NCBI GenBank assembly: GCA_027309085.1
Contig: DAIDDL010000002.1
Coordinates: 47,063 to 111,062, forward strand
DNA length: 64,000 bases
Direction of reading: 5' to 3'
Source: Sulfobacillus sp.
Lineage (GTDB): Bacteria > Bacillota > Sulfobacillia > Sulfobacillales > Sulfobacillaceae
Part shown: positions 1-64,000 of the stretch, one piece after another
Layout of the letters: each line of letters opens with the position of its first letter
Position numbering within the stretch: the first letter of the stretch is position 1
Program-made: the position numbers and the translations under genes
The notes under the pieces: generated by a model
Seen by the model: the letters and a program-made list of their open reading frames with translations, nothing else
What the model was told of the DNA's origin: nothing
Database searches by the model: none

Positions 1-1071
1 GTGACGTCGAAACCCAGTACCAACACCACCTCGGCAATTCCGGTGAATGGCAGTGCGATTAGTCCGTCCAAGTTATTGGCCGAAGCCAAGAAAGAAGGAC
101 ACCTAACCGTCATTGCTCTCCCTCCTAATTGGGCCAATTACGGACAGATCATTAGTACATTCCAGAGCAAGTATGGGATTCCTGTCAACAGCCAGGCTCC
201 TGACGACAGTTCTTCACAAGAGCTGCTAGCCGTCACCACCTACAAAGATACCGAGAGTCTAGAGCCGGACACCGTGGACGTTGGGCCGTCTTTCGCTGCT
301 CAAGGCAAAACTCAGGCATTGTGGGCCCCTTTCAAAAACTCCAATTGGGCTACTATTCCGGATAATCTGAAAGACCCGGAAGGATATTGGACAGGCGACT
401 ACTACGGTGTCGTAGCTTTCGGGGCCAACAGATCGATCGTTAAGAATATGCCTCAGGACTGGTCTGACCTGCTCAAGCCAGAATATCGCAACATGGTTTC
501 CATTGATGGGGACCCGCGTACGGCTCAAGATGCCTTTATGGCCGTATTCGGTGCAGCGTTAGCCAACGGCGGTTCTTTGGACGATATCACGCCTGGTGTG
601 AACTTTTTCCAAGAATTAAAGAAACGCGGAAACTTTATTCCCGTAGACAACTATCCGGCTAACATTTCCAAGGGGACGACGCCAATTGCTTTGAAATGGG
701 ACTATTTGCTTCTCGGATACAAACAGCAATGGGCAGGCAATCCTCCTCTCACGGTGGTGATTCCCAATTCGGGGGTAATTGGCGGATTTTACTGCCAAGC
801 GGTTAGCCGGTATTCCTTCCATCCCTATGCGGCTCGGTTATGGGAAGAATTCCTCTATTCCGATGAAGGACAACTACTGTATTTAGAAGGCTTTGCGCAT
901 CCAGTGCGCTACAATGACTTAGTCAAACGAGGGAAGGTCCCTGCCGCATTGGCCGCCAAACTGCCTCCAGCTTCGTCATACGCCAAAGCGCAGTTCCCGA
1001 CTGTTGCGCAAACCAATAAAGCCGCCGCCATCGTTCAAGCTCAGTGGGGACCCAAAGTAATCGGATCTTAG
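1..1071 (+). CDS. ABC transporter substrate-binding protein, PotD/AfuA-like (polyamine/iron/amine); probably 5'-truncated by the window edge
   Basis: 356-aa ORF with periplasmic-binding-protein type 2 features (PDTVDVG, PQDWSDLLKPEY). It precedes two permeases and an ATPase. No signal peptide or lipobox is visible, so the true start may lie upstream. Confidence 0.8.
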   Translation: MTSKPSTNTTSAIPVNGSAISPSKLLAEAKKEGHLTVIALPPNWANYGQIISTFQSKYGIPVNSQAPDDSSSQELLAVTTYKDTESLEPDTVDVGPSFAAQGKTQALWAPFKNSNWATIPDNLKDPEGYWTGDYYGVVAFGANRSIVKNMPQDWSDLLKPEYRNMVSIDGDPRTAQDAFMAVFGAALANGGSLDDITPGVNFFQELKKRGNFIPVDNYPANISKGTTPIALKWDYLLLGYKQQWAGNPPLTVVIPNSGVIGGFYCQAVSRYSFHPYAARLWEEFLYSDEGQLLYLEGFAHPVRYNDLVKRGKVPAALAAKLPPASSYAKAQFPTVAQTNKAAAIVQAQWGPKVIGS

Positions 1072-1087
1072 CAGAAAGAAGGAAAAC

Positions 1088-1984
1088 TTGTCCATGCCCA
1101 ATGCGCCCACAGCGACAACTGTTTCGCCCATGCGCCGAGCCAACCATATTTGGGCAAACAGCGTATGGTTCTTGCCTCTGGGAATTTTTGCTTTGCTATT
1201 TTTGTTATTACCATCAATCGGCTTATTTATTGGAAGTGTCACCGGCGGACCGCACGGTGTTACGTTGAGTTACTTTGGACAGTTGTTTCAGAACCAATAT
1301 CTTGATGCCTATAAAGTCAGTATCGAATTGAGTGCGACAACCGCCATTGTTGGAGCTGCGGCGGGCGTAGCGTTGGCATGGGCCGTGGTTGGCGGGGGAC
1401 TTCCGGGCTTTCTCCGCCCGTTTTTCCTGACTTTTTCCGGCGTGGCGTCAAACTTTGCAGGCATTCCGCTAGCATTTGCTTTCACAGCCAGCTTAGGGCC
1501 CGTAGGGTTGGTAACCCTCTTTTTAAGCAACCATATTGGGCTAAATCTCTATAAACACGGCTTTAGTCTGTTCGGGTTTACGGGCTTGGCGATTACTTAT
1601 CTATATTTCCAAATACCTTTAATGGTCTTGCTGATGGTGCCAGCACTCGATCACTTGAAACAGTGGGGGGAAGCGGCATCAAATTTAGGCGCCAACTCTT
1701 GGCAGTTCTGGTGGCATATCGGACTGCCCATTCTCCGGCTCCCTTTGCTGGGAGCGACACTCCTGCTCTTTGGCAACAGTTTTGGAGCCTACGCGACGGC
1801 TTATGCTTTGACATCAGGGATGATCAATTTGGTTCCCATTGTCATTGGCCAGGAATTAAGTGGAAACGTAGTGTTCAGTCCAAATCTGGCGGACGCTTTA
1901 GCAGTAGGAATGATTGTGATCATGATCACGGTTTTTGCTGTGTACTTAATTACGAATCGCAATGAAGCCAGGTGGCAACGATGA
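1088..1984 (+). CDS. ABC transporter permease (PotB-like)
   Basis: Multiple hydrophobic TM segments and an EAA loop (WGEAASNLGAN); operon position. Confidence 0.88.
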   Translation: MSMPNAPTATTVSPMRRANHIWANSVWFLPLGIFALLFLLLPSIGLFIGSVTGGPHGVTLSYFGQLFQNQYLDAYKVSIELSATTAIVGAAAGVALAWAVVGGGLPGFLRPFFLTFSGVASNFAGIPLAFAFTASLGPVGLVTLFLSNHIGLNLYKHGFSLFGFTGLAITYLYFQIPLMVLLMVPALDHLKQWGEAASNLGANSWQFWWHIGLPILRLPLLGATLLLFGNSFGAYATAYALTSGMINLVPIVIGQELSGNVVFSPNLADALAVGMIVIMITVFAVYLITNRNEARWQR

Positions 1985-2754
1985 AGGGCTCACGAGTTTG
2001 GTCCCCCATTGTCGGGGTGGTAGCCTTTCTTTATTTCGTTGTCCCCCTCGTGGCAACGGCGGAGTTCAGTGTACAGGAAGGCCCTTCTCACCCGTTTTGG
2101 GCTGCCTATTCCAGCATTCTGTCCTCACCCCAATTCTGGTCAAGCCTCCGTTTGTCACTCTTTATGGCTGTATCTGCGGTGGTTATCGGTCTGGTTATCA
2201 TTGTCCCCGCGACCTATTGGGCCTTCCTTCGGGCACCACGGCTGCAAACATGGGTCGAATTCATTAGTATCATGCCGTTTGTCGTACCACCTATCGTTCT
2301 GGTTCTTGGCTTGGTGCATCTCTACGGGAATGGCTTTGGTCCCCTATCTTCGCGGCCCATCATGCTCATGGCCGCTTATGGGGTCATTTCCATGCCATAT
2401 TTATTTCGGTCGGTCAACAATGGGCTGCGGTCCATGGATGTGCGCTCGCTAACAGAGGCGGCATTGAGTCTCGGCTCGTCCTGGCCCCGTGTTTTATTCC
2501 AAGTAGTATTTCCCAATTTGAGAACAGCCCTCCTGGGCGGCACGTTTTTAGTCTTTGCGTTAATCATGGGTGAATATGCCATGTCCAGTATGCTCGGGTT
2601 GAACACATTTGGCGTGTACATGCTTCTAACGGGAGAAACGCGAGCCCATGCCGCTGCGGCATTGGCCCTAATCAGTCTCGCCTTGGTGTGGTTCCTGGTA
2701 GGGGTGATGCAAGCAGTCAATCGCGGTAATGTGACCATTGGTGGTGCACGCTAG
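1981..2754 (+). CDS. ABC transporter permease (PotC-like)
   Basis: TM segments and EAA loop (LTEAALSLGSS). ATG at 1981 overlaps the upstream stop (ATGA). Confidence 0.88.
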   Translation: MKGSRVWSPIVGVVAFLYFVVPLVATAEFSVQEGPSHPFWAAYSSILSSPQFWSSLRLSLFMAVSAVVIGLVIIVPATYWAFLRAPRLQTWVEFISIMPFVVPPIVLVLGLVHLYGNGFGPLSSRPIMLMAAYGVISMPYLFRSVNNGLRSMDVRSLTEAALSLGSSWPRVLFQVVFPNLRTALLGGTFLVFALIMGEYAMSSMLGLNTFGVYMLLTGETRAHAAAALALISLALVWFLVGVMQAVNRGNVTIGGAR

Positions 2755-2791
2755 GCGCTTAGCGCAATTAATACTGTTGAGGAGATATTCC

Positions 2792-3865
2792 ATGGCCTTT
2801 TTGGATATTAAAGACGTACATCGGCAATTTGGCAATCAGAAGGCGGTGGACGGAGTCACGATCTTCGTGGAACGTGGCGAATTCATCAGCCTGTTAGGAC
2901 CCAGCGGCAGTGGAAAGACGACATTGCTGCGCATCATAGCCGGTTTTGAATACCCTGATTCCGGATCAATTGTGGTAGACGGAGAAGATCTGACCAGAAC
3001 CCCGCCACAGCGCCGGAATATGGGAATGGTCTTTCAATCCTATGCTTTATTTCCCAATATGACCGCCGCCGACAACGTAGCATTTGGGCTGCGTACACGA
3101 CATGTGCCCTCCGCACAGATTGTTCCCCGCGTGGCCGAACTGCTCACATTGGTAGGACTGTCTGAAAAAACCGGACGCTATCCTCATCAATTATCAGGAG
3201 GGGAGCAGCAACGCGTGGCTTTGGCACGGGCTTTAGCCCCAAACCCCCGCGTTTTATTATTGGATGAGCCCCTCTCAGCGTTAGATGCCAAGATTCGCGT
3301 GACCCTCCGGGCTGAAATTCGTCGCATCCAGCGAACATTGGGCATCACCACCTTGTATGTAACTCACGATCAGGAAGAAGCTCTAGCCATGTCCGACCGC
3401 GTGGTGGTCTTTAATCAAGGTCGCGCTGTCCAAATTGGCCACCCCGAAGATATTTATGATCGTCCAGCTAATGCCTTTGTTTCTAGCTTCGTCGGCAGCA
3501 CTAACCGTCTTCACGTTCAAGTAATTGATGCGGCCAGCGGAACCTGCGCCATTGCAGGGCAAACCCTTCACGTGGACGAGCTGCCAGCCGGCGTTGCTGA
3601 AGGAACGCTCGTGGATTTATGGCTGAGACCCGAACGCATACACGTGGTTGACCCCGATGCGCCTGCTGGATCCAATCGCCTTCAAGGAATTGTGGAAGAC
3701 ACCATGTTCTTGGGTGCCAGTTCGGGTGTACGCCTAAGCATTGGAGACCAATCCGTCATGGTCGACGTCCCTCGGGATTCTAACCGACCCACACCGGTTA
3801 TCGGGGGGGCCATCTCCATTGATTTTTCCTCGGCCGTCACCGCTACCATGGGCGACCCGCTTTAA
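2792..3865 (+). CDS. ABC transporter ATP-binding protein (PotA-like, C-terminal TOBE domain)
   Basis: Walker A GPSGSGKT, signature LSGGEQQR, Walker B LLLDEP; RBS GAGGAG before ATG 2792. Confidence 0.93.
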   Translation: MAFLDIKDVHRQFGNQKAVDGVTIFVERGEFISLLGPSGSGKTTLLRIIAGFEYPDSGSIVVDGEDLTRTPPQRRNMGMVFQSYALFPNMTAADNVAFGLRTRHVPSAQIVPRVAELLTLVGLSEKTGRYPHQLSGGEQQRVALARALAPNPRVLLLDEPLSALDAKIRVTLRAEIRRIQRTLGITTLYVTHDQEEALAMSDRVVVFNQGRAVQIGHPEDIYDRPANAFVSSFVGSTNRLHVQVIDAASGTCAIAGQTLHVDELPAGVAEGTLVDLWLRPERIHVVDPDAPAGSNRLQGIVEDTMFLGASSGVRLSIGDQSVMVDVPRDSNRPTPVIGGAISIDFSSAVTATMGDPL

Positions 3866-3869
3866 CATC

Positions 3870-4095
3870 CCACGATGATTATACGGGCAAGAGGCAAACG
3901 GCTGTCAACGCTGGGCTCTTGGGGCATATATGGGAGACTAGTGTCCACTGAACCCGTGGGTACCAGTCTCCGCTCTGGGTGGAATCAAGACATATCATGG
4001 ATCAGTGCATAAGCAAGCCGCATCCCTGTGTTCAGAGCCCCAGATGGAAAACACGCTTACACGGGTCATGTGGCTTACACCGGAGGATTCAATAA
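3870..4095 (+). mobile_element. Orphan IS110-family left non-coding end (bridge-RNA-like region) without recombinase gene
   Basis: Stem-loop at 3933-3971. It is followed by an internal-loop module: outer stem TCTGGG 3974-3979 / CCCAGA 4039-4044, inner stem GGAT/ATCC, left strand AAGACATATCAT. The segment GACATATCATGGATCAGT...ATCCCTGTGTTCAGAGCC resembles, from memory, the IS621 donor-binding loop. The region ends with RBS GGAGGA (4082-4087) but no ATG follows. Left boundary approximate. Confidence 0.6.
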
Positions 4096-4121
4096 TCCCG
4101 CCTAGCCACAACTAGGCGGGA
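4096..4121 (-). terminator. Intrinsic terminator downstream of sdaAB
   Basis: 10-bp perfect stem TCCCGCCTAG/CTAGGCGGGA followed by TTATT on the minus strand. Confidence 0.7.
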
Positions 4122-4164
4122 CATAAGGCACGGTTGGCAACCGTCTAGGCGTGCAGTGTTGCTG

Positions 4165-4857
4165 CTACACTGGTTTAATCCAACGTATTTTCTGAACCGC
4201 TTGGTGGACGCCATCCAAGGCGTCCAATAGCTCTACCGTGCAGGCTCCATCAAATTCAATAGCCACGAGAGCGTCTCCATCCTTCCGGGACCGCTCCAAG
4301 GACAGCTGGCCCACGTTCACACCCACGTTAGCGACAGCCGCAAGCACGGCGGCCAGAAACCCAGCCCGATCCTTGTGCCACAAAACCACTGCCGGACGGT
4401 CTCCAGAGAGATGCACAGGAAATGCATCTATCTCAATTAACTCGATTTTGCCGCCTCCCAAGGAGGTTCCGACAATATCAACATCATCCACGCCATCCGT
4501 CAGCTTAATGCGTACAGTATTAGGATGATACAGCGCTCCAGAGACTTTTGTAAATACCACGGATATCCCTAACGCCTTCGCCATATCCAGTGCCCGGGGG
4601 ATACGGGAATCATCTGTGGCAAATCCCAAAATACCTGCCGTGAGTGCCTGGTCAGTGCCGTGGCCCCGGTAGGTTTCGGCAAAGGAGCCCATCAACTCAA
4701 AGACCACCGCCGTAGGATCTTGACCCAGCAGCTTTCTAGCCATACGGGCAATACGCAGTGCACCGGCAGTGTGAGAACTGGACGGCCCGACCATGACCGG
4801 TCCGATAATATCGAATGCGCTGTGGTATTTTACTGGGCGAGGCATGTTGGGTCTCAT
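4165..4857 (-). CDS. sdaAB: L-serine dehydratase, Fe-S dependent, beta subunit (ACT domain)
   Basis: SAFDIIGPVMVGPSSSHTAGA and GSFAETYRGHGTD motifs, C-terminal ACT domain; ATGA overlap with sdaAA. Confidence 0.95.
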   Translation of the reverse strand: MRPNMPRPVKYHSAFDIIGPVMVGPSSSHTAGALRIARMARKLLGQDPTAVVFELMGSFAETYRGHGTDQALTAGILGFATDDSRIPRALDMAKALGISVVFTKVSGALYHPNTVRIKLTDGVDDVDIVGTSLGGGKIELIEIDAFPVHLSGDRPAVVLWHKDRAGFLAAVLAAVANVGVNVGQLSLERSRKDGDALVAIEFDGACTVELLDALDGVHQAVQKIRWIKPV

Positions 4858-5741
4858 TGCTCGACACCACCCAGGATTTCCCGTCTGAGCCGCCGACCCG
4901 TGGGAGTCCCCGCAAGTCCCCCTATGCCAGTTTCCCGAAGCGACGCTGGCATAGCATTGCCAATGTCATACATAGCCCCAACCACTTCATCCGCCGGAAT
5001 AATATTGTGAACACCGGCCATGGCGCATTCGGCAGCAGCGAGCGCTGTAATCGCATGCAGTCCGTTGCGGTAGATGCAAGGGACCTCAACTAAGCCCGCC
5101 ACCGGATCACAAACCAGTCCTAGGGAGTTTGTTAACGCTAGGCCAACGGCATCCACTGCCTCTTGGGGAGTTCCACCGCACAGCTCAACAACAGCGGCGG
5201 CGGTCATCGCTGTCGCTGATCCCACTTCGGCCTGACACCCTCCAGCCGCTCCAGAAATGGAACTGGAGTTGGCAATGGCCAACCCTATGGCCGCGGCGGT
5301 TAGCAATGACTGGTTGATAGCGGCACGGGAATACTGCCCAGTATCCAACAGCGCTACCAACACGCCGGGCAGGATGCCCGCAGCGCCAGCGGTCGGAGTG
5401 GCCACAATTATTCCCATTGAGGCATTCACTTCGGACACGGCCATTGCAAAAGCCATGGCTGATGTGGCCACAGCACCAACCAAACTCGAGCCGTTTTTTT
5501 GAAATCTCGACCACAAGCGCTGGGCATCCCCGCCAATGAGTCCTCCGCGGGAAGGCAAGACTTCGGAAATTCCCCGGCGCACAGCTGCCTCCATGACAGT
5601 AAACTGGTGTGCCATGCGCTCCTGGATGTCCTCTGCCCGGCATCCTTGTTCTTCTACTTCTACGGCAAGCATCACGTCAGAAATTTTTAGTTGACGGCCC
5701 TCGGCCAACACCACTAGTTCCGTCAATTGAGTGAACGACAT
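4854..5741 (-). CDS. sdaAA: L-serine dehydratase, Fe-S dependent, alpha subunit
   Basis: IVATPTAGAAGILPG, GGCQAEVGSA and GLVCDPVAGLVEVPC motifs; RBS GAGGAGG before ATG 5741. Confidence 0.95.
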   Translation of the reverse strand: MSFTQLTELVVLAEGRQLKISDVMLAVEVEEQGCRAEDIQERMAHQFTVMEAAVRRGISEVLPSRGGLIGGDAQRLWSRFQKNGSSLVGAVATSAMAFAMAVSEVNASMGIIVATPTAGAAGILPGVLVALLDTGQYSRAAINQSLLTAAAIGLAIANSSSISGAAGGCQAEVGSATAMTAAAVVELCGGTPQEAVDAVGLALTNSLGLVCDPVAGLVEVPCIYRNGLHAITALAAAECAMAGVHNIIPADEVVGAMYDIGNAMPASLRETGIGGLAGTPTGRRLRREILGGVEQ

Positions 5742-5809
5742 AAGACAAACACCTCCTCTATATCGACTTGATAATGAAAGATGTCGAGGATTCTTTTCTG
5801 ACATGTTTA

Positions 5810-6004
5810 CTCTGTCCCTGAGCCTGAGAGTTTTGATGCCCTATGGCATCGTTCCCCGTCGGCGACCCAACCAGTGCGGTGCTTTCCAGAGGTGCGTCAC
5901 AAGACCGTCCTTGTACCTGAGAGATTCCTTTCCATGTGTCAGCGTTGAAAAGTTGCTCCTTCGGTTTCTCCTTATGAAATCGCTCTCCGATCTTGGTCAT
6001 CCGT
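5810..6004 (-). ncRNA. Tandem glycine riboswitch in the sdaAA leader
   Basis: The minus strand carries the leader GGATGA kink-turn. Aptamer 1: GGAGAG..ACCGAAGGAGCAA..CTCTCAGGT..AAGGAC. Aptamer 2: CTCTGGAAAG..CGCCGACGGGGAA..CTCTCAGGC..GGGACAGAG. Confidence 0.92.
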
Positions 6005-6116
6005 CGTAAGATCCTATTCAGGAAACCTTTACATCGTTAAAATGACTATGACAACTCGCCCGGCTTCGCGGACCTCCTCGCAAATCATGGACGAAGACGG
6101 GGAATGCTTATAGAAG

Positions 6117-6872
6117 TTAGTCTAACGATGTCATTTTCAAACCGCCGTTAATCAGAGCGACTAAGGTATGATTCTTTATTCGGCTCCAGTTGTTGGGGAT
6201 GTTCCACTCAGACGATGCCACAACCGTTAGGTCATTGGCCTGACGGAAGTACAGATCGTAATATCCGGGGCTATCCAAATTAAGTGGGGAATCCTCTTGA
6301 TAATCCGCAATGACAAATAATCCATCTGACTGGAGAATCATTGCATTCAAGCTGCTGTAATCCAGCTCCAGATTATTATTTTTCAAGGTCCTGACCGTAA
6401 TACCGGCTGCGGTTATAGAGTCTTGGCACATCGAATAATTTTGCACCCAAAGCCAAAAATAATTTTCGCTGTCCGTACTGCCCTTGACCCGCGCTAGACT
6501 TTCTCTGGTTAAAAGGAGTGCCAACTTATCGACGGGGCCTATTGCGCCATTGTGGGCGAACGAAACTTGTTCTTCTTCCCAGACAAAAGGGTGCGTGTTA
6601 GCCTCGCTCACATCCAGTCCTGGCGTAGCCCACCGAAAATGCAAGATGCCCGCCAGCGCCGGTATCTCGCTCACAGCATAAGCGAACGCATCAGACTGCC
6701 ATGCGGGCCCCGCTTCCTTCATGGAATGCAGTTGGTCAGCGTCATCCACCCAAGAAATTCCCCACCCATCGCTGTGCTGCTTGGATAAACCAGCAAAACT
6801 CTCCCATCGGTCTGCCAACAAGGAAGAGAACGTCCTCGGTGACGGCGACTGGAACGCTAACATTCTACACAA
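6117..6872 (-). CDS. Class II glutamine amidotransferase / Ntn-hydrolase (EgtC/YafJ-like)
   Basis: N-terminal MCRM (Cys2 nucleophile), HSDGWG, HFRWAT, NTHPF, FAHNG, GSTDSE; TTG start with AGGAGG RBS. Confidence 0.9.
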   Translation of the reverse strand: MCRMLAFQSPSPRTFSSLLADRWESFAGLSKQHSDGWGISWVDDADQLHSMKEAGPAWQSDAFAYAVSEIPALAGILHFRWATPGLDVSEANTHPFVWEEEQVSFAHNGAIGPVDKLALLLTRESLARVKGSTDSENYFWLWVQNYSMCQDSITAAGITVRTLKNNNLELDYSSLNAMILQSDGLFVIADYQEDSPLNLDSPGYYDLYFRQANDLTVVASSEWNIPNNWSRIKNHTLVALINGGLKMTSLD

Positions 6873-6908
6873 TCACGTCGCCTCCTTAGGCCCGTCACGC
6901 ACAAAGTA

Positions 6909-6942
6909 TTCTAGACCCCCGGATTCATCCGGGGGTCTAGAA
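6909..6942. terminator. 15-bp perfect inverted repeat between SDR and amidotransferase (terminator or RNA-stabilising hairpin)
   Basis: TTCTAGACCCCCGGA-TTCA-TCCGGGGGTCTAGAA; no clear U-tract. Confidence 0.55.
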
Positions 6943-6949
6943 CCAGGAA

Positions 6950-7720
6950 TTAAAAATAGAACGACGTTAACCCTCCATCAATATTTAGCTCGGCTCCCGT
7001 CATCCACGCAGATTCCGTTGAAGCTAAATAGACCGCTAAGTGCCCAATATCTTCCGGAACGCCAAAGCGCCCCATAGGGATGCGAGCCAGCCGCAACGCC
7101 TTGGCAGCAGGATCTGTAAGAAGCCATTCCATTAGCAGCGGCGTTTCAATTGGCCCCGGGCAAATGGCATTGGCCCTGACACCTTTCGGACCAAACTGCG
7201 CAGCGAGTGACTTTGTCAAGGCAATTACTCCACCTTTGCTGGCCGTGTATGAATCTTGCGGCACTGTGCATCCCACTAGTGCGACAAACGAAGCAATGTT
7301 TATAACCGAACCGCCGCCAGCCGCGATCAACTCTGGGATTCCGTGTTTGCATACAATGAAGGTTCCCTTTAGATTCACAGCTTGCACCCGGTCCCATATC
7401 TCAACATCCGTGTCAATGACGGAGTGGTCCGCTTCAGGCATAATGCCAGCGTTGTTGTACAGGACGGTCAATTTGCCAAATTCTTGCACCGTAGATGCCA
7501 CCGCCGCTTTTACTGCGTCTTCCTGGGTGATGTCACAGACAATCGTCTTGATATGGCTTCCTTTCTCTTGCGCAAGATCCTTGGTTAAGCGTAGACCCTC
7601 TTCCAGCATATCCAATGCCGCCACATAGGCACCTTCTTGCGCAAACATCTTGGCGACGACTTGCCCCATTCCACTGCCTGCACCTGTAACTAACGCAACT
7701 TGTCCTTTTAATCGATCCAT
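6950..7720 (-). CDS. Short-chain dehydrogenase/reductase (SDR)
   Basis: TGAGSGMG cofactor motif, NNAG, YTASK catalytic motif, CPGPIETP. Confidence 0.93.
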   Translation of the reverse strand: MDRLKGQVALVTGAGSGMGQVVAKMFAQEGAYVAALDMLEEGLRLTKDLAQEKGSHIKTIVCDITQEDAVKAAVASTVQEFGKLTVLYNNAGIMPEADHSVIDTDVEIWDRVQAVNLKGTFIVCKHGIPELIAAGGGSVINIASFVALVGCTVPQDSYTASKGGVIALTKSLAAQFGPKGVRANAICPGPIETPLLMEWLLTDPAAKALRLARIPMGRFGVPEDIGHLAVYLASTESAWMTGAELNIDGGLTSFYF

Positions 7721-7742
7721 TGTGATTCTCCCCCTCGTCTCG

Positions 7743-9125
7743 TTAGATGCGTTCGAAATATCGCTCACGTTCCCATGAAGTGACTATGCCTTGGTAAGCT
7801 TCATATTCGATTCGTGCCGCGTTCAGATAGTGCGCCACGACCACTTCACTAAAACTTTCTTTAATGGCCGGACTTCCCTCAAATAAGCGTATAGCTTCTC
7901 CGAGACGGTTCGGCACTCGCGGCAGATGGGGATCCGCATAGGCATTGCCGTGGTACTCTGGCGGGCAATCAAGCTGATGCTCGATGCCCCAAAGGCCTGC
8001 AGCCAACATACCTGCCAGTGTGATATACGGATTTGCGTCCGCTCCCGGAAGACGATTTTCGATATGTAAGCCGCCTCCCTCCCCTACCACCCGCAGTCCA
8101 CAGGTGCGGTTATCATAGGCCCAGGCAATATTGACAGGGGCCCAACTGGCTGCGGCGTAACGTTTATATGAATTGACTGTCGGTGCATACAGCAAGGTGA
8201 ACTCCTGAGCTAGAGCTAGTTGTCCAGCCAGAAAATATTGCCCCAAAGGATTCATAGAGGTTGCAGACGAAGTATCTGAGAAAACGTTGCGCCCTGTTTC
8301 CTGGTCGATTAAGCTCATATGGACATGGCAGCTGGAACCGGTTAATTTGTGATCCGGTTTAGCCATAAACGTCACAGCTAGCTCATTCTGCAAAGCAATC
8401 TCCTTCAGTCCATGCTTGTACAGCGCGTGGTTATCCGCGGTCTCCAAGGCCGGACCATGGTCCATGTTAATCTCGTACTGGCCTGGCCCAGCTTCGCCCT
8501 TTGCCGAAATCACGGGAACTCCCGCCTCTCGCATTTGTTTCCGGACCTGACGGTAAAACGGCTCAGCTTTGGTGCTTTGTAAAAAATGATAGTCTTCCAG
8601 GTACCACCCATAAGTTTCTAAGTTCTGGTACCCCTTCTGGTGAGCTGTTTCGTAGGTTTCCCGCCAAAGATAGAACTCTAACTCGGTCGCCATCACCGGT
8701 TCAAATCCCATTTTCCGAGCTCTGTCGATTTGGGCCTGCAGCACCTGCCGGGGCGAGACCATGACTGGCTCACCTTCATGGTCGAAGACATCGCAGAGCA
8801 CCAGAGCTGATCCGGGAAGCCACGGAATGGCTCTCAGGGTAGCGAAGTCAGGACGGGCCACCCAGTCTCCATACCCTTCCTCCCACCCCATCAGTGCATA
8901 GCCAGGAGGTGTAGTCATTTCAATATCGGTCCCGAGCAGATATTTGCAAAAGTGCATGCCCGTTGCCATAACATTCGATAGAAAATAATCTGCAGGGATG
9001 CGCTTGCCAACTATCCTTCCCTGTAAGTCGACAATGCCAACTATCATTGTATCAATTTCCCCACGTGATGTTCGCTGCTTCAAATCATCTAAGGACATGA
9101 TGCCGTCTCTGTGCCCATTAGTCAC
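7743..9125 (-). CDS. Glutamine-synthetase-like gamma-glutamyl ligase (GlnA4/PuuA type)
   Basis: GS fold motifs ELEF, EAGPGQYEIN, FMAKP, GSSCHVHMS, NSYKR, DNRT, IENRLPGADANPY. The N-terminus (GEIDT..VDLQGR..GKR..GYGD..PD..TLR.IPW) is typical of GlnA4-like ligases rather than GlnA. Confidence 0.9.
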   Translation of the reverse strand: MTNGHRDGIMSLDDLKQRTSRGEIDTMIVGIVDLQGRIVGKRIPADYFLSNVMATGMHFCKYLLGTDIEMTTPPGYALMGWEEGYGDWVARPDFATLRAIPWLPGSALVLCDVFDHEGEPVMVSPRQVLQAQIDRARKMGFEPVMATELEFYLWRETYETAHQKGYQNLETYGWYLEDYHFLQSTKAEPFYRQVRKQMREAGVPVISAKGEAGPGQYEINMDHGPALETADNHALYKHGLKEIALQNELAVTFMAKPDHKLTGSSCHVHMSLIDQETGRNVFSDTSSATSMNPLGQYFLAGQLALAQEFTLLYAPTVNSYKRYAAASWAPVNIAWAYDNRTCGLRVVGEGGGLHIENRLPGADANPYITLAGMLAAGLWGIEHQLDCPPEYHGNAYADPHLPRVPNRLGEAIRLFEGSPAIKESFSEVVVAHYLNAARIEYEAYQGIVTSWERERYFERI

Positions 9126-9335
9126 ATTAGTCCCTCCAATTTCGTGGGTCTCAATCCGCCCAGTTACTTACGGTCACTTGTTCCATTTCCACTCAAAGAA
9201 CAAGCTAGCGGCCCTTTCCCTGCACCGTTCCCCTGGGTAAAGCAATGCCTCGAATTAGTACTCACTGGCGAGAATCCCTCGGAAGCAATTCATGCAACAA
9301 CATTGTTTCCGGGATATTTCTCGAAAATATGGTGG

Positions 9336-9551
9336 CTATCCCCACCACAGTGGTACACGGCTGCGCACCTTTCTGCGCGGGTTCTGGGGTCTCGGTGCGG
9401 AGCAGTGAAAACAGAGCTCTTGTTCCGCTATTCTTTGGGCATAATCAAAAGGCCACTGGATATAGATCGTATCGTCGTGCCCACACTGCCGGCGCACCTG
9501 AACAGGAAATGTCCTCTCGGCGGTGGACACCCTATTGGTATCAAATGCCAT
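9336..9551 (-). CDS. Small hypothetical protein (71 aa) with CGH...CxxC putative zinc-binding motif
   Basis: Strong RBS GGAGGT 4 nt before ATG; lies co-directionally inside the operon between permease and ligase. Confidence 0.55.
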   Translation of the reverse strand: MAFDTNRVSTAERTFPVQVRRQCGHDDTIYIQWPFDYAQRIAEQELCFHCSAPRPQNPRRKVRSRVPLWWG

Positions 9552-9590
9552 TTGACCTCCATCATATCTTCAAACGGCGAGTTTAAAAAC

Positions 9591-11135
9591 TCACAGTTTG
9601 GCTAACTGGTCCTCACTATCAGATTTTTGGATAATGGCTGGGCCCTTAAATTCATACCGCACCTTGGTGAGATACCAAGTCACGAGCAAGCCTACCACCA
9701 CGACCAACACGACCGGCGTGTAATTAAAATTGCTCAAGGTTACCGGGCGCACTACTGGCAGCGAGAACAAAATGCAGATGAAGATGACCCATCCTACGGC
9801 TAGCCACCCCACAACGCGGCTGTACTTTCCCAAATTCCAAGGGCCCGGTGTAAACCGCTCCGGATGGATGAGCTTCAAAAACGCTGGAGTCACATAGGAA
9901 ATAAATAACCCGATAACGCCAATGGACGTCACGGCAGAATATACGACGGAACTCCACAGTGCGGGAACAGCCAGCAGGAAGGCCAATATGGCCGATAGCC
10001 AAATAGCATTTTGGGGAGAACGGATTTTATTTAATTTCCTCAGTTTTTGGCTGGCAGGAAGCCCTCCATCCCTAGCAAACGCATAGATCATCCGGGAATT
10101 GGCGGTGACCGAGGACATTCCACAAAAAAACATAGCCACAAGAGCCATTGCAAAGAGGAGCGTGCCCCCTACCGAACCCAAACGCGTGGTGAAAATGTAT
10201 AGTACCGGATTCGCAGCCGCCAGGGTCTTAGTCATCGAGGGAATTGAGGCAACCATCCCCAGAAGTAAAATGTAGCCAACAATCCCAGAAATCGCCACGG
10301 AAAGAACGATGCCCCATGACGGAGCCGTTGAAGCCCCGATAGTTTCTTCAGACATATGCGCCGATGCGTCGAATCCGGTAATCGTGTACGATGCCAGCAG
10401 CATGCCAATTAAGAATCCATACCATAGAGGAAACCCTGTGTGGGTCTGGGCAAATCCGTAGATAAATGACCACACATGCACATGATGAGGTGCAAGAAAT
10501 AGGAGAGTGGCCACAATCAGGGTTGCGCCACCAACATGCCACCACACACTGACGTCATTGAGGATGGCGACAATTCTCACTCCGTTGATATTCAATAGTG
10601 CGTGAATCAATAAAAGAACGGCATAGATGCCGAGAGTGGCTTCAACCCCCGGTTGCCCCACCGTAGGGAAATGGGGAGCCCATTGGTTGATCAAGGCATC
10701 AATAAAAATCGCCAGACCATAATCAATGCCCGCAGTAATGGCCACTTGCCCTATAAGGTTAAACCACCCCGTAAACCAACCCCATCCCGATCCTCCAAGC
10801 ATACTGGACCAAAAATACAATCCGCCGGTGGTCGGGAAGGCCGATGCTGTCTCCGCCATATTGAGAGCCACAAACATGACGAATACGGTCACAATAGGCC
10901 AGCCATACGCTGCTGCCGCGGGCCCCGACGCCGTCAGCCCGAACGCAAACAACGTCAACGGCCCGCTAAGAATGGAAATAATCGTGAATGAAATCGCGAA
11001 ATTGGAGAATCCCCCCATCGTGCGATATAACTCCTGCACGTAGCCAAAACGTTTGAGCTCTTGCTCGTCATGCTGGATAGTATCTATTTCCCGCTCGTCG
11101 TGCTGAATAGTATCCGGAGGAACCCTTGGATTCAT
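9591..11135 (-). CDS. APC-superfamily amino acid/amine permease (ACT-like: GABA/choline-type)
   Basis: ~12 TM helices; ELKRFGYVQELYRTMGGFSNFAISFTIISI, SAFPTTGGLYFW and TGFDASAHMSEET motifs. Confidence 0.9.
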   Translation of the reverse strand: MNPRVPPDTIQHDEREIDTIQHDEQELKRFGYVQELYRTMGGFSNFAISFTIISILSGPLTLFAFGLTASGPAAAAYGWPIVTVFVMFVALNMAETASAFPTTGGLYFWSSMLGGSGWGWFTGWFNLIGQVAITAGIDYGLAIFIDALINQWAPHFPTVGQPGVEATLGIYAVLLLIHALLNINGVRIVAILNDVSVWWHVGGATLIVATLLFLAPHHVHVWSFIYGFAQTHTGFPLWYGFLIGMLLASYTITGFDASAHMSEETIGASTAPSWGIVLSVAISGIVGYILLLGMVASIPSMTKTLAAANPVLYIFTTRLGSVGGTLLFAMALVAMFFCGMSSVTANSRMIYAFARDGGLPASQKLRKLNKIRSPQNAIWLSAILAFLLAVPALWSSVVYSAVTSIGVIGLFISYVTPAFLKLIHPERFTPGPWNLGKYSRVVGWLAVGWVIFICILFSLPVVRPVTLSNFNYTPVVLVVVVGLLVTWYLTKVRYEFKGPAIIQKSDSEDQLAKL

Positions 11136-11372
11136 TTTTATTTCCCCTCCCTATTATTTAACAGGCGTGAAGGTGACTGCTACCAGGACGTAGGATGTTA
11201 GGCGAGCCGAGATTTGTGACACGATTCTATCAATATCGTAAGAAGACGGCCCGGCTTGTGCTATAGTCAATTTTTCCGATTTGTCTGTAATTATATAGAT
11301 AGAAATGCACATGCCATTTTATCTATTTCCCCGGAGTTTTCTATTCTCCATAATTTTATCGGGAGGCGGCGG

Positions 11373-12350
11373 ATGAACAACTATCACATAAAGCAGGGAT
11401 TGATGGCGACAAATGATGCACACGCCATGCTGGCAACTGTCGACCTGATAATATTCGACGTCGACGGCGTCTTGGTGGACGCGAGCCAATCCTACCCGTC
11501 GGCGATCCGCGACGCCGTGATCTTGTATTATTCTTTGTTTAATCGCAACAACAATATGAACTGCAGCATTTCTGTCGAAGACGTCAGTCTCTTCAAACAA
11601 GCAGGGGGATTTAACGACGAATGGCATTTAGCGTATGCTCTATGTCTATGGGTGATATGGCACAATATTGATACGGACAGCTTGTCTTTACAAGCGTTTG
11701 TTGAACAACTCTCACAACGCGGCGGAGGAGTTCAAGCCGCTGAAGAAATTGTTAAGCAGGCCGCGACTTCTTATTGGGATGTGATTCACACCGTGTGCCA
11801 GCGCGGCATCATAGAAAACATGGCAAAGGAACTCTATGGAGGGGAGGATTCTTGTGAACAGCTCTTTGGCTTCTCTCCGCATTATTTTAAAAAGCCGGGA
11901 TACCATCATTTGGAACGCGACCTCATAAATCCCTCGCACTTATCGCGGTGGCAAGGCCGGGTGGGAATCTATACGGGCCGCAATGAGCCCGAGACACAAT
12001 TCGTCTTGCGCAGATCTGGATTGGCCCAGTTTTTTTCGTCGGAGAACTGCCTCACCACCGACAGCGGTTACATCAAGCCGGACCCTGAAGGGATAAGATT
12101 TATTTTGGACCATGGGCGATACGAGAGAGCTCTCTTTATCGGCGATACATTGGATGACTTACGTACCGTTGATGGATACCGCACCCGTTACCCCCATGCC
12201 GCTCCCCTTTATTTTGCGGGCATCACCCAAGGAGCAATGGGTCCAAACAGCGAGCGTATTTTTGCTCAGCACCACGCAGATTTTATCGCTCCCGACGCGG
12301 CCACTCTCATCACAGCCCTCAATGGCCTGACACGCCTCGCGAGTGAATAA
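11373..12350 (+). CDS. HAD-superfamily hydrolase (phosphatase)
   Basis: Motif I FDVDGVLVD, motif II TGR, motif III KPDP, motif IV IGDTLDD; RBS GGGAGG before ATG 11373. Confidence 0.85.
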   Translation: MNNYHIKQGLMATNDAHAMLATVDLIIFDVDGVLVDASQSYPSAIRDAVILYYSLFNRNNNMNCSISVEDVSLFKQAGGFNDEWHLAYALCLWVIWHNIDTDSLSLQAFVEQLSQRGGGVQAAEEIVKQAATSYWDVIHTVCQRGIIENMAKELYGGEDSCEQLFGFSPHYFKKPGYHHLERDLINPSHLSRWQGRVGIYTGRNEPETQFVLRRSGLAQFFSSENCLTTDSGYIKPDPEGIRFILDHGRYERALFIGDTLDDLRTVDGYRTRYPHAAPLYFAGITQGAMGPNSERIFAQHHADFIAPDAATLITALNGLTRLASE

Positions 12351-13947
12351 GATGAGCTCCCTCAACGCGCGGCGAGCAAGAGCGCCATTGCTTCCCGCAT
12401 CCACAGCACTGATGTCTCCATGGGGAGCTTTTGTATATAATGCTTTGACAATGGGAGTCATTTTCCCTTGGATTTTTGTGGTGGGACCAGGGGTTTTCCC
12501 CAATGGCAATGTCATTCTAGGAATCGGGCTGGGCATTCTTCTCCAATTGCCTTTGGCTTTATCGTATTCATCTCTTGCGACAGTGCTGCCTAGCACGGGT
12601 GGTGATTACAGCTATCAATCGCGTACACTGGGGAAGGGAATTGGTTTTGTCGTCGTCTTTAGTGGCCTTGTATTATGGGTTCTACAGTGGTTAGCCATCT
12701 CGGGATGGATGATCACGTCGCTAGGCATTTCCCCGCTCCTACTGTCACTGGGGATTATCACCCGCAACCCGGAGCTGACCCACTGGGGCCTCATCGTGCA
12801 AGAACCACTTGCCGTAGCCATCATCAGCATCGTATTTGCTGGGGCAGCCACGATCATGCTCATCCGGGGATTCCATGTATATCTGCGCTTGCAATCACTC
12901 ATATTCATCCTGACGCTGCTTGCTACTTTGCTCATGATCCTATTATTCCTGTCAACGGGGCACCAGGATTTTGTGAGGCAATTTAATTCCTTCGCATATA
13001 ACTTGATGGGCCGCAAAGATCTGTATCATCAGATCCTTATCACCGCGCACCGCGAGGGATGGGCTCCGTTGGCGAAAGGTGACTTTTGGAGCTCCCTGGC
13101 TATTGCTCCCGTGGCTTGGATTAATTTGCAGTGGTGCACGTATAGCGTGGAGCAGGGATCCGAGGTGCGAAACAATGGGCGGTTGCTGACGAACGTGAAG
13201 GTGATGACGGGCTCACTGCTATTTATCGGGGCCACTCTCATGTTGCTGGCACGCGCCGAAAATCATGCCGCCACCCATCAGTTTTTGTCGGCCTTTTCCT
13301 ATTTGTACATGCGCGCCCCAACTATTAGTCCCCTGCGCCCGTTCCCCGGTCTCCTCGCTCTGACTCTCACCCGCAATCCTTGGGTGACTATAGCCATATC
13401 ATGTGGGTTCATTGCCAACAGCTTTCAAATATATGCCAATAGTTACACGGGGGTCACCCGGATTCTGGCCAAAATGGCTGATGACCGCGTCCTGCCGCGG
13501 TGGATAGGCGAAAGACATCCCCGTTATAACACACTGGCGAACGCCCATCTCGCTTACTTTTTTGCTGGCGTAATCTGGATTGCGATATACAACCTTTATC
13601 CCTACGGGATCAGATATACCCTTGATGTGGTCTTCGCCAATGGGTACGTTTTTGTGGTATCAGCGGGCATTGCGGCCATGCTTGTGCCTTACCGGCTCTC
13701 TCGCGAATGGGCAGCCGCACCCGTGCCCCATGGCACATTCCTCGAAGTTCCGTGGATCACTTGGGTCGGGGGACTCAGTATGGCCACTGGAGGCTTCATG
13801 CTTGGCATGCTTCTTTTCGACCAAAATTATGGGGTGTCCACCCCCCTCCCCTTTTCACTGATGACAGGCCTCATTCTCCTCGCCCTTGTGATTTACATGT
13901 TGCGAAAGTCACTGCACGTCCTCAACAGCGCACCGTCCGATAAGTAA
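12343..13947 (+). CDS. APC-family permease
   Basis: ~12 TM helices, LPSTGGDYSYQSRTLG motif; overlaps the HAD stop. Confidence 0.85.
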   Translation: MNKMSSLNARRARAPLLPASTALMSPWGAFVYNALTMGVIFPWIFVVGPGVFPNGNVILGIGLGILLQLPLALSYSSLATVLPSTGGDYSYQSRTLGKGIGFVVVFSGLVLWVLQWLAISGWMITSLGISPLLLSLGIITRNPELTHWGLIVQEPLAVAIISIVFAGAATIMLIRGFHVYLRLQSLIFILTLLATLLMILLFLSTGHQDFVRQFNSFAYNLMGRKDLYHQILITAHREGWAPLAKGDFWSSLAIAPVAWINLQWCTYSVEQGSEVRNNGRLLTNVKVMTGSLLFIGATLMLLARAENHAATHQFLSAFSYLYMRAPTISPLRPFPGLLALTLTRNPWVTIAISCGFIANSFQIYANSYTGVTRILAKMADDRVLPRWIGERHPRYNTLANAHLAYFFAGVIWIAIYNLYPYGIRYTLDVVFANGYVFVVSAGIAAMLVPYRLSREWAAAPVPHGTFLEVPWITWVGGLSMATGGFMLGMLLFDQNYGVSTPLPFSLMTGLILLALVIYMLRKSLHVLNSAPSDK

Positions 13948-14677
13948 CCAATGCTGCGTGCACCAGTTGCCCGCGGCCGCAGCCCCGCTTTGGCGTGCGG
14001 CCCATTCATTACTGCCTGACCGAAAGAAGGCAACGCCTGGACTCTCGAACTTGCCCCAAATGATTCCCAGAGGGAATGCCAGCGCATGATGCCCCAGACA
14101 CCAGTTTTCTTAGAGAGAGGATGATCGCTGTCTAACACCGTCACGTGCACAATCTCGCGGGGTTAACCGCCTGTCTGCCCTCGCGAGACGCGGTGCCTCG
14201 GTCCGGCCATTCTCTGGGTCACCGGCTCATCTATCCGGCATCGGGACCATCACTTGGCACAGCGGTCAATCACTTGGGAATGGTCGGAATCCCCAATATG
14301 CAGAGTGTGCACGGTGACGGTTTTGGATATCATTCATACCCCATGATTCCCGGGAATTCAATACAGCCAAGCCACTTTCTGCCGCTCAGGAGTTTCTCTT
14401 CAACCGTGAATATTCTCGCACAAAAGTAGCGTTTACAGTATAATGAGACAACGAGACTGGGGCTTTAGCTGGGCAGGATTAAGTAGGCAAATTTTCCTGT
14501 GCCGGAGCAGTGTCCCCGGGAGTTAATTGGGCACCGTGCCCATGATAAGAAATCACCGTCGTGCCATAATATTAACTATTATCAATTGGAAAGTGAGGGT
14601 GACAAGAATAGTAAAACGAGAATAACCGTTTGCCACTACGAATAAGTGGGCCTCGACGTTTAAACGTTTAAAGGAGA

Positions 14678-15910
14678 TTGTTTATGGCAGCTCAAAAAAC
14701 ACAGACCATGAATGGACGTCTGATAACCTTAGCGGCTGTGGCTCGGTATGGTAGCGTTTTTTGTGTTTTTTTGAGTTATTTTGATCAGCCGAATCTTTCT
14801 TGGCCACGCATAACCAGTGCATTGCTGCTCTTCTGGGCCTTACTGGCTGCTTTCCAGGACAGGCGACCCGCAGACGATTCCGTGTTGTTGTGGGTTGCTC
14901 TGGAAATCGGGCAGGGACTGGTCGTGTTCTTTATTGGCCTGAGCGTAGACAACTCTGGATGGTATTGGATTTTGTATCTTATTCTCATTATGAGTACTAG
15001 CTTGACCATTCCCTTCCGTTATGGAGGTGGAATACTGCTCATGCTTTTTATGATGCGCGTAGTCAACTTTATGTGGACCAGCACATTGAGTACGGCTGCA
15101 TTTATGCAATCCTTCGTCACGACACTGTGGTTGTGGATTCTTTTATCTCTTACCGGATATATTGTGGTTAACAAGCTGGACGAAATGAATGCCTTGGAAA
15201 AAATGGCCCAAAAATTGACCAGCTCAAATCAGCAATTGACGGCCGCCTACGACAAGCTGCAGGAGTATTCCCGCGAGCTCGAAGAAACGGCCGCACTTCG
15301 GGAACGGGCGCGAATCGCCAGAGAAATCCATGATTCGCTCGGACACAATATGATTGGGCTCGTTTTGCAACTGGAAGCAGCTAGCCGTTCCTTAGCTCAG
15401 GATCCCCCGCTCTCCGCCGATCATCTTCATAACGCCCTTCAGTTGGCTAAATTGGCCACAACCGAAATGCGTCATGCGGTAAAAGCTCTGAGACCACCCC
15501 TGTTGATTCCCGGGCAAATTATCCTGGCCCTCGAACGGCTGATTGATGATTTCTCTGCTGTGACGGGGGTTGACGTGGAGTTTTTAACAAATCTGCAAGA
15601 ATTTGTTTTGGCGGACCAGGTCGAGATAACGGTTTACCGTTCCGTACAGGAAGCCCTGACAAACGCCTACCGCCACGGCGGTGCCAACAATATCCTGGTG
15701 CATATCCGGCAATGCAGTCACTGGATGGCGGTCCGTGTGCATGATGATGGCTTGGGCGTAACGCAGGTTCAAGAAAATTTTGGCCTCGACACCATGAGAA
15801 GGCGAACTGAGCAGGCCGGGGGAACTATAAGGTTCCGGAGCCGCATTCATCACGGTTTCACGATCTTCTTAATAGTACCTATCGGCAACGCACGCTTCGC
15901 TGGAAGTTGA
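14678..15910 (+). CDS. Membrane sensor histidine kinase (HisKA_3; DesK/NarX/LiaS type)
   Basis: N-terminal TMs, ERARIAREIHDSLGH H-box, QEALTNAYRHG N-box, DDGLG G-box. Confidence 0.92.
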   Translation: MFMAAQKTQTMNGRLITLAAVARYGSVFCVFLSYFDQPNLSWPRITSALLLFWALLAAFQDRRPADDSVLLWVALEIGQGLVVFFIGLSVDNSGWYWILYLILIMSTSLTIPFRYGGGILLMLFMMRVVNFMWTSTLSTAAFMQSFVTTLWLWILLSLTGYIVVNKLDEMNALEKMAQKLTSSNQQLTAAYDKLQEYSRELEETAALRERARIAREIHDSLGHNMIGLVLQLEAASRSLAQDPPLSADHLHNALQLAKLATTEMRHAVKALRPPLLIPGQIILALERLIDDFSAVTGVDVEFLTNLQEFVLADQVEITVYRSVQEALTNAYRHGGANNILVHIRQCSHWMAVRVHDDGLGVTQVQENFGLDTMRRRTEQAGGTIRFRSRIHHGFTIFLIVPIGNARFAGS

Positions 15911-15935
15911 CGCAGACTAATGGAGGGGCAATACC

Positions 15936-16658
15936 ATGGAGATCATACGTGTCATGATTGTTGACGATCAAACGTTAGTGTGTCACGGCATTCAAACGAT
16001 TTTAGATATGGAGCCTGACATTTCGGTGGTGGCCATGGCGTCGAACGGCCGTGAGGCGATAAATTATGCGCGGAATCTCCAACCCGACATTATTTTGATG
16101 GACCTCAACATGCCGGTAATGGACGGCGTCCAGAGCACGCGGGAGATCGTGCGCGAAATTCCATCCAGTCGCATTATCATTCTCACCATATTCGATGATG
16201 ATAATTACGTGTTTGAGGGGGTCTCTGCGGGGGCCATCGGCTATTTGATGAAGGATGTGTCGGCAGAAGACTTGATTAATTCCGTGAGAACGGTAGCCCG
16301 TGGGGGGGCGATGGTCGCTCCCCATGTTGCTGCGAAGATTTTAAAACAGTTCGGCCGCCTAACACGGTCCACCTCCCCCTCCCTGGACAAAGTCGCGCAG
16401 CCAGCGGAGAATCATCTCAAGCGCGAAGACTCCCACAGCTACGGGTTGACAAACCGCGAGTGGGATATCCTAGATTGCCTGGCACGGGGCTATAGCAATA
16501 AGAAGATCGCTGAAAGTCTCCATATAGCGGACGGTACCGTCAAAAACCATATTTGCCATATTTTTGATAAGCTTCAGTTGCGTGACCGCACGCAAGTGGC
16601 CCTGTTTGCCGTAAAAAATCGCCCCCCTGATTCGCGTAGACCCTTGTCCAAAGCCTGA
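15936..16658 (+). CDS. NarL/LuxR-family response regulator
   Basis: Receiver (VDDQ, MDLNMP, GYLMKD) plus LuxR HTH (LTNREWDIL..GYSNKKIA..TVKNHI). Confidence 0.95.
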   Translation: MEIIRVMIVDDQTLVCHGIQTILDMEPDISVVAMASNGREAINYARNLQPDIILMDLNMPVMDGVQSTREIVREIPSSRIIILTIFDDDNYVFEGVSAGAIGYLMKDVSAEDLINSVRTVARGGAMVAPHVAAKILKQFGRLTRSTSPSLDKVAQPAENHLKREDSHSYGLTNREWDILDCLARGYSNKKIAESLHIADGTVKNHICHIFDKLQLRDRTQVALFAVKNRPPDSRRPLSKA

Positions 16659-16727
16659 ACGCGTAGGCTTTAAGGACTACAATTGGTTAAAAATAGAGAA
16701 AACGGTCTATTTTCGCGTTTGGTTTGG

Positions 16728-16744
16728 TGGTCTACAGTAGACCA
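16728..16744. promoter_or_regulatory. Perfect palindrome, candidate operator of the kinase-gcvT-like-ALDH operon
   Basis: TGGTCTAC-A-GTAGACCA; a second inverted repeat AAAATAGA-N8-TCTATTTT lies at 16690-16713. Confidence 0.45.
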
Positions 16745-16797
16745 ATGGACGGTAAATCTTGTTTGGCAATAAACGCACAAGGAATGGGGGTGTTCTT

Positions 16798-17724
16798 GTG
16801 ACTAGGCATACACCGCAAACCCTGGAAACTGTGTTGCGGACGTCAATCCCTGAGTGGAAAGAGTTATCCTTATCTACAAAACATGTATCGGGAGGCATGA
16901 CAAACGAAAATTTTTGCGTTCAAGCCGGTGACCAGGCCTTTTTTGTGAGGTTGAGTGACCGCAACAGTCAAAGATTGGGCATTGACCGCAATGATGAATA
17001 TGCTGCCGCCTATGAAGCCGCCAAAATAGGCGTAGGTCCCCAGGTGCATGCGTATTTTCCCTTTCAGAGGATATTGATTACCCATTATATTGCCGGCCGT
17101 TCTCTGCTGTCGCAAGACTTCCATTCAACACAACGCCTCGATGAATTTATTGACCTCCTCTACCGAGTGCATCAATCGAAGCTGTCCATCAAGCCGTTCT
17201 CTGTCTTCGCCGTTGTTGGCAATTACTGGAATATCATCCGGGACCACCCGGCCAACCTTCCCGAGAATATTGGAGACATTTTATCTCTCGCTAGTGTCAT
17301 TGAGGATTATATTCCCGACGAGCCCACGACTCTGTGTCACAACGACTTGCTAGCAGCGAATTTCCTGGCTGACCATCAAACCCACCGCCTGTGGTTGGTC
17401 GATTGGGAGTACGCGGGCAGAGGCAGCCTCTATTTTGATTTAGGAAATTTTTGTGCGAATCAAGAACTTCCCGTGACTTTGGAACGATATTTGGTCGAAC
17501 GCTATTTTTCTTACCGGAATGTTGAGTACCATTTGGCCTGTGTTCGCCTGATGCGGATAATGTCCGATATCAGGGAAGCCTTTTGGGGGCTGGTCCAGCA
17601 CTGCCTGTCTCCTCTTTCGGTAGATTTTCTTGCCTATGCCGAACTGCATCTCAAGCGGGTTGAAAAAGCGATCGAAGCATCCGAATTGGATATGAATTTG
17701 AAGGTTATAGCCCAATGGCGCTGA
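16798..17724 (+). CDS. Choline/ethanolamine kinase family phosphotransferase (APH-like)
   Basis: GGMTNEN, CHNDLLAANFL (Brenner motif), VDWEYAG, YFDLGN. GTG start at 16798 inferred from the RBS; the ORF opens from 16759. Confidence 0.88.
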   Translation: MTRHTPQTLETVLRTSIPEWKELSLSTKHVSGGMTNENFCVQAGDQAFFVRLSDRNSQRLGIDRNDEYAAAYEAAKIGVGPQVHAYFPFQRILITHYIAGRSLLSQDFHSTQRLDEFIDLLYRVHQSKLSIKPFSVFAVVGNYWNIIRDHPANLPENIGDILSLASVIEDYIPDEPTTLCHNDLLAANFLADHQTHRLWLVDWEYAGRGSLYFDLGNFCANQELPVTLERYLVERYFSYRNVEYHLACVRLMRIMSDIREAFWGLVQHCLSPLSVDFLAYAELHLKRVEKAIEASELDMNLKVIAQWR

Positions 17725-17771
17725 CAACATTTTCCCCATTTCACTACTATCCATTCAAAGAAGGGTGAAGA

Positions 17772-20201
17772 ATGAAATCACAAGCACAGGTCGTCATTAT
17801 TGGTGGTGGAGTCGCCGGAACGAGTATCGCTTATCATCTAACCCGTCTGGGTTGGCATGATATTATCTTGCTGGACCGTAACGAACTCACCAGTGGGTCC
17901 ACCTTTCATTCGGCTGGATTAGTGGGACAGTTGCGCTCCTCTGTTTCATTGACCAAAATGCTGATGTACAGCGCGCAACTCTACCGCCGCTTGAAACAAG
18001 AAACGGGTGTCGATATTGGGTGGAGCGAAATCGGTAGTTTGCGGCTGGCATCAACACGGGAACGTTATGAAGAACTGGAGCGCCAAGCCGGCTGGGCCAA
18101 GTCTTTTGGCCTGCCTATGGAGTTAATCAGCCCAGCCGAAGCCAAAGAACTTTTCCCACTGATGGACGCGCAAGGCGTGTTCGGGGCTGCTTACCTGCCC
18201 ACCGATGGGTATCTGGATCCTAGCAGCCTGACCCAAGCGCTGGCTAGGGGTGCGCGTCAGGGCGGGGCTGACATTGAAACCTTCACGCGGGTCACTGGCA
18301 TCGACACTGAGCGAGGGCGCGTCAAACGCGTCATCACGGACAAAGGCACGATTGCCACAGAGATTGTCGTTGACGCCGGAGGAATGTACGCCAACGATAT
18401 CGGCAACCTCGCTAACGTTACCGTCCCCCTCATCCCCATGCAACACCAATATATTATAACAGAAGCGCTGAATGCGCCTAGTGAGATGATGGAGCGTCTT
18501 CCAACGATGCGGGACCCGGACAACTTGGTGTATTTTCGCCGCTGGGGTCAAGGCCTCGTGATGGGAGGCTACGAGCGCACCCCTGAGCCGTGGGGCCTGT
18601 CCGGCATCCCGGCCACATTCAATGGGCAACTTCTATCTCCTGATATGGACCGTTTCCTGCCGATAATGGAAGGGGCCATCAAACGGGTGCCGATAATGGA
18701 AAGCGCTGGAATTCAGACCTTCATTAATGGCCCGGAAGCGTTCACGCCCGATGGAGAGTTCATCCTAGGGGAGTCCGACGTTTCAGGATTTTTTGTAGCC
18801 GCGGGCTTTTGCGCTCACGGCATTGCGGGAGCTGGCGGTGTCGGCCGGATGATGGCTGAATGGATTGTAGAGGGTGAACCGTCTCTGGATTTGTGGAAGA
18901 TGGATATCCGCCGATTTGGACCCCAATACCGTGGCAGACAGCTGGCCCTTGAACGGACGAAGGAAATTTACCAGACCTACTACGATATCCGTTATCCTCA
19001 TGAAGAATACTTAAGCGCGCGTCCCCTGCGCCTATCCCCTGCCTACCCTGCTCTCGTGGCCTTACAGGCAGAATTTGGAGAAAAGGCGAACTGGGAACGC
19101 GTGAATTGGTTCCGGTCTAATGAAATAAACTCCGGCGATATAGACCGTCCCCACGGATGGGCGGGGCAAGTCTGGTCCTCTGCCATTGGAGTGGAACATC
19201 TGGCCACGCGTGAGCGGGTCGGTTTGTTTGACGAAACGTCGTTTAGCAAATTAGAAATCGGAGGGTCCGATGCGTTGGCTTTTTTACAGCACCTCTGTGA
19301 TAATGACATCGACCAGCCACCGGGCACGATCGTTTACACCCAGTTGCTGAACTCGCGCGGGGGCATTGAATGCGACTTGACGATCACACGTCTGGCTCAG
19401 GATAGATTTCGCCTGATCACAGGCACCGCTTTTGGCTACCATGATATGGGCTGGATTAAGAAGCACTTAGATCCAGAAAAACAGATCTACATCCAAGACG
19501 TGACCTCACAGCTCGCCTGTATTGCATTATGGGGCCCGCTGTCCCGCGATGTGCTGCAGCCTTTAGCCTCTAAAAGTCTCGCGGGTGACCAGTTTCCTTA
19601 CATGACGGCACAAGAGCTCTTTGTTGGCGACATCCCCTGTTTGGCTGCACGCGTGACATTTGTTGGCGAGTTGGGTTGGGAATTGTATTGTCCCATGGAA
19701 TTCGGCTTGGCTCTGTGGAACGTGCTCTACAACGCGGGGCAGCCATTCGGACTCATAGCCGGCGGGTACCGCGCGATCGATTCACTCCGGCTGGAAAAGG
19801 GATTCCGTGTATGGGGCTCCGATGTTACTCCGGAAACGACGCCACTGGAGGCGGGCCTCGGGTTTTGTGTAAAAATGGACAAACCGGGCGGGTTTATCGG
19901 CCGCGACGCCTTATTAGCCCAGCGTAGTGAGGGATTACAGCAGCGGCTGAGATGTTTGGTTTTGGATGACCCCCAGTCTGTCGCTGAAGAAGGCGAACCC
20001 GTTCAGTTTCAAGGAGATGTCATAGGGCGCGTTAGAAGCGGCGGCTATGGTTATTCTCTTCAGAAAAGTTTAGCGTATGCTTATCTGCCGCTGCATATCA
20101 AGGTGGGTGAGCGCGTTAGTGTCGAAGTGATGGGACAGTGGATCCCCGCGACCGTGATGAAAGAACCCATTATGGCACGCGCTCCCGGTCTGACTCAATA
20201 G
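17772..20201 (+). CDS. GcvT-family FAD-dependent oxidoreductase (dimethylglycine/sarcosine dehydrogenase-like)
   Basis: 809 aa: GGGVAG FAD motif, GSTFHSAGLV, NGPEAFTPDG, aminomethyltransferase domain (SLRLEKG). Confidence 0.92.
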   Translation: MKSQAQVVIIGGGVAGTSIAYHLTRLGWHDIILLDRNELTSGSTFHSAGLVGQLRSSVSLTKMLMYSAQLYRRLKQETGVDIGWSEIGSLRLASTRERYEELERQAGWAKSFGLPMELISPAEAKELFPLMDAQGVFGAAYLPTDGYLDPSSLTQALARGARQGGADIETFTRVTGIDTERGRVKRVITDKGTIATEIVVDAGGMYANDIGNLANVTVPLIPMQHQYIITEALNAPSEMMERLPTMRDPDNLVYFRRWGQGLVMGGYERTPEPWGLSGIPATFNGQLLSPDMDRFLPIMEGAIKRVPIMESAGIQTFINGPEAFTPDGEFILGESDVSGFFVAAGFCAHGIAGAGGVGRMMAEWIVEGEPSLDLWKMDIRRFGPQYRGRQLALERTKEIYQTYYDIRYPHEEYLSARPLRLSPAYPALVALQAEFGEKANWERVNWFRSNEINSGDIDRPHGWAGQVWSSAIGVEHLATRERVGLFDETSFSKLEIGGSDALAFLQHLCDNDIDQPPGTIVYTQLLNSRGGIECDLTITRLAQDRFRLITGTAFGYHDMGWIKKHLDPEKQIYIQDVTSQLACIALWGPLSRDVLQPLASKSLAGDQFPYMTAQELFVGDIPCLAARVTFVGELGWELYCPMEFGLALWNVLYNAGQPFGLIAGGYRAIDSLRLEKGFRVWGSDVTPETTPLEAGLGFCVKMDKPGGFIGRDALLAQRSEGLQQRLRCLVLDDPQSVAEEGEPVQFQGDVIGRVRSGGYGYSLQKSLAYAYLPLHIKVGERVSVEVMGQWIPATVMKEPIMARAPGLTQ

Positions 20202-20287
20202 ACTATGATTAATTGCGGAGGCTCCATAACAGGAGTCGACGCCCTTGCTTGATGGCTTTCATTATACAAAGAGGGGTGATTGGTCCG

Positions 20288-21745
20288 ATGGTTTCCAGCG
20301 AACGTTCTGTGTGGCAGGCTTGGATAAATGGACGGTGGACCGACAGTATCAGCGGGCAAAAATTCAGCGTTGACGAACCAGCCACCGGATTGCGCTTAGC
20401 TGAGGTATCCAAACTTTCCTCAGAAGATGTGGACCAGGCAGTCAGCATCGCAAAACGCCAATTCGATAGTCAGCAGTGGAGTGGAATTTCCGCGACGGCT
20501 CGCGGAAAAGTTTTGTACCGTCTAGCCACTTTAATCCACGACAACGCAGATGTTCTGGCTCAATGGGAAACGCGGCAAGGCGGCAAAACGTTTCAAGATT
20601 CTCTTGATGAAGTACACACAGCAGCGGATTGCTTTGAATATTATGCTGGCGCAGCGAATAAGATTTTCGGCCACACGATTCCTGTTTCCGCCAAGGGCTT
20701 GGATTACACTCTTCGCGTTCCTGTAGGGGTGGTCGCCCTAATCGTTCCATGGAACTTTCCGTTTTTAATTACGGCATGGAAAGTCGCTCCAGCCTTGGCG
20801 GCTGGCAACAGTGTCATTGTGAAACCAGCAAGCTACACTCCCCTCACAGCTTTGGCACTCGGCGAGTTGACAGCCGAAGCGGGAATTCCTGATGGAATAT
20901 TTAACGTTACTCCCGGCCCCGGCAGTGAAGTTGGGGAAGCACTCGTATCCGATCCCAGGGTTGACAAGATTGCATTTACAGGCGAGACCACCACAGGGAC
21001 TCGCATCCTGCAACTCGCAGCGCCCGGAATAAAGCGTGTGTCACTTGAACTGGGAGGCAAATCTCCTACGATTGCTTTTAGCGGCATAGATATTGAGCGT
21101 TTCGCCAAGCTTGCTGTGCAGTCCGCATACGGCAACGCTGGCCAGGACTGTTGCGCCCGGAGCCGGGTCCTTGTTGAACGCAAAATTCTTGAACCGTTCA
21201 CCGAAGCTTTTGTACGCAACGTGAAATCATTAAGCGTCGGAAACCCATTTGATCCTCACACGGCAGTCGGTCCTCTTGTATCCCAGGCGCATCGCAACCG
21301 CGTTTCGCATTACATTGACCTAGGCCTTGAAGAGGGGGGCACACTGGCTATGGAGCCCGAAGACCGGAATGTGCCGGAACAAGGCTACTACCTCGCTCCC
21401 GTGGTGTTTACCAACGTCAATTCACAAATGGCGATTGTCCGCGAGGAAATTTTTGGCCCTGTCAGTTCCATCCAGGCCTTTGATACGGAAGAGGAGGCCA
21501 TCAGACTGGCCAATGACACGCCCTATGGTCTGGCTGGCTCCATATTCTCGAACTCTGTTGGCCAAGCTCTTAGAGTCGCGGCGGCTGTGCGTACTGGCGT
21601 CATGAGCGTCAACAGCATTAAAAGCGTCCACCTGGAGGCTCCATTCGGCGGCTTTAAGCAAAGTGGCCTAGGACGCGAACTAGGTATGGAAGCCTTCGAT
21701 CACTACACGGAAACAAAGAACATCTTTGTTTCTCTAGACGATTGA
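20288..21745 (+). CDS. NAD-dependent aldehyde dehydrogenase
   Basis: PWNFP, FTGET, LELGGKSP (catalytic Glu), GQDCCAR (catalytic Cys), EEIFGPV, PFGGFKQSGLGRE. Confidence 0.95.
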   Translation: MVSSERSVWQAWINGRWTDSISGQKFSVDEPATGLRLAEVSKLSSEDVDQAVSIAKRQFDSQQWSGISATARGKVLYRLATLIHDNADVLAQWETRQGGKTFQDSLDEVHTAADCFEYYAGAANKIFGHTIPVSAKGLDYTLRVPVGVVALIVPWNFPFLITAWKVAPALAAGNSVIVKPASYTPLTALALGELTAEAGIPDGIFNVTPGPGSEVGEALVSDPRVDKIAFTGETTTGTRILQLAAPGIKRVSLELGGKSPTIAFSGIDIERFAKLAVQSAYGNAGQDCCARSRVLVERKILEPFTEAFVRNVKSLSVGNPFDPHTAVGPLVSQAHRNRVSHYIDLGLEEGGTLAMEPEDRNVPEQGYYLAPVVFTNVNSQMAIVREEIFGPVSSIQAFDTEEEAIRLANDTPYGLAGSIFSNSVGQALRVAAAVRTGVMSVNSIKSVHLEAPFGGFKQSGLGRELGMEAFDHYTETKNIFVSLDD

Positions 21746-21777
21746 CCACATCCTCCCGCTAGTAAACTTCCGCTAAT

Positions 21778-21816
21778 AGCAGTCAACTTAGGCAACTGAC
21801 CTAAGCTGACTGCTTT
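21778..21816 (+). terminator. Intrinsic terminator after ALDH
   Basis: AGCAGTCA-ACTTAGG..CCTAAG-CTGACTGCT stem followed by a short T run. Confidence 0.6.
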
Positions 21817-22098
21817 AAACAAATCTACAGAATGGGCCGTACCGCCTCAATCAATCGACCCGGAAGCATCAATTGCTTTTGGGCTTTAGAGGAAATCATA
21901 ACCGCCCTTGTCACGATACGACGAGGACCGCGCCGGCATTAAAATTGTCTTGAGGATGGACCGAAACCTCAAAGGAGGATGCGCAAGGCCAAGATGAGTT
22001 GACCGCCATAAATGGCAGCGCCCCATGATAAGTTTTCATAGTCCTTTGTCTTGATACCGATCGCCTTCCGGGCGTTGCAGGGCCGGTCAAAAACTTTC

Positions 22099-22152
22099 AA
22101 CCATAAAGAAACAGCGGAGTCCCCTGCGGGATTCCGCTGTTTCTTTATGGTT
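22099..22152. terminator. Long (25-bp) bidirectional terminator hairpin after the CotF-like gene
   Basis: AACCATAAAGAAACAGCGGAGTCCC-CTGC-GGGATTCCGCTGTTTCTTTATGGTT; one G-U/mismatch. Confidence 0.75.
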
Positions 22153-22760
22153 CAGGAGGGTAATACGGCATTTGCGCCGGTCCAGTCGCCGTCTGTATGG
22201 GCAGACCCGTGCGTGGATGCGATCAGTTGCTCGTGATTCTGTCTGAACCACTGCTCAGCATTGTCCGTCGCCCCAAGAGGGACGTACCATCCCTTCATTT
22301 CCATAAAGCGGTAAAACTCATAAGCCGCATCGAGGTGGTACCGAGCCATCTCCGACAGGGCGCGGCGGATGCCAACGTGAGAAATTTCTGTGGCAGCCCA
22401 GATCGTGCGCACCGTCATGCTCTTGGAATAGTCCAGAAGATCTGCGGCAATCACGCGGTCCGAAAAGCCCTGCCCCACTTTCGGTTGGACTGGTGAGGGC
22501 GACTGAGAGGCAGATGTCCGCGGGCGGCCTTTGAGTCCCCCGTCAAGTTGCTCAAATTTCTGATTGAGAGACTCGCCATTGGCGATGTCAATCAGCTCGT
22601 TGTAATGCGTTTCTGCCTTGCGGCGCTCGTTCTCCACCATGGATTTTAGATCGGAATCCTGGACGAAAGACAAAAAACCCGTGGCCTTAGCGATCAGGGT
22701 CGCATCAGCGGTGGCGATCTCATGAATCTGCTGGAATTCTGAAGAAGTCAGTTTGGGCAT
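22152..22760 (-). CDS. Spore coat protein, Coat F domain (CotF/YraD-like)
   Basis: C-terminal DRVIAADLL..K......AATE....RRAL....H......Y.FM..KGWY pattern; RBS AAGGAGG. Confidence 0.72.
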   Translation of the reverse strand: MPKLTSSEFQQIHEIATADATLIAKATGFLSFVQDSDLKSMVENERRKAETHYNELIDIANGESLNQKFEQLDGGLKGRPRTSASQSPSPVQPKVGQGFSDRVIAADLLDYSKSMTVRTIWAATEISHVGIRRALSEMARYHLDAAYEFYRFMEMKGWYVPLGATDNAEQWFRQNHEQLIASTHGSAHTDGDWTGANAVLPS

Positions 22761-23084
22761 GGTTACCTCCTTGAGTGTATGGTTCGCCCTTATCCTGTCC
22801 GCGGACTGGGCGGTTCATGCACCCGGGAGACGCTGCGCTCTTCTCCTGCCCTCTGCACCCTCAAACACTTTAGGCGGAAGATCAGCGCCTTGCATGACGC
22901 GTTCAAAATTCAGCACGGCTGGCAACCGACACCGGACCGTTAGGGACGTGCCGGCCCGCCGAGAAAGGCACGCCTGCCGGACACGAAGCGATATCCGCTG
23001 GCTATATGCCGGCGGCTTGGGGGCAGAAGAATCGTGGGATCACCAACGATTATTACCAAAATAATGTAAAATCCCACAAAAAAT

Positions 23085-23119
23085 GCCTCTTCACGGGGCA
23101 GCTCTTTCCGTGAAGAGGC
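23085..23119 (-). terminator. Intrinsic terminator after the acetamidase/formamidase gene
   Basis: 12-bp stem GCCTCTTCACGG/CCGTGAAGAGGC with a T-tract on the minus strand. Confidence 0.75.
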
Positions 23120-23152
23120 CTTGAGAGAATTGGCGGCTTGGCCGCCGCCCGC

Positions 23153-24454
23153 TCATGCGTTATAGTGTTCCGAAACGAGATTCCACAGACCTTTTGATTC
23201 CAGAATCCGGCGGGGCACTTGGAGACTCAGTTGGACCACGCCGGGAAGCCGCGAAATCTGCACTTCCCCACTGACGGTGCCCCGGTTCAAGATTTCATCC
23301 TCACTCATGTTCATAAACCGTGCGGCCCGCGTTACCGCATTGTTGGTGGCCGTGTTGAGATCCTTGCCCGTTCCGATGAATTGGACGGGCAGCATATCCA
23401 GTTCGGGCACCACTCCCAGGTCTTGGCTCAGTTCAGCGAACTGCTTGCGTTCTTCTGGAGAAAATGGCCGAACCATGCGGGGAAGATCTTCAGCATTGGG
23501 CAAGAGCAACGGGCCGTCAATGTCCAGTCCCTTGATCACTTCAACTCTCACTGCAATATCTGCCGTAATGTCGATGCTGTGCCCGGCAATTTCTCCGCGG
23601 CCCATGATGGAGTGTGCGTCGCCCATGTACACCCCGGCCCCGTCCACTTTTACGGGCGCAATCAAGACGGCGCCTGGGCGTACATCGCGGCAGTCCAGAT
23701 GGGCATCGGTCCGCGCCGCGTCTAATTCCTCTTCCGTCACCCTCCACTCATGGTGGGTTCCAATAAGGAAAGAGCCGAAATCTCCGGCATTATGGGAGTC
23801 CGGCAAGGTCCTGGAAGGGATCGTGCCAATATTCCCGATGCAGGGTTCGACTCGCACCGGCAGTCCTGCCAATGCGTGCGCGGCATAGACCAAAATAGAG
23901 TATTGCTGGCTGCTCTCAGGCAATTCTGCCATGGCCCGTGCATCATGCGCATAGTCTTCGGCACGGTCTTGGCCGACCGCCATGGATAAGTGGTGGTCTT
24001 TATCAAACGCCACCGTGTACCCTTGCCCAAAATGAAAGGGACTAGCCTCGCTGCCACAGTGGCGGCACCGGATACTGCCTTCCCCTATCCCCCGCAGTTC
24101 ACTCTGAGGCCAAAGCGTTCCACAGTGAGGACATTTTTTGGCTACAAACGGATCCTCGATGAAGGCAGAGGCATTGGTCTGCATCGTACCGGAACTGGAC
24201 GCCCGAGACACGACGTTGACGGTCTCGATATAAATGGCGACAGCATCACCAATTCTGGCCCCGTCAATATACACCGGCTGGGTCACTTCGTGGCCTCCAC
24301 GAAAGTCCGGGGTAATCATGGGTCCCCAACATCCGGGCGGCGTAATCGCGCGGATGCGGCCTCCGCTTTCTAGTCGGGCGAAAAATCCCGTTTCCGGTCC
24401 AATCAGCCCGTGAGTGAACTGGGTAACCAAAACATCCTTCTCCAGCTTAGCCAA
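23153..24454 (-). CDS. Acetamidase/formamidase family protein
   Basis: GGHEVTQPVYIDGA.IGDAVAI, HNAGDFG, LDCRDVRPGAVL..PVKVDGAGVYMGDAH..G.GEI motifs; TTG start with AAGGAGG. Confidence 0.85.
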   Translation of the reverse strand: MAKLEKDVLVTQFTHGLIGPETGFFARLESGGRIRAITPPGCWGPMITPDFRGGHEVTQPVYIDGARIGDAVAIYIETVNVVSRASSSGTMQTNASAFIEDPFVAKKCPHCGTLWPQSELRGIGEGSIRCRHCGSEASPFHFGQGYTVAFDKDHHLSMAVGQDRAEDYAHDARAMAELPESSQQYSILVYAAHALAGLPVRVEPCIGNIGTIPSRTLPDSHNAGDFGSFLIGTHHEWRVTEEELDAARTDAHLDCRDVRPGAVLIAPVKVDGAGVYMGDAHSIMGRGEIAGHSIDITADIAVRVEVIKGLDIDGPLLLPNAEDLPRMVRPFSPEERKQFAELSQDLGVVPELDMLPVQFIGTGKDLNTATNNAVTRAARFMNMSEDEILNRGTVSGEVQISRLPGVVQLSLQVPRRILESKGLWNLVSEHYNA

Positions 24455-24659
24455 TTTACTCGCCTCCTTGTCTATTGCACTGTCTCAGATGCGGAATGTT
24501 GCACATCGGTCTCCGGCTGATACTGCCTCTTTACGGAGAACGTGAACTTCCGTTGCGCTGACAAGCAACCCGCGCCACGGGCAGAAAAAATAGCGATTAA
24601 ATCATATCATACGCCGTCGCGGCTACTGGGATACCGCCATAATTCCCCATAAATGGTGG

Positions 24660-24985
24660 GCAACTATTTAGGTACCCCCATGCCTTTTGAGGAAGAATTT
24701 GGAGCAATTCTCTTTTTCGCTGTGCCAACGTAGCTTGATACAGTAGGGCCAGATCGATGATGAGGTGAACACGGTGCTCCCCCCTCCGGACCCCACGACA
24801 TTGGCGCTGACCACAGCGCCATCTTGGAGAACCTGGACCGTGAACGCTTTGATGCCTGCCTCGATGGCGTATTTGCCGTGATCCAGGCGCTGGGGGAGCA
24901 GAATCAGGCCCTCCGCGCCCAAGTGGCGACATTGCAGGAGACGGTCGATCGGTTCCGGCGGCAACTCGGCCAGAACAGCCGGATC
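24660..24985 (+). mobile_element. IS66-family (single-ORF, DUF6444-type) left-end remnant
   Basis: Terminus GCAACTATTTAGGTACCCCC resembles IS66 GTAACTATT ends. It is followed by a coiled-coil fragment ..AVIQALGEQNQALRAQVATLQETVDRFRRQLGQNSR that breaks off where the NSxNSSxPPS motif would continue. Confidence 0.55.
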
Positions 24986-25433
24986 CTGCAGCGTTCCAGA
25001 CGCGGTGGCGCCAGGGATTGCCGATGATTCTCCTGGCGCTCGTTCAATCTATTGCGCAGCTGTGGGCCAATCGCGTGCTGCAGCTCTCGGAGCGCGTGTT
25101 GCAGGTGTCTCTAGCCTTCCAATAGCGTCAGTTGCGGCGGCAAGTGGTCGAGGCGACGGCTCGACGGCAACACCAAGATGGGCTGTGGGAGGCGAGATCG
25201 CCAGCTGCCGACCTCTCCAGCGAGGCCCCGGTTTGTGGTCGTCCTGACAAATGCCACCTCAATAGGCTCCCCCACCGCCCCATACGGACGATTGCGCATG
25301 AGTAGAGCGCTCATCAAACAGATGCCATAGTCTTCTGAACGACCATGGTCCCTGATGAAGCGGGTTGCCTGGTTAGCCGACCGGTAAAATGCTTGAGAGT
25401 GTCAGCCGCCCAACGCATTACTGTGCAATTGAA

Positions 25434-25697
25434 CATAACGCCCGCGCATTCCCCTTCTTAGGCGATAGCCAAGAGGGGGTCAAGCGGGCCAGCCCGCAGG
25501 GCTAGACAGCCCTAAATTTTTGTTCTACTATAAGGGCATAGGGGCCGGAACGGTCCGAATCGACGCCTGGGGAGATCCAGCATAAGACGCACGCAGCCTA
25601 ACGGCTCGGCGCAGCGGTCGTAGAACCAGGAACTTCCGGGAGTGATCCCAGAAACCCCTGCCTCAACCCGTATGGGTTAGGCGGCGGGAGAGTTCAT
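25434..25697 (+). mobile_element. 264-bp non-autonomous IS200/IS605 (TnpB-type) mini-element (PATE/MITE)
   Basis: Left end: cleavage site TGAA (25430-25433), guide CATT (25447-25450), hairpin 25451-25478. Right end: guide GAAA (25651-25654), hairpin 25655-25689, cleavage site TCAT (25694-25697). Both pairs obey the IS608/ISDra2 guide-cleavage pairing rule, and excision restores the doc frame. Confidence 0.88.
25503..25531 (+). promoter_or_regulatory. Sigma-A-type promoter inside the mini-element, upstream of the omega-RNA scaffold
   Basis: TAGACA-N17-TACTAT. Confidence 0.65.
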
Positions 25698-25715
25698 GCC
25701 ATTCCACAATCACCG
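25535..25715 (+). ncRNA. Putative TnpB omega RNA (reRNA): scaffold to 25697 plus flank-derived guide
   Basis: Typical right-end motifs GGGGCCGGAACGGTCCGAA..ACGCCTGGGGAGA, GAACCAGGAA and the terminal hairpin GAAACCCCTGCCT..AGGCGGCGGGAGAGTTCAT. The guide would begin GCCATTCCACAATCACC. 5' and 3' ends are inferred. Confidence 0.65.
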
Positions 25716-25949
25716 GCAGGGACAAATGTTTCTCCGCCACCTCTACAATAAAATTATCGGCGTCTGTCGGGGCGTCCCACAAGGCCATGTCGGCGTCGAA
25801 ACATAGAGCTCATCGCCGCCCATAGTAGCCTGGGGACGTGCCACTGCGGACTCCATCCAGGCCTTCTAGGTTCAAGACGCCCTGCAAACCGCCGAATCGT
25901 TCAACCACCTGAAAGTGAACGAACAAGACTTCCTGAACGGTCAAGTACC

Positions 25950-26195
25950 TCATCGATCAGCTAACCGCCGCAACACGTCCTCGTATTCCGTCACAAAATT
26001 GTCCACCGCCTGAACGAAGTCCGGTGTGATGTCGGCGGTCACCTCATATAGCGGCTTAACGACGATTTCTCCTTGGTCATTTCGGAGAACCTGCACAAGT
26101 TGGTCTTCGAGCCGCATCTGGCGCACCCACTCGGAAGGAATCGAAACCGCGAAACTGTTGCCCACCTTGAAAACCTTCCGCACTTCCAGCGTCAT
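25950..26195 (-). CDS. AbrB/MazE/SpoVT-family antitoxin (partner of doc)
   Basis: RKVFKVGNSFAVSIP N-terminus, C-terminal EYEDVLRRLA; RBS AGGAGG; TATAAT at 26217-26222. Confidence 0.85.
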   Translation of the reverse strand: MTLEVRKVFKVGNSFAVSIPSEWVRQMRLEDQLVQVLRNDQGEIVVKPLYEVTADITPDFVQAVDNFVTEYEDVLRRLADR

Positions 26196-26985
26196 CGCGC
26201 CCCTCCTGTTATTACGATTATAACGCAGTGAATGCTGTATCAGCAGTTCACACCAGCAGTGAATACTGCGGGACTGGCAAGTGGGGGACGCAGGCATTGG
26301 TCTCCCATGCAGACACCAAATGAACCGGGCCGGCATCTACCGACTTTCACCTCTTAGTCATATCGCAAGAAATGGCGCGATGGGATCCCCACGGCGTGGT
26401 GCAAATTAAACAGGAGCTGCAGATTGGATGGCGCTGCAAATTCCTTGCGCCATGGACCCAGTAATAGGGATAAGTGGGCGGTTGCCGTGCAAGGGCAAGA
26501 GTGAGGCGAAAAATCACGTGTCCGCGTTTTATTGGTTTTTTGAGGCGGTGGGCGGCTATGTGCCCGAACCTCTGGTGGTCAAAATGCCGGGCTATGCGCC
26601 TCCCGACAGGGGAAAGTAGTGTCTGCACCATACCATTAATCGACGGGTCTTCTCTTTGTGGATTATTTTAACCCAAGGTTCCTAAAACCGGGGATCACAA
26701 ACGGCTCTATCCACATCAGCCCAAACGCTTTTATGAATATATCGGAGACCCGAAAATCCCTTCTGTCTGGCTATCCGCAATCAGCTCACCTTCAAATTGT
26801 TATCTGTTAGCACGGTCAAAGTTAGTGAGCGATACCATTCTTTTCTGGGTTACATCTGGTACCACGTTGAAACTTCACCACGCTAATCAGTGATCATTGG
26901 GGGCGATAGCCGCAACGGCGATCGAGCTTATGGGGTGCCATCCAACGGGTGGTGTCTGGACAGAATTGCATTTCTAGGCCTGGGA

Positions 26986-27004
26986 ATATATACTCGGTAT
27001 ATAT
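26986..27004. promoter_or_regulatory. VapBC autoregulatory operator
   Basis: Perfect inverted repeat ATATATAC-TCG-GTATATAT about 30 bp upstream of vapB. Confidence 0.65.
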
Positions 27005-27031
27005 CATAATCTTGTTTCGGGGGGTGGTTTC

Positions 27032-27265
27032 GTGGAGCGAGCGAAGATTTTCCAGTCCGGACGGAGTCAGGCGGTACGCCTACCCAAGCAATTCCGGTTT
27101 GGGGGCACGGAAGTGTTTGTGAAGCGTGTCGGCACCGCAGTCGTATTGTTGCCCACAGCGGATGCGTGGGATTCACTGGCTAGGGCGTTGGATTTATTCT
27201 CGGACGACTATATGTCTGAACGTCACCAGCCACCTGAGCAGCAACCGCGTGAGGACCTGCATTAA
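27032..27265 (+). CDS. vapB: VapB antitoxin (AbrB/VagC type)
   Basis: AKIFQSGRSQAVRLPKQFRF; stop overlaps the vapC start. Confidence 0.92.
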   Translation: MERAKIFQSGRSQAVRLPKQFRFGGTEVFVKRVGTAVVLLPTADAWDSLARALDLFSDDYMSERHQPPEQQPREDLH

Positions 27266-27669
27266 TGCGGTACATGTTGGATACCAACATCTGCATCTAT
27301 CTCATCAAAACCCGCTCAGACACCTTGCTGAACCGGATGCGCGGATTTCGCACGGCCGAGATCGGGGTCTCTGTGGTCACCGTGGCTGAGTTGCGGTATG
27401 GCGTGGCGAAGAGTCAACAGACGGCGCGAAATCAGGCGGCCCTTGAGGCGTTCTTGTTGCCTCTGGACATCGCGAATCTTTCTATGGACACCACGGTAGT
27501 CTATGGCGAGATACGTGCGGACTTGGAGAAACAAGGACGCCCCTTCGGGCCCCTCGACACGCTGATCGCGGCGCACGCCTTATCCTTGGATGTTCCGCTG
27601 ATCACCAATAACACACGAGAGTTTGCACGGGTCGAGGGATTGCGCGTGGAAGATTGGACATCAACATAA
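27265..27669 (+). CDS. vapC: VapC PIN-domain toxin
   Basis: YMLDTNICI, AELRYG, GPLDTLIAAHA, ITNNTREF. Confidence 0.95.
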   Translation: MRYMLDTNICIYLIKTRSDTLLNRMRGFRTAEIGVSVVTVAELRYGVAKSQQTARNQAALEAFLLPLDIANLSMDTTVVYGEIRADLEKQGRPFGPLDTLIAAHALSLDVPLITNNTREFARVEGLRVEDWTST

Positions 27670-27830
27670 CCCATCCCCGCGTGTCGGACGTCATCATGAA
27701 CCGTTTTGGATCCATGCGGTCGATCAGCGCTCCGCCAATGACCGAGAACAGAATCTGCGGCAGACTCATCGCCCCCATGAGCAGTCCCAAAACTGTGGCT
27801 GAGTCGTGCGAAGGCCAACGACGTCCCAAT
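27670..27830 (-). pseudogene. MFS transporter fragment
   Basis: LLMGAMSLPQILFSVIGGALIDRMDPKRFMMTSD (MFS motif A-like) with no flanking ORF; it abuts the vapC stop. Confidence 0.55.
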
Positions 27831-27922
27831 AAAAGTCAAAAATTCACGATCAGTCTCACCTGCCTGCTGCGCGCAAGAAAATAAAAGGTCATATACAACG
27901 GCGGTTCCAAGTTCTCAAAAGA

Positions 27923-27946
27923 AAAGCGCCTCTTGCGAGGCGCTTT
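27923..27946 (-). terminator. Terminator after ylmC
   Basis: AAAGCGCCTC-TTGC-GAGGCGCTTT. Confidence 0.7.
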
Positions 27947-28199
27947 AGGCATCAGATGCCGCATGATACTGGTCAATCTCGACCAATATCACGTCTTCCC
28001 CTATTTTCCGGATCTGGTCCCAGGGAATGACCGTGTCGCGCTCCCGGCCAAACAGGCCCAGCAAGTGACTCGCTCCCGTAATCACCACGGCTTTCAGCCG
28101 GCCACCTTCCAGGTCCAGTTCCAAATCCCCGACAAAGCCCATGCGCCGGCCATCGACGACATTAATAACATCCTTGGTCCGCAATGCGGAGGTCTTCAC
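27945..28199 (-). CDS. ylmC: YlmC/YmxH-family sporulation PRC-barrel protein
   Basis: KTSALRTKDVINVVDGRRMGFVGDLELD..G...AVVI..IPWDQIRKIGEDVILV. Confidence 0.92.
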   Translation of the reverse strand: MKTSALRTKDVINVVDGRRMGFVGDLELDLEGGRLKAVVITGASHLLGLFGRERDTVIPWDQIRKIGEDVILVEIDQYHAASDA

Positions 28200-28265
28200 C
28201 ACAGGGCATCCCCCCATATACCCTATGTGGCGCCAGGGGCACCTAGACGGATTGGTGGATTCCTC

Positions 28266-28982
28266 TTAAATCCAGGCGAGGAGATGATTGACAATATGGG
28301 GAAGCTGCCAGCTCACCCGAATCTGCCCGTGGGCACGGTGGGGGACAGACGGAGGCAGGCGCACGGGAATGGCTGGCACGCTGACAGGGGCGGCAATAGG
28401 AGTCTGTGCAGGGGCTGGCGCCTTGGACACGGCCGCCGATGCCCGCACCGCATCAGAAGCCGGCACCGCCACCGCATTGCTCATGTCGATGAAACACAGA
28501 GAGGGAAACAGCACACACCACCAGTTGTGTCCGGCCCCGCGTCCCAACACGACTAACAGCGCCTGGTAGCGTCCGGCGGGCAGCACCCAGCTACCGTAGG
28601 CTTTCGTGGGAAATTCCGTTGTGGTGAGGCGCACATGGGCTCGGTACAGCGCATGGTGGGCCGCCAGCACCTTATTGGCGGCTTCCGTTATCGCCTGGAG
28701 GTGTTTCTCCAAAATCGCCTGCGCCTGGGGTTTGTTTTTGACATGGCTCAAGAGAGGGTCTAAAAGTGCCAGGACACTGTCGCGCACATCCAACTTGACC
28801 GCCTGGTCCACCGGGTTATCGGAATTGGCAATCACGCGAAAGCGGATCACCGGGGGCGGGGTGATAACCTGGGACGCGGCCGCGGGCCGGGAAATGGGGC
28901 CTGTGCTCTGGGGGCTGACCGGGGCGATGCTCCAGAGAAAACTTATCGCCAGCACGCTCAGTGCTATGTGCTTCAGCCACAT
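28266..28982 (-). CDS. spoIIR: Stage II sporulation protein R
   Basis: Signal peptide; IRFRVIANSD..DQAVKL.VRD, FPTKAYG...LPAGRYQAL...G.G.GHNWWCVLFPSLCF. Confidence 0.93.
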   Translation of the reverse strand: MWLKHIALSVLAISFLWSIAPVSPQSTGPISRPAAASQVITPPPVIRFRVIANSDNPVDQAVKLDVRDSVLALLDPLLSHVKNKPQAQAILEKHLQAITEAANKVLAAHHALYRAHVRLTTTEFPTKAYGSWVLPAGRYQALLVVLGRGAGHNWWCVLFPSLCFIDMSNAVAVPASDAVRASAAVSKAPAPAQTPIAAPVSVPAIPVRLPPSVPHRAHGQIRVSWQLPHIVNHLLAWI

Positions 28983-29755
28983 CAGATGTATTTCCTCATG
29001 TGCGTCAGCGCGGCTTTTTCCAGACGGGAGACCTGGGCCTGGCTGATCCCGATCTCATCCGCCACCTCCATCTGGGTTTTGCCGTCAAAGAACCGCATTG
29101 TCAGGATCAGCTTCTCGCGGTCGTTCAGCCGCCGCATGGCTTCCTTGATAGCCAGGCTCTCCAGCCAGTTGCGGTCATGGTTCTTCTCGTCGCTGATCTG
29201 ATCCATGACAAAGATCGGGTCGCCGCCGTCGTGGTAGATGGGCTCGAAGAGAGAGACCGGTTCTTGAATCGCATCCAGAGCATACAGCACCTCTTCCCGG
29301 GGGACGCTGAGCTCTTCGGCAATCTCGCTGATGGTGGGTTCCTTCGAGTAGCGGTGCACCAGCCCGTCACGCACCTGCAGAGCTTTGTAGGCAATATCGC
29401 GCAGCGAGCGGCTGACCCGGATGGGGTTGTTGTCACGCAGATAGCGCCGGATCTCGCCGATAATCATCGGCACCGCATAGGTCGAGAATTTGACGTTCTG
29501 ACCCAAGTCAAAATTGTCGATCGCCTTCATCAGCCCAATGCAGCCCACCTGAAACAGGTCGTCGCTGTGCTCTCCCCGGTTCTGGAAGCGCTGGATAACA
29601 CTCAGCACCAGCCGCAGATTGCCGTTAATCAGCTCGTCGCGCGCCGATTCGTCACCGGCCTGCATGACCTGGAACAATTCCCGCATCTTGACATTGCCCA
29701 ACACCGGCAGTTTCGCCGTATTGACACCAGGGATTTCAACTTTATTCAATGGCAC
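28982..29755 (-). CDS. sigG: RNA polymerase sporulation sigma factor G
   Basis: NKVEIPGVNTAKLPVL, DDLFQVGCIGLMKAIDNFDL, GKTQMEVADEIGISQAQVSRLEK. Confidence 0.97.
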   Translation of the reverse strand: MPLNKVEIPGVNTAKLPVLGNVKMRELFQVMQAGDESARDELINGNLRLVLSVIQRFQNRGEHSDDLFQVGCIGLMKAIDNFDLGQNVKFSTYAVPMIIGEIRRYLRDNNPIRVSRSLRDIAYKALQVRDGLVHRYSKEPTISEIAEELSVPREEVLYALDAIQEPVSLFEPIYHDGGDPIFVMDQISDEKNHDRNWLESLAIKEAMRRLNDREKLILTMRFFDGKTQMEVADEIGISQAQVSRLEKAALTHMRKYI

Positions 29756-29800
29756 GACCCTGATCCCTCCCCGGAGCTTCATCCTTATCGCTTCATTTGG

Positions 29801-29830
29801 CAGTATCACCAAACCGGAGTGAGGATATAC
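29801..29830 (-). promoter_or_regulatory. Sigma-F/G promoter of sigG
   Basis: GTATA-N15-GGTGATACTG, matching the sigma-F consensus GYATA-N15-GGnnAnAHTR. Confidence 0.8.
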
Positions 29831-29869
29831 AAAAAGCCCCGGAATTTGCCAAAAATTGGCTTCCGGGGC
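29831..29869 (-). terminator. Terminator between sigE and sigG
   Basis: Stem GCCCCGGAA/TTCCGGGGC with TTTTT on the minus strand. Confidence 0.7.
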
Positions 29870-29887
29870 GTCCGAGTCGGGAGAAGC

Positions 29888-30631
29888 TTATTCCATGCGG
29901 TGAAACTCCTTGCGCAGCCGCTTGATAATGCGTTTTTCCAGCCGCGAGATGTAGGACTGGCTGATTCCCAGAGAATCCGCCACCTCTTTCTGGGTTCTCT
30001 CATACCCGTCCATCAGCCCGAAGCGGAGCTCCATGATCCGCCTCTCCCGGGCATTGAGCTTGCTCAGCGCCCGTCTCAGCATCGTCCGGTCGACCTCGTC
30101 TTCGAGCCGTTTATAAATAATGTCGTTTTCCGTGCCCAGCACATCCGAGAGCAAGAGTTCGTTGCCGTCCCAGTCCACATTCAGCGGTTCATCGAAAGAC
30201 ACTTCGGAACGCGTGCGCGAATTCCGGCGCAGGTACATCAGAATTTCGTTTTCTATGCATTTGGAGGCATAGGTGGCGAGCTTGATTTTTTTCTCCACAT
30301 CAAATGTATTCACAGCCTTGATGAGTCCGATAGCGCCAATGGACACCAGGTCCTCAATGCCGATGCCCGTGTTCTCGAATTTCCGGGCGATATAGACGAC
30401 CAGACGCAGATTGCGCTCAATCAGGACGGACCGCACACTGTCTTCTCCTGATCCGAGCATATGCAGCAGATTTGCTTCCTCGTCGCCCGTCAGAGGCGGG
30501 GGCAGCGCTTCGCTGGACCCGACGTAATGAATTTCCGCATTGTCCTCTTCCATGCCCAGCAGCATCATAATCTGGGCCCTGAGCCGGTAAAGCCAGGACG
30601 TCTTCGGCTTTGGCTGCCACTGTGCGATCAT
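29888..30631 (-). CDS. sigE: RNA polymerase sporulation sigma factor E (pro-sigma-E)
   Basis: [67 protein letters not shown]. Confidence 0.97.
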
Positions 30632-31506
30632 GCACCCACCCCTTCTTGATTTAGTGTAAGAATGCAGTCTGGAGAAATGAGAGCCCGGTAGGAGTGATCG
30701 GCGGACACTGTCTGGTTGGTGAAGGCCAGAGCCACAGGCGCCAATGCATGCCACCGCCCCTGAAATTGCCCCCGGGCCTCGTCCAGAGCCGTCACCGGGA
30801 GCACCCCCGACCCTCCGATGGACTGGTACACGACGCTTCCCAGCCGTCCCTGCCAGGGGGCGGGAACGGGCCCCGGGTGGCCCGCATGAAAAGAGGCGAC
30901 CCACGCCAGCACGTCATCCGGCAGCCATTCGATGGCTTGGCCCACTTCCATCACGATGACGGGGCGGCGCAAGACGGGGTCCCGCATGCGGTTGCCCGAG
31001 TCCCACAGGCAGGGTACGGTCAGGGTCCGGCTGTTCAGGGTCAGAGTGAGCAAACCTTTTTGCGCCTGGCCCAGATACTGGCGGATGCGCGGCCGGGGCA
31101 CAATCTTGCCGAACCCCCAGAGTACTGGAGGGACACTGATTCCGAGCAGCAGCCAGGAAGGAATTCCCGGAATCCAGCGCCCCAGCCATGTCAGCATGAC
31201 AAGCGCCACCCCTCCGGCCAGCACCGTGCACCCCGTGAAAATCAGGTAAGCCCGGGGCCACAGGCGCCATGGCAGCCTGCCTGCCGCAATCAGCACGATG
31301 GCCAGCGGCCACAGGAGGAGAAGTTCCCACGGGACGGCATAAAGATTTTTCTGCAGCAATACCCATAGGGTAGGCAGGGTGCCCACCACCGCTCCGAGCC
31401 CGATGCGCCACCCTTTGGGTTTTCTGTCCAGCAGCACTATGGTCAGCCGCAGCAGAGACCAGTCCATCGCATAGCTCACCGCCAGTGTGCCAACCGCACC
31501 GACCAT
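30628..31506 (-). CDS. spoIIGA: Pro-sigma-E processing aspartic protease
   Basis: N-terminal TMs, catalytic [11 protein letters not shown], position immediately upstream of sigE. Confidence 0.88.
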
Positions 31507-31586
31507 AGGCTCATCCCCTTTCAGTCCCCACGTCAATCTATCCCATGGATATGCTGCCAGCGGTTCGGGTATGTCTGACACTTGCT

Positions 31587-31619
31587 ATTCTAAAAAGATG
31601 GCGCCGCAAAGAGTGTCAG
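31587..31619 (-). promoter_or_regulatory. Putative Spo0A-dependent sigma-A promoter of spoIIG
   Basis: CTGACA-N21-TAGAAT; the over-long spacer resembles that of the B. subtilis spoIIG promoter. Confidence 0.4.
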
Positions 31620-31650
31620 TTCACTTGGGACGGGAGATAAAGTTGACGAC

Positions 31651-31677
31651 AAAAAAACCGCCCCACGAAGGAGGCGG
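31651..31677 (-). terminator. Terminator after ftsZ
   Basis: CCGCCTCC..GGGGCGG followed by TTTTTTT. Confidence 0.75.
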
Positions 31678-31692
31678 GACAGCCACAGAAAA

Positions 31693-32760
31693 TTAGTTGC
31701 GGCGGCGCAAAAAGGCGGGGATATCGAGATCGTCATTGTTGGCGAAGGGTTTGATTTCCACTTCCTCGCGCTCCCGCATGTCAGTTTCCGGACGGGGAAC
31801 CATGCGGTCACCGGAGAAGCCTGTCGCAATCACCGTAACCCGCACTTCATCTTTCAGGTTCTCATCAATCACGGCGCCAAAAATGATATTAGCCTCGGGG
31901 TCGGCCGCCTGGATGACAATCTCCGCAGCTTCGTTGACCTCAAACAAAGCTAGGTCGCTGCCGCCCGTAATGTTCAGCAGCACCCCGCGGGCGCCGTCGA
32001 TGCTGGTCTCCAGCAAGGGACTGGAGATAGCGGCCTTGGCGGCCGCGGCCGCCCGGTTCTCTCCCTGGCTGACCCCCACTCCCATCAGCGCGGACCCCAT
32101 TTCCGACATGATGGTCTTGACGTCGGCAAAGTCCAGATTGATCAGGCCCGGCACGGCAATGAGGTCGGAAATGCCCTGGACGCCTTGGCGCAGCACATCA
32201 TCAGCGATCCGGAACGCCTCCATGATCGATGTCCTCTTCTCCACCACCTGCAAGAGGCGGTCATTGGGAATCGTGATGAGGGTATCGACTTTGGCTTTCA
32301 GGGTCGCCGCCCCTTTTTCCGCGAAATTCTGGCGGCGGCGTCCCTCGAAGGTAAAGGGTTTGGTGACCACTCCCACCGCCAGCGCGCCCACTTCCTTGGC
32401 CACCTCGGCCACAATGGGCGCGGCGCCGGTCCCGGTGCCGCCCCCCATTCCCGCGGTGATAAACACCATGTCCGCCCCTTTGAGGGCGTCCGCAATCAGC
32501 TCGCGGCTCTCTTCTGCGGCCTTGGAGCCAATATCGGGATTGGCTCCCGCTCCCAGCCCCTTGGTCAGCTTGGTCCCGATTTGCAGGCGTGTCGCGGCCA
32601 TCGACAGCGCCAGTGCCTGGGCGTCCGTATTGATAGCAATAAATTCCACGCCTTTGAGTCCAGCCTGGATCATGCGGTTTACGGCATTGGTGCCGCCGCC
32701 GCCCACCCCTATGACTTTTATGACCGCAAAGTTTTCATCCGACTGATCAAATTCCAGCAT
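31693..32760 (-). CDS. ftsZ: Cell division protein FtsZ
   Basis: [32 protein letters not shown]-terminal [10 protein letters not shown]. Confidence 0.99.
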
Positions 32761-32793
32761 GCAAAATCCTCCCTGTCTGACGCATCCGCTCAG

Positions 32794-33990
32794 TTATTTC
32801 CACAAATTCACCCAAAATTGCACTGCCCGCCGCCATCCTGACTCCGGTTCCCGCGTCTGCGCCTGTTGGGCACCGGCCTTCGCCACCCCTACGACCGTTG
32901 CGTAGCCGGGGCTGCGGGAGAGATCTGACAGCCCCCCCAGCCCGAAAGGTGTTCCCAGCCGCACCGGCCAGCCCCAGCGCTCTTCCAGGTGGGACCCCAG
33001 CCCTTTGAGGAGGGCTCCTCCCCCGGTCATCACCACTCCTGCGGACGGTCCCTTGGTCCATTCAATGCGCTGCAGGTGCTGCTCGACATAATCGGTCCAC
33101 TCGTCCACCCGGGCCGCCACAATGTCCTGCAGCTCCTTGATCGGGATAAGCTTCACGGACTGGCCGCTCACCGCCCGCACCTCGAGCGTCCCTTCCCGCT
33201 CCGAACCCACTGCGGCATGCTCCAGCTTGAGCCGTTCGGCTTGGGTTGGCACCACCCCCAACCCCACGGACAGGTCTGAAGTAATGGACTCCCCTCCCAA
33301 AGGAATGACCCCAAAATATTCCAGGTGCCCCCCGCGGTATACCGAAATCCCGGTCGTGCCCCCTCCGACATCGAGGTGGACAACCCCCACCTGCCTCTCG
33401 TCGGCGGTCAGAACCGCCGTCGCCGACGCCTCCGGCGCCGGCACGAGGGACGCCACGCTGAACCCTGCCATGCTGACCACATGTCTGAGGTTGCGGATCA
33501 CGGTCGACAGCCCGGACACCACAAACACGTCCGCCTCCAGCGTATGGGCAACCATGCCCTGGGGGTCAGCCACTCCCCTGAACCCGTCGACGGCTATTCC
33601 CCGCCTGATGACCCGCACCATTTCCCGCTCACTGCCCAAATCCACATGCGCAGCCCGGGCCAGTACGCTGCGCACGTCTTCATCGCGGATGACGCCCGAT
33701 TTCAAAGAAATTTTGGCCTGCCCCGGTGTGATGGTCAAATGATCGCCATTGATGGCCACTGCCGCCTGCGCCAAGTCGGACCCTGCCATGCTGTTGGCGC
33801 GGTTGGCGGCATCCCGGATCGCAAGGGCGACCCGCTCCACCTCAAACACCAGCCCCCGGCGCATCCCCACCACAGGAGTGGCGGCAATGCCCAGCACTGC
33901 GAGTTCGCCGTCAGGCTTAGCCTCAGCCACCAATGCGGAAACTTTTGTCGTTCCCACGTCTAGGGCGAGCATTAGTTGGCGTTTAGGCAC
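32794..33990 (-). CDS. ftsA: Cell division protein FtsA
   Basis: LDVGTTKV, LDVGGGTT, IPLGGESITSDL, AERLKLE, VVMTGGGALL. Confidence 0.96.
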   Translation of the reverse strand: MPKRQLMLALDVGTTKVSALVAEAKPDGELAVLGIAATPVVGMRRGLVFEVERVALAIRDAANRANSMAGSDLAQAAVAINGDHLTITPGQAKISLKSGVIRDEDVRSVLARAAHVDLGSEREMVRVIRRGIAVDGFRGVADPQGMVAHTLEADVFVVSGLSTVIRNLRHVVSMAGFSVASLVPAPEASATAVLTADERQVGVVHLDVGGGTTGISVYRGGHLEYFGVIPLGGESITSDLSVGLGVVPTQAERLKLEHAAVGSEREGTLEVRAVSGQSVKLIPIKELQDIVAARVDEWTDYVEQHLQRIEWTKGPSAGVVMTGGGALLKGLGSHLEERWGWPVRLGTPFGLGGLSDLSRSPGYATVVGVAKAGAQQAQTREPESGWRRAVQFWVNLWK

Positions 33991-34250
33991 ATCACACCTC
34001 CGGTCGGTAGTCTCTACAATACTTCCCTTTTCCTTTTCTCTCTGCGGGGTCGATATTCCTGCATTTATTGCGGAGAATACTGTAATTTTGTCTCATGGCA
34101 GGCCATGGAACCCGGAAAAGGAGCTTGGCCAATGTTGCGGCGCCAGCACTCCCCTGCCCTCAGGCCGCTTTCCGCCTCGCCTGCCGTCCAATCTATCTTA
34201 ACAGGTATTGGGTATACCATGTAGTCATGCCAATAATTTCCACTATCCGC

Positions 34251-35507
34251 TCAGCGGGCCTGGATCTCCGCTCCGAGAGAGCGCAGGCGCAGGTCCAGAT
34301 GCTCGTAGCCGCGCTCGATGATCTCCCGCCCGGCGATGACGCTCTCGCCTTCGGCCATCAGAGCCCCGATGACGAGGGCCGCGCCGGCCCGCAAGTCTGG
34401 CGCCGTCACATAGGACCCGTGCAGCCCGTGGCCCCCGTAAATGAGGGCCACCCGCCGGTCGGCAATAATCTGCGCGCCCATGCGCCGCAGTTCGGCCGCA
34501 TGCCCCAGCCGGCTCTCAAACACCTTCTCCGTCACCAGGTGCACTCCCGGCACAGACAGCAGGAAGGTCATGAACTGGGGCTGGCAGTCCGTGGCAAATC
34601 CCGGATAGGGGCCGGTAGCCACCGACACCGGGAAGGGGCTGAATCGCCCTTCGCTGACCACGTGCACGGTTTCCGCATCGATTTCCTCAATGCGGACCCC
34701 AATGTCCTGAAGGCGCCCCCACAGTCCGGGAAGGTGGTCCACCATGCAGTTGCGCACGACTAAATCCCCGCCCACGGCCGCCGCCGCCAGAACGAACGTC
34801 GCCGCTTCCACGCGGTCGCCGATAATGGTGTGCTCCGCGCCCCCCAATGAACCGGACCCGCTGATGCGGATTTCGGGGGTGCCGGCCCCCCTCACGGTCG
34901 CGCCGATGCGCTCCAGGAACTGGGCCAGGTCCACAATCTCCGGCTCCATGGCCGCGTTGCGGATCCGGGTTTCCCCCTCGGCCATGGACGCCGCCATCAT
35001 CACATTCTCCGTCGCCCCCACACTGGGGAACGGGAAGTGGACCTCGCGCCCGGTCAGCCGCTTGGCCCGCAGAATGGTGCGCCCGCCCTCATCATCCACC
35101 ACCGCTCCCAAAGCCGTAAGCCCGTACAAGTGCAGGTCAATAGGCCGGTCCCCTATCGCGCAGCCGCCGGGCTGCGTCGCCTCTGCCGCCCCCAGTTTGG
35201 CCAGAAGAGGTCCCAGAAGAAATATTGAGGCCCGCATTTCCTGCATGAGTTCCGCTGGCACGACATAGTTATTAAGAGTCCGGGGATCGACCAGCACGTC
35301 ACGGCCGACCCGCTCCACCGTTACGCCAAGCGAGCGCAGCACCTTGGTCATCACCTGAATATCGCGCAGCTCCGGCACATCGTGCAGCACCACCGGCTGA
35401 TTGGCCAGCACGGTGGCGGCCATAATCGGCAGAGCGGCATTTTTTGCGCCATTTACCCGCACGGTCCCTGTAAGCCTTCTCCCGCCTCGCACCACAAATT
35501 CTCCCAT
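34251..35507 (-). CDS. murA: UDP-N-acetylglucosamine 1-carboxyvinyltransferase
   Basis: GAKNAALP, MRASI, PGGCAIGDRPIDLH, SVGATEN, PDLRAGAAL. Confidence 0.96.
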   Translation of the reverse strand: MGEFVVRGGRRLTGTVRVNGAKNAALPIMAATVLANQPVVLHDVPELRDIQVMTKVLRSLGVTVERVGRDVLVDPRTLNNYVVPAELMQEMRASIFLLGPLLAKLGAAEATQPGGCAIGDRPIDLHLYGLTALGAVVDDEGGRTILRAKRLTGREVHFPFPSVGATENVMMAASMAEGETRIRNAAMEPEIVDLAQFLERIGATVRGAGTPEIRISGSGSLGGAEHTIIGDRVEAATFVLAAAAVGGDLVVRNCMVDHLPGLWGRLQDIGVRIEEIDAETVHVVSEGRFSPFPVSVATGPYPGFATDCQPQFMTFLLSVPGVHLVTEKVFESRLGHAAELRRMGAQIIADRRVALIYGGHGLHGSYVTAPDLRAGAALVIGALMAEGESVIAGREIIERGYEHLDLRLRSLGAEIQAR

Positions 35508-36436
35508 GTTGCCTCGAATCCTCCCTCTCCTGGCCCTATCCACCGCACTTCAGGCCGCAACTGGACAGCATAACGCGCAAACACCGCAGACCGGAGGCGG
35601 CGCATCAGGCTCAGGACATCATGGGCGGTCGCGTGTCCCCGGTTGACAATGAAATTCGCATGCGCAGCGGACACTTCCGCGTCGCCCACATACCATCCTT
35701 TGGCGCCCAGGGCCTCAATCAGGCGCCCCGCATAGTCGCCCTCGGGATTTTTGAAGATGCTGCCAGCGTTAGGGTCCCCGACCGGCTGGGTTTTTTTCCG
35801 GTAAGCCATATGGTGGCGCATGCTTTCGAGAATCGCCGGCGGGTCTTTGGGATCCAGATGCATGGTGGCCTCCACGGCGATCCACGCGTGAGTCATAAAG
35901 GCGCTGCGGCGGTAGCTGAATTCGGCCTCTTCGGGCGCAAGCGCGCGGAGTCCGGCCTTTGGCTGCCAGATGACCATCTCCCACACCACATCCCGCATTT
36001 CCGACCCGTGCGCCCCGGCGTTCATCACCAGTGCACCCCCCAAGGTTCCGGGAATGCTGACCGCGAATTCCATGCCTCCCAAAGACGCCTGCTGGGCTTT
36101 ATGCGCCAGCTTGGTGAGAAGCACCCCCGCTCCCGCCACCAGAGTCTGCCCGCGCGCCTCGACGTAGCGCAGCGCCCGCGAGGTGGAAATCACCACCGCA
36201 TCAATCCCCTGGTCGGAGACCAGCACGTTGGTCCCCTGTCCCAGCACAAAGTAGGGGAGAGACTGGCCCTCTACCCAGTCCAGCGTGCGCACCAGATCCT
36301 CTTTTGTGCCGGGCTGCACATAGACCGAGGCGGGGCCCCCAATCCGGAATGAGGTATGCCGGGCGAGAGGTTCATTAAGACTCACCGCCCCTACATCCAG
36401 TCTACGCAGATCCCCTGCCACGCGTTCCGAGTTCAT
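35453..36436 (-). CDS. murB: UDP-N-acetylmuramate dehydrogenase
   Basis: HTSFRIGGPA, IPGTLGGALVMNAGA, NAGSIFKNP, HANFIVN. Confidence 0.96.
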   Translation of the reverse strand: MNSERVAGDLRRLDVGAVSLNEPLARHTSFRIGGPASVYVQPGTKEDLVRTLDWVEGQSLPYFVLGQGTNVLVSDQGIDAVVISTSRALRYVEARGQTLVAGAGVLLTKLAHKAQQASLGGMEFAVSIPGTLGGALVMNAGAHGSEMRDVVWEMVIWQPKAGLRALAPEEAEFSYRRSAFMTHAWIAVEATMHLDPKDPPAILESMRHHMAYRKKTQPVGDPNAGSIFKNPEGDYAGRLIEALGAKGWYVGDAEVSAAHANFIVNRGHATAHDVLSLMRRLRSAVFARYAVQLRPEVRWIGPGEGGFEATWENLWCEAGEGLQGPCG

Positions 36437-37563
36437 GGCCGCTCACCTCCTCTCCTGTCCTGCCCCCGGGCGGCTGCGATTACCGTGGCCGCGATTTTCT
36501 CGCCCGCCGTCTGGTCGCGGATGGACACCAGAGCCGACGCCATTTGCTCCCGCAGTTCCGGACTGCCGAGAATGTTCTCGAGGATTGCCCGCCCCTTGGC
36601 GGCCAGGTCCTTTTCGGGAATTACGGTCCCCGCCTGCCTTTTCGCTAACACCGCCGCATTTTTGGTCTGGTGGTCTTCCGCCACATGGGGCGAGGGCACC
36701 AGCACCGGAGGCAGCCCGAAAGCAATGCAGTCGGCTATGGTCATAGCCCCGGCGCGCCCGAAAAACACGTCTGCTACCCGGTAGGCTTTTTGTATCTCAT
36801 AAAAATATTCGACAATCCTCACCTGTTTAGGGTCAAGACCTCCGGCTTTTTCGCCCGTTTGCGACATCACCTGTGAATAGTAACGCTTGCCTGTAGCCCA
36901 CAGCAGGACCCACTTTGGGTGTTCGGCAAGCACGGGCAGAAACTTCCATAAAAAATTGTTCAGAGCCTGGGCCCCCTGGCTGCCGCCTGTGGCCATCAGC
37001 ACCACCTGCTCTGGACCTATCCCCATCTGCCGGCGCAGCTCCTCCCGGCTCTCCCTGACCGTGATGGCAACGGGGTTGCTGGCCACAACAAACGATGTGC
37101 CATGGCGGAAGTACTGCTCCGCTTCCAAGAAGGGCACAATCACCTGGGTAGCCCTGGGGCCCAGCAGGCGGTTGGTGAGGCCCGGCCAGGCATTTTGCTC
37201 CTGCAGCACCAAAGGCACGCGCATCAGCACTGCAGCCAGCCCCACAGGGCCAGACACGTAACCGCCCGTGCCCACCACCACATCGGGCCGGAAGCGGCGG
37301 ATGTAGCCCACAGACTCCCCGAGTCCCCGGACCGCTGAGAGAGCGCCCTGCGCTTTTCCGGCCATTCCCCGGACCAGGAGCCCCTTGGCGTGGATGGTGG
37401 CGAAATTGAGGCCGCTGGCGGGGACCAGCTCCTTTTCGAGGCCGTGGTCCGTGCCGATATAGAGCACATCCAAGGAATCCACCCGGCTGGCCACGGCCTG
37501 GACGATAGCCAGAGCGGGATAGATATGGCCGCCACTGCCGCCTCCAGCGATTAGCATCCGCAT
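36433..37563 (-). CDS. murG: Undecaprenyl-PP-MurNAc-pentapeptide GlcNAc transferase
   Basis: GGGSGGHIYPA, GTGGYVS, EQNAWPG, GGSQGA, RAGA. Confidence 0.97.
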   Translation of the reverse strand: MRMLIAGGGSGGHIYPALAIVQAVASRVDSLDVLYIGTDHGLEKELVPASGLNFATIHAKGLLVRGMAGKAQGALSAVRGLGESVGYIRRFRPDVVVGTGGYVSGPVGLAAVLMRVPLVLQEQNAWPGLTNRLLGPRATQVIVPFLEAEQYFRHGTSFVVASNPVAITVRESREELRRQMGIGPEQVVLMATGGSQGAQALNNFLWKFLPVLAEHPKWVLLWATGKRYYSQVMSQTGEKAGGLDPKQVRIVEYFYEIQKAYRVADVFFGRAGAMTIADCIAFGLPPVLVPSPHVAEDHQTKNAAVLAKRQAGTVIPEKDLAAKGRAILENILGSPELREQMASALVSIRDQTAGEKIAATVIAAARGQDRRGGERP

Positions 37564-37635
37564 TTTGCGGGATCACCCCTTCACAAGCCGATGCCGGCCT
37601 AAAAATCAAGTCCGCTCTTCAGCGTATGTTTCCCT

Positions 37636-38733
37636 TTATAGAGCGTGCTTACTAATATTTAACAAAACGCCCACCCCCGCCATGCTCAGCACCAGAGACG
37701 ACCCGCCGTAGCTGATGAACGGCAGGGTGATTCCCGTGACCGGCAATGTCGCCGTGACCACGCCCATGTTGATGGCCGCCTGGATGGCAATCATGGTGGT
37801 GAGTCCCGTCGCCAGCAGGCTGGAAAACATGTCCGGAGCCCGCATGGCAATGCGGTATCCCCGCCAGGCCACAATCAGAAACAGGAGCACCACGGTCAGC
37901 GTGCCCAACAGCCCCAGCTCTTCCCCTAAAATAGCAAAGATAAAGTCTGTGAACGATTCGGGCAAGTAGCCCAGAGCCTGCCGGGAGTATCCCAGCCCCA
38001 CCCCCAGCACACCGCCCGAGCCCAGCGCCAGCAACGCCTGGATCGTGTGGAATCCCTCACCCAGAGGGTGCTTCCAGGGGTCCATGAACGCCAGGAGCCG
38101 CTGCCGGCGGTAGGGCTCGGCAATCATCGCCCAGGCCAAAATGGGCACCGCCGCTCCTGTCAGCTCCGCCAGGTGCCTCTTTTTGACTCCGGACACAAAC
38201 AGCATCACAAAGAACGTGCCGGCTGTGGCAATGGTCGTGCCCAAGTCCGGCTCCGCCAAAATCAGCACAAACACAATAGCCGCTAAAAGAATGTGGGGCA
38301 CTATCCCCCGCCAGAAATCTTCCAGGTCCTGGCGGTGCAGGCTGAACAGCCGCGCAAACAGAAAGATCATCGCCAGCTTCGCCAGCTCTGACGGCTGGAT
38401 TTGCAACGACCCGACCCCCAGCCAGCGCCTGGCTCCATTGATATCGATTCCCACGTGGGGAATCAGCACGGCGACCAGCAAGAGCACTGACAGCACATAT
38501 CCGGGGAAGATCAGCTTGTTGTACTTCCAGTAATCAATGCGGGTGGCCGCAATCATGGCGATGACCCCGATGACCGCCCACACCAGCTGGTGCTCGACGT
38601 AATAGTAGGGATTGCCAAACTGCTTGAACGAGACGGACGCGCTGGCAGAAAAGACGACGACCGTGCCGATTGCAAGCAGCGCTATGACAGAGGCCAGTAA
38701 GAGATAGTCGATACGGCGTCTTTCGTCATTCAT
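37636..38733 (-). CDS. ftsW: SEDS protein FtsW/SpoVE
   Basis: GARRWL, QPSELAK, EPDLGT, LPESFTDFIFAILGEELG, LPFISYGGSS. Confidence 0.95.
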   Translation of the reverse strand: MNDERRRIDYLLLASVIALLAIGTVVVFSASASVSFKQFGNPYYYVEHQLVWAVIGVIAMIAATRIDYWKYNKLIFPGYVLSVLLLVAVLIPHVGIDINGARRWLGVGSLQIQPSELAKLAMIFLFARLFSLHRQDLEDFWRGIVPHILLAAIVFVLILAEPDLGTTIATAGTFFVMLFVSGVKKRHLAELTGAAVPILAWAMIAEPYRRQRLLAFMDPWKHPLGEGFHTIQALLALGSGGVLGVGLGYSRQALGYLPESFTDFIFAILGEELGLLGTLTVVLLFLIVAWRGYRIAMRAPDMFSSLLATGLTTMIAIQAAINMGVVTATLPVTGITLPFISYGGSSLVLSMAGVGVLLNISKHAL

Positions 38734-38764
38734 CAAGTGTCCTCCTCGTTGCCCGTGCTCCTCG

Positions 38765-39721
38765 TTACCACCACGCCAGCAGCGCCCCGACGGCGGCCAG
38801 CACCCAGAAGACCGCCATGACCCGCTCTTCCGGCCATCCGCCCAGCTCAAAGTGGTGGTGCAGAGGGCTCATGCGGAAGACCCGCTTGCCCGTCAGCCGG
38901 AAGCTCAACACCTGGATAATGACCGACAAAGTCTCCACCACAAACAGCAGCCCGATCAGGGGCAGCAAGAGAGTGGTGCGGGACACAATCGCCGCGCCCG
39001 CGAGAGCCGCCCCCAAAGCCAGGGAGCCCGTGTCTCCCATAAACACCCGGGCCGGGTGCATATTATAGCGCAAGAATCCCACCAGAGACCCAATCAGCGC
39101 CAAGGAGAGAAGAGACAGCACCGACTCATGGTGGACAATTCCCCAAAACGCAAAAAATGCCATCGTGATAGCCACAGACCCCGCGGCCAGCCCGTCCAGA
39201 CCGTCAGTCAGGTTCACGGCATTGCCGCTGCCCATAATCGCCAGGACGGAGATCGGCCCGAAGAACAGTCCCGACGGCACCACCCCCCAGTGAAATGGCA
39301 GGACATACAGCCCAGCGGCGTGGAATTTCTCCCCGGCCAGCCAGGTGAAAGCCACGGCGAAAATGACCTGAAACAGCAGTTTCTCCCGCGCCTTCAGTCC
39401 CAGCGGCCGTTTGAACACCACTTTCAGCATGTCGTCCGCGAGCCCTATCAGCCCATACGACCAGATAAGGCCGACCAAGGCCCAGGCCTCAAGGCTGCGG
39501 GGAGCAAAGATGAGGACGACGATGGGCAGTGGCAAGAGGAACAGCAGGCCCCCCATCGTCGGCGTGCCCTGCTTTTTCATGTGGCTCTGAGGCCCGCCGT
39601 CTCTGACCACCTGCCCAAATTTGAGGCGGTGCAGCGCTGGGATGAACACGGGCCCCAGGCCGAATGCGATCGCGAATGCCACCAGTCCTGCGTACGCCTG
39701 GTTCAATGCGGTCCCCCCCAT
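38765..39721 (-). CDS. mraY: Phospho-N-acetylmuramoyl-pentapeptide transferase
   Basis: KQGTPTMGG, NAVNLTDGLDGL, FMGDTGS, SPLHHHFEL. Confidence 0.98.
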   Translation of the reverse strand: MGGTALNQAYAGLVAFAIAFGLGPVFIPALHRLKFGQVVRDGGPQSHMKKQGTPTMGGLLFLLPLPIVVLIFAPRSLEAWALVGLIWSYGLIGLADDMLKVVFKRPLGLKAREKLLFQVIFAVAFTWLAGEKFHAAGLYVLPFHWGVVPSGLFFGPISVLAIMGSGNAVNLTDGLDGLAAGSVAITMAFFAFWGIVHHESVLSLLSLALIGSLVGFLRYNMHPARVFMGDTGSLALGAALAGAAIVSRTTLLLPLIGLLFVVETLSVIIQVLSFRLTGKRVFRMSPLHHHFELGGWPEERVMAVFWVLAAVGALLAWW

Positions 39722-41070
39722 TTTCCCAGCCGTTCGTGCAGCGCCTCGAACATCATGCCGTGAGAGGCCTTGAGCAGCACCGCGTCCCCCGCCCGGAGAT
39801 TTTGGGAGAGCCAGCCGTAGGCCTCATCCAGATCCGGAGCCCACACGGCGCCTGCCCCCAAATCCCTCGCCCCTGACTGAATAGCCCGGGCGCGGGGGCC
39901 GACGGCCAGCACCACATCGGCGCGCCGCGCCGCCTCTTCCCCCGTTTCCCGGTGCGCGGCCTCCTCCATCCCCCCCAATTCCAGCATGTCGCCCAGCACG
40001 GCCACCTTGCGGCCGCCGGCGGGGTACGCCTGGAGAACATCGAGGGCCATGGAGACAGAGCGCGGGCTGGCATTATAGTAATCGGCCAGCAGCACGCACC
40101 CGCCCAGAGTGTGAACCTGCAGGCGGCCGGCCCCCGGGTCCACTTGCCCGAGTCCCTGCACAGCCGTTTCGGGAGCCATCCCCGCTGCGATTCCAGCCAG
40201 AAAAGCGGCAGCCACATTCAGCCCGTGGTGGCTGCCCACCCAGGGTATGGCCACGGTGTAGGTCTTGGAGCCGTACTCCCATGTGATCTCCGTTCGCGGG
40301 GGCTTCACCACCGCCTGTTTGACGACCGCGTCCCCCTCATGGGAGCCGTACCATAAAATTTGATTATTGGGAATAGTCGTGGCCAATTCCCGCACCAGCT
40401 CATCATCACGGTTGAGCACAGCCGTGCCGCGGGGGCCCAGCCCCTGCAATATCTCGCCCTTAGCCCGCTGAATGTTTTTCATGGTGCCCAAAGTTTCCAA
40501 GTGGTTGGGCCCGATATTGGTGATGACCGCGACGTCGGGAGGGATAATCTCGGTCAGGGCGGCAATCTCTCCGAGCGCGCGCATGCCCATTTCCGCCACA
40601 AAGTGGGTCATGTCGGGCCGGCTGCGGAAATATGACAGCGGGATCCCGATGGCGGTATTGTAGTTGCCCTGGGACTTTCCGATCGGGTACAGGGCGCTGA
40701 GCACGGCCGCGGTCAGTTCCTTGACGCTGGTTTTGCCCACGCTGCCTGTAATCGCGACCACGAATGTCTGGCGCTCTTGCACCAAGCCCCGGGTCAGGCG
40801 CCCCATCGCCTCAAGGGGGGAGGGGGCAAAGAGGGTCGGCCCCGACACCGTGCCGAACCCGTCCTCCACCAGAGCGACTCCGCCCTGCTGCCACACCTGC
40901 GGCACAAACTGATGCCCGTGGGTGTTGGATCCGGGCAGGGCCACAAACAGCGCGCCGGGCTTCACCTCCCGGCTGTCGATGGTCAGGTTCGCCACCCCGG
41001 CCTCCAGATCCACCCCCTGGCTCCTGGCCCCGCTGTGCCGCACAATATCCCGGTATTTCACTGCGATCAT
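39703..41070 (-). CDS. murF: UDP-MurNAc-tripeptide--D-Ala-D-Ala ligase
   Basis: DSREV, ITGSVGKT, EMGM, DYYNASP, LGDMLELG, KASHG. Confidence 0.95.
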   Translation of the reverse strand: MIAVKYRDIVRHSGARSQGVDLEAGVANLTIDSREVKPGALFVALPGSNTHGHQFVPQVWQQGGVALVEDGFGTVSGPTLFAPSPLEAMGRLTRGLVQERQTFVVAITGSVGKTSVKELTAAVLSALYPIGKSQGNYNTAIGIPLSYFRSRPDMTHFVAEMGMRALGEIAALTEIIPPDVAVITNIGPNHLETLGTMKNIQRAKGEILQGLGPRGTAVLNRDDELVRELATTIPNNQILWYGSHEGDAVVKQAVVKPPRTEITWEYGSKTYTVAIPWVGSHHGLNVAAAFLAGIAAGMAPETAVQGLGQVDPGAGRLQVHTLGGCVLLADYYNASPRSVSMALDVLQAYPAGGRKVAVLGDMLELGGMEEAAHRETGEEAARRADVVLAVGPRARAIQSGARDLGAGAVWAPDLDEAYGWLSQNLRAGDAVLLKASHGMMFEALHERLGKWGGPH

Positions 41071-42548
41071 GGTTTTCTTGGCTCCCGCAGGGCTTGGCGT
41101 GCGATCTCCCGGTCATCGAAGTGGATGGTGCCGTCACGGTAGATCTGATAAGTTTCGTGGCCCTTGCCGAGAATGAAAATCACGTCCCCCGGCTGCGCCT
41201 TCTGCAAGGCCAGGCGGATGGCGCGCTCGCGGTCCAGCTCCACGTCATAGGGAGTGCCGGTCGGTTCGAGTCCTTCGGCGATCTGGCGGATGATATCCAT
41301 CGGATCTTCGGAGCGGGGGTTGTCGGCGGTCAGCATCACCCAGTTGGCGAACCGGCCAGCTGCCTCCCCCATCAGCGCCCTCTTGCCGCGGTCGCGGTCC
41401 CCGCCCGCCCCAAACAGCACCCCTATGGACCCGACCGTAAATTCCTTGGCGGTTTTGAGGACATTCTCCATGCCGTCGGGAGTGTGCGCATAGTCCACAA
41501 TGACGGTGAAGGGCTGGCCTTCGTCGATGCGCTCGAAGCGTCCGGGCACTCCCGGGTAGCGGGCCAGCGCCTCTGCCATCTGCCGCGGCGAGAGTCCGTA
41601 GACGTAGCCGACACCCATGGCTGCGAGAGCGTTCAACACATTGAAGCGGCCGGTCATGTTAAACTCCACCGCCTGTCTTTCCCCGCCCGGAAAAGACACC
41701 AGGAACTGCACTCCGCGGCTGCCGACGGTGACCATGCTGCCCCAGATATCAGCGCCTTCTTTCAGCCCGTAAGTGACCACCGGCACCGGGGACATCTCCA
41801 CCAGTCTCTTCCCGTAGTCGTCATCGATATTGATAATGGCCGCTTTGGGCCCGCTCTTCGCTGATGCCCCCAAATGGCGGAACAGCAGGGATTTGGCCTG
41901 AAAGTAGGACTCAAAGTCTTTGTGGAAATCCAGGTGGTCCTGCGTCAGATTCGTGAACACGCCGACGTCGTACTGCACCTGGTCAACCCGGGACAGCACC
42001 AGGGCATGGGAGGATACCTCCATCACCGCCGCCCGCATGCCGCGGTCGACCATGTGCCGCAAAATGCTCTGCAGGTCCGGGGACTCCGGAGTCGTTCGGC
42101 TGACCTTGTAGGTATCCTGGCCCATCAGGGTATACAGCGTGCCGGTCAGTCCCGTCGGGATGTCATTGGCTTCCAGCAGCGCCCTGACGATGTGCGTGGT
42201 CGTGGTCTTGCCATTGGTGCCGGTCACCCCGATCATCGCCAGCCTCGCCGAAGGGCTGCCGTAAAACTTGTCGGCAATCAGGGCCATCGCCTGCCGGGCA
42301 TTGGGGACGACAACCCCCGTCTTTCCCTCCGGAATCGCCTCCGCCCGCTCGACCAGAAAAGCTCCAGCCCCCCGGCTGGCCGCTTCCTGACAGTAGAGAT
42401 GGCCATCGGTCCGGAATCCGGGGATGGCGCAGAACAGGTTGCCGGCTTCCACATGCCGCGAGTCATATGCGATGCCCGTGACGTCCACAGCTGTGTCGCC
42501 GGTGGCCGTCCCCTGCGGGATCACTGTCATCAGTTCACTTAGAATCAT
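41067..42548 (-). CDS. murE: UDP-MurNAc-dipeptide--diaminopimelate ligase
   Basis: GVTGTNGKTT, TTPES, MEVSSH, DYAHTPDG, DNPR (DAP-type specificity motif), GKGHE. Confidence 0.96.
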   Translation of the reverse strand: MILSELMTVIPQGTATGDTAVDVTGIAYDSRHVEAGNLFCAIPGFRTDGHLYCQEAASRGAGAFLVERAEAIPEGKTGVVVPNARQAMALIADKFYGSPSARLAMIGVTGTNGKTTTTHIVRALLEANDIPTGLTGTLYTLMGQDTYKVSRTTPESPDLQSILRHMVDRGMRAAVMEVSSHALVLSRVDQVQYDVGVFTNLTQDHLDFHKDFESYFQAKSLLFRHLGASAKSGPKAAIINIDDDYGKRLVEMSPVPVVTYGLKEGADIWGSMVTVGSRGVQFLVSFPGGERQAVEFNMTGRFNVLNALAAMGVGYVYGLSPRQMAEALARYPGVPGRFERIDEGQPFTVIVDYAHTPDGMENVLKTAKEFTVGSIGVLFGAGGDRDRGKRALMGEAAGRFANWVMLTADNPRSEDPMDIIRQIAEGLEPTGTPYDVELDRERAIRLALQKAQPGDVIFILGKGHETYQIYRDGTIHFDDREIARQALREPRKP

Positions 42549-42595
42549 GCCGAATCCTCCTACTTGTTTCCCACCAGGCGTGAGCCATTTCTCTC

Positions 42596-44692
42596 TCACC
42601 CCACCCAGATGTCCACCGCCGTGCCGGCGCGAACCTCTGTCCCGCTGCTTGGCTCCTGCCGGCTGACGGTGCCGGCTCCGCTATTTCTTGGCCGCACATT
42701 TATCCCCAGTTCCCAGGCTAAATGCGCGGCCTCTTCGGCTGTCAGTCCCCTAAACTGGGGAACTGCCACCCACTCCAGGTAAATACGGGTATTCTGCCCT
42801 AATTTGAGATGCAGCACCGTTCCTGCCGGTCTGTAGCCGCCATATTCAATCGACTGATCCACCACAACTTTTCCTCGCCCTACAAATTGTACCGGAAAAC
42901 CAAAGGCTGCGGCATCTTGTTCCGCCGTTTCCGGGTCCAAATTTACCAAACTCGGCACCATTGCCGGCTCTCCCTTGGGAGGCGGTTTGACCGGCTCTGT
43001 GGGAGGAAGCTTCAGGTAGCGGAAGATGTTGCGGACCAGATGTCCAAAGATTGGCGCCGCCACCTGCCCGCCGTAAAAGGCCCCGACGGGTTCGTCCACG
43101 TTCACAATCACTGCCACTTCCGGGTGGGGAACAGGACCGAATCCAATAAACGACGAGATATAGGTCCCTTTCTCCGTCCGGCCGTTGATTACTTTCTGGG
43201 CCGTGCCTGTCTTGCCGGCGATGTGGTACCCCGGCACCTGCGCCAGTTTCCCGGTTCCCTCGCCAACCACTCCCACCAGCATCCTCTGCACGATTCTGGC
43301 CACTTCCGGGGAAATAGGGCGGCCGGCCACGGCACCATCCATTTCCTGAATCACTTTGCCCTGGGGACCGAGAATGCGCCGGGCCACATGCGGTGTCAAC
43401 AATACCCCATCATTGGCAATGGCGGCAATAGCCGTTAAGAGCGCAATGGGCGTCACCGTCAGGGTCTGCCCGAATGCCATAATGGCCAGGTCGAGCGCGG
43501 TTACCCGCTTCATGGCTGGAAACAGGCCCAGGGCTTCCCCCGGCAGGTCAATGCGGGTGCGGTTCCTCAGTCCGAACTTCTCCAGATACCGGTAAAAATT
43601 GTCAACACCCAGTCCCAGTCCCAGGTCCATAAACCCGACGTTGCAGGAGTTTTTGACCACCATGGCCAGATTCTCCGCGCCGTGGCCCTGCGGCCGCCAG
43701 CAGTTCACCCGGCGTCCCAGAACATTCTTGAAACCCGAACAGAAGAACTGGGAGTTCACGGTAGCGGTGCCTTCTTCTAAAGAGGCCGCCAGGGTCACGG
43801 GCTTGAATATGGATCCCGGGGGAATCGCATCCGACACCGAGAGCACCCGGTAATTCTTGGGACTGTAGTCCCGGAAGTGGTTGGGGTTGACCGATGGCCT
43901 TTGGGCCATCGCCAGAATCCCCCCGGTCTTGGGATGCATCACCACGATGCTGACCGACTTCCCCTGCGTCTGGATCATGGCCTGCTCGCAGGCCCTCTCC
44001 GCCATCCACTGAATGTGGTCATCCAGGGTGAGTTCCACGGTGTCACCCTGGACTGAGGAGATTACCCGGGTCTGGGCAAAGGCGACAGACTGTCCCGTCA
44101 CATCGTATTCTTCCTGAATGCTCCCGGGCTTGCCTGTCAGGTACTTGTCGTAGGTGAGCTCAATCCCCGAAAGCCCCTGGTTGTCTATTCCGGTGAATCC
44201 CACCACGGGGCCGGCCAGCTCGCCCTGAGGATAGGACCGGGCTGTCTCGGTAATCAGGTACACCCCGGGCAGAGCCGCCAACTGGGAGCGCACGGACTCC
44301 AGCTCCGTCGCCGAAATCCGGCGCTTGACCCACACAAATCCCTGGCGGCGGGAGAGGCGCTTTTGCACTTTGGCCTGGGACAGCTGCAGCATTGTCGAGA
44401 GCAAAACCGCCTCCATGTCCCGGTGCTTGCGGGTTTGCACCGGAATGGCATAGACAGAGTAGGCATGGTGGCTGCCTGCCAGGATTCTGCCATTGCGGTC
44501 GACAATCTTCCCCCGGAACGGAGCCAGAGGCACCCCCCGGAAATGAATCTGGTCCGCGCGTTTTTTCAGATACGCGGACTGCAGCCCCTGAATATCCGCC
44601 AGGCGGCCCAGCAGCAGGACATCATACAGGCCGACCAGCAACATGACCACAAATGTCCGCCGCTTGATTGTCAAAGTAGGCTTATTGGTCAT
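42596..44692 (-). CDS. spoVD: Class B penicillin-binding protein with two PASTA domains (SpoVD-like)
   Basis: PGSIFKP (SxxK), SCN, KTGTAQ and C-terminal PASTA repeats; second PBP directly upstream of murE. Confidence 0.8.
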   Translation of the reverse strand: MTNKPTLTIKRRTFVVMLLVGLYDVLLLGRLADIQGLQSAYLKKRADQIHFRGVPLAPFRGKIVDRNGRILAGSHHAYSVYAIPVQTRKHRDMEAVLLSTMLQLSQAKVQKRLSRRQGFVWVKRRISATELESVRSQLAALPGVYLITETARSYPQGELAGPVVGFTGIDNQGLSGIELTYDKYLTGKPGSIQEEYDVTGQSVAFAQTRVISSVQGDTVELTLDDHIQWMAERACEQAMIQTQGKSVSIVVMHPKTGGILAMAQRPSVNPNHFRDYSPKNYRVLSVSDAIPPGSIFKPVTLAASLEEGTATVNSQFFCSGFKNVLGRRVNCWRPQGHGAENLAMVVKNSCNVGFMDLGLGLGVDNFYRYLEKFGLRNRTRIDLPGEALGLFPAMKRVTALDLAIMAFGQTLTVTPIALLTAIAAIANDGVLLTPHVARRILGPQGKVIQEMDGAVAGRPISPEVARIVQRMLVGVVGEGTGKLAQVPGYHIAGKTGTAQKVINGRTEKGTYISSFIGFGPVPHPEVAVIVNVDEPVGAFYGGQVAAPIFGHLVRNIFRYLKLPPTEPVKPPPKGEPAMVPSLVNLDPETAEQDAAAFGFPVQFVGRGKVVVDQSIEYGGYRPAGTVLHLKLGQNTRIYLEWVAVPQFRGLTAEEAAHLAWELGINVRPRNSGAGTVSRQEPSSGTEVRAGTAVDIWVG

Positions 44693-44739
44693 AGTGTTGT
44701 GAGTCCCCCGCCCCTTTCCGCAGGCTTGGCTACTCACAA

Positions 44740-44768
44740 TATCTATGTCCCAGGGCGCTTAAGCAGAA
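44740..44768 (-). promoter_or_regulatory. Possible sigma-E promoter of spoVD
   Basis: TTCTGCT-N14-CATAGATA in the short gap between the two PBP genes; weak -35. Confidence 0.3.
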
Positions 44769-44773
44769 CTTGA

Positions 44774-46507
44774 CTACTTCGCCGGAGTCTTGACAAATGG
44801 CTGGGAGCCGTTGACCGGTCCCGCATACGGCTTGATCTTCCAGTAGTGGAACATGTACGTCGCAATCTGCTTCCACACCGGCGCCGAGACCTGGTCGCCA
44901 TAATAGAGCGCGCCAATCGGGCGGTTGATCATGACCAGCATGATGAATTTCGGATGGGGCACCGGGCCAAATCCCATATAGGAGGAGACAAACAGGGAGT
45001 TGGACGTGCGCCCGTTGATGATCTTCTGCGCCGTTCCCGTCTTCCCCCCAATCACGTATCCGGGGACTTGAGCCGGCACTCCAGTTCCCTGCGTCGCCTC
45101 GAGCACCATCATGTGCTCAATCTCCTTGGCAATGTTGACGGCGTCGGGCTTGGATTCCACTTTCGGCTTAAAGCTCTTCAGCACTTTGCCGGAGGGGGAC
45201 AGGATGGCCTTGACAATGTGCGGCTGCATCATGGTGCCGTGATTGGGAATGGTCGAGTCGGCGGTAATCATCTGCATCGGGGTGACGGCCATGCCTTGCC
45301 CAAAGCCAATCGTCGCCAAGTCGACGGCGTTGACTTTGTTCGGGGGGATCCACACTCCTGTGGAATCTCCCGGCAGCCCCACGTTGCTGGCGTGGTCCAG
45401 CCCGAACATTTTGATATACCGGTACATCTCGGTCGCCCCGACTTTGAGCGCCACATCCATGAACACCTGGTCCGATGAGACTTCCAGCCCCCGGGTGAGG
45501 GTAATCCAGCCCCAGCCTACGGGATTCCAGTCGTCAATGCGCACTCCATCCACAATTTTGTACCCCACTGTGTCGAACATGCTGTTGGGGGTGAACAGGC
45601 CGAGTCCCAGGCCGGCTGACGCGGTGACGGGCTTGAAAATGGACCCGGGCGGCACGGGGTCCTGAACGGCATAGTCCGTCATCTGCAGGGACGAGGCCGA
45701 GTAATAGTTGTTGGGATTGAAATTAGGCCAGTTCGCCAGCGCAATGACTGAACCGGTCTGCGGGTTGAGGACAATGACGGTGCCGTTCAGCGCATGCGCC
45801 CGCTTGACTCCCCACTTCAGCCACTTCTGGGCATCGGCTTCAATATTGGCGTCAATGGTCAGCTGCACCGTGTCTCCGGGCTGGGGCGCCTTGTACGCCT
45901 CCTGCCACTGCGGCAGCGCATTGCCTGCGGCATCCGTCTGCACCACCCAGTAGCCGGGGTGTCCGGAGAGAATGCTGTTGTCCTCGTATTCTATGCCCGC
46001 GAGACCTTTGCCGTTGGCACCGACCATGCCGATCACCTGGGAGGCCAGAGTGCCGTTGGGGTATTCCTGGCCGGTGCTGGGGACGACGCTGACCCCGGTG
46101 AGGTTCAGAGCCTGAATCTTGTGGGCCACGGACGCCGAGACGGAACGGTCTAAGAGCGCGTACCAGGAGTTGTCGCTCAGCACCTTGCGCAAGAGAGACG
46201 ACGAAAACGGCAGGTAGTGAGACAGCACCTTCGCGGCATTCGCCGGCTGTGTCACATATTTGGGCGCCGCCACAATCTGGTACGTCGGCACATCCATCGC
46301 CAGCACAGTGCCGTTGCGGTCAACAATTTTCCCCCGGGCGGCTGGGAGGACTATCCGGTGCACGTGGATATTGCGCGCATACGCCTGCAGGGTGCTGGCG
46401 TCGGCGATCTGGATGATGATCAGGCGCACTGCCAGCACCACCATGAACAGCCCGGTGAAAATCAAGGTCCATAACGCACGCCGCTGAAGGGATCGCCGTG
46501 TGTTCAT
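44774..46507 (-). CDS. Class B penicillin-binding protein (FtsI/PbpB position; no PASTA domain)
   Basis: N-terminal TM, RGKIVDRNG, PGSIFKP, SSD (SxD variant), KTGTAQ; ATGA overlap with ftsL. Confidence 0.9.
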   Translation of the reverse strand: MNTRRSLQRRALWTLIFTGLFMVVLAVRLIIIQIADASTLQAYARNIHVHRIVLPAARGKIVDRNGTVLAMDVPTYQIVAAPKYVTQPANAAKVLSHYLPFSSSLLRKVLSDNSWYALLDRSVSASVAHKIQALNLTGVSVVPSTGQEYPNGTLASQVIGMVGANGKGLAGIEYEDNSILSGHPGYWVVQTDAAGNALPQWQEAYKAPQPGDTVQLTIDANIEADAQKWLKWGVKRAHALNGTVIVLNPQTGSVIALANWPNFNPNNYYSASSLQMTDYAVQDPVPPGSIFKPVTASAGLGLGLFTPNSMFDTVGYKIVDGVRIDDWNPVGWGWITLTRGLEVSSDQVFMDVALKVGATEMYRYIKMFGLDHASNVGLPGDSTGVWIPPNKVNAVDLATIGFGQGMAVTPMQMITADSTIPNHGTMMQPHIVKAILSPSGKVLKSFKPKVESKPDAVNIAKEIEHMMVLEATQGTGVPAQVPGYVIGGKTGTAQKIINGRTSNSLFVSSYMGFGPVPHPKFIMLVMINRPIGALYYGDQVSAPVWKQIATYMFHYWKIKPYAGPVNGSQPFVKTPAK

Positions 46508-46959
46508 GCCTGGGTGACTGCCTCCCGCAAGCGGCCTATCCACTGGCTGACCAATTGCGGCCAGGTGGAGAAGTGAGCTGGGGCGCTCACTTTTGACCGG
46601 ACCGCAGGCCCCCCAGTTTCCGGCGTAACCATGGTCAGGTGCATGCGCGACGCGTCCGCGGCCAGTGCCCGGGGAGAGCTTAGTGTGGTCACCGTCAAAC
46701 TGAGCACCTGCTGCTGGCGGTGCAGCTGGGTGTACTGTGTCTGCAGCTGATCGACCTGATAGCCCATCACCATAACGTGAATAGCCAAAATCGAGGCAAT
46801 CATGCCGGCACCCCACAGCGCGCTTATCCACAGCACCGTTTTCGTCCAGAGCTTGGGCCGCCGTTTCGGGCTCGGTTGGGTTTTCGGGCGCAGTTTCTTT
46901 TCCCAGGTGCGGGCAAGATTTCCTTCGTTGTACTGATTCCGTGGGTCACGGTCAATCAT
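46504..46959 (-). CDS. ftsL: Cell division protein FtsL-like
   Basis: Basic N-terminus, single TM, coiled coil (QVDQLQTQYTQLHRQQQVLSL..LSSP); position between rsmH and PBP. Confidence 0.7.
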   Translation of the reverse strand: MIDRDPRNQYNEGNLARTWEKKLRPKTQPSPKRRPKLWTKTVLWISALWGAGMIASILAIHVMVMGYQVDQLQTQYTQLHRQQQVLSLTVTTLSSPRALAADASRMHLTMVTPETGGPAVRSKVSAPAHFSTWPQLVSQWIGRLREAVTQA

Positions 46960-47025
46960 CTGTCAATATCCCCCTTGTCCTCTCAAAGCACCAATGCCGT
47001 CAGTTTTCATTTACGTCCTCAGATG

Positions 47026-47913
47026 CTATTCGCGCTCAAACGCCCGCAATTTTGCCGAACGGGCACGCAGATTGGTGTCGGTCTCCTCTTCGTCCGGACC
47101 CACTGGATGGCGTGTCAGGACTTTTCCCAGGTGTTCCTGGCCCCACTGCCGGAATGTGTGCTTGGCAATGCGGTCCTCCAGGGAGTGAAAGGAGATGACC
47201 ACGATGCGGCCCCCGGGGGCCACGGTGTGCACCGCCGCCTCCAGCCCTTCTTCCAAGGCGCCCAGCTCGTCATTCACCCAAATCCGCAGAGCCTGGAAAG
47301 TCCGGCGGGCCGGATGCCCGCCCGTACGCCGGGCAGATGCGGGAATTGCCGCTTTGATTAATTCCACCAACTGCCCGGTGGTGCGGATCGGCTCTTTCTG
47401 CCGGGCCTTGACAATAAACTCAGCGATGCGCTGCGCCCACCTTTCCTCCCCCCAGTCTTGCAGGGCACGCGCAATTTCGTCTTTGGACTTCATGTTCACC
47501 AGGCGGAACGCCGTGACCGGGCTGTCTGGGTCCATCCGCATATCCAAAACCGCGTCGTGCTGGTAGCTGAATCCCCGCTCAGGATTGTCGAGCTGCGGGG
47601 AGGAGACGCCTAGGTCAAAAAGTATTCCAGCGACGGCTCCTCGGACCGCAGGGTCCAAAACGGTGGACAGATCCCGGAAATTGCCATGCACAAAACTCAC
47701 GCGGTCTGCGTAAGGCGCCAGCGTCTCCCGGGCCGCCGCCAATGCAGCGGGATCCTGATCCAGAGCAATCAGATGCGCCTCGGGGTACGCCTCAAGCAAG
47801 CGGAAACTGTGTCCGCCAGCTCCCGTCGTCGCGTCAACATACAGTCCCTGAACGTCATGGACCCAATAATTCAGGGTTTCCTCCGCCAGCACCGATACAT
47901 GGGCAAATGACAT
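47026..47913 (-). CDS. rsmH: 16S rRNA m4C1402 methyltransferase
   Basis: HVSVLAEE, DATTGAGGHS, DLGVSSPQLD, LDMRMD, FQALRIWVNDEL, SFHSLEDR, RARSAKLR. Confidence 0.97.
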   Translation of the reverse strand: MSFAHVSVLAEETLNYWVHDVQGLYVDATTGAGGHSFRLLEAYPEAHLIALDQDPAALAAARETLAPYADRVSFVHGNFRDLSTVLDPAVRGAVAGILFDLGVSSPQLDNPERGFSYQHDAVLDMRMDPDSPVTAFRLVNMKSKDEIARALQDWGEERWAQRIAEFIVKARQKEPIRTTGQLVELIKAAIPASARRTGGHPARRTFQALRIWVNDELGALEEGLEAAVHTVAPGGRIVVISFHSLEDRIAKHTFRQWGQEHLGKVLTRHPVGPDEEETDTNLRARSAKLRAFERE

Positions 47914-47926
47914 CAGATCACCTCGG

Positions 47927-48358
47927 TCAAAATCCAAAGTCCACCATTTTCTCCGCAATTTCCTCGTAGGAGGTCTGGGCTTCAGCCTGGTACCGCTCCC
48001 ACCGCTCCTTGGACCACATCTCCACCCGGGTGCTGACCCCAACGAGAACCACATCGCGCTCGATCCCCGCGTGCTCGCGCAGGCGGGGCGGGATGAGCAC
48101 CCGGTACTGCTTGTCAAACTCAGCCTCCTGAGCCCCCGCCAAAAAAAGCCGGGCAAACGCGCGGGCATTGGCGTTGGTCATGGGAAGAGATTTCAGGTGC
48201 TCTTCCATCTTGCCCCATTCTTCCGCTGGGTAAATAAAGAGGCACCCGTCAAGCCCCTTGGTGATGACGAAGTGTCCGTGCAAGTCGTCGCGCAGGCGGG
48301 AGGGGACCGTCACCCGCCCTTTTTCATCGAGAGTGTGTTCATACTCTCCCATCAGCAT
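47927..48358 (-). CDS. mraZ: Transcriptional regulator MraZ
   Basis: MGEYEHTLDEKGRV, DKQYRVLIPP, VEMWSKERW. Confidence 0.97.
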   Translation of the reverse strand: MLMGEYEHTLDEKGRVTVPSRLRDDLHGHFVITKGLDGCLFIYPAEEWGKMEEHLKSLPMTNANARAFARLFLAGAQEAEFDKQYRVLIPPRLREHAGIERDVVLVGVSTRVEMWSKERWERYQAEAQTSYEEIAEKMVDFGF

Positions 48359-48377
48359 GTTCCGGTCCCCCCTTTCC

Positions 48378-48403
48378 CTCCACAACGCTCCACTTCACTC
48401 CAC
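48378..48403 (-). promoter_or_regulatory. MraZ binding repeats
   Basis: Three GTGGAG boxes at an exact 10-bp period (48403-48398, 48393-48388, 48383-48378), as known for MraZ operators. Confidence 0.88.
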
Positions 48404-49387
48404 ATTTCCAATTCGCTATGGGCCCCTCCATTCCTGCTTGTGAATGAAAAACTTTTACTGCCAAAAAATGGCTTGGGGCGACGTGTAGAGACCCATTTGC
48501 GGCCCTCTCCCATCAAACCCTGCAGTCTCATAGCAAAGGAGTAGACAATAGGGCAACCACCGCCCCCCGGCCGCGAAAAATCGGGACCACGGCCACATTG
48601 GCACACGAGGCTGAAACACCCGTTGTCGACCAAAGCTGCGCCTCCCTCTGTTGAAGCGCGTTTGGTCTCCACGCCTGAATTTCAAAGACGCGCCCCTCAA
48701 CAAAATCAGCAGAAGAGAGACAAGCTGAAAGGCACCTATATCCGTGCAGATCGTATAGAGAAGGAAAAAGCTGGATTGGACCCGCAATGAACAGCAACCT
48801 GGATAACACGGGGACCTGGTGCGGCCAGATCAGACCTCCTGCCCGAATCGACCAATTTGTGTGATCCGCTTTCCACTTGCCGGTCTCAATGGGCCAAGCC
48901 TAATCGGCAGGCACTCCACCCGGTGTGGGCATGGCTGTCCGCGTGGTCAAGTCTCAATCGTGTGGCGAGAGACTGCAGGCACCAGTCGGGACCTCCCATT
49001 ACGCGCGGAAGCGGGCTGCGGACTGTTTACGCCGTCGAACAGCGCAGCGGCTTGGATTTTGGCAACAAAGCGAGCAGGAAGACCCCTGTCGGCATCTGCC
49101 CGGCTATCAGGTTCTGTAAAGCGCGGATGCCCGAACGCCGCAGCCGCCATGATCGCCTCTCCGTGCATTCCGCGGAGAAAATAGCAAATGGCGTCATCCA
49201 AACCTATCTTGTGCAATCTGCAGTATAATTTCTCCACGATTAAATTCCCTGCAGGCTAAATACGACCAATTCGGCCACGCGGACATAGGGTTTGCGACCC
49301 GCATTCGGTACAGCGGGCTGTGCGGTGGATTTCAAGGAGGCAGGGCATAATAATGGCAAAAAAGGGTGCTCGGCGTCCCCGTAATGA

Positions 49388-49873
49388 ATGGGCACCACGG
49401 AACGCCCGCTTAAAAGCAGCTCAGCAGAATCATCAATGAATGGCGTAATTCTTCCTCTTGGAGAGTTGGACCCACATGTTGGCATGCGCACTGTTGTGCT
49501 GCAAAATTATCCAGGAGTGCCGGATGATACCTATGCGGTAGTGGATGCGTATTGCGCCGACCCCTCCTGCGACTGCCGGGTCGCCTATCTCTTCATCGTT
49601 CCGCAGAGACACCCAGGCCCCCAGCTGGCATCCATTACGGTAGGGTGGGAACCGCTGTCGTTTTATCAAAAATGGATGGGAAGCCCCAAGGGCGATGACA
49701 CGGCGCGGGAGTTTAAAGGGCCGAGTTTGATGGCGATGACTCCGCAGAGCCCACTTGCTCCTGCCTTCTTAGAGATCATGAGCGCAAAACTGCAAGATCC
49801 GGAATATCTCGATTTCTTCCGCGCCCGCTACTATCAGTTTAAATCCCTATTGCCACATCAACCCCGCAGCTGA
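49388..49873 (+). CDS. Conserved hypothetical protein with YCxDPxCDCR motif
   Basis: Plausible globular ORF (YCADPSCDCRVAYL..ASITVGWEPLSFYQKW..GP.L..QS.LAPAFL). Start uncertain. Confidence 0.6.
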   Translation: MGTTERPLKSSSAESSMNGVILPLGELDPHVGMRTVVLQNYPGVPDDTYAVVDAYCADPSCDCRVAYLFIVPQRHPGPQLASITVGWEPLSFYQKWMGSPKGDDTAREFKGPSLMAMTPQSPLAPAFLEIMSAKLQDPEYLDFFRARYYQFKSLLPHQPRS

Positions 49874-50046
49874 GGAGCCATGTCACAGGAGCCAACTTCT
49901 CTACCTGCGGCGTTCACGGTGGTAAATCAAAAGCGTCAAAAGTAGGTAAGGCTGCCAGGGAAGAGAGGGCTGCCCAAGGCCGCACATGGCTTCAACTTCA
50001 GCTTATGGTTAACGAGATGGATTATTCGTCACTGGTTAGGCCCCGG

Positions 50047-50097
50047 TCTGTTACCATCTGACCATGGCCTGTCAGATTTGCTGACCCCATATTGACA
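50047..50097 (-). mobile_element. Possible isolated IS21-like terminal repeat
   Basis: The minus strand begins TGTCAATATGGGGTCAGCAAATCTGACA with an internal repeat GGTCAG..; no transposase nearby. Confidence 0.25.
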
Positions 50098-50199
50098 CCA
50101 GCCAACCCTCTACGCAATAAGTTCAAGAGAATAGAACGTCAAAATAACTGCGGGTTATCCTGTCTAATTGCGACTAGGTAGCATCCGGAGGTTTTTCAG

Positions 50200-50234
50200 T
50201 TTGGATTATTGATATTATATCAAGTTTGTGCCAT
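50200..50234 (+). promoter_or_regulatory. GntR-type operator/promoter box, copy 1
   Basis: TTTGGATTATTGATATTATATCAAGTTTGTGCCAT, 34/35 identical to 55566-55600; core near-palindrome TTGATATTATATCAA. Confidence 0.75.
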
Positions 50235-50328
50235 CATTGATGCGAACAACAATTGGTTGATTATTCAGAGCGTTAACGACAGAAGAGATTTGGGCCTATG
50301 AGAACACTATTTTGAGGAGGCAATCATT

Positions 50329-51696
50329 TTGATCGAGCAGCATGCAGATTCCGCTATGATTATGGGACGTCTAGATCGGTTGCCCCGTTGGCCCTATTCC
50401 CGATCCTTGCTATGGATCATCGGTGCGGGCTATTTCTTTGGGTTTTTCGATGTCGTCAATATTGGATTCGCATTGCCGGTAATATCGAAACAATTTCATA
50501 TAACGGCCGCCGTAGCGGCCTCGGCTATCAGCATCGGTCTTGTGGGCTATATCATTGGCTCCTATCTCAACTCTACCATTTCCGACCTTTACGGTCGGCG
50601 GCTTGGCTTGACCTTGTCGGTGGCGTTGTTTACCGTGGGGTCGTTTCTATCGACGTTCAGTCCTAATCTAGTTTGGCTTGATATCTTTCGTTTCATCACC
50701 GGCATGGGCATCGGTGCTGAAATCGCGTCCGTGACAACCTATTTGGGTGAGATGTCGCCGGCCCCGTTACGGGGCCGCTATACGGGATGGGCGACCACCT
50801 TTGCTTACGCAGGGTTTTCCGTCGTTCCATTCATCGCGTTGGCGTTGGTCCCTCATTTCAGCTGGGGTTGGCGCGCCCTGCTGTTTGTTGGAGCCATTGG
50901 CGGGGTGACTATAACGCTGCTGCGACGCAATATTCCCGAGTCACCGCGCTGGCTTTTGTCAAAAAATCGCTCAGCAGAAGCGGAAAAAATTGTTGAACAA
51001 GCAGAAATCTATTTGCAGCAAAGATCCAATGTTCCACTTCCAGCCGTGATCCCCACCAAAGAAGCTGTTGCGTCAAAAGGATATCCCACACGGACCTTGT
51101 TTACCGCCCCGTACTTTACGCGGTTGCTCTTATTTGTGCTTATTTGGTTTGTTTACTACGTGGCCAACTATGCATGGCTTACGCTGGCCCCCAGTCTCTT
51201 TGTGTCGCGCGGCTACAGCTTGACGAACACCATCGGATATTTGGTTGTCAGCGGTATTGGATTTTTCGTGGGGGCTTTAGGTAGTGCGTTGTTTGGGGAC
51301 CGATTTGAACGAAAATGGTTCATTTTGTTGGTAACCGTAGTCTTTGGGCTTAGCCTATTACTGATTGGGTTGTTCCCTTCCCCCACGGTTATTATGGTAC
51401 TTGGCTTCATCGCCTCGGTAACAATCGGACTCATGGTGCCGTTACTGTACGCTCTTACTGCGGAACACTTCCCTACCCGAGCACGTGCCACCGGCGTATC
51501 TTTAACCGACGGACTCGGACATATTGGGGGAGCACTAGCCCCTGTCTTCGTGTTATCTGCCGTGGCCGTAGGAGGATTTACCCAAGGATTCGTTGTGATG
51601 GCTATTGCATGCGGCGTGACCGTAATCCTCCTGCCATTTGCCATCAAAGCGACCAAACGAAACCTAGAAACCGTGACGGAGGAATGGAACGCCTAA
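50329..51696 (+). CDS. MFS transporter (sugar-porter/aromatic acid:H+ symporter type)
   Basis: 12 TM, SDLYGRR, GMGIGAE, EMSPAPLRGR, PESPRWL, EHFPTRARATG. Confidence 0.92.
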   Translation: MIEQHADSAMIMGRLDRLPRWPYSRSLLWIIGAGYFFGFFDVVNIGFALPVISKQFHITAAVAASAISIGLVGYIIGSYLNSTISDLYGRRLGLTLSVALFTVGSFLSTFSPNLVWLDIFRFITGMGIGAEIASVTTYLGEMSPAPLRGRYTGWATTFAYAGFSVVPFIALALVPHFSWGWRALLFVGAIGGVTITLLRRNIPESPRWLLSKNRSAEAEKIVEQAEIYLQQRSNVPLPAVIPTKEAVASKGYPTRTLFTAPYFTRLLLFVLIWFVYYVANYAWLTLAPSLFVSRGYSLTNTIGYLVVSGIGFFVGALGSALFGDRFERKWFILLVTVVFGLSLLLIGLFPSPTVIMVLGFIASVTIGLMVPLLYALTAEHFPTRARATGVSLTDGLGHIGGALAPVFVLSAVAVGGFTQGFVVMAIACGVTVILLPFAIKATKRNLETVTEEWNA

Positions 51697-51726
51697 TAGA
51701 AGTACCTAGCATCCTTACAGATTACA

Positions 51727-51770
51727 TGGAAAGGCCATTCTGGCCCTTAGAGGCGAGGATGGCCTTTCCA
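51727..51770. terminator. Bidirectional terminator between convergent MFS genes
   Basis: TGGAAAGGCCAT..ATGGCCTTTCCA. Confidence 0.6.
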
Positions 51771-51873
51771 TCTATTTAACAACGGGCGACAACGGTGCCC
51801 CGCCATGACCTGTTGCTTGGTACAGTTCACTTAGGCAGCGTCTGACGATCGGAGGTTACCTCTTAACCTGCGT

Positions 51874-53151
51874 CTACAAGACCTTATCACGGGACACCCT
51901 CCACCTCCTTAACCAACTGAGAATGAACGCCAACGCCATGCACCCAGTGAGCCAAAGCCAACTATATTTCAACGAGCCGGTCCGGTCAGCAATATAACCG
52001 AAGAGCGGCGGGTGGAGAACCGCTCCTACGTAAATCAGGGAGGCCATGGTCGTCATGGCCAATCCGGCCTGGTTTTCTGGCACAGATTCCCCAGCCCATG
52101 TTAGAGCCAATGCATTCCACCCGACGGCACCTAGTCCCAAAATGAACCACAGCACAATAAGGACGGTGACGGGTACATGATGCGGCAACAAGCTTACGGC
52201 AAGCATCGCAATGCCTGCAATCACGGCGGTCCATCCCAGTACGCGCGGCCGGTGGCCCGATACACGATCACTTATCATGCCAAACCCAATACGCCCAATT
52301 CCTCCACCAATTTGAGCTACCGCCAATACAATCCCCGCCAATGCCAGAGTCAACCCATGGCGCTGGACCAAATCCGGAATCGTAAATGTCAGCATATCGT
52401 ACTGGGCCCCGACTAGGAGAATAGAAATCACAGCCGGGAAGGCCAAAGCCTTCCATAATTGTGATACGGGCATCGTATGGTGCCGCACCGCCCGGGGCGG
52501 GGCTGTCGGAATGACGAAGGCAAACCCCAGGCTTCCGACGATAATGATGACAGCAAGACGGCTAAACAATCCGGCAAACCCCCAGGCATTCACCCACTGC
52601 GGCAGCAAAAATGCGGAGAGTGCCGCTCCGATGGGCACCCCTGTTTGGCGAATACCCATTGGCAGTCCACGGTCGCGTCCCGCAAAGGCCAAAAACACTG
52701 CTTTGGTACCCACCCCAGGCACGGATCCGAAGGTGATCCCCATTATAAACAGTAAAAACCATAAGGTACCAAACGACGTGGCCCGACCCACGGTCCATAC
52801 CAACGCCGCCATAGGCCACGCAACGAAAAAGAGTAACTTGCGAGGGCCGATGCGGTCCACGATCCATCCGACCGGAATCAGTCCCACCATCATCCCGAGC
52901 GAAGGAGCCACAACCAATATACCTAACCCGGCCAACGACAGATGGTATTGCCTAGCAAAGACTACTCCCAGCACTGCCACTCCTTGTTGAATGAGTGACA
53001 TGCTCGATTGGGACACGATCCCTAAGAATAAAAACGGCAAGGGGCCGATAGGTGTGGGAAATCCAGACCGGGCAAAGATTGAGGGTTTCAAGGAGCCTAA
53101 GGGTTTATTCACCACATAACCCGCAAAAATAGCTCGAAAAGATCCGATCAT
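51874..53151 (-). CDS. MFS transporter
   Basis: 12 TM, GWIVDRIGPR, RGLPMGIRQTG, GMISDR. Confidence 0.9.
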   Translation of the reverse strand: MIGSFRAIFAGYVVNKPLGSLKPSIFARSGFPTPIGPLPFLFLGIVSQSSMSLIQQGVAVLGVVFARQYHLSLAGLGILVVAPSLGMMVGLIPVGWIVDRIGPRKLLFFVAWPMAALVWTVGRATSFGTLWFLLFIMGITFGSVPGVGTKAVFLAFAGRDRGLPMGIRQTGVPIGAALSAFLLPQWVNAWGFAGLFSRLAVIIIVGSLGFAFVIPTAPPRAVRHHTMPVSQLWKALAFPAVISILLVGAQYDMLTFTIPDLVQRHGLTLALAGIVLAVAQIGGGIGRIGFGMISDRVSGHRPRVLGWTAVIAGIAMLAVSLLPHHVPVTVLIVLWFILGLGAVGWNALALTWAGESVPENQAGLAMTTMASLIYVGAVLHPPLFGYIADRTGSLKYSWLWLTGCMALAFILSWLRRWRVSRDKVL

Positions 53152-53253
53152 CCATATCCTCTATTTCACTCCTTTCGAAGCCTCCACAAGCGTGACAACA
53201 TCTGCGGGCCGTTTCCCATCGAGAGTAATGCTCCACACTACGCCCAAGGTGAA

Positions 53254-54036
53254 CTAGCTATCCAGGAATTGTGGGGGCCGCCGTTCATTAAAAGCACGCA
53301 CCCCTTCCGCGCGGTCTGGATGGGCAATAGTGCGATTGTAACACTCAAGGGCCATGTCAACGCCTGACTCCAACGGCATGTCACTACCTACCCGAAAGGC
53401 CTTCTTGGCCATCTGCACCGCAAATGGTGAATTCTGCGTGAGGATCGTGGCGGTCTTCAAAACCTCTGGTATCAGTTGGGAAGCCTCCGTCAGTTTATTC
53501 ACTAAGCCATAGCGGTAGGCGTCGGGGGCACTGATCGGCTGGCCCGTCAACAGCATCTCCAGAGCTCGGCTCCTTGATGTGAGCCGCCCGACAGTCTGAG
53601 TTCCGCCCACTCCCGGAATGATCCCGCGCGCCACTTCCGGAAACCCTAGCGTTGCATCGTCCACGGCATAACAAAAATCTGCGCTGAGCGCCATTTCCAA
53701 TCCCCCGCCGAGTGCCATTCCATTGATGGCGCAGAGATAGGGCTTCGGAAAGGTGCGCAACTTCCGGTGCACTTCTTCCAACAGGCGATGATGGGCAGCC
53801 CACTGCTCGGCCGTCATGGTATTGCGTTCTTTCAAATCTCCCCCTGTGCTAAAGGCCCGACCCTTACCGGTAATCACTAGCACGCGCACCGTTGTATCTT
53901 CCATGATTCGGTCCAGTGCAGCATTTAAGACCCGAGCCAATGCGGAATTGAAGGCATTCAAGACTTCAGGCCGATTTAACGTCAAGAGCACGATCTGATT
54001 CTCGTGATGCCGTTCCTCCAATAAGATATTCATCAT
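53254..54036 (-). CDS. Enoyl-CoA hydratase/isomerase family protein
   Basis: LNRPEVLNA, FSTGGDL, AINGMALGGGLEMAL, FPEVARGIIPG.GGTQ. Confidence 0.93.
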   Translation of the reverse strand: MMNILLEERHHENQIVLLTLNRPEVLNAFNSALARVLNAALDRIMEDTTVRVLVITGKGRAFSTGGDLKERNTMTAEQWAAHHRLLEEVHRKLRTFPKPYLCAINGMALGGGLEMALSADFCYAVDDATLGFPEVARGIIPGVGGTQTVGRLTSRSRALEMLLTGQPISAPDAYRYGLVNKLTEASQLIPEVLKTATILTQNSPFAVQMAKKAFRVGSDMPLESGVDMALECYNRTIAHPDRAEGVRAFNERRPPQFLDS

Positions 54037-54834
54037 TTTATCCTCCTTTTACGAATGGCTCATTCGCTCACAACCTGCGACATCGAAGACCACCCTCGCC
54101 TGTGCGAAGCATACAGGACCGTCTCTAAGTTATGTCGATAGGGGCCTGTTCGATCTGAATACTAATCCTGTCCGTTGGTCCCTATTAACACAATCGTGGG
54201 AATTAGTTCACAATGGCATTGATACAACACATTGGAACGGCAAGATGGATCTGCGCTACGGTGAACTGGGAAATGCCTCAAGAACACGTCAACTGCCTGA
54301 ACATTGGCCGCAAAGCAATGCGGATACGGTGACGGTCCTGGCGCTTAATATTATGGGTCTCGTCTCGTTTGGCCAACTGGTCGGCTAAATCTAAGCCAGC
54401 CAATCCTCACAAAAGTAAAGGGCAACTAGCTAGCCCCGCTTTAAACCCACAAACCGCATCGCGCCCCCTTGGTCGGGGGTCACCATCGCCAGACGACTGG
54501 TGTTCTCGGCGCTGCCGCTCTCGGGCATGACCGCCGCGCTCACATGTCTTCGCGCCACTATTTTGCTATACACACCAGCCGACGCATTGTCGCCGACACT
54601 ACGTTTACCAAAAGGGCGATTCACCAAAGACCCGTGGAGACAGCTAGCCTCCCGGACCCCCTCTGAAACGCGGCGCCCTCCAACAGACCTCGGGTCAGAT
54701 GCACAGCATCGTCCATAATTTACTGCAATTTGCGACATCTCCCTTATGCGGGCTACCGTCAGGCCGTGATGAACGTCTGTGGCAAAAATGATGGCTCTTG
54801 TACCACTCTAACTGCACTGGACGGATAGCGCCCC

Positions 54835-55545
54835 TCACCGTTCGTCCTCATGTTCTGGGATCACTGGTTCCAAGGGCGATGATGTCCACCCTAAGCCCTT
54901 AAAGTGCTCACGCGCTCGGTCGCCGGAACGAGTAATATGCGCGGTCATTGTCACCGCCGCCCGGTCTCCGTCGCGAGCTTCTGCCGCCTGTAGCAACTGT
55001 TGGTGTTCGGCTCTGTCCTGGACCATTTGCTGGGTCACAAATTGCGGAGTCAAAGGGGGAAAACCATTCCACAACATGTCCACGAACCCCTGCAGTTTGG
55101 CCCAAGGGCAACGGCTCCGAAGAATTTGGTGAAACTGTCTATTCGCCTCCACAAACCGATCCCCATCATTGCCAGATTCGGCTATTTCTAGGGCTGCCAA
55201 ATGTTGACGCAAGGCGTGCAGATCCTCATCGGTCAGCCGTGGCACGGAAAGCCTCACAGCTTTAGGTTCTAGCCAACTCCGCAATGCGTACGACTCCTCG
55301 ATAGTCTCCAAAGATAATGGCGCCACCCAGGCACCACGCCGTGGCTCTGACGTGACCAATCCCTCAGCCGCCAATTGCACCAACGCCTCACGAATCGGCA
55401 TGCGAGACACGCCCAGCTGATCGGCCAGCAAATCTTGGGCAATTTTGGAACCTGGTCGCAATTGTCCCGTAACAATGGCCTGTCGGATAGCTTGTGCTAC
55501 ACGAGCGCTGGTCAGGGAATTTTCTAGCGGTGTAATCGCCAACAC
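54835..55545 (-). CDS. GntR-family transcriptional regulator (FCD domain)
   Basis: wHTH LRPGSKIAQDLLADQLGVSRMPIREAL, FCD (NRQFH, EH..LL.A..RD...A...HI); divergent from the acyl-CoA dehydrogenase operon. Confidence 0.93.
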   Translation of the reverse strand: MLAITPLENSLTSARVAQAIRQAIVTGQLRPGSKIAQDLLADQLGVSRMPIREALVQLAAEGLVTSEPRRGAWVAPLSLETIEESYALRSWLEPKAVRLSVPRLTDEDLHALRQHLAALEIAESGNDGDRFVEANRQFHQILRSRCPWAKLQGFVDMLWNGFPPLTPQFVTQQMVQDRAEHQQLLQAAEARDGDRAAVTMTAHITRSGDRAREHFKGLGWTSSPLEPVIPEHEDER

Positions 55546-55565
55546 ATCCTTTACCTCGTAATGGT

Positions 55566-55600
55566 TTTGGATTATTGATATTATATCAAATTTGTGCCAT
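55566..55600 (+). promoter_or_regulatory. GntR-type operator/promoter box, copy 2
   Basis: TTTGGATTATTGATATTATATCAAATTTGTGCCAT in the gntR / acyl-CoA dehydrogenase intergenic region. Confidence 0.75.
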
Positions 55601-55655
55601 GCTAATCGTGTCGATATCATAGTTTCTATTTTAGTCTAAGGAAGTTGGGGATACG

Positions 55656-56807
55656 ATGAACAATTTACTCAAAGATTTGCGCCAGGGAATCCGCGATCTC
55701 TGTGCCCGCTTTCCGGCGCCCTACTGGCGCACATTGGACCATGAACGCCAATACCCGGATGCGTTTGTGAAGGCAATGACTGATGCCGGCTATTTGGCGG
55801 CATTGATACCAGAAGAATATGGAGGCTCTGGTCTCGGGATCACAGAAGCGTCGGTTATCTTGGAAGAAGTCAATCGCGCCGGAGGCAACGCGGCGGCGTG
55901 CCATGCCCAGATGTACACCATGGGGACGGTTTTGCGCCATGGTTCCGCACAACAAAAGCAATGGTTGCTGCCGGCCGTTGCACGCGGAGAGTTGCGCTTG
56001 CAAGCCTTCGGCGTCACCGAACCCGATGCCGGATCCGACACCACACATTTGACAACTACCGCCACGCGGCAAGAAGGCGGATACGTGATTCGTGGACAAA
56101 AAATTTTTATTTCCCGCGTGCAGCATTCGGATTATCTGTTGCTGTTGGCTCGCACTACCCCCATTGCTGAGGTCACCCGTCGTTCGCAGGGCCTTTCCGT
56201 GTTTTTGGTAAACTTGCATGACGCCCTTGGGCACGGTTTGACGGTCACCCCGATTGACACCATGATGAATCACGAAACCAATGCACTGTTTTTTGATGAG
56301 GTATGGGTCCCGGCGGAAAACCTGATTGGCCAAGAAGGCGAAGGGTTCCGCTACATCCTCGATGGCATGAACGCGGAGCGCATCTTAATTGCGGGTGAAT
56401 GCATTGGTGACGGTGAATTCTTTATTGAAGCAGCCACCCACTACGCCAACGACCGTGTCGTGTTTGACCGACCGATCGGGAAAAATCAAGGCGTGCAGTT
56501 TCCCATTGCACGGGCCTACGCTCAAATCCGCGCCGCGGACTTGATGCGTTTTGAAGCAGCCCGTCGGTTTGACCAGGACCAATCATGCGGTGAGGAAGCC
56601 AACTTGGCTAAGCTCTTAGCGGCAGACGCCTCATGGGAAGCAGCCAATGTCGCCGTTCAAGTGCATGGCGGCTATGGATTTGCCGCAGAGTATGATATTG
56701 AGCGAAAGTTTCGCGAGACCCGGCTATTCCAAGTAGCCCCGATTTCGACCAATCTGATCTTAGCCTTTGTGGCAGAACATGTCTTAGGATTGCCGAGGTC
56801 CTACTAA
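55656..56807 (+). CDS. Acyl-CoA dehydrogenase
   Basis: FGVTEPDAGSDT, GQKIFISR, NAERI, R.VFDRPIGKNQG, QVHGGYG, ERKFRE. Confidence 0.95.
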   Translation: MNNLLKDLRQGIRDLCARFPAPYWRTLDHERQYPDAFVKAMTDAGYLAALIPEEYGGSGLGITEASVILEEVNRAGGNAAACHAQMYTMGTVLRHGSAQQKQWLLPAVARGELRLQAFGVTEPDAGSDTTHLTTTATRQEGGYVIRGQKIFISRVQHSDYLLLLARTTPIAEVTRRSQGLSVFLVNLHDALGHGLTVTPIDTMMNHETNALFFDEVWVPAENLIGQEGEGFRYILDGMNAERILIAGECIGDGEFFIEAATHYANDRVVFDRPIGKNQGVQFPIARAYAQIRAADLMRFEAARRFDQDQSCGEEANLAKLLAADASWEAANVAVQVHGGYGFAAEYDIERKFRETRLFQVAPISTNLILAFVAEHVLGLPRSY

Positions 56808-57985
56808 TGCTGCCCCTCAAGAACATCACTGTCGTTTCGTTGGAACAGGCCGTCGCGGCCCCGTTCACCACGCGGCAACTCGCAGATTGGGGAGCTCGGG
56901 TGATTAAAATTGAACGCCCCACCACGGGCGACTTCGCCCGCTATTACGATGATTCTGTGCATGGACTTTCAAGCCATTTTGTCTGGCTGAATCGTGGCAA
57001 AGAAAGCTTGACCTTGGACCTCACCCAACACCAAGGCCAGGAGATTCTGCATCAGCTCCTGAAGCAGGCTGACGTCTTTGTTCAGAATTTAAAACCCGGT
57101 GCAGCCGATAAACTAGGCATCGGCAGTGCCGCGTTGCACGCTCAGTATCCGCGCCTCATTTGTTGCGATATTTCGGGATTCGGATCCGACGGCCCTCTTC
57201 GCGACCGAAAAGCCTATGATCTGCTGATTCAAGCTGAAAGTGGCTTATTATCGATTACCGGCACCGCCGACCAACCGGTTAAAGTGGGGGTGTCCATCGC
57301 TGATATTGCGGCCGGCATGTACGGCTTAACCGCAATTTTAACCGCCCTCTTATCCCGAACCCAGCACGGTCAGGGAACCATTGTGGAAGTCTCCATGCTC
57401 GAAGCCTTAGGTGAATGGATGGGATATCCCCTCTATTATAGCCATTACAGCGGTCACTCCCCCGCACGCACGGGATCGGCCCACGCCACCATTGCCCCGT
57501 ATGGGCCTTTTCCCGTAAAAGACGGCACCGTGGTGTATTTTGGCATCCAAAACGATCGGGAGTGGTCGCACTTTTGTGAGGCAGTTCTGGACCGTCCCGA
57601 ATGGGTGTCCGACCCCCGTTTTCGGGATAATTCAGCTCGTGTGACCCACCATGACGCGCTGGATGCTCAAATTCGTGACTGCTTCTCGTCCCTCACCCAG
57701 AACGAAGTCGTGCAACGTCTTGAACAGGCAGAGATTGCGTACGCCCAACTAAACACAATGGAGCAAATGTGGAACCACCCTCAACTCCGGTCACGCCATC
57801 GTTGGAGCATGGTGGACACCGAGAACGGCCCCATCGAGGCGTTGGTTCCGCCCTTCAGCGTCGGTGGCGTCATACCCTCCATGGGTGCGGTGCCCGCTCT
57901 GGGAGAACACACCGACACCGTGTTGAAGGAGTTGGGATATAGTGCCGAGGCAATCGCCCAATTGCGGCGTTTGACGGTCATTTAA
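56807..57985 (+). CDS. CaiB/BaiF family III CoA-transferase
   Basis: EQAVAAPF..RQLADWGARVIKIE, NRGKES, KAYDLLIQAESG, DIAAGMY, PALGEHTD. Confidence 0.95.
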   Translation: MLPLKNITVVSLEQAVAAPFTTRQLADWGARVIKIERPTTGDFARYYDDSVHGLSSHFVWLNRGKESLTLDLTQHQGQEILHQLLKQADVFVQNLKPGAADKLGIGSAALHAQYPRLICCDISGFGSDGPLRDRKAYDLLIQAESGLLSITGTADQPVKVGVSIADIAAGMYGLTAILTALLSRTQHGQGTIVEVSMLEALGEWMGYPLYYSHYSGHSPARTGSAHATIAPYGPFPVKDGTVVYFGIQNDREWSHFCEAVLDRPEWVSDPRFRDNSARVTHHDALDAQIRDCFSSLTQNEVVQRLEQAEIAYAQLNTMEQMWNHPQLRSRHRWSMVDTENGPIEALVPPFSVGGVIPSMGAVPALGEHTDTVLKELGYSAEAIAQLRRLTVI

Positions 57986-58060
57986 GCGGCCAGTCAGAAC
58001 AGGAACAGTACCCACATAGATAGTGATAAAGAGGTCTCATAGAAACTAGGAGGTTAATCC

Positions 58061-58597
58061 GTGATACACGAAGGCTGGCATGGGCGGTTTTATGAAGATT
58101 TTGAAGTCGGTGATGTATATCGACATCCCTTAGGCCGAACGATTATTGGGACGGATAATATCTGGTTCACGTTGTTAACCCAAAATACTGCACCGGTGCA
58201 TTTCGATCACTTTTATGCGCGCCAAACAAGTTTTGGCAAGCCCTTGGTCGATTCTACCTTCACTTTGGCTTTGGTCACAGGTCAAAGCGTCACCGATATC
58301 TCGCAAAACGTGTTCGCCAATCTGGGATGGGATGAGGTGCTCCTCCCCCAACCGGTTTTTGAAGGCGATACGATATACTCGCAATCTGAAGTGTTAAGTA
58401 AACGCGCGTCGGAATCCCGTCACAACGTAGGTATTGTCCAAGTCAAAACCACCGGATTCAACCAAGACGGCACCGTAGTCATTACCTTCAAACGCACGAT
58501 CATGGTCTATAAACGCGGGCAAGGTCCCGAAATACCGCGACCCCATCTTTCCGAAGCACCAGCTCACCGCACGGGAACGTCTGCAGGGGAGGAGTGA
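58061..58597 (+). CDS. MaoC-family (R)-specific enoyl-CoA hydratase
   Basis: GRFYEDFEVGD.YRHPLGRTI..TDN.WF..LT.N..P.HFD, PVFEGDT. Confidence 0.9.
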   Translation: MIHEGWHGRFYEDFEVGDVYRHPLGRTIIGTDNIWFTLLTQNTAPVHFDHFYARQTSFGKPLVDSTFTLALVTGQSVTDISQNVFANLGWDEVLLPQPVFEGDTIYSQSEVLSKRASESRHNVGIVQVKTTGFNQDGTVVITFKRTIMVYKRGQGPEIPRPHLSEAPAHRTGTSAGEE

Positions 58598-58606
58598 CCA
58601 GCATTC

Positions 58607-59416
58607 ATGGAGCACTATCGGTCCTGGTTATTTTCGCCTGGAGACGTCCCTGAACGCTGTCTCAAGGCGATACAGACTCACGCAGACCAAGTCATTTGGG
58701 ACCTCGAAGACGGTGTCGCTGCCGCCCGTAAAGACGCAGCGCGCGACATGCTTGCTCATTTGCTCGCCGAGTTGCCAGGGCCCCAGATCCCTTGGATTCG
58801 CATCAACGATTTGGCCGATTTGGCCGATTTCGGGCCACATCCGCGCTGGGTCGTTCCCAAGATGGACCAAAAACGTTTTGAACAGCTACGTCAGCGTACC
58901 TTAAGTCCGCGCCAACACCGGGAATGGCTTTTCGTCATCGAATCGGCCCGCGGATTATGGGATCTGGCACACAGCGCTACCCCATGGGACCTTGCGGGTG
59001 ATCCCGTCCGTCTGGCATTCGGTTCCTTGGATTATCTCAACGATCTCGGTGCCCACACGTCCCCCGAAGAAATCGAGCTCCTCGGACCCCGCACGCTCTT
59101 ACCGTGGATCTCCCGAGCATGGAATTGGCCAAGTCCCATTGATACGGTGTACCCGTACCTTGACAACGAGGCGGGGTTTATCCTATCCACCCAGCGGGGA
59201 CGGACCATGGGATTTGAAGGCCGAATGATTATTCATCCTCAGCAAATTGCTCCCGCTAACCAAATTTTCTCTCCTTCTGAGGCCGAACGCCAGTGGGCCG
59301 AACAGATTATAGCGCAGTCGGCGCTAATAGGTGCCGTACGAGTCCATGGCGAAATGGTCGACCGACCCGTGCTAGAACGAGCTCGGCGTATTCTCGAGAC
59401 CGTAAGGAAAATATAG
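58607..59416 (+). CDS. CitE/HpcH-family CoA-ester lyase
   Basis: RSWLFSPG, DLEDGVA, IESARG, FGSLDY, IHPQQI, GEMVDRP. Confidence 0.88.
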   Translation: MEHYRSWLFSPGDVPERCLKAIQTHADQVIWDLEDGVAAARKDAARDMLAHLLAELPGPQIPWIRINDLADLADFGPHPRWVVPKMDQKRFEQLRQRTLSPRQHREWLFVIESARGLWDLAHSATPWDLAGDPVRLAFGSLDYLNDLGAHTSPEEIELLGPRTLLPWISRAWNWPSPIDTVYPYLDNEAGFILSTQRGRTMGFEGRMIIHPQQIAPANQIFSPSEAERQWAEQIIAQSALIGAVRVHGEMVDRPVLERARRILETVRKI

Positions 59417-59435
59417 AAATCAAGGAGGAATTTTA

Positions 59436-60797
59436 ATGAATCCCGGAGAATCTACCGATCGACTCGTGGAATTTTGCAGCCAGTTAACTTATGACGATAT
59501 CCCCCTCCCGGTCATCGAACGGGCCAAGGATCTCATAATAGACTGGGTAGGGGCGGCGTTGGCCGGACGGCAGTCGCGCCCAGTGCACATTTTCAGACGT
59601 TTTGCAAACACGATGGGGCCAAAAACTGGCACTAGTCAACTGGTCGACGACTTCGGCGGTACTAGTCCGTATTTTGCAGCTATGGTCAATGCAGCGTCTT
59701 CTCACGTCGTAGAGCAAGACGATGTGCATAACGGAGCCGTGTTTCATCCTGGTACGGTCGTAATCCCACCAGCACTGGCCATGGCTCAACAACAACAGGT
59801 CACTGGGCGCGACTTGTTGCTCAGTATCGTCGTGGGGTATGAAGTGGGAGTCCGCGTAGGACGGTTTTTGGGGCAGAGCCACTACAAAACGTTTCATACC
59901 ACAGGGACCGCGGGGACATTGGCATCGGCGGCCGCTGGAGCTCGGATACTGCACCTTGAATCTGAAGGATTTCGCCAAGCATTGGGGTCGGCCGGCACTC
60001 AGGCGGCTGGTCTTTGGGAGTTTTTACGCGATGCGGCCGATTCTAAACAACTGCACGCGGCAAAAGCCGCAAGTGATGGACTCCTCGCCGCCTATGCGGC
60101 GGCATGGGGTCTTACCGCAGCCCGTCAAATTTTAGAGGGATCGCAAGGCATGGGACACGGTTTGTCGTCCGATCTTCATCCGGGCGCTCTCGATCAAGGA
60201 TTAGGTGAAGGGTGGGCCATTTTGGAAACCTCCCTAAAATGGCATGCCTCCTGCCGCCACACGCATCCAGCGGCAGACGCTCTAAGCCATGTGATGCAAA
60301 CCTATGGTCTCAAGCCTGACAACATTGGGACCGTGACCGCGCACGTGCACCGAGCCGCCATCGACGTGTTAGAACCCGCACGAGCGGCGGTCACGACGCA
60401 TCAAGCGAAATTTTCCATGCCCTTTGTCTTAAGTTTGATTGCCGTACGCTCTCACGCCAGTGTCGATGATTTTAATGACGAGAGCCTTCACGATCCTGTA
60501 ATCCGATCCCTAATGGATCGCGTCACGATGGTGGGGGACGCCGAAGTAGAGTCAGCCTATCCTGAGCGGTGGATAGGCAAAGTCACCGTGACAACCACTC
60601 AGGGTTCCGTGCTAAAGGGCCGCATTGACGCCCCCTTAGGAGACCCCGATAATTTTCTCTCACGAGATCAGATCCACGACAAGGCCATCCGAATCGCGCA
60701 ATTTGGAGGCGCTGCCCCCCAATTCGTTGAATCCGCGATTGAGAGAATTATACAGCTTGACCAACTAAACGTGGTTCCATGGTTGTGGCAACCATAA
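59436..60797 (+). CDS. MmgE/PrpD family protein
   Basis: NAASSHVVEQDDVH, HPG, FHTTGT, KQLHAAKAA, KWHASCRHTHP, AKFSMP, GDPDN. Confidence 0.93.
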   Translation: MNPGESTDRLVEFCSQLTYDDIPLPVIERAKDLIIDWVGAALAGRQSRPVHIFRRFANTMGPKTGTSQLVDDFGGTSPYFAAMVNAASSHVVEQDDVHNGAVFHPGTVVIPPALAMAQQQQVTGRDLLLSIVVGYEVGVRVGRFLGQSHYKTFHTTGTAGTLASAAAGARILHLESEGFRQALGSAGTQAAGLWEFLRDAADSKQLHAAKAASDGLLAAYAAAWGLTAARQILEGSQGMGHGLSSDLHPGALDQGLGEGWAILETSLKWHASCRHTHPAADALSHVMQTYGLKPDNIGTVTAHVHRAAIDVLEPARAAVTTHQAKFSMPFVLSLIAVRSHASVDDFNDESLHDPVIRSLMDRVTMVGDAEVESAYPERWIGKVTVTTTQGSVLKGRIDAPLGDPDNFLSRDQIHDKAIRIAQFGGAAPQFVESAIERIIQLDQLNVVPWLWQP

Positions 60798-61065
60798 GGG
60801 CTCGAATATACCGAGAACTAACGGTTAAAAGATAATAATGGAATAATATTCCTGCCAGAGGTTGACGGGAATGAGAACCAGGATCTAGGCCGGCCTCTTA
60901 ATCAAGCAACCATATCCTGATTGAAGCGATGCGCCACGATGTGGGTTGGCCTAGCGGAGTGGTTCATCCAATGCTCGACAGGCTTTTTGATGATGATCAT
61001 GAGAGCCGCACCACTCGTTTGGAAGACGGCATTCCCTAAACCATTTTGCCGGATATTTGGGGATG

Positions 61066-61350
61066 GTACGCCACGAGAGTTGGCATTTTCCAGTCAGTGA
61101 AATTTGGACCGCCTAAGGGCGAGCCGCCCAGATGGAATCACGTATTGGGCCGGCCCTGCGAGGCGGCGGGTGAAGTGTACACCGAGCGATTGCCAACCTG
61201 CAACCGCAAGGCAGAGCCTTCAGAACGTAAAGCAGCGGCCTTCCACCGCCCTTCCCGGTGAAAGCAACGAGTATCGGACCGTTAGGGCCGTGGGGACGCT
61301 GCCGGGGGTCGTAGACCGGGGCATGCCATGGGACGGAAGATGATCAGAAC
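61066..61350 (+). mobile_element. Degenerate group II intron 5' fragment (domain I); no RT ORF
   Basis: GTACGCC (GTGCG-like start), then domain-I-like motifs in the expected order: GTGAAGTGTACAC, GAGCCTT, GAAAGCAAC, CGTTAGGG, CCGGGGGTCGTAGACCGGGGCATG. No domain V/VI or RT follows. Confidence 0.55.
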
Positions 61351-61440
61351 CCAAAACTGGATTGATATGCCGGCAAACATCCCAGCCAAGGCCAGCATAT
61401 GGCACACAACGGACCGTGAGAACAGCAGTCTGTCAAAGAC

Positions 61441-61740
61441 CTCCTCTGAAAAAGACGGAAAAAAACCATATATGGGCCTAATCGGTAGCGATACTACTAG
61501 ATATTGATTCGGATATCTCCTGCATCGCGTCCCCCCCCTTTTTCATCCGCGTGTGCGCCCCACGAGGGGCATGGCGAGTCTCCTCTGCAAAATGGTCTCA
61601 AACACTACATATAGGATTAAGCTATCTGGATAACCCTAGATATTGACTGAACTAGCCCCGCGTATCGCGTCCGTCCCCTTTTTTCATCCGCGTGTGCGCC
61701 CCGCGAGGGGCATGGGAGGTCTCCTCTGACATATAAGCTA
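61441..61740. repeat. Degenerate tandem repeat, ~140-bp period (two full units plus one partial)
   Basis: CTCCTCTG at 61441, 61580 and 61721; CTAGATATTGA at 61497 and 61636; near-identical core CCCTTTTT(T)CATCCGCGTGTGCGCCCCRCGAGGGGCATGG in both full units. Confidence 0.9.
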
Positions 61741-61922
61741 ACTGACTCAGAGGCAGACGAGTCTGAAGGCTCATTATGGTTTTATCCCTTTGAATACCCC
61801 TCCACCACCCCACTAACCACGGCACCCTCTCTCACTTGGCCACGCGGCATTACCAGTGCCACCTTTTCAGCCCCAATACTTCCTCCGCGATTTCGCCAAA
61901 TCTTCGTTTCATAATCTTCTCA

Positions 61923-61950
61923 GCAGGAAAACCTCAGGCAAATGTCGAAC
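61923..61950 (+). promoter_or_regulatory. Possible sigma-H promoter with an overlapping Spo0A box upstream of gmd
   Basis: GCAGGAAAA-N12-GTCGAAC; exact TGTCGAA at 61943-61949. Confidence 0.45.
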
Positions 61951-62055
61951 GTTTAGCAAACATAGAAATCACAATGATGCGGCGCATTGGAGTTTCCGCG
62001 GCAGCGCACAGTGTTACAGCTCCGCATCGATGGCTGGAAGGGGTAGAACATCATT

Positions 62056-63063
62056 ATGCGAAAAACTGCTTTCATTACCGGAGTCACAGGACAGGACGGC
62101 TCCTATTTAGCCGAGTTATTGCTCGCCAAAGGATACCGTGTAGTGGGGATGATCCGCCGCACCAGCACCGTTCCCACCGAACGCATCTATCATCTCGGAG
62201 AAACTCTGGAGATTGTATCCGGAGACCTGCTGGACGAAAAATCTTTGAGACATATTCTTGAAACCTGCCAGCCCGATGAAGTCTACAACCTGGCAGCGCA
62301 GTCCTTTGTTCCGGAAAGCTGGACCCAGGCCGTCCTGACAGGCGAAATCACCGGTCTCGGGGTCACCCGCATGCTCAACGCCATCCATGACGTGAATCCC
62401 CATATCCGTTTCTACCAGGCGTCCACCAGTGAAATGTTCGGCAAGGCCCAGGAAGTTCCCCAAAATGAGCGGACCCCTCTGTATCCCCGCAGTCCCTATG
62501 GGGCGGCGAAAGTCTACGGACACTGGATGACGATCAATTTTCGCGAAAGCTACGGCATGTTCGCCGCCACGGGTATCCTCTTCAATCACGAATCACCCCG
62601 GAGGGGCATGGAATTCCTGACCCGCAAGGTCACCTATGCCGCTGCCCGCATCGCTGCCGGACTGCAGACAGAACTCCGGCTCGGCAACATGGATGCCCAA
62701 CGTGACTGGGGCTATGCCCCCGACTATGTCGAGGGCATGTGGCGGATTTTGCAGGCCGATGAGCCTAGCGATTATGTCCTCGCCACAGGCGAAACGCACA
62801 GTGTGCGGGAATGGGTAGAGAAGAGTTTTCGCGCTCTCGGCCTCGACTACAAAGACTATGTGGTCACTGACCCCCGTTTTGTCCGTCCGGCGGAAGTCGA
62901 TCTGCTAGTGGGGGATCCTTGCAAAGCGCATAACCTTTTGGACTGGAAACCCACCGTCACGTTTGACCAGCTGATCGCCATCATGGTGGAAGCGGATAAG
63001 GCGCTGGTCGCTGAGCAGGAGGCAACCCGCCAGGTAATCGCGAAACTGCGGAGCATTCATTAA
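62056..63063 (+). CDS. gmd: GDP-mannose 4,6-dehydratase
   Basis: ITGVTGQDGSYLAE, YNLAAQSFV, FYQASTSEMFG, PRSPYGAAK, NHESPRRG, RDWGYA. Confidence 0.97.
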   Translation: MRKTAFITGVTGQDGSYLAELLLAKGYRVVGMIRRTSTVPTERIYHLGETLEIVSGDLLDEKSLRHILETCQPDEVYNLAAQSFVPESWTQAVLTGEITGLGVTRMLNAIHDVNPHIRFYQASTSEMFGKAQEVPQNERTPLYPRSPYGAAKVYGHWMTINFRESYGMFAATGILFNHESPRRGMEFLTRKVTYAAARIAAGLQTELRLGNMDAQRDWGYAPDYVEGMWRILQADEPSDYVLATGETHSVREWVEKSFRALGLDYKDYVVTDPRFVRPAEVDLLVGDPCKAHNLLDWKPTVTFDQLIAIMVEADKALVAEQEATRQVIAKLRSIH

Positions 63064-63965
63064 TGCGGGTGCTGGCAACCGGAGCTGATGGTTTCGTCGG
63101 GCGCTACGTATGTGATGCCCTGCAGGCTGCAGGGCATGAGGTAGCCCTGGTTGGCGGGCCTTCGGCCCATGCGGGCTACCGATTGGATTTGACAGATAGC
63201 CCGGCCGTGGCGGAGTTGGTGACTCTGGCAGAGCCAGAGGTAATCCTGCACCTGGCGGCGCAAAGTTCAGTGGCGCAGTCATGGAGAGATCCGCAGCGGA
63301 CTTTGCAGGTCAACACCCTGGGCACCCTCGCCTTATGGCAGGCCGCCGTCCGCAGCGGTGCAAGCCGGCTGATCTATGTGAGCACCGCCGAAGTGTACCA
63401 GCCGCTCTCGGCCCCTGCCCTCTTAAATGAAACATCACCACGGGATCCCATTAATCCCTATGGTGTTTCGAAACTGGCCGCGGAAACGCTCCTGATGCAG
63501 CTTGCCCCGGCGGCGACCACTTCCCTTACGGTCCTCCGCCCCTTCAACCATGTCGGACCAGGTCAGCACGCAGGCTTTGTGCTGCAAGACGTCGCCCGTC
63601 AAATTGCCACAAGACACGAGGGCAACGGGACAGAGATTCGTGTCGGCAATCTCAGCCCCGTACGCGATTTTCTCGATATCCGAGATGTGGCCCGGGCCTA
63701 TGTTCTGGCAGTGAACCACACGGAACTTCAGGGGGTATATAATCTCTGCTCGGGAATTCCGCGGTCAATCGGCAGCGTCATTGAAGACATGCTTAAGCTA
63801 AGCCATCTGGATGCATCTATCTTGGCCATAGACCCCGGCAAATTTCGGCCAGCAGATACTCCCTACCTGGTTGGCAATCCCCAGGCCTTTGCTAATGCCA
63901 CAGACTGGCACCCAACCATCGGCTGGGACCAGACATTGAAAGATATTTTAGCGGAAGCCCCCTGA
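63063..63965 (+). CDS. rmd: GDP-4-keto-6-deoxy-D-mannose reductase (GDP-D-rhamnose forming), probable
   Basis: TGADGFVG, HLAAQSSV..SW..P, STAEVY, PINPYGVSK, RPFNHVGPGQ, GNLSPVRDFLD.RDV; coupled to gmd. Confidence 0.8.
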   Translation: MRVLATGADGFVGRYVCDALQAAGHEVALVGGPSAHAGYRLDLTDSPAVAELVTLAEPEVILHLAAQSSVAQSWRDPQRTLQVNTLGTLALWQAAVRSGASRLIYVSTAEVYQPLSAPALLNETSPRDPINPYGVSKLAAETLLMQLAPAATTSLTVLRPFNHVGPGQHAGFVLQDVARQIATRHEGNGTEIRVGNLSPVRDFLDIRDVARAYVLAVNHTELQGVYNLCSGIPRSIGSVIEDMLKLSHLDASILAIDPGKFRPADTPYLVGNPQAFANATDWHPTIGWDQTLKDILAEAP

Positions 63966-64000
63966 GAATCCTCCAATGCCAGAAACAGCACCGCTAAATT

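Follow-up and report, generated by a model that had tools for sequence, protein, structure and literature searches.

A class II Ntn protein as candidate deglutamylase in a predicted ethanolamine gamma-glutamylation locus of Sulfobacillus

Described gamma-glutamylation pathways and the proposed route

The GlnA4 ethanolamine pathway of Streptomyces coelicolor is encoded by SCO1610–SCO1615, where SCO1615 is termed a ‘glutamine amidotransferase’ (PMC6529630). Like the Sulfobacillus locus described here, this pathway combines a GS-like gamma-glutamylethanolamide synthetase with a permease, an SDR and an aldehyde dehydrogenase (ALDH), and the gene order suggests that SCO1615 is of the class I type found in Embleya. 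In the actinomycete clusters that we inspected, the hydrolase is a class I Peptidase_C26 (PuuD-type) enzyme, whereas a class II (Ntn) protein is present here. The Sulfobacillus ALDH also lies 9 kb away in a divergent operon, and regulation is probably by a two-component system here but by EpuRI there. In the proteobacterial ethanolamine pathway, the hydrolase belongs to the N-formylglutamate-amidohydrolase family (FGase; PMC9397018, PMC10132767). Hydrolase diversity is therefore already known for this step, and the view taken in the initial annotation that all known glutamylation pathways use a class I enzyme does not hold. The proteobacterial systems (Chromohalobacter salexigens, Paracoccus denitrificans plasmid 1 and Phaeobacter, with its ethanolamine-induced cluster MED193_10021–10056 (PMC10132767)) share a ligase clade with our locus at 42–46% identity and follow the same logic of ligase, alcohol dehydrogenase, ALDH and then gamma-glutamylglycine hydrolase, but they differ in having a TRAP transporter, an iron-containing alcohol dehydrogenase and a PF05013 hydrolase. 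For the reference ligases, the ethanolamine role in turn draws most of its support from genetics, proteomics and transporter–ligand binding.

PuuD and IpuF, of the putrescine and isopropylamine pathways, have the role predicted for the Ntn protein, removal of the glutamyl tag in the last step after a GS-like ligase, but they are class I triad amidotransferases (Peptidase_C26) of unrelated fold. The fold is shared with EgtC (PDB 4zfj, 4zfk and 4zfl), which hydrolyses gamma-glutamyl-hercynylcysteine sulfoxide in ergothioneine biosynthesis. Like the Ntn protein, EgtC consists of a stand-alone class II amidotransferase fold with an N-terminal Cys; this Ntn hydrolase splits a gamma-glutamyl amide and transfers no ammonia, and it is the best structural match of our Ntn model. 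The two proteins are only ~21% identical, however, the context here is catabolic, and the leaving group is predicted to be glycine rather than a hercynine thioether. In the yeast Dug2–Dug3 glutathione degradosome, Dug3p is the subunit with the class II amidotransferase domain. By description, it resembles the predicted Ntn protein as a class II GATase-fold protein that cleaves a gamma-glutamyl bond in catabolism, but it is eukaryotic, is complexed with Dug2p and acts on glutathione; a fungal homologue is the subject of PMC12653102.

We consider it probable that the region of this spore-forming Sulfobacillus encodes a gamma-glutamylation pathway leading from ethanolamine, or a closely similar C2 amino alcohol, to glycine, in which the Ntn protein replaces the known, non-orthologous deglutamylases. 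The permease would bring in the amine, and the GS-like ligase would couple it, at the expense of ATP, to the glutamate gamma-carboxyl, yielding gamma-glutamylethanolamide. Oxidation of the alcohol by the SDR would give gamma-glutamyl-aminoacetaldehyde and the ALDH would convert this to gamma-glutamylglycine, whose amide would be split by the N-terminal Cys of the Ntn protein, regenerating glutamate and freeing glycine. Binding of glycine by the downstream tandem riboswitch would then switch on sdaAA/sdaAB; a presumed SHMT would convert glycine to serine, and serine would be deaminated to pyruvate and ammonia. Each substrate and each reaction in this route is predicted, set against observed gene content and order, families, clades, riboswitch and genomic contexts. 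The logic of tagging with glutamate, oxidizing and untagging is known, but an EgtC-like Ntn protein would be neither of the enzyme types known for the untagging step.

Operon layout and the GlnA4-like genes

The window, the whole stretch of 64,000 nucleotides that was analysed, contains five minus-strand ORFs at 6117–11135, in the order reported in the initial annotation. An APC-family permease comes first and is followed by an ORF of 71 aa, the GS-like ligase, the SDR and finally a stand-alone class II (Ntn) amidotransferase-like protein. The annotation had given the operon as these five genes. Their arrangement stands, but an ALDH orthologue lies 9 kb away and the unit extends past the Ntn gene into a glycine riboswitch followed by sdaAA/sdaAB.

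The ligase (7743–9125, minus strand; Gln-synt_C E 1e-94) is a predicted gamma-glutamylethanolamide synthetase. Its PDB matches are led by 5dm3, which we take to be the C. salexigens enzyme, at 416 bits and 11zs at 413 bits; true GS reaches at most 189 bits and glutamate–methylamine ligase 162 bits. Scores against the NCBIfam PuuA and GlnA models are 199 bits (cut-off 650) and 205 bits (cut-off 429), and a profile search detects no Gln-synt_N domain in the protein. Metal, ATP and glutamate motifs are retained (KGEAGPGQYEIN, GSSCHVHMS, NSYKR and IENR). The ligase is 45–49% identical to the ligases of perm-GS-PuuD-ALDH-SDR clusters in Streptomycetaceae and Nonomuraea, and in the tree it groups with ligases of Paracoccus and Ruegeria FGase clusters and of Streptomycetaceae PuuD clusters, with clade support of 100/99; the GS genes of freshwater Actinomycetota are nested within PuuD-bearing GS genes. 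This phylogeny, one of the checks proposed earlier, assigns the ligase to the GlnA4/ethanolamine gamma-glutamylase clade, and the likeness of ligase and SDR to the GlnA4 cluster was rightly noted. The orthologous clusters have hydrolases classed by family as class I PuuD-type in Streptomycetaceae and Nonomuraea and FGase-type in Proteobacteria. The P. denitrificans plasmid ligase (46% identity) belongs to an RpiR-FGase-TRAP-GS-ALDH-FeADH cluster with the gene order of the ethanolamine-induced Phaeobacter cluster (PMC10132767), and the Thermomicrobium orthologue (56%) adjoins an annotated ethanolamine permease, eat. Ethanolamine is predicted as the substrate from identities of 42–56% to studied ligases.

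The first gene of the operon, the permease (9591–11135, minus strand; PF13520 E 3e-55, TIGR00907 345 bits), is 79% identical to that of the sister genus G176, 44% identical to the one directly upstream of a GS-like gene in Streptomyces viridifaciens pKVP1 and 35–39% identical to permeases of freshwater-actinobacterial clusters. These similarities point to a probable importer of ethanolamine or an amino alcohol. The 71-aa ORF (9336–9551, minus strand) has a GGAGG ribosome-binding site and matches no family in Pfam or NCBIfam. Its only counterpart found, in the 90% relative L007, matches at 68 of 71 residues (dN/dS 0.27); the ORF is lineage-specific rather than a conserved part of the pathway. 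An AsnC/Lrp regulator occupies this site in G176, and no remnant of such a regulator is detectable at our locus.

The SDR (6950–7720, minus strand; adh_short_C2 E 2e-65), a predicted gamma-glutamylethanolamide dehydrogenase, was called as 6950–7768, but the start called in L007 corresponds to the ATG at 7720, which is probably the true start. It is 71–73% identical to the in-cluster SDRs of two relatives (L008 and L014) and G176, is a reciprocal best hit of the L014 protein, and is 43–49% identical to SDRs of Thermomicrobium, Streptomycetaceae and Nonomuraea clusters. Compared with their S. viridifaciens, Embleya and Nonomuraea counterparts, both SDR and ALDH show 43–48% identity. The ALDH (20213–21745, plus strand; Aldedh E 1e-165) is a predicted gamma-glutamyl-aminoacetaldehyde dehydrogenase and may supply the pathway step absent from the operon itself. 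It is the reciprocal best hit (64–68%) of the ALDHs within the L008, L014 and G176 clusters, whereas the next paralogue in the genome is only 42–44% identical to these; in L008 and L014 the orthologous gene is flanked by SDR and Ntn. We found no motif common to the permease–Ntn operon and the ALDH operon. A HisKA_3 histidine kinase and LuxR-type response regulator (14678–16658, plus strand; Pfam matches) have the pair beside GS-SDR-ALDH-Ntn in the Bacillota MAG L014 as their reciprocal best hits (47% and 62%), and probably control the neighbourhood.

The class II protein and the deglutamylation step

The Ntn protein (6117–6872, minus strand), an EgtC-like predicted gamma-glutamylglycine hydrolase, matches PF13230 (GATase_4) at 62.7 bits (cut-off 23) and the EgtC model TIGR03442 at 70.3 bits, far under its cut-off of 218.65. 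The ORF has a TTG start behind AAGGAGG and the N-terminus MCRMLAF, so that Cys becomes residue 1 once Met is removed. Cys2, Arg80, Asn108–Gly109 and Asp134 are invariant across 26 homologues; going by GlmS, PurF and EgtC, they presumably act as nucleophile, in alpha-carboxylate binding, as oxyanion hole and in alpha-amino group binding, respectively. The top Foldseek matches of the AF2 model (pLDDT 94) are EgtC 4zfk, 4zfj and 4zfl (E 5e-18; TM 0.77/0.83). An intact catalytic set on an EgtC-like predicted fold suggests a protein suited to holding a gamma-glutamyl moiety. Within 15 kb there is no egtA, egtB, egtD or egtE gene; the neighbouring genes are those for the permease, ligase and SDR, the two sda genes, a HAD gene, the two-component system, the kinase, a DMGDH-like gene and the ALDH. 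Our literature search found no paper on this Ntn subfamily.

As reported initially, there is no class I PuuD-type hydrolase in the window: a profile search finds no Peptidase_C26 match on contig C95, which carries it, and the genome lacks an FGase (PF05013). Peptidase_C26 has four matches genome-wide, one of which (C11:38854–39486) is a full-length PuuD-type protein of 192 bits encoded beside asparaginase II. The pathway could be the same and this C26 enzyme the real deglutamylase, with the Ntn protein an accessory that might act as a glutaminase feeding glutamate to the ligase or as a remover of side products, but we think this unlikely. The C26–asparaginase II pair is syntenic in G176, which has perm-AsnC-GS-SDR-ALDH without an orthologous Ntn gene, so the pathway may run with another hydrolase. 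The Ntn protein is also more weakly constrained than its neighbours, evolving ~4 times faster (dN/dS 0.27 versus 0.03–0.07). It is nonetheless under purifying selection, with none of 26 changes at catalytic residues. A PuuD homologue of the kind that the initial annotation had named, if co-regulated, as a refutation does exist, so that this objection may yet hold; the gene has no GS-like, SDR or ALDH neighbour.

Further support for the Ntn protein as the deglutamylase comes from related loci. The nearest relatives, L008 (GS-SDR-ALDH-Ntn-kinase) and L014 (kinase-RR-HK..GS-SDR-ALDH-Ntn), carry what is predicted to be the complete pathway contiguously, with Ntn as its last gene. In freshwater Actinomycetota, the arrangement SDR-ALDH-GS-perm | Ntn parallels SDR-ALDH-GS..PuuD of Embleya, with Ntn at the PuuD position, and these clusters contain no C26 gene. 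A GS-like gene is found at 43 of 80 Ntn family loci, mostly in freshwater Actinomycetota, Chloroflexota and Dormibacterota (33 of the 46 loci flanked by 5 kb or more on each side), and an SDR is directly beside Ntn at 32 of the 80. Ntn subfamilies follow the type of GS partner, with 20 label changes on the tree versus 39.5 in shuffles. Conservation of the gene order is thus seen in L008, L014 and the wider family but does not extend to G176. The same hydrolase swap appears to occur in many uncultured Actinomycetota, Chloroflexota and Dormibacterota and is rare in the host's own phylum, with none in 400 other genomes, at odds with the suggestion of a variant particular to a Firmicute.

A GC-rich 16-bp hairpin without a U-tract lies between SDR and Ntn (6908–6943, minus strand; folding energy −40.6 kcal/mol, z = −5.5), and its stem is preserved in L007 through changes in both arms; it may be an attenuator or an mRNA-stability element. 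Further points weigh against the proposed pathway: this strong hairpin parts Ntn from SDR, the ALDH lies outside the operon and Ntn evolves faster than its neighbours.

The glycine riboswitch and the choice of amine

A canonical tandem glycine riboswitch is located between Ntn and sdaAA (5802–6000, minus strand), with adjacent RF00504 aptamers scoring 56.8 and 46.6 bits (gathering score 32). This pair is the only RF00504 match in the genome and is kept in L007. An RF03166 match at the same place is under cut-off, as is also the case in B. subtilis, and the fold of the expression platform is not significant. In Nonomuraea, a tandem glycine riboswitch comes immediately after GS-ALDH-SDR-PuuD and precedes gcvT and sdaA, so that there, as here, the cluster is directly upstream of a glycine-riboswitch operon containing serine dehydratase. 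Because the riboswitch directly follows Ntn here and a class I PuuD gene in Nonomuraea, glycine is very probably the product of the predicted pathway, and the equal position argues that Ntn occupies the deglutamylase slot. Together with the gene order in the relatives and the PuuD position in freshwater Actinomycetota, this favours the initial suggestion of a class II enzyme in that place.

It is also conceivable, at a similarly small probability to the C26 alternative, that the chemistry is as proposed but acts on another small amine, such as N-methylethanolamine, a choline-derived amine, serinol, aminopropanol or 3-aminopropanol. A choline/ethanolamine-kinase-family gene (16759–17724, plus strand; PF01633 E 5e-22) and a DMGDH-like FAD/GcvT oxidase accompany the cluster. 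Orthologues of the kinase (42–48%, reciprocal best hits) adjoin the L008 and L014 clusters, and DMGDH-like genes adjoin two freshwater-actinobacterial clusters (L033 and L067). The downstream serine dehydratase would fit a serine-yielding substrate such as serinol, and the ligase is only 42–56% identical to studied enzymes. On the other hand, the ligase clade holds a member beside the eat permease and the Paracoccus counterpart of the ethanolamine-induced cluster (PMC10132767). The aptamer pair is a canonical glycine riboswitch above the Rfam cut-off whose link to the cluster is repeated in Nonomuraea, and the presence of an ALDH step implies that the alcohol is a primary one.

Pathways of the butirosin or hydrazine-transfer type also employ GS-like ligases and enzymes that remove gamma-glutamyl groups. 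By analogy, the gamma-glutamyl moiety could be a transient protecting or carrier group in the synthesis of a secondary metabolite. This general precedent is set against a neighbourhood with no biosynthetic genes and a context of permease, catabolic dehydrogenases, glycine riboswitch and serine dehydratase, and we regard such a role as very improbable.

For the favoured route from ethanolamine to glycine, the downstream L-serine dehydratase would be formed by the alpha subunit sdaAA (4854–5741; TIGR00718 342 bits) and the beta subunit sdaAB (4165–4857; TIGR00719 210 bits), both on the minus strand and above cut-off. Translation of sdaAA probably begins at the ATG at 5741, preceded by AGGAGG; the L007 gene is called at 295 aa.

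The ligase and its gene neighbourhood

Gamma-glutamylation is a general bacterial route for the catabolism of reactive amines in which toxic aldehydes are not released, and it is by the final untagging enzyme that annotators of genomes recognise such pathways. The five minus-strand ORFs that the initial annotation claimed at 6117–11135 were all found in place: an APC permease (9591–11135), a 71-aa ORF (9336–9551), a glutamine-synthetase-like (GS-like) ligase that matches Gln-synt_C only (7743–9125), an SDR (6950–7768, the real start probably being the ATG at 7720) and a stand-alone class II amidotransferase-fold Ntn protein (6117–6872; PF13230, 62.7 bits). The 71-aa ORF, which matches no family but has a good ribosome-binding site, is lineage-specific and lies outside the conserved system. 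In G176, a sister genus from the same family (locus L109, G176:C100:8000–21664), an AsnC/Lrp regulator (10430–10906) lies between the permease and GS genes, the place occupied here by the 71-aa ORF; no similarity was found between the two, and the ORF was rejected as a relic of that regulator. A HAD-hydrolase ORF on the plus strand (11256–12350) is 364 aa long from its first TTG versus 325 aa in the gene call of the 90% relative (locus L007), so that the divergent intergenic region it shares with the permease is probably ~240 nt, not 120 nt.

The ligase aligns over its full length and at ~50% identity with two PDB entries, 5dm3 (416 bits) and 11zs (413 bits), versus at most 189 bits for true glutamine synthetases and 162 bits for glutamate–methylamine ligase. 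We take 5dm3 to be the Chromohalobacter salexigens ethanolamine-pathway enzyme, a point on which the entry title alone is silent. The metal, ATP and glutamate motifs of the ligase are all intact. A search of annotated plasmids and chromids returned orthologues (42–56% identity) in informative contexts: GS-SDR-eat (ethanolamine permease) in Thermomicrobium roseum, RpiR-FGase-TRAP-GS-ALDH-FeADH in Paracoccus denitrificans PD1222, FGase-GS-ALDH-FeADH in Ruegeria conchae, perm-GS-PuuD-ALDH-SDR in Streptomyces viridifaciens, PuuD..GS-ALDH-SDR in Embleya and GS-ALDH-SDR-PuuD in Nonomuraea. The PD1222 cluster has, one by one, the same genes as the ethanolamine-induced cluster of Phaeobacter (PMC10132767). 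In a maximum-likelihood tree, the window ligase and the ligases of all six contexts form one clade with support of 100/99; the two other GS paralogues of the genome fall outside it, as do two further GS-like clades. The likeness to GlnA4 claimed in the initial annotation thus holds in a phylogeny, and the PDB scores, orthologue contexts and tree together identify the ligase as a predicted enzyme of the GlnA4, or ethanolamine gamma-glutamylase, type.

The closest Ntn homologues besides that of the 90% relative are on two uncultured Bacillota-like contigs, L008 (GS-SDR-ALDH-Ntn-kinase) and L014 (kinase-RR-HK ... GS-SDR-ALDH-Ntn), whose GS and SDR are 68–76% identical to the window proteins. Reciprocal best hits of their ALDH, kinase, histidine kinase and response regulator are found at 20213–21745, 16759–17724, 14678–15910 and 15936–16658, and the window gene set therefore corresponds to these compact clusters, divided into two divergent operons. 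The window ALDH is 64–68% identical to those of L008 and L014, versus 42–44% for the next paralogue, and the ALDH step is accordingly placed, as a prediction, within the window (20213–21745). No operator motif of at least 10 nt was found to be common to the two operons' intergenic regions.

Beside the pathway ALDH, on the plus strand at 16759–21745, lie a choline/ethanolamine-kinase-family gene and a gene for a DMGDH-like FAD and GcvT-domain oxidase. DMGDH-like genes, 49–53% identical, flank two freshwater-actinobacterial GS-ALDH-SDR-Ntn clusters (L033:3–1865 and L067:1–2620), and a choline/ethanolamine-kinase-family gene also flanks the L008 and L014 clusters. This company points to a connection with N-methylated ethanolamines, choline or sarcosine, and also with methylene-THF supply for the formation of serine from glycine.

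The Ntn protein and other candidate hydrolases

The Ntn gene starts with TTG, 8 nt after AAGGAGG, and the encoded N-terminus is MCRMLAF, which makes cysteine residue 1 once the methionine is removed, as Ntn hydrolases require. In an alignment of 26 Ntn homologues, M1-C2, R80, N108-G109 and D134 are invariant; from GlmS, PurF and EgtC, we take C2, R80, N108-G109 and D134 to be the nucleophile, the alpha-carboxylate binder, the oxyanion hole and the alpha-amino binder, respectively. The AlphaFold2 model (pLDDT 94) has three EgtC entries as its top matches in a PDB structure search (E 5e-18, TM 0.77/0.83), with an uncharacterised Silicibacter protein and the GlmS glutaminase domain ranking behind. 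The proposed reaction has a precedent in EgtC, an enzyme that cleaves a gamma-glutamyl amide and transfers no ammonia. The two proteins are alike in fold, as judged from the model, but the Ntn protein is without egt gene neighbours; since it also scores only 70 bits against the EgtC equivalog TIGR03442 (cut-off 218.65), we rejected it as a true EgtC. A literature search found no papers assigning a PF13230/EgtC-like (YafJ-type) protein to catabolic deglutamylation.

Between the window and the 90% relative (6117–6872 versus L007:9413–10168), the Ntn protein differs at 26 of its 251 residues, with no catalytic position affected. Its dN/dS is 0.27, versus 0.03–0.07 for the permease, GS, SDR and sda genes, and its evolutionary rate is ~4x that of its operon neighbours. 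These values indicate that the Ntn gene is under purifying selection, although the constraint is weaker than that on its neighbours. A GC-rich hairpin with a 16-bp stem (6908–6943, minus strand; −40.6 kcal/mol, z = −5.5) separates the SDR stop from the Ntn ribosome-binding site. Its stem is preserved in the 90% relative through a two-sided change (A-U to C-G), and a U-tract is absent downstream. The hairpin may act in attenuation or in mRNA stability, and in this way uncouple the expression of Ntn from that of GS and SDR.

The logic of this pathway has been established in Streptomyces (GlnA4; PMC6529630), and likewise in C. salexigens and Phaeobacter (PMC9397018, PMC10132767). The premise that known pathways all use a PuuD-type hydrolase was too narrow, as a diversity of class I and FGase hydrolases is already implicit in this literature (PMC6529630, PMC9397018, PMC10132767). 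Ntn-type deglutamylation would be a known pathway with an altered last step, a reading well supported by comparative genomics.

The accompanying statement that the window has no class I hydrolase stands, and extends to the window's contig but not to the genome as a whole. A whole-genome search gave four matches to Peptidase_C26, the PuuD type, with none on the window's contig, and found no PF05013 (FGase-type) gene in the genome. The only full-length Peptidase_C26 gene, at 38854–39486 of contig C11 (region G000:C11:37354–40986; loci L001/L005), comes after a gene for a MazF-family toxin and overlaps one for asparaginase II. A less probable candidate for the deglutamylase of this genome is this C26 enzyme: the gene is full length, and the C26–asparaginase II pair is syntenic in G176, which has perm-AsnC-GS-SDR-ALDH at 66–79% identity and no orthologous Ntn. 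Only two ORFs (76 and 122 aa), neither of which could be annotated, follow the G176 ALDH gene, and that genome also has a distant 227-aa GATase_4 protein adjoining another permease. A cluster of this kind implies that the hydrolase step can apparently be supplied from beyond the cluster.

Gene partners and distribution of the Ntn family

A scan of one genome per species gave >530 Ntn relatives, of which the best 80 loci were examined. The initial annotation had raised the conservation of gene order across genomes, and a GS-like gene is indeed present in the fetched flanks of 43 of these best 80 loci, and in 33 of the 46 with at least 5 kb of flank on each side; an SDR gene directly adjoins Ntn in 32 of the 80. 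Three architectures are evident: (i) perm-GS-ALDH-SDR plus Ntn, with a GS of the GlnA4 clade, in freshwater Actinomycetota (Nanopelagicaceae and relatives) and the Bacillota group; (ii) SDR-GS-x-SDR-Ntn in Chloroflexota, Acidimicrobiales, Microbacteriaceae and others (L019, L022, L025, L042, L049 and more) and (iii) GS(-)..cupin-SDR-Ntn in Dormibacterota (L028, L032, L080, L084 and more). ALDH is absent from the second and third architectures, whose GS proteins come from two other GS-like clades; these are probably pathways of amine glutamylation. Ntn subfamilies track cluster type, with 20 label changes on the tree versus 39.5 in shuffles. What had been described as a variant in a Firmicute therefore reaches more widely, and includes the abundant freshwater Actinobacteria of the first architecture.

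Among the actinobacterial members of the GlnA4 clade, the freshwater lineages with Ntn branch from within the PuuD-bearing Streptomycetaceae and Nonomuraea, and the freshwater order SDR-ALDH-GS-perm / Ntn mirrors the SDR-ALDH-GS .. / PuuD of Embleya. This is the pattern expected of in-place non-orthologous displacement. We regard it as marginally probable that the EgtC-like PF13230 Ntn subfamily is a third class of catabolic deglutamylase, which has repeatedly displaced the PuuD and FGase types and has partners in at least three GS clades. One such GS–Ntn partnership may be the ethanolamine pathway of the Nanopelagicales (acI), which are very abundant freshwater Actinobacteria. A homologue search with a freshwater-actinobacterial Ntn returned only Nanopelagicales proteins, and a Streptomyces Ntn homologue found by the plasmid search has an unrelated context. 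By analogy, the Embleya gene order suggests that SCO1615 of S. coelicolor, named merely 'glutamine amidotransferase' or 'gamma-glutamylglycine amidohydrolase' in papers, is class I.

Within the phylum, this Ntn was found in none of a sample of 400 other genomes. Six genomes of the sample have a ligase match at E <= 1e-80, and in the tree only the ligases of G176 and of G161, whose cluster carries a PuuD-like gene, belong to the GlnA4 clade. This scarcity indicates that the cluster is rare in the phylum, and it was possibly acquired by the present lineage.

If the Ntn family deglutamylates, many poorly annotated clusters become readable as amine-catabolic pathways, and abundant freshwater Actinobacteria, together with some Chloroflexota and Dormibacterota of soil, could be credited with using the ethanolamine that phospholipid turnover yields. 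It would also provide a new testable enzyme, with the predicted reaction gamma-glutamylglycine to glutamate and glycine. For specialists this would be useful rather than startling.

A glycine riboswitch behind the operon

A tandem glycine riboswitch (5802–6000, minus strand) lies in the 313 nt that separate Ntn from the next genes, and is conserved in the 90% relative. At 56.8 and 46.6 bits, both aptamers exceed the gathering score of 32 for RF00504, and the search of the 4.5-Mb genome gave no other match to this family. The 'glycine-GGAnGA' variant RF03166 is the best clan match but falls below its cut-off, as it does in the B. subtilis and Caulobacter controls; that variant was therefore rejected and the riboswitch is canonical. 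The genes that follow on the minus strand, sdaAA (4854–5741, start probably the ATG at 5741) and sdaAB (4165–4857), encode the two subunits of iron-sulfur L-serine dehydratase, each scoring above its equivalog cut-off. The genome's only detected glycine riboswitch thus precedes genes for a two-subunit L-serine dehydratase and not a gcvT operon.

The tandem aptamers stop ~60 nt ahead of the ATG at which sdaAA probably starts. Pairing is possible between the 3′ strand of the second P1 and the nucleotides that lie between the ribosome-binding site and the AUG; this fold, which is not statistically significant, hints at a translational ON switch. Scans and folds gave no significant intrinsic terminator between Ntn and the riboswitch, and no clear expression platform.

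A comparable arrangement is found in Nonomuraea gerenzanensis (locus L098, NZ_LT559118.1, 7001–14386), where the class I cluster GS-ALDH-SDR-PuuD has a tandem glycine riboswitch within 90 nt behind it, then gcvT and a fused sdaA, in what reads as a contiguous gene string for a predicted route from ethanolamine to pyruvate. A glycine sensor and genes of serine/glycine catabolism are thus placed directly behind the last pathway gene in two unrelated lineages, that gene being PuuD in one and Ntn in the other. By analogy between the two, this shared placement argues for glycine as the product, and hence for a C2 amino alcohol as the substrate and for Ntn as the probable glycine-releasing enzyme; it is the strongest evidence, though indirect, for both the glycine product and the role of Ntn. 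The arrangement also offers a natural readout, as a glycine-responsive switch lies right after the predicted glycine-releasing enzyme.

Follow-up and report, generated by a model that had tools for sequence, protein, structure and literature searches.

Which substrate would be handled by a gene block in which a choline/ethanolamine-type kinase is encoded directly 5' of a flavoprotein and an aldehyde dehydrogenase (ALDH), and do the operons around it serve the same route? The locus lies in a window of 64,000 nucleotides (the whole stretch of DNA analysed) from Sulfobacillus sp., of which the open reading frames at 1-24.9 kb were scanned with Pfam and NCBIfam. The genes for the kinase (16759-17724), a dimethylglycine (DMG)/sarcosine-dehydrogenase-like flavoprotein with a GcvT-like part (17772-20201) and the ALDH (20213-21745) are all on the plus strand. 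The genes and domain calls of a previous sequence-only reading were all correct: its block at 11373-21745 was confirmed and runs exactly from the start of a HAD phosphatase gene to the ALDH stop, and the HAD and an APC permease gene lie just upstream, divergent from a minus-strand glutamylation operon, as it had described. We put at about 0.55 the probability that the genes at 1-21.7 kb form a single catabolic super-cluster devoted to N-methylated ethanolamines, with N-methyl- and N,N-dimethylethanolamine as the most likely substrates. The enzymatic steps are all inferred; the observations themselves are the domain identities, the conservation of catalytic residues and of gene linkage, a riboswitch and a 12-mer common to two upstream regions. 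The cluster had been drawn at 4-22 kb; as redrawn it also takes in an ABC importer (1-3865) and a riboswitch-controlled serine dehydratase. Nearly every element of the earlier scheme is supported by comparative genomics.

A gene-neighbourhood analysis of pairs of kinase and GcvT-like genes, the check suggested for this locus, showed that a DMGO-like gene lies no more than 6 kb from the kinase gene in 30 of the 33 related loci whose flanks both reach 1.5 kb or more, and in 21/22 where both reach 3 kb or more. The pairing holds at kinase identities of only 34-47%, and its recurrence among related loci indicates that the arrangement is not due to chance. In L006, L007 and L008 the two genes share 4 nt, and outside this lineage they are often translationally coupled. 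Recurrent neighbours of the pair are genes for APC permeases (the commonest partner), phosphatases, phosphodiesterases, FTHFS (L001, L002 and L012) and the GS-like, SDR, ALDH and amidohydrolase proteins of ethanolamine gamma-glutamylation; in the limited reference set, however, only a minority of loci has ALDH (5/22), GS-like (3/22) or phosphatase (6/22) genes close to the pair, which counts against the super-cluster model. Each related genome carries a subset of the modules beside the pair (ABC, APC, HAD and FTHFS in L001/L099; riboswitch, Sda and two-component system in L004; GS-SDR-ALDH-GATase and two-component system in L006/L102), and the window unites them all. This spore-forming host has an unusually complete cluster, which probably serves the breakdown of N-methylated ethanolamines.

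The kinase has the choline/ethanolamine-kinase fold (PF01633, 78.9 bits against a cutoff of 29; PF01636). Its true start is likely the GTG at ~16792, because of comparison with a near-identical protein of 308 residues (P0004). The closest PDB matches are 3DXQ and LicA (4R77), and the best NCBIfam match is GntI of guanitoxin biosynthesis (191 bits, under the cutoff of 357). The substrate of GntI also carries a dimethylaminomethyl group. Across 22 homologues neither the Brenner motif (H194-N-D196...N201) nor the D215-W-E-Y motif varies. LicA, the eukaryotic choline/ethanolamine kinases and GntI have this fold as well as the Brenner and choline-kinase motifs; unlike these, the window kinase is without a LicC-type cytidylyltransferase and without a lipid or cell-wall context, and its surroundings are catabolic. 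No lic-type partner was found among the open reading frames scanned at 1-24.9 kb, and the pairing with DMGDH-like flavoproteins holds across many lineages, in agreement with the earlier suggestion that the kinase may have a catabolic or trapping role and not one in cell-wall decoration. Catabolic activation of an amino alcohol by an APH-fold kinase has a counterpart in the mycobacterial (S)-1-amino-2-propanol kinase of the aminoacetone/RMM microcompartment pathway, where the phosphoester passes to a PLP phospho-lyase; in contrast, the window is without PLP phospho-lyase or microcompartment genes. In the proposed pathway the kinase would phosphorylate the hydroxyl group, giving a small cationic amine an anionic handle.

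The flavoprotein (809 aa; DAO, FAO_M, GCV_T and GCV_T_C domains) has the same four-domain FAD plus GcvT architecture as rat DMGDH (4P9S), human DMGDH (5L46) and Arthrobacter DMGO (1PJ5), and matches rat DMGDH (578 bits) and 1PJ5 (525 bits) over its full length. The flavinylated His46, the His225/Tyr254 dyad and the THF-site Asp535 are conserved as in these enzymes. By analogy it should work as they do, oxidizing the amine to an iminium ion and channelling the C1 unit to THF. It differs from them in forming a separate clade that is nearly always kinase-adjacent (52-77% identity within the clade; 43-44% to clade B paralogues), and in a predicted substrate with a phosphate ester in place of the carboxylate. 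R55 is invariant in 37/37 kinase-linked members, the position being occupied by His in DMGDH and by Asn in DMGO; R269, H349 and R380 are likewise clade-specific and invariant, and E322 is clade-specific. R55 and R269 are not proven phosphate binders, because the clade B paralogues, also kinase-paired, are without them. The flavoprotein is predicted to be a THF-dependent N-demethylase of 2-(methylamino)ethyl phosphate: it would oxidize the N-methyl group of the phosphoester, pass the C1 unit on as 5,10-methylene-THF and leave phosphoethanolamine.

The substrates, for which (methylated) ethanolamines in general, choline included, had been suggested, can be narrowed. N-Methyl- and N,N-dimethylethanolamine, a secondary and a tertiary amine, are the likely ones for the flavoprotein route. 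Choline is unlikely as a flavoprotein substrate: flavin-type amine oxidation needs a lone pair, which a quaternary amine lacks, and the genome gave no match to a Rieske-type, GbcA-like betaine demethylase (tblastn, one Rieske query). Phosphorylation before demethylation, with the methyl group ending on THF, is known from the MthK/MthB/MthC/MthA system of Eubacterium limosum, where the gene for a kinase with the choline-kinase motif likewise adjoins an N-demethylase gene; phosphorylation by MthK allows MthB to demethylate choline, the phosphate has been proposed as a stand-in for a carboxylate, and the product DMAE-phosphate is recycled as phosphoryl donor (PMC12155760). MthB is an anaerobic, corrinoid-dependent member of the MttB family acting on a quaternary amine (PMC12155760), whereas the window has a predicted aerobic flavoprotein, confined to tertiary and secondary amines, together with a phosphatase and no corrinoid proteins. 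No published description of a flavin-type kinase/demethylase step was found; E. limosum MthK/MthB is its published anaerobic analogue.

The HAD-superfamily phosphatase with a large cap (11373-12350, plus strand; PF00702, 50 bits; TIGR01548, 82 bits, under cutoff) likely starts at Met40 (11373), the longest open reading frame beginning at 11256. Motifs I-IV are intact (D29xD31, T201, K in GYIKPDP, G257-D258-x-x-D261-D262). It is predicted to be a phosphoethanolamine phosphatase and would free ethanolamine. That a phosphatase belongs to the pathway, as had been proposed, agrees with its recurrence as a partner from two unrelated families: HAD in the window, L001 (adjoining the DMGO-like gene, 42% identity) and L097, and IMPase in at least eight other loci, among them L008, L023, L024, L039, L041, L045, L065 and L093, the L008 gene overlapping the flavoprotein stop.

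Ethanolamine would then enter the glutamylation operon, which is also linked to the pair in independent loci. Its minus-strand genes encode a GS-like gamma-glutamyl-amine ligase (7743-9125; PF00120, 318 bits; 416 bits to PDB 5DM3, full length), an SDR (6950-7768; PF13561, 221 bits) and a class II (Ntn, EgtC-like) amidotransferase-fold protein (6117-6872; PF13230, 62.7 bits; EgtC model 70 bits, under cutoff), with predicted functions as ethanolamine gamma-glutamylase, gamma-glutamylethanolamide dehydrogenase and gamma-glutamylglycine amidohydrolase, respectively. The orthologues in the GS-SDR-ALDH-GATase operon of L006 are 68%, 70% and 40% identical, the last closing that operon. As the sequence-only reading had pointed out, no ALDH is encoded among the window's minus-strand APC permease, ligase, SDR and GATase genes. 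Its idea that the ALDH at 20213-21745 (NAD(P)-dependent; PF00171, 552 bits) could fill this gap holds, because that enzyme is 67.7% identical to the ALDH inside the L006 operon; it is also 52% identical to an ALDH adjoining SDR and GS-like genes in L068. It is predicted to be the gamma-glutamyl-aminoacetaldehyde dehydrogenase, relocated from the operon. The four enzymes would convert ethanolamine via gamma-glutamyl intermediates to glycine and glutamate, a route already published (PMC10132767; PMC6529630). The same set (ligase, dehydrogenase, ALDH and gamma-glutamyl amidohydrolase) leads to glycine in the Eto systems of Chromohalobacter salexigens, Agrobacterium and Phaeobacter and in the GlnA4 pathway of Streptomyces. 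The window differs from these in the ALDH moved behind the flavoprotein gene, the class II amidohydrolase, predicted uptake by an APC permease instead of a TRAP system, and the joining of a kinase/demethylase/phosphatase front end and a riboswitch-controlled serine dehydratase.

Glycine and methylene-THF would be combined to serine by GlyA, encoded elsewhere, and serine converted to pyruvate and NH3 by the iron-sulfur L-serine ammonia-lyase SdaAA/SdaAB (4854-5804 and 4165-4857, minus strand; TIGR00719, 210 bits, and TIGR00718, 342 bits, for the pair, both over cutoff). The sdaAA gene product is the only homologue found in the genome (single tblastn match). A tandem glycine riboswitch (5802-6000, minus strand) directly 5' of sdaAA would switch expression; its two aptamers score 52.4 and 46.6 bits (RF00504, gathering score 32) and the tandem model RF03166 gives 77.9 bits (E 7e-15). 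The riboswitch also precedes sdaAA/sdaAB in L004, where the sda genes lie directly 5' of the histidine kinase, response regulator, kinase and DMGO-like genes.

Amines would be taken up by APC permease A (9591-11135, minus strand; TIGR00907-like), the divergent APC-superfamily permease B (12343-13947, plus strand; PF13520, 68 bits), or both; alternatively the ABC system would import a phosphoester or phosphonate analogue. Permease A is 82% identical to an L001 permease that adjoins HAD, DMGO-like and kinase genes and has no glutamylation genes there. The start of permease B overlaps the HAD stop by 8 nt, and its relatives (25-39% identity) adjoin the second pairs of kinase and DMGO-like genes, those of clade B, in L022 and L080. 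The ABC importer (plus strand; SBP at 1-1071, cut by the window start; permeases at 1088-1984 and 1972-2754; ATPase with TOBE at 2738-3865) is PhnS/PhnT2-like at scores under those cutoffs (Pfam, NCBIfam). In L001/L099 its orthologues (74-86% identity) adjoin the genes for the APC permease, HAD, DMGO-like protein and kinase, and L008 and L097 have more distant ones.

The flavoprotein might instead be an ordinary sarcosine/DMG oxidase or dehydrogenase, and the cluster the last part of a catabolic route for glycine betaine, choline or creatine (sarcosine to glycine and CH2-THF, then serine and pyruvate), with kinase and phosphatase serving otherwise, for example in choline/ethanolamine trapping or recycling. 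Such an enzyme would fit the resemblance to DMGDH and DMGO over the whole length and the retention of every catalytic residue; 525-578 bits to true DMG enzymes, as a third-clade sarcosine/DMG enzyme might score, and the riboswitch, Sda and FTHFS links, which conversion of sarcosine to glycine would explain equally, were both counted against the super-cluster model. We nevertheless regard this explanation as unlikely, since it leaves unaccounted for the near-obligatory, often translationally coupled kinase and the downstream phosphatase from two unrelated families, and has against it the distinct clade with its own invariant active-site-region residues, linkage to ethanolamine rather than betaine genes, and the negative Rieske search. 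Less probable still is oxidative deamination, in which ethanolamine would be converted to phosphoethanolamine by the kinase, to phosphoglycolaldehyde by the flavoprotein, to phosphoglycolate by the ALDH and to glycolate by the HAD enzyme. The gene order kinase-flavoprotein-ALDH would suit it, and HAD-IA enzymes include phosphoglycolate phosphatases; however, the intact GcvT/THF module with its conserved Asp and the FTHFS linkage indicate C1 transfer, the ALDH does not consistently accompany the pair and is orthologous to the glutamylation-operon ALDH, and the GS-like operon would be left unexplained.

It is rather improbable that the system is built for pre-formed phosphorus compounds (N-methylated phosphoethanolamines, phosphocholine breakdown products or N-methyl-2-aminoethylphosphonate) imported by the ABC system and demethylated directly, the kinase only salvaging free amino alcohols. 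The ABC ATPase is closest to PhnT2 and the SBP matches PhnS weakly, the importer accompanies the pair in the window, L001, L008 and L097, and PF01663 phosphodiesterase genes are linked in L008, L024, L041 and L045; but the ABC scores are under the Phn cutoffs (411 bits against 458 for the ATPase), no phosphonatase or C-P lyase genes were seen at 1-24.9 kb in the Pfam and NCBIfam scans, and the APC permeases found in 14/22 loci carry amines rather than phosphoesters. This possibility overlaps the N-methylated ethanolamine pathway and does not exclude it. About equally doubtful is that ABC importer, Sda, glutamylation, HAD/permease, two-component and kinase operons are independent neighbours: every module is found separately in relatives, and sdaAA, as sole genomic copy, could be housekeeping, yet every module recurs beside the pair in different genomes, the ALDH is relocated behind the flavoprotein and two promoter regions have a 12-mer in common. 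The N-methylated ethanolamine pathway would spend 2 ATP per molecule, a cost that was counted against it.

For this pathway a dedicated two-component system had been suggested, and it is supported by its position directly 5' of the kinase gene in three related genomes and by the 12-mer common to the HAD and kinase upstream regions. It consists of a membrane-embedded HisKA_3 histidine kinase (14678-15910, plus strand; ~6 N-terminal transmembrane helices, without periplasmic domain) and a NarL/GerE-type response regulator (15936-16658, plus strand), which would govern both the kinase operon and the promoter region of the HAD/permease genes. Their counterparts (47-53% and 61% identity, respectively) lie directly 5' of the kinase gene in L004/L013 and L006/L015; this synteny is confined to one bacterial family and may reflect simple inheritance. 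Exact matches to the operator-like 12-mer TCTATTTYCSCG occur only twice in the 64-kb window: as TCTATTTCCCCG at 11322-11333 (plus strand) in the divergent promoter region, 51 bp 5' of the HAD start, and as TCTATTTTCGCG at 16706-16717 (plus strand) between the regulator and kinase genes. The former recurs unchanged upstream of the L004 kinase gene; the latter lies inside a 20-nt box, ATAGNGAAAANNGTCTATTT, that is conserved 5' of the kinase gene in L004.

Genes in the window were identified from an ORF listing combined with Pfam and NCBIfam scans, and every gene that the sequence-only reading had named was confirmed at its position. An ABC importer is encoded on the plus strand at 1-3865. The minus strand then carries sdaAA/sdaAB (4165-5804), which lie beyond the glutamylation operon, and the operon itself, with the genes for a class II amidotransferase-fold protein (GATase_4; 6117-6872), an SDR (6950-7768) and a GS-like ligase (7743-9125). 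The gene for APC permease A (9591-11135, minus strand) is separated from the ligase gene by a 465-bp gap (9126-9590) with only a doubtful 71-aa ORF (9336-9551, minus strand), and is divergent from a plus-strand gene for a HAD hydrolase (11373-12350; the longest ORF starts at 11256, and Met40, as in the sequence-only reading, is the plausible start). The gene for permease B, a divergent member of the APC type (12343-13947), overlaps the HAD stop by 8 nt. The 730 bp that follow (13948-14677), up to the histidine kinase gene, hold no credible ORF and are long for an intergenic spacer of this genome; no Rfam match, homologue in related loci or other genome copy was found for this stretch. The plus strand continues with genes for a HisKA_3 histidine kinase with about six transmembrane helices (14678-15910), a NarL/GerE response regulator (15936-16658), a choline/ethanolamine-kinase-fold kinase (16759-17724), an 809-aa flavoprotein with DAO, FAO_M, GCV_T and GCV_T_C domains (17772-20201) and an ALDH (20213-21745).

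The kinase scored 78.9 bits against PF01633, above the curated cutoff of 29, and its best structural relatives in the PDB were 3DXQ (97 bits) and LicA 4R77 (56 bits). The Brenner motif HxDxxxxN (H194-N195-D196...N201) and the choline-kinase motif DWEY...FDLGN (D215-W-E217-Y218...F226-D227-L-G-N230) are both present, and both are invariant in 22 homologues. Its best NCBIfam model was GntI, the guanitoxin kinase (NF041256), whose equivalog cutoff was not reached (191 vs 357 bits). The earlier remark that the kinase has no lic-type cytidylyltransferase partner was borne out: a search for partners of Lic-type phosphocholine decoration detected no nucleotidyltransferase, either in the ORFs scanned between 1 and 24.9 kb or in the Pfam-annotated neighbourhoods of kinase homologues.

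The domain scores of the flavoprotein (DAO, 245 bits; FAO_M, 65; GCV_T, 251; GCV_T_C, 67) describe the architecture of DMGDH, DMGO and SARDH, and full-length alignments were obtained with rat DMGDH (4P9S, 578 bits), human DMGDH (564 bits) and Arthrobacter DMGO (1PJ5, 525 bits). H46, H225, Y254 and D535 align with H48, H225, Y259 and the Asp of the RSDIT segment of DMGO; the His that is flavinylated (H46), the catalytic His/Tyr pair (H225, Y254; described in PMC5082570) and the folate-site Asp (D535) are thus retained. Since these catalytic and folate residues are kept, the flavoprotein is predicted from its sequence to oxidise an N-alkyl amine and should hand the C1 unit to THF. An alignment compared 37 kinase-linked flavoproteins with two characterised enzymes, DMGDH and DMGO. 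R55, nine residues C-terminal of the flavinylated His, is invariant among the 37, and the same site is His in DMGDH and Asn in DMGO; the equivalent segment of human DMGDH bears the tunnel-lining His109. R269, E322, H349 and R380 are likewise clade-specific in this alignment. Such residues would fit a more anionic substrate, short of proof.

More than 3000 kinase homologues were found in the searched collection at E ≤ 1e-10. The nearest (42-47% identity) come from Bacillota MAGs, including one of Sulfobacillus benefaciens, and the remainder (about 35-40% identity) from soil metagenomes and from MAGs labelled Chloroflexi, Dormibacteraeota, Gaiellaceae and Gemmatimonadales. A search of genome contigs with the single kinase sequence returned two short loci only, and a metagenome search with an alignment was productive. 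In annotated neighbourhoods, a gene for an 808-812-aa FAD and GcvT protein lies directly 3' of the kinase gene, with an overlap of 4 nt in three loci (L006, L007 and L008). The comparison of neighbourhoods of kinase and GcvT-like pairs that the sequence-only reading had proposed covered 91 loci scored against a labelled reference set. Where both flanks extended to at least 1.5 kb, 30 of 33 loci had a DMGO-like gene no further than 6 kb from the kinase; for flanks of 3 kb or more, the figure was 21 of 22. The adjacency noted earlier is therefore conserved. Genes in the metagenome loci were called crudely, as longest ORFs with BLAST labels from the reference set, and partner frequencies are therefore lower bounds. 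The kinase is rare in the phylum of the window (2 of 401 sampled genomes), missing from the eight other species of the genus and found in four other genomes of the family; this scattered occurrence indicates an accessory, patchily distributed module.

Three loci (L098, at 9997-17051, L022 and L080) carry two paralogous kinase/flavoprotein pairs. The flavoprotein of the second group (clade B) is 43-44% identical to the window protein, is accompanied by a relative of the odd permease B and, in L022, is even without the flavinylation His. Clade B flavoproteins do not have R55, R269 and other clade-specific residues.

APC permeases are the commonest partner of the pair (14 of 22 loci), and an ABC importer with a TOBE ATPase was found near it in L001, L008, L097 and elsewhere. 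A HAD phosphatase gene stands beside the pair in the window, L001 and L097; in eight other loci (L008, L023, L024, L039, L041, L045, L065 and L093) an IMPase-family gene is immediately 3' of the flavoprotein gene, overlapping its stop in L008. That one family replaces another, unrelated one at the same position is the strongest indication of a phosphate ester that is formed and subsequently cleaved. The HAD protein of the window (50 bits against PF00702; 42% identical to that of L001) has motifs I-IV intact (D29-V-D31; T201; the K of GYIKPDP; G257-D258-T-L-D261-D262) and did not reach the TIGR01548 equivalog (82 vs 140 bits). Other partners were PF01663 phosphodiesterases (four loci), FTHFS (L001, L002 and L012) and genes for GS-like, SDR, ALDH and GATase_4 proteins (L006, L032, L054, L068, L086 and L090). 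In L097 (133-11431), the genes for the flavoprotein, the kinase, the HAD protein and an ABC importer have a Rieske ring-hydroxylase-type oxygenase as neighbour, which could be the enzyme that strips a quaternary amine such as phosphocholine of its first methyl group.

Modules that three genomes of the same family hold apart are brought together in the window. One (G018, locus L001/L099) has ABC, APC, HAD, flavoprotein, kinase and FTHFS genes; a second (G023, L004) has a glycine riboswitch, sdaAA, sdaAB, the histidine kinase, the response regulator, the kinase and the flavoprotein; in the third (G009, L006/L102), GATase, ALDH, SDR, GS and AsnC-regulator genes are followed by those for the histidine kinase, response regulator, kinase and flavoprotein. 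The modules are linked by three protein identities, those of the HAD protein (given above), of the ALDH (given below) and of permease A. The last shares 82% of its residues with its L001 orthologue, near which there are no glutamylation genes, so that permease A may be transcribed separately from the glutamylation genes.

The GS-like ligase, a candidate ethanolamine gamma-glutamylase, matched PDB 5DM3, the ethanolamine-pathway enzyme of Chromohalobacter salexigens, over its full length (416 bits). Companions for the glutamylation pathway are encoded within the operon (SDR and GATase_4) and outside it (ALDH, 20213-21745). Our ligase, SDR and ALDH are 68%, 70% and 67.7% identical, respectively, to their counterparts inside the GS-SDR-ALDH-GATase operon of L006. 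This orthology directly supports the earlier suggestion that the step absent from the divergent operon could be provided by the ALDH encoded behind the flavoprotein. In Phaeobacter, C. salexigens and Agrobacterium, four enzymes convert ethanolamine to glycine via gamma-glutamylethanolamide, an aldehyde and gamma-glutamylglycine (PMC10132767), and the first step has been published for Streptomyces GlnA4 (PMC6529630). The usual amidohydrolase of ethanolamine gamma-glutamylation is of class I, whereas that of the window is of class II.

A tandem glycine riboswitch (RF00504; 5802-6000, minus strand) ends at the start of sdaAA, and one is likewise found 5' of sdaAA in L004 (5896-6065). The full stretch was initially assigned by Rfam to RF03166, the glycine-GGAnGA variant, under the gathering score of that model; this assignment was dropped, as each aptamer alone passes RF00504 (52.4 and 46.6 bits; gathering score, 32), and the element is a canonical tandem glycine riboswitch. 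The usual target of glycine riboswitches is the glycine-cleavage operon, but here the element would govern the serine dehydratase genes. The glutamylation operon is predicted to end in glycine, which together with methylene-THF would give serine, the substrate of Sda.

A box conserved between the window and L004, ATAGNGAAAANNGTCTATTT, emerged when the sequences 5' of their kinase genes were compared. The 12-mer at the core of this box, TCTATTTYCSCG, occurs without mismatch only twice in the 64 kb (chance expectation about 0.03 by our arithmetic), at 16706, 5' of the kinase gene, and at 11322, 51 bp 5' of the HAD start in the divergent promoter region. A search with one mismatch gave four matches in the window, which is not significant, and a generic repeat search of 3.8-22.2 kb gave chance-level short repeats only, the 12-mer having come from the cross-genome comparison. 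The pattern suggests common control of the HAD and kinase promoter regions through a putative operator, plausibly by the adjacent NarL-type regulator. Synteny with the two-component system is restricted to one family.

The observation made in the sequence-only reading is thus real, and its interpretation as an amino-alcohol pathway is supported. In the route that we propose, an amine would be taken up and its hydroxyl group phosphorylated by the kinase; the flavoprotein would carry out THF-linked oxidative N-demethylation of the phosphoester, and the HAD protein would remove the phosphate. Gamma-glutamylation, two oxidations and hydrolysis would then yield glycine, which with methylene-THF would form serine and, from it, pyruvate. 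Flavin amine oxidation requires a nitrogen lone pair, which excludes the quaternary amine choline as a direct substrate of the flavoprotein; since, moreover, no Rieske GbcA-like gene was found in the genome (tblastn, one Rieske query), N-methyl- and N,N-dimethylethanolamine are the likeliest substrates. The flavoprotein would convert 2-(dimethylamino)ethyl and 2-(methylamino)ethyl phosphate to phosphoethanolamine, and in this genome the methylene-THF and glycine derived from one N-methylethanolamine could be rejoined as one serine under glycine-riboswitch control. With a probability of about one half, the kinase-linked flavoproteins are a new class of aerobic FAD/THF-dependent phospho-base N-demethylases which, with the kinase and phosphatase, form a widespread soil-bacterial module opening methylated ethanolamines to the ethanolamine/glycine/serine pathway.

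Were the flavoprotein an ordinary sarcosine or dimethylglycine enzyme, the links to the riboswitch, Sda and FTHFS would be accounted for, but the kinase and phosphatase would be left unexplained; the gene context argues against N-methylglycine or N,N-dimethylglycine as substrate, and we regard this explanation as unlikely. Still less probable is that the main substrates are imported phosphoesters or N-methyl-aminoethylphosphonate, a proposal that overlaps our own and agrees with the presence of phosphodiesterases and of a PhnS/T-like ABC system. We attach a similarly small probability to unrelated operons lying merely side by side. Oxidative deamination to phosphoglycolate is very improbable, since the flavoprotein keeps its folate module and the ALDH is an orthologue of the one in the L006 operon; like the phosphonate route, it was considered and given a low rank.

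Industry uses N-methyl- and N,N-dimethylethanolamine, which also arise as intermediates of lipid head groups. The genes by which aerobic bacteria break them down are, to our knowledge, poorly defined, and no enzyme for this breakdown was found in the literature searched. Searches on oxidative demethylation of phospho-bases, N-methylethanolamine catabolism and clusters of a kinase with a DMG oxidase likewise returned no description, and identified an anaerobic precedent. In Eubacterium limosum, MthK phosphorylates choline to allow its demethylation by the MttB-family protein MthB, and the authors of that study proposed that the phosphate takes the place of the carboxylate of the usual substrates (PMC12155760). 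The module described here would be the aerobic flavin counterpart of that system; it resembles MthK/MthB in logic and is not a member of it, and no MttB-superfamily methyltransferase, corrinoid protein or corrinoid:THF methyltransferase was found among the scanned ORFs. The proposed N-demethylation would also be the catabolic mirror of the phosphoethanolamine N-methyltransferase route of plants, nematodes and Plasmodium.

We regard the cluster as an especially complete instance of a widespread but undescribed module, in which a kinase, a putative flavin demethylase and a phosphatase are linked to the known pathway of ethanolamine gamma-glutamylation. If the model is true, it gives a function to over 3000 proteins of the searched collection that now carry the label "thiamine kinase-like" or "phosphotransferase", as well as to the "dimethylglycine oxidase" proteins encoded beside them, corrects automatic annotations of such loci as glycine betaine or sarcosine catabolism, and extends the principle of phosphorylation before demethylation from anaerobic corrinoid enzymes to aerobic flavoenzymes. 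The window is a good experimental entry point, with predicted transporters, kinase, demethylase, phosphatase, a full ethanolamine-to-glycine branch, riboswitch and serine dehydratase, and a dedicated regulator in about 22 kb.

Beyond the ALDH gene are a CotF-like spore-coat gene (22152-22760, minus strand) and an acetamidase/formamidase-family gene (23153-24454, minus strand), for neither of which a link to the cluster was found. An inverted repeat with a 25-nt perfect stem (22099-22152) lies between the ALDH and CotF-like genes. It is part of a 68-bp element (22079-22146), of which a 98.5% identical copy is present about 2.4 kb before the window start (contig positions 44659-44726), and which is possibly a short terminator present in several copies or an element of the REP type.

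Follow-up and report, generated by a model that had tools for sequence, protein, structure and literature searches.

Introduction

Palindrome-associated transposable elements (PATEs) of the IS200/IS605 group were first named in Haloquadratum walsbyi (PMC3119063), and it has already been stated that protein-less IS200/IS605 elements encode omega-RNAs for TnpB acting in trans (PMC10055086, PMC10691335). As summarized in the latter source, standalone omega-RNAs are mobilized and were reported to work in trans with compatible effectors (Altae-Tran et al., 2021, via PMC10691335). ISDra2 and IS608 combine peel-and-paste transposition by TnpA with a TnpB that is guided by an omega-RNA (PMC10097598, PMC10055086). 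The functional core of the ISDra2 omega-RNA consists of a 116-nt scaffold and a 16-nt guide; the 5′ extension can be dispensed with (PMC10097598).

Here we describe a protein-less IS200/IS605 element that lies in a doc toxin pseudogene of an uncultured member of the Bacillota, within a window of 64,000 nucleotides (the whole stretch of DNA that was analyzed). The element is a clear example of the kind already described as PATE and not a new kind. Like the PATEs, it carries no open reading frame of its own, shares its left and right hairpins with resident tnpA and tnpB elements, lies directly 3′ of a short, constant motif that is not duplicated on insertion, is present in many copies, and has retained an omega-RNA scaffold, presumably for use by a TnpB acting in trans. 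It differs from them in its host, in its sequence family, in its TTGAA target and in belonging to a protein-less lineage that forms a single clade over several genera. With the standalone omega-RNAs of OMEGA systems, as far as the source cited above presents them, it has in common the lack of an effector and a transposase and the presence of effector-containing loci in the same genome; their function in trans has been demonstrated experimentally, whereas for the element described here it is predicted.

In contrast to ISDra2 and IS608, the element has neither tnpA nor tnpB, but it obeys the same rule for pairing between DNA guides and cleavage sites. As in ISDra2, the omega-RNA region overlaps the 3′ end of tnpB, terminates with the transposon at its right end and has its guide in the flank, the target doubles as the TAM (TTGAT in ISDra2, presumably TTGAA here), and the resident TnpB has the RuvC D-E-D triad and a zinc finger. 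We consider it likely that the element is a PATE with an omega-RNA scaffold that is moved by TnpA, and that its RNA is loaded by TnpB in trans and used for homing.

The current picture of IS200/IS605 biology is unchanged by this element, and the additions are modest: support for one protein-less lineage that extends over several genera, and for conservation of a promoter-like site where the scaffold begins. In the PATE literature we found no description of such a site abutting the scaffold. The element is, at the same time, a clean and fully delimited natural guide-RNA-only transposon with an empty site, helper genes and diverged relatives. It could be used to establish which omega-RNA and TAM this TnpB clade minimally requires, to test trans-loading and homing, and to ask how elements without genes obtain their own transcription.

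Results

Extent, Copies, and Boundaries of the Element

The element is a discrete protein-less IS200/IS605 unit of 264 bp (C95:72496–72759 in the 4.49-Mb, 172-contig assembly; Table 1). A search of its own genome identified 14 full copies with an identity of 98–100%, and a 15th copy that is divided between two contig ends (the end of C33 and the start of C63). All 14 full copies are directly preceded by TGAA (as TTGAA in 13 copies and as CTGAA in one), all 14 have GAGAGTTCAT as their 3′ end, with a terminal TTCAT, and the DNA beyond the borders is unrelated between them. An earlier note on this DNA had derived the boundaries from the sequence of the window and had suggested that other copies should follow TGAA and end in TCAT. 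The recurring full copies place both borders at exactly the predicted nucleotides, and every one of them conforms to this expectation. The length of 264 bp given there is correct for the copy in the window but not for the family, the consensus of which measures 263 bp; the window copy has one additional G (GGGG at 25541–25544, compared to GGG in the consensus and all relatives), at the 5′ edge of helix P1.

Five copies match the 263-bp consensus exactly and the remainder deviate from it at one to five positions, which points to a very recent burst of the element in this genome. Insertion took place 3′ of a fixed tetra- or pentanucleotide, and neither a target-site duplication nor terminal inverted repeats are present, as is characteristic of PATEs. 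The coding content is limited to overlap with chance open reading frames of at most 41 amino acids, and the part that is homologous to the 3′ end of tnpB is a remnant of approximately 50 codons without a start. Neither tnpA nor tnpB is found inside the element, in agreement with the initial description.

Other, decayed derivatives are located in the same genome (G000:C11:72617–72757, C84:3086–3250, and C125:6969–7076). One decayed derivative measures 135 bp and combines the left end and a GGGCTAGACA block with the central hairpin and one half of the right end; two more are a degenerate fusion of the left end to the scaffold and a solo right end.

Table 1. Features of the element and its surroundings, with positions as numbered in the window.
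Feature	Position	Strand	Basis
(T)TGAA target site and presumed TAM	25429..25433	+	14 copies; empty site in G003; tnpB relatives flanked likewise
Complete protein-less element (PATE)	25434..25697	+	14 full copies; 264 bp here, consensus 263 bp
Left end, nested hairpin	25434..25489	+	Folding; identity to left ends of tnpB elements
Terminator-like hairpin AGGGCTAGACAGCCCT and T run	25498..25523	+	Scan; overlaps the −35; pairing not conserved in relatives
Candidate sigma-70-like promoter, TAGACA-N17-TACTAT	25503..25531	+	Consensus scan; conservation in relatives
TnpB omega-RNA scaffold	25538..25697	+	Homology to tnpB 3′ end and right end; covariation
DNA guide GAAA for right cleavage	25651..25654	+	Immediately 5′ of right-end hairpin; IS608 rule by analogy
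Right cleavage site TCAT, last 4 nt	25694..25697	+	14 copies and tnpB-carrying relatives end in TTCAT
Flank, would-be omega-RNA guide of 16–20 nt	25698..25717	+	By construction; with TTGAA specifies the empty doc site
doc (Fic/Doc toxin) pseudogene	25401..25953	−	Translations; element interrupts it 11 codons before the stop
phd-type (MazE/AbrB-fold) antitoxin gene, intact	25950..26195	−	Upstream of doc; Pfam PF04014, 36.4 bits

Transposon Ends and Cleavage-Site Pairing

The left end folds into an outer stem, in which GCCCGC (25440–25445) pairs with GCGGGC (25484–25489), and an inner stem (25451–25459 with 25471–25479), with the DNA guide CATT (25447–25450) read immediately 5′ of the latter. 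The right end forms a long, imperfect hairpin (25655–25688) that is preceded by GAAA and followed by AGAGT-TCAT. By analogy with the rule established for IS608 (g1-c2, g2-c1, g4-c4), the pairing of CATT with the left cleavage site TGAA and that of GAAA with the right cleavage site TCAT are both as required, and both guides occupy the positions proposed for them beforehand. The autonomous relative in G004 has CATG as its guide, which is a mismatch at g4; position 4 of the guide therefore does not appear to be strict.

The left end has 87–89% identity with its counterparts in the tnpB-only insertion sequence of the same genome, and 95–98% identity with the left ends in relatives. For the right end, identity to the tnpB and tnpA + tnpB elements of this genome and of relatives is 80–84%. 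Both subterminal hairpins have homologs at the ends of tnpA- or tnpB-carrying elements, as in described PATEs. In two protein-less relatives (L073, DAHXNH010000316.1; L060, G022:C415), the loop of the right-end hairpin is enlarged by an insertion of approximately 25 nt.

Helper Genes in the Genome

The earlier note had called for a search for an autonomous tnpB with the same ends and had made a cognate tnpA/tnpB a condition for its reading; a cognate tnpA and a tnpB with related ends are both present. The genome contains five genes for Y1 transposases. One of these encodes an intact TnpA of 151 amino acids (C84:135056–135508; Pfam Y1_Tnp, 130 bits), which retains HVHLLV and the C-terminal Tyr, and the gene adjoins a TTGAA-flanked left end of the element's family. 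This TnpA is 81% identical to the TnpA of the autonomous IS605 of G004, a closed genome with seven copies of a complete 2,033-bp IS605-type element that has divergent tnpA and tnpB genes and the same ends. A second TnpA of the family, on C119, carries a nonsense change (TGG to TGA). A cognate Y1 HUH transposase, intact by its sequence, is available in trans.

A tnpB-only element of 1,651 bp (C87:7319–8969) contains a full-length tnpB, follows TTTGAA and ends in GAGAGTTCAT, and it has both the TTGAA target and the TTCAT end in common with the protein-less element. It is the only contiguous tnpB copy in the assembly and has 79 masked bases, with an unreadable N-terminus; approximately 11 further right ends and nine left ends of the tnpB family are located at contig termini and represent collapsed copies. 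The encoded TnpB has OrfB_IS605 and zinc-ribbon domains and aligns with the structures of ISDra2 TnpB (8BF8, 8EXA, and 8H1J; E ~6e-12), with the D, E, and D residues of RuvC and the zinc finger in place.

At least four tnpB copies are interrupted at approximately codon 90 (between KFRQA and YQRFF) by a group II intron (L015, G000:C117:254–3408; L018, C108; L035, C119:1–2601; and C5:78–347). Rfam RF01999 and RF00029 both match this intron, which codes for a maturase-domain reverse transcriptase. Its presence at the same site in these copies suggests that it homes into tnpB itself. These interruptions and the masked bases of the contiguous copy weigh against the proposed working of the element with a resident TnpB.

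Homology and Fold of the Omega-RNA Scaffold

The claim that the element carries a TnpB omega-RNA scaffold is borne out by homology and by a fold with covariation support. Positions 109–264 of the element align at 80–83% identity with the terminal 156 nt of the resident tnpB elements, a segment through which the tnpB reading frame continues. The arrangement is that of an omega-RNA: it comprises the 3′ end of tnpB and the right end, stops at the transposon boundary and has its guide in the flank. In the tnpB-carrying relatives, a block that begins with TAGGGCCGGAACGGTCCGA is the most conserved part of the last 520 nt (identity of 0.97), and the homology of the protein-less element starts exactly at TAGGGCCGGAACGGTCCGA. 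Given that a 116-nt core suffices in ISDra2, approximately 156 nt leave room for a complete scaffold, and we infer that it is complete. It differs at 17–20% of its positions from the scaffolds of the resident tnpB elements, which counts against the use of its RNA by the resident TnpB.

The scaffold folds into helix P1 (25542–25547 with 25551–25556), a variable central hairpin (approximately 25586–25613), helix P4 (25634–25641 with 25646–25653) and the stem of the right-end hairpin (25655–25669 with 25674–25688), and a closing helix is predicted between GAAC (25630–25633) and GTTC (25692–25695). When 23 scaffolds, taken from this genome and from relatives, were aligned, the consensus fold had 29 pairs, of which 11 show compensatory changes. 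In total 94.7% of the cells are paired and 48 are double-change cells, the covariation score was not reached in any of 500 shuffles, and slid registers of the same alignment fall to 28–54% paired. The central hairpin is fixed in place and variable in sequence (GGGGCC/GGCCCC, GAAGCC/GGCTTC, TCCGTC/GACGGA, and GGAGAC/GTCTCC). When only the protein-less copies are considered, 91.2% of the cells are paired and the double-change cells number 22, with none of 500 shuffles reaching the observed score and with compensatory changes in P4. The secondary structure is conserved and has the support of covariation. As the right-end hairpin is also required as DNA by TnpA, its covariation bears on both functions at once, and it is the covariation in P4 and in the central hairpin that distinguishes a function as RNA from one as DNA.

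A permissive Rfam scan of 24500–26800 (E up to 10) returned no match to the element, and at the gathering threshold five related loci matched only parts of group II introns, with no match in the right ends of full tnpB relatives. Rfam appears to hold no model for omega-RNAs of this kind; the scaffold has no detectable sequence similarity to a curated RNA family, and the assignment as RNA is based on homology and covariation. The assignment of a pseudoknot of the ISDra2 type is ambiguous, as two invariant GAA(C/U) segments are each able to pair with GUUC at positions −6 to −3. One compensatory event (in L057) tentatively favors the GAAC of the predicted closing helix as the partner.

A Promoter-Like Site at the Edge of the Scaffold

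A promoter of the form TAGACA-N17-TACTAT had been noticed immediately before the scaffold, and a consensus scan recovered exactly this site as the sole promoter-like match in 25300–25850, where 0.3 matches are expected by chance. The predicted start of transcription (~25538) falls at the 5′ boundary of the scaffold, on its opening conserved ATAGGG. Among 15 divergent protein-less relatives the −35 is conserved at 88%, and the −10 follows the profile T A x x A T, with its first T in 11, the first A in 11, the second A in nine and the final T in 13 of the 15. The 17-nt spacing is fixed and the 5′ half of the spacer is variable (61%). The −10 in the window copy, TACTAT, matches the consensus at four of six positions, and the −10 or the −35 is missing in three to four of 15–16 related lineages; a lineage with a weak −10 (TAGTCT) nonetheless has at least five copies. 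On the strength of this conservation, we lean toward the view that TAGACA and TACTAT serve as a promoter.

The spacer (25509–25525) contains a further motif, TTTGTTC, which at 88% is its best-conserved block and does not correspond to any feature of sigma-70 promoters. The motif belongs to a small AAAC..GTTT palindrome, and the same palindrome is present upstream of tnpB, in the 5′ UTR of the tnpB-only element (CTAGACGAAGAACGTTTGTTCG; G000:C87, ~7455–7480). That the palindrome is common to the spacer and this 5′ UTR suggests that the protein-less element may have originated by a deletion extending from the tnpB leader to the scaffold. The palindrome also lends itself to a different explanation of the region, in which the spacer motifs represent a hairpin or an operator from the tnpB 5′ UTR, and the omega-RNA is produced by read-through from neighboring genes or from another start. 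The imperfect −10 and the lineages that lack one of the hexamers would be in line with this. Transcription of doc cannot supply the RNA, however, because the element is antisense to doc, and the profile of the −10, the conserved −35 and the invariant spacing are those of a promoter, with a predicted start that falls precisely on the scaffold edge; we therefore regard this explanation as doubtful.

A terminator scan reported AGGGCTAGACAGCCCT and the T run that follows it, in the region of the −35 (Table 1). An intrinsic terminator at this position would shield the element from transcription that enters from outside. The stem comprises only 6 bp, and most relatives lack the pairing even though TAGACA is kept, so that a role as terminator is very improbable. 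No compensatory changes were seen in this stem among the relatives.

The Protein-Less Relatives Form a Lineage

At least seven further genomes from the same Bacillota family contain protein-less relatives with 74–84% identity to the element, and an exact-word scan of reference genomes identified relatives in several metagenome-assembled genomes labeled "Bacillota bacterium." They share a common architecture that consists of the left end, GCCCGCAGGGCTAGACA, a spacer of approximately 17 nt, a TAnnAT hexamer, ATAGGGCCGG with the remaining scaffold, and the right end. The protein-less scaffolds have GAATCGAC in common, whereas all tnpB-linked scaffolds have GAAGTCAC. In a maximum-likelihood tree, 11 protein-less scaffolds are separated from 15 tnpB-linked scaffolds with a branch support of 93/95. 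Judging from these comparisons, the protein-less elements are a single old clade that spans several genera.

Within this clade the fold has been kept, including P4, which TnpA does not need, and this argues for selection on the RNA, beyond the DNA ends, in elements that have no tnpB in cis. Recombination with full-length elements may be an alternative source of the conserved fold. It could also be supposed that the element is only a miniature transposon mobilized by TnpA, and that the scaffold is a passive leftover of a tnpB deletion that no longer gives rise to a functional omega-RNA. TnpA requires just the hairpins and the cleavage sites, the 15 copies are too similar to inform on selection within this genome, and the lack of an Rfam match to the element is compatible with a leftover of this kind. 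Yet a segment of approximately 110 nt that separates the spacer from the right-end hairpin, and that transposition does not require, has been retained, the compensatory changes in P4 and the central hairpin extend across a protein-less clade of several genera, and the promoter-like site is found at a constant distance from the scaffold. On balance we consider a passive leftover unlikely, and prefer the reading in which the scaffold is used as an omega-RNA in trans.

A further proposal, which we put forward tentatively, is that the promoter-equipped cassette is not a transient result of deletion but represents an old, independent lineage, which would be a parasite of TnpA for its movement and of TnpB for its retention, and in which the fold would be under selection without tnpB in cis. 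If this is true, the use of guide RNAs by TnpB in trans would count as a natural strategy that is stable, with elements of this kind evolving promoters of their own.

The Empty Site, the Guide, and the doc Locus

The initial description had predicted that an orthologous site without the element would read TGAA followed directly by the 3′ flank. G003, a genome of the same genus, has a homologous phd-doc pair that encodes an intact Doc of 130 amino acids, and the empty site in its doc gene reads TTGAA followed directly by GCCATTCC, as predicted, with GAGATTGAA continuing uninterrupted into GCCATTCCACGATCG at the equivalent place. The target that is specified by the element's own guide (TTGAA and GCCATTCCACAATCACC), comprising TAM and guide sequence, is likewise uninterrupted in this homolog.

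In the window, the flanks joined across the element read GCAATTGAA followed by GCCATTCCAC, and the minus strand of this junction encodes the C-terminus of Doc, VIVEWLQLHSNALGG, up to its stop codon; removal of the element recreates the C-terminal end VEWLQLHSNALGG and the stop. The claim that excision restores doc holds insofar as the C-terminus is rejoined, but a working doc gene is not regained. Compared to the intact homolog in G003 (L068:1501–2100), the gene has two frameshifts and a deletion of approximately 100 nt that covers the Fic motif, and its match to the Pfam Fic model (17.4 bits) is below the cut-off of 24 bits. By this comparison, doc is dead independently of the insertion.

The empty site, together with the ends and the helper genes, fits a scheme based on the established mechanisms of IS608 and ISDra2. 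A Y1 HUH TnpA encoded elsewhere in the genome, by a gene of the type found on C84, would move the element as single-stranded DNA. It would recognize both subterminal hairpins and cut 3′ of TGAA at the left end and 3′ of TCAT at the right end, the cleavage sites being read by the internal tetranucleotides CATT and GAAA, and the element would be excised and inserted 3′ of TGAA. Beyond this movement, we infer transcription from the promoter-like site, loading by TnpB and homing. The sigma-70-like promoter would start transcription at the 5′ edge of the scaffold and into the flank, and the omega-RNA guide of each copy would be its own 3′ flank, that is, the sequence that adjoins TTGAA when the site is empty. 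This omega-RNA would be loaded in trans, by analogy with the known systems, by TnpB encoded in the resident tnpB elements; after excision by TnpA, TnpB would cut the restored TTGAA-plus-flank site, upon which recombination with the sister chromosome would reinstate the element.

For none of the 14 copies does the genome contain a second site with TGAA and the 16-nt guide at up to two mismatches, which fits a role in retention and not in retargeting; at the level of these matches, the element gives no sign of self-targeting or of regulatory retargeting. The orientation of the 14 copies relative to host genes is mixed, as assessed from open reading frames across the joined flanks, which are unreliable in this GC-rich genome.

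The surroundings of the element contain several other genes. An open reading frame at 24824–25027 was considered as a remnant of an IS66 transposase and was dropped, as Pfam gave no support. A gene of the acetamidase/formamidase family is located at 23153–24454. A second toxin-antitoxin pair, consisting of vapB (MazE/AbrB-fold) and vapC (PIN), is located 1.3 kb downstream (27032–27669), and the element therefore sits within a cluster of toxin-antitoxin modules.

Follow-up and report, generated by a model that had tools for sequence, protein, structure and literature searches.

A predicted GntR-controlled cluster for branched C5-dicarboxylate catabolism in Sulfobacillus

The window considered here is a 64,000-nt stretch of Sulfobacillus sp. 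(GCA_027309085.1, contig DAIDDL010000002.1, positions 47,063-111,062 of the forward strand), and the features of the locus are collected in Table 1. The original prediction named a set of catabolic genes which proved to be real: they are clean ORFs with strong Pfam matches, tightly packed and kept in relatives. Synteny of this gene set extends to five further genomes of the Sulfobacillales, which argues that the arrangement is more than a chance juxtaposition. The two MFS transporter genes that it included also exist, but at 50329-53151 and not within 53254-60797. Gaps between the five plus-strand genes mcd-ict-ich-ccl-msi are -1, 75, 9 and 19 bases and, given this spacing, we take them to form an operon. 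The guess of an acidophilic spore-former as host fits as well; one genome of the same genus is that of Sulfobacillus benefaciens.

Table 1. Features of the locus (window positions; enzyme names are proposed assignments).
Feature	Positions	Strand	Evidence
35-bp box, copy 1	50200-50234		palindrome 50209-50223, 5' of MFS1
MFS1	50329-51696	+	MFS_1 4e-45, Sugar_tr 1.6e-39
MFS2	51874-53151	-	MFS_1 3.6e-50
Crotonase	53254-54036	-	ECH_1 8.9e-58
Remnants of decayed class I (Fe-S) fumarase pair	54135-54669	-	tblastn
GntR/FCD (FadR-type) regulator	54835-55620	-	GntR domain 8.7e-21, FCD domain 2.6e-24, both above cut-off
35-bp box, copy 2	55566-55600		palindrome 55575-55589, divergent gntR/mcd promoter region
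Mcd, acyl-CoA dehydrogenase	55656-56807	+	three ACAD domains
Ict, family III CoA-transferase	56807-57985	+	CoA_transf_3 8.4e-112
Ich, MaoC hydratase	58061-58597	+	RipB_Ich NF038241, 207 bits (below equivalog cut-off)
Ccl, CitE/HpcH lyase	58607-59416	+	closest solved relative 8khl/9nzb
Msi, MmgE/PrpD protein	59436-60797	+	both MmgE/PrpD domains

A pathway for itaconate and methylsuccinate has been solved in Pseudomonas and Cupriavidus (Gonner et al. 2025, PMC12290011), and orthology bears out the earlier suggestion of a C5-dicarboxylate cluster of this type, carrying the accessory genes of PA0878-PA0883. The window Mcd is 62-65% identical to Pseudomonas Mcd (62.5% over 285 in-frame residues against the PA0879 gene printed in PMC12290011) and 63-69% identical to the acyl-CoA dehydrogenase adjoining Msi in at least 60 loci; its closest paralogue within the genome reaches 31%. 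The MmgE/PrpD protein shares 53-55% of its residues with the Msi proteins of Pseudomonas and Cupriavidus (PA0881 type), falls inside an 83-row Msi clade split from paralogues at 100, and keeps all seven active-site residues proposed by Gonner et al. 2025 (H90, E93, H104, Y150, H154, K204 and K268). Judged by its sequence, it is the orthologue of PA0881, whose function as the (S)-(R)-methylsuccinate isomerase Msi was demonstrated in the same study, as was that of Mcd, and msi genes invariably adjoin mcd genes (PMC12290011). Orthology thus points to methylsuccinate, rather than aconitate or methylcitrate, as the candidate substrate of this PrpD-like protein.

Ict is 55-60% identical to the transferases inside the Pseudomonas and Cupriavidus clusters, and we propose that it is a succinyl-CoA:itaconate/methylsuccinate CoA-transferase of the PA0882 type. 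The hydratase was expected to follow the Ict/Ich/Ccl logic, and it does so as a member of the RipB/Rv2499c group and not of the P. aeruginosa type: it matches NF038241 at E 1.8e-61, though below the equivalog cut-off of 340, similarity to the 298-aa Pseudomonas-type Ich is undetectable, and no PA0878-type hydratase is present in the genome. IcH activity has been demonstrated for the RipB/Rv2499c group (PMC11789021). Homologues that are 78-85% identical to the window Ich occur across many phyla under the JGI label itaconyl-CoA hydratase, and its solved relatives are 8hgn, 4e3e, 4ffu and 2bi0. We propose a single-domain itaconyl-CoA/mesaconyl-C4-CoA hydratase. The same exchange of a RipB/Rv2499c-type for a PA0878-type hydratase is seen in Rubrobacteraceae, Ktedonobacterales and other Chloroflexota.

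For Ccl, the closest solved relative (8khl/9nzb, 122 bits) is the Pseudomonas Ccl orthologue in the case of 8khl, with the common motifs DLED, RIN, ESARG, FGSLD and GEMVDxPV. Identity is 35% to Pseudomonas Ccl, 33-39% to proteobacterial Ccl and 42-73% even among relatives. The protein scores 127 against an NCBIfam equivalog cut-off of 375, a threshold that the bona fide Pseudomonas orthologue (164) also misses, and no Ccl paralogue was found in the genome. We propose an (S)-citramalyl-CoA lyase, of which the substrate is the least secure assignment in the cluster because of the low identity to proteobacterial Ccl and the fast evolution among relatives.

MFS1 matches the aromatic acid/H+ symport family best, with a score of 183 bits that is below the family cut-off, and an 83% identical copy directly adjoins the operon in S. 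benefaciens (L014). We propose a metabolite/H+ symporter-type importer of C5-dicarboxylates, the family assignment being generic. MFS2, with which the minus-strand unit ends, is kept beside the cluster in L014 (72%) and in a second relative, L016 (80%). Transporters of this kind may also serve in export. The crotonase, of the short-chain enoyl-CoA hydratase family, has 3-hydroxypropionyl-CoA dehydratase 5zai as closest solved relative, followed by classical crotonases, and an 84% identical copy holds the same position in L016; it is an extra gene without a place in the scheme proposed below.

The stretch of about 800 bases at 54036-54835, on which the original prediction was silent, as it was on the GntR regulator, holds what is left of two genes for a class I fumarase. 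A tblastn search with the intact genes of L016 as query matched FumA residues 110-180 (52%), FumA residues 180-222 in another frame and with a stop, and FumB residues 165-195, also with a stop. The pairs of relatives are intact (297+198 aa and 288+197 aa), their alpha subunits exceed the NCBIfam fumarate hydratase cut-off, and they sit in the gntR operon, which matches the mesaconase role described for Burkholderia clusters. No other Fumerase match was found in the window genome. We regard the two-subunit enzyme as a candidate mesaconase, non-functional in this genome.

An exact match to the palindrome TTGATATTATATCAA of the 35-bp box occurs just twice in the 4.49-Mb genome, each time in the cluster, and L016, L019 and L014 carry it with 1-2 mismatches in the intergenic region corresponding to that between gntR and mcd. 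This palindrome is our proposed GntR operator, placed before the operon and before MFS1. The MFS1-side box overlaps a promoter-like TTGATA-17-CATCAT with extended TG, a consensus match only; such matches were no commoner than in shuffled sequence. The longest ORF of the regulator gene opens with the ATG at 55620, a start that would place the operator within the coding sequence. The 239-aa L016 orthologue starts at the position homologous to GTG 55545, probably the true gntR start.

The genes present, their orthology, the conserved residues, the synteny and the conserved operator make it likely that the locus is a GntR-controlled regulon by which branched C5-dicarboxylates, namely methylsuccinate and itaconate, are broken down, with mesaconate probably a further substrate in the ancestor. 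We infer the enzymatic steps, the transport direction and the effector as follows. The acids would be imported by the MFS transporters, and (S)- and (R)-methylsuccinate would be interconverted by Msi. Ict would transfer CoA from succinyl-CoA to itaconate or (R)-methylsuccinate, and Mcd would oxidize methylsuccinyl-C4-CoA to mesaconyl-C4-CoA, passing electrons to ETF, the genes of which are present in the genome. Ich would convert itaconyl-CoA or mesaconyl-C4-CoA to (S)-citramalyl-CoA, which Ccl would cleave to acetyl-CoA and pyruvate. The regulator would bind TTGATATTATATCAA at MFS1 and in the divergent gntR/mcd region, leaving the DNA in response to a pathway acid or CoA ester. In the ancestor, mesaconate would have entered the pathway as (S)-citramalate by way of class I fumarase, which is decayed in the window strain.

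Organic acids are toxic for acidophiles, and a detoxification role is plausible. A stricter version, in which Ict, Ich and Ccl clear membrane-permeant itaconic acid at low pH while Mcd and Msi are incidental or serve other substrates, seems unlikely to us. Those three enzymes are enough for itaconate, and the Yersinia-type hydratase is described as better suited to the itaconyl-CoA isomerase/hydratase reaction (PMC12290011). However, Mcd and Msi, which have no part in itaconate breakdown, are encoded in the operon by intact, highly conserved genes present in one copy each, and two importer-like MFS genes favour deliberate uptake.

It is quite unlikely that the cluster handles another 2-substituted succinate or a beta-hydroxyacyl-CoA, as in the (R)-HMG-CoA/leucine route of M. 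tuberculosis Rv2498c-Rv2500c, or glutarate-type acids, with the likeness to the methylsuccinate enzymes holding at family level only. (R)-HMG-CoA is also cleaved by Rv2498c-type lyases and PA0883, the Msi pocket might accommodate larger C3-substituted substrates (PMC12290011), and the extra crotonase could fit such a route. Succinate-glutarate CoA-transferase is the top NCBIfam name for Ict and glutaryl-CoA dehydrogenase Acd stands high among those for the acyl-CoA dehydrogenase, all below cut-off; the Pseudomonas Ict orthologue, however, yields the same sub-threshold names. The identities of Mcd and Msi are at orthologue level, within the same clade and gene neighbourhood, and neither methylcrotonyl-CoA carboxylase nor other leucine-pathway genes were found nearby.

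A citramalyl-CoA/mesaconyl-CoA segment for carbon assimilation in a mixotroph, as in the 3-hydroxypropionate bi-cycle, the ethylmalonyl-CoA pathway or the methylaspartate cycle, is very improbable: the closest solved relatives of Ich (8hgn, 4e3e) are mesaconyl-CoA hydratases and malyl-CoA lyases are among the distant matches of Ccl, but the Ich marker is patchy (two of nine genomes of the genus), the cluster has its own predicted repressor and transporters, the hydratase is single-domain against the fused 350-aa Mch, the lyase is nearer Ccl than Mcl, and Mcd uses the C4 ester, the ethylmalonyl-CoA pathway the C1 ester (PMC12290011).

From its gene content, the regulon that we favour represents a known pathway in mosaic form, with another hydratase, regulator and transporters. 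Six Sulfobacillales were already counted in the survey of Gonner et al. 2025 (PMC12290011), and the window genome is a Sulfobacillus; what is new is the RipB/Rv2499c-type hydratase, the GntR/FCD regulator with its conserved palindrome, the fumarase pair (decayed in the window) and the extra crotonase. With the Pseudomonas/Cupriavidus cluster (PMC12290011), for which growth phenotypes are given in de Witt et al. 2023 (PMC9875883), it shares orthologous Mcd, Msi and family III Ict, a CitE-type Ccl, msi in an operon with mcd, and the pathway logic with its endpoint of acetyl-CoA and pyruvate. In Pseudomonas, on the other hand, the hydratase PA0878 is non-homologous, the regulator is LysR, transport is by the TRAP system IctPQM (PMC12599236), and the glyoxalase-family gene PA0880 is without counterpart in Sulfobacillus, an acidophilic member of the Bacillota whose cluster adds the crotonase and the decayed two-subunit fumarase.

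RipABC of Yersinia pestis and Salmonella (Sasikaran et al. 2014, as relayed in PMC12290011) shares the RipB hydratase family, and the window Ccl is distantly homologous to RipC (3qll, 91 bits). The Sulfobacillus CoA-transferase is of family III and not of the RipA type, Ich and Ccl are both below their NCBIfam equivalog cut-offs, and the presence of Mcd and Msi would make methylsuccinate usable. In M. tuberculosis (PMC6689899, PMC11789021), a Yersinia-like MaoC hydratase (Rv2499c, IcH) likewise adjoins a CitE-type lyase (Rv2498c, Ccl/(R)-HMG-CoA lyase) and an acyl-CoA dehydrogenase (Rv2500c, FadE19), and Rv2499c and the window Ich share the solved relatives 4E3E, 4FFU and 2BI0. In contrast, the Sulfobacillus cluster is without carboxylase or leucine-pathway genes, its acyl-CoA dehydrogenase is of the Mcd type, it includes Msi and a transferase of family III, and its lyase reaches no more than 62-68 bits against Rv2498c chains. 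Finally, mesaconase activity of class I fumarase is described for Burkholderia xenovorans and E. coli by Kronen et al. 2015 (PMC4682846), with its role given in PMC12290011. Similarly, two relatives (G018 and G010) hold the class I pair inside the cluster, where conversion of mesaconate to (S)-citramalate would feed the pathway; the Sulfobacillus candidate mesaconase differs in being of the two-subunit type, as against the fused FumA, and in persisting only as fragments in the window genome.

The open frames and domain matches of the window confirm the gene list of the original prediction. Its reading of the locus as an itaconate/methylsuccinate-type cluster, with the accessory genes of the Pseudomonas aeruginosa PA0878-PA0883 cluster, is borne out by the orthology of the acyl-CoA dehydrogenase (Mcd) and the MmgE/PrpD protein (Msi). 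An acidophilic spore-former as host fits as well, the genome being that of a Sulfobacillus. The inventory was less complete at the edges: the two MFS transporters are both real and lie outside the interval that had been proposed, and a GntR regulator and a gap of 800 bases had been left unmentioned. The host genome comprises 4.49 Mb in 172 contigs, in which the cluster genes are single-copy; the cluster has a G+C content of 0.537, lower than the genome value of 0.575. Downstream of the operon, a stretch of 1.2 kb (60797-62056) from msi to a GDP-mannose dehydratase gene has no long open frame.

Genes, gaps and candidate operator copies of the cluster (window positions)
Feature	Position	Strand	Remarks
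Box copy 1, palindrome start	50209		before MFS1
MFS transporter (MFS1)	50329-51696	+	
MFS transporter (MFS2)	51874-53151	-	
Crotonase	53254-54036	-	
Stretch of ~800 bases without a long frame	between gntR and crotonase	-	
GntR/FCD regulator (gntR)	54835-55620	-	divergent from operon
Box copy 2, palindrome start	55575		between gntR and mcd
Five operon genes (mcd, ict, ich, ccl, msi)	55656-60797	+	gaps of -1, 75, 9 and 19 bases

Gonner et al. 2025, working on P. aeruginosa and C. necator enzymes, identified PA0879 as (RS)-methylsuccinyl-C4-CoA dehydrogenase, Mcd, and PA0881 as (S)-(R)-methylsuccinate isomerase, Msi; together with Ict, Ich and Ccl they make up a five-gene cluster by which both itaconate and methylsuccinate are degraded (PMC12290011). 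The window dehydrogenase is 62.5% identical to PA0879 over 285 residues, counted on ungapped in-frame segments, which include the unusual C-terminal stretch ERKFRETRL(F/Y)QVAPISTNLIL. The PA0879 sequence is that of the synthetic gene printed in the supplement of PMC12290011, where letters dropped in the text break the frame. Gapped tblastn understates identity because of these dropped letters, and the values of 29-34% that it gave for PA0881, PA0879 and the C. necator genes were discarded. Dehydrogenases adjacent to Msi in Pseudomonas and Cupriavidus loci are 63-69% identical to the window Mcd, the nearest paralogue in its own genome is only 31% identical, and the mcd gene shares its operon with msi.

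For the PrpD-like protein, a scan of species-representative genomes returned 589 relatives, and the named Pseudomonas and Cupriavidus Msi proteins are 53-55% identical to it. Seven residues have been proposed for substrate binding or catalysis in Msi, i.e., His88, Glu91, His102, Tyr148, His152, Lys202 and Lys266 (PMC12290011), and all seven equivalents are kept (H90, E93, H104, Y150, H154, K204 and K268). In a maximum-likelihood tree, the window protein pairs with a Bacillota relative (support 99) and both fall in an 83-sequence Msi clade, from which the neighbouring paralogues are split off with a support of 100. Two other functions were considered and rejected: structures of cis-aconitate decarboxylase (CAD/IRG1) are matched at only 95-126 bits, and the PrpD equivalog for 2-methylcitrate dehydratase, which has a cut-off of 950 bits, at 50 bits. 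The assignments of Mcd and Msi are as firm as sequence allows. Elsewhere in the same genome, C98:21594-22165 matches MmgE/PrpD in part, with 42% identity over 191 aa and 87% over a further 15 aa; this could be a pseudogene of the isomerase family or a paralogue that has been truncated.

The transferase, Ict, matches CoA_transf_3 at 8.4e-112 and is 55-60% identical to the transferases of the Pseudomonas and Cupriavidus clusters. The Yersinia-type RipABC system uses a RipA-type CoA-transferase that does not belong to family III, whereas the sole transferase of the window cluster does.

The hydratase sets the cluster apart from PA0878-PA0883, in which a PA0878-type enzyme of ~298 aa is found; here a RipB-type protein, a single-domain MaoC of 178 aa, would fill that role. 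No significant BLASTP match was obtained between the window Ich and the 298-aa Pseudomonas Ich encoded upstream of Mcd, and the host genome has no PA0878-type hydratase gene at E<1e-8. Against the NCBIfam RipB/Ich model NF038241, whose equivalog cut-off is 340 bits, the window protein scores 207 bits (E 1.8e-61) with a match that spans profile positions 20-170 of 175, and this places it as a clear member of the RipB/Ich family under that cut-off. Among 14 named control genomes, no RipB match exceeded the threshold. Homologues that are 78-85% identical occur in Chloroflexota, Actinomycetota and others, many of them itaconyl-CoA hydratases by JGI label, and the solved relatives (8hgn, 4e3e, 4ffu and 2bi0) overlap with those reported for the Mycobacterium tuberculosis protein Rv2499c. 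Assays have shown IcH activity for both Rv2499c, which belongs to a Yersinia-like group, and Rv3389c, which belongs to a Pseudomonas-like group (PMC11789021).

Hydratase type follows the Msi tree. The RipB type stands beside Msi in Sulfobacillia, Rubrobacteraceae, Ktedonobacterales, another Chloroflexota MAG and one unclassified MAG, and these loci form a basal grade; the PA0878 type is confined to one 61-row clade (support 97) of Pseudomonadota, Gemmatimonadota and Myxococcota. The root is placed by long-branched paralogues, so the direction of the hydratase swap is tentative. Most Msi genes lie in clusters from which one or more of the five are missing, and Supplementary Table 3 of the same study counts six Sulfobacillales; its main text mentions neither Sulfobacillia nor a hydratase swap (PMC12290011). 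The RipB-type marker is present in two of nine genomes of the genus and is patchy across the order, which suggests gain and loss. In one relative of the same order (L017, G027:C30), mcd, ich and msi are adjacent with neither ict nor ccl next to them, and at a distance of 14 kb there is another RipB-like hydratase (G027:C30:126022-126471), which scores 147 bits.

The weakest enzyme assignment is that of the lyase, a CitE/HpcH-family protein, and so of the fold family expected for Ccl, and a candidate (S)-citramalyl-CoA lyase. Among solved structures, 8khl/9nzb is the closest to it (122 bits); 8khl is the Pseudomonas Ccl orthologue, since a lyase of a Pseudomonas cluster matches it at 324 bits. 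The window protein and 8khl have the motifs DLED, RIN, ESARG, FGSLD and GEMVDxPV in common. Going by position, three of these motifs would contain the counterparts of the Arg and of both Mg ligands reported for Rv2498c. With proteobacterial Ccl the window lyase shares only 33-39% identity, and it diverges fast within the order (42-73% identity, versus 77-90% for the hydratase). The RipC/Ccl equivalog NF038242 gives 127 bits and its cut-off of 375 is not reached. However, the Pseudomonas Ccl orthologue, taken as a control, also stays under the cut-off at 164 bits, so that the threshold covers the enterobacterial subtype only, and we dropped the low score as an argument against a Ccl role.

The divergent regulator carries GntR (PF00392, 73.8 bits) and FCD (PF07729, 86.4 bits) domains, both above cut-off. 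A 15-bp palindrome, TTGATATTATATCAA, lies in a 35-bp box that is present twice, before MFS1 and upstream of mcd, and the whole genome holds no further exact copy. Three Sulfobacillales relatives (L016, L019 and the S. benefaciens locus L014) have the palindrome between the corresponding genes, differing from it at one or two positions. Homology to the start position of the L016 orthologue indicates that the regulator probably begins at the GTG at 55545, and with that start the box falls between the divergent genes, in their promoter region. If the longest gntR frame were used, the additional stretch 55620-55546 would be translated with the proposed operator box inside it, and gene callers may over-extend the gene in this way. 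Similarity to L019 in tblastn also runs into 55620-55546, for which conservation of the palindrome as DNA is the sole reason. On both strands the box coincides with promoter-like hexamers, but shuffled sequence gives such matches at least as often; the scan for promoters and terminators as a whole did no better than shuffled sequence either. The regulator and the box are a candidate repressor-operator pair for C5 acids and a possible biosensor part.

The stretch between gntR and the crotonase gene holds the remains of a fumarase. Two of the compared genomes (G018 and G010) have an intact two-subunit class I fumarase at this place (297+198 and 288+197 aa), with alpha subunits that exceed the NCBIfam fumarate hydratase cut-off. 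The window retains fragments only (54135-54669): FumA residues 110-222 spread over two frames with a stop, and a FumB remnant consisting of the last 31 residues, also with a stop. A pseudogene made by sequencing error was rejected, as ~0.9 kb is missing and the stops lie in different frames. The host genome has no other class I fumarase. In Burkholderia, class I fumarases serve as mesaconases and bring mesaconate into the itaconate/methylsuccinate pathway (PMC12290011). We infer that a mesaconate-feeding branch was lost in the window strain, a natural experiment in which a candidate mesaconase is gone from one strain and kept in relatives.

The crotonase, which falls outside the assigned steps of the pathway, is similar to common short-chain enoyl-CoA hydratases. 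Crotonase genes about 30% identical to it lie near Msi/Mcd clusters of unrelated phyla (loci L031 at 11341, L100 at 4792 and 6821, and L054 at 75), and such a partner may be a recurring accessory. Both MFS genes are kept beside the operon in S. benefaciens, with a generic family assignment. The genome has two ETF gene pairs, possible electron acceptors for Mcd. Another contig of the genome, C106 (113447-114805 and 147229-154035), has an MFS1 paralogue (54% identical), a further MFS gene and a CoA-transferase of family III (34%); these genes may form a second organic-acid CoA cluster. A different cluster in the same order (L021, G019:C98, 2385-18282) combines paralogous acyl-CoA dehydrogenase (48%), MaoC (46%) and CitE-like lyase (29%) genes with five family III CoA-transferase genes, a crotonase and an MFS1-like transporter.

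Taking the observations jointly, we hypothesize that the Msi/Mcd clusters of Bacillota (Sulfobacillia), Actinomycetota (Rubrobacteraceae) and Chloroflexota are complete pathways running on a Yersinia/Rv2499c-type hydratase and missed by searches for PA0878 homologues; that this mosaic form came first as partner of Mcd and Msi, the PA0878 type having been recruited later in the Gram-negative clade; and that the Sulfobacillus regulon is a GntR-switched system which, at low pH, serves both to defend against and to feed on membrane-permeant C5 acids of fungal or fermentative origin. As a whole, this reading is a serious possibility that falls a little short of being probable. For acidophiles, organic acids are usually seen as poisons. 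A pathway characterised only in Pseudomonadota is extended to an acidophilic, spore-forming bioleaching genus. In the literature searched, we found no discussion of the mosaic form and no paper linking Sulfobacillus with itaconate metabolism. Surveys based on PA0878 homologues would miss the hydratase of such a mosaic, as it is of the RipB type.

Judged from its genes, the cluster belongs, as a mosaic form, to the pathway published in 2025 and does not represent a novel type of system. Its value lies in annotation and in the repressor-operator pair, and current understanding is not overturned. Two supposedly separate, “convergent” itaconate pathways swap parts, and here the transferase, dehydrogenase and isomerase of the P. 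aeruginosa type are joined with a hydratase of the Yersinia/Mycobacterium type.
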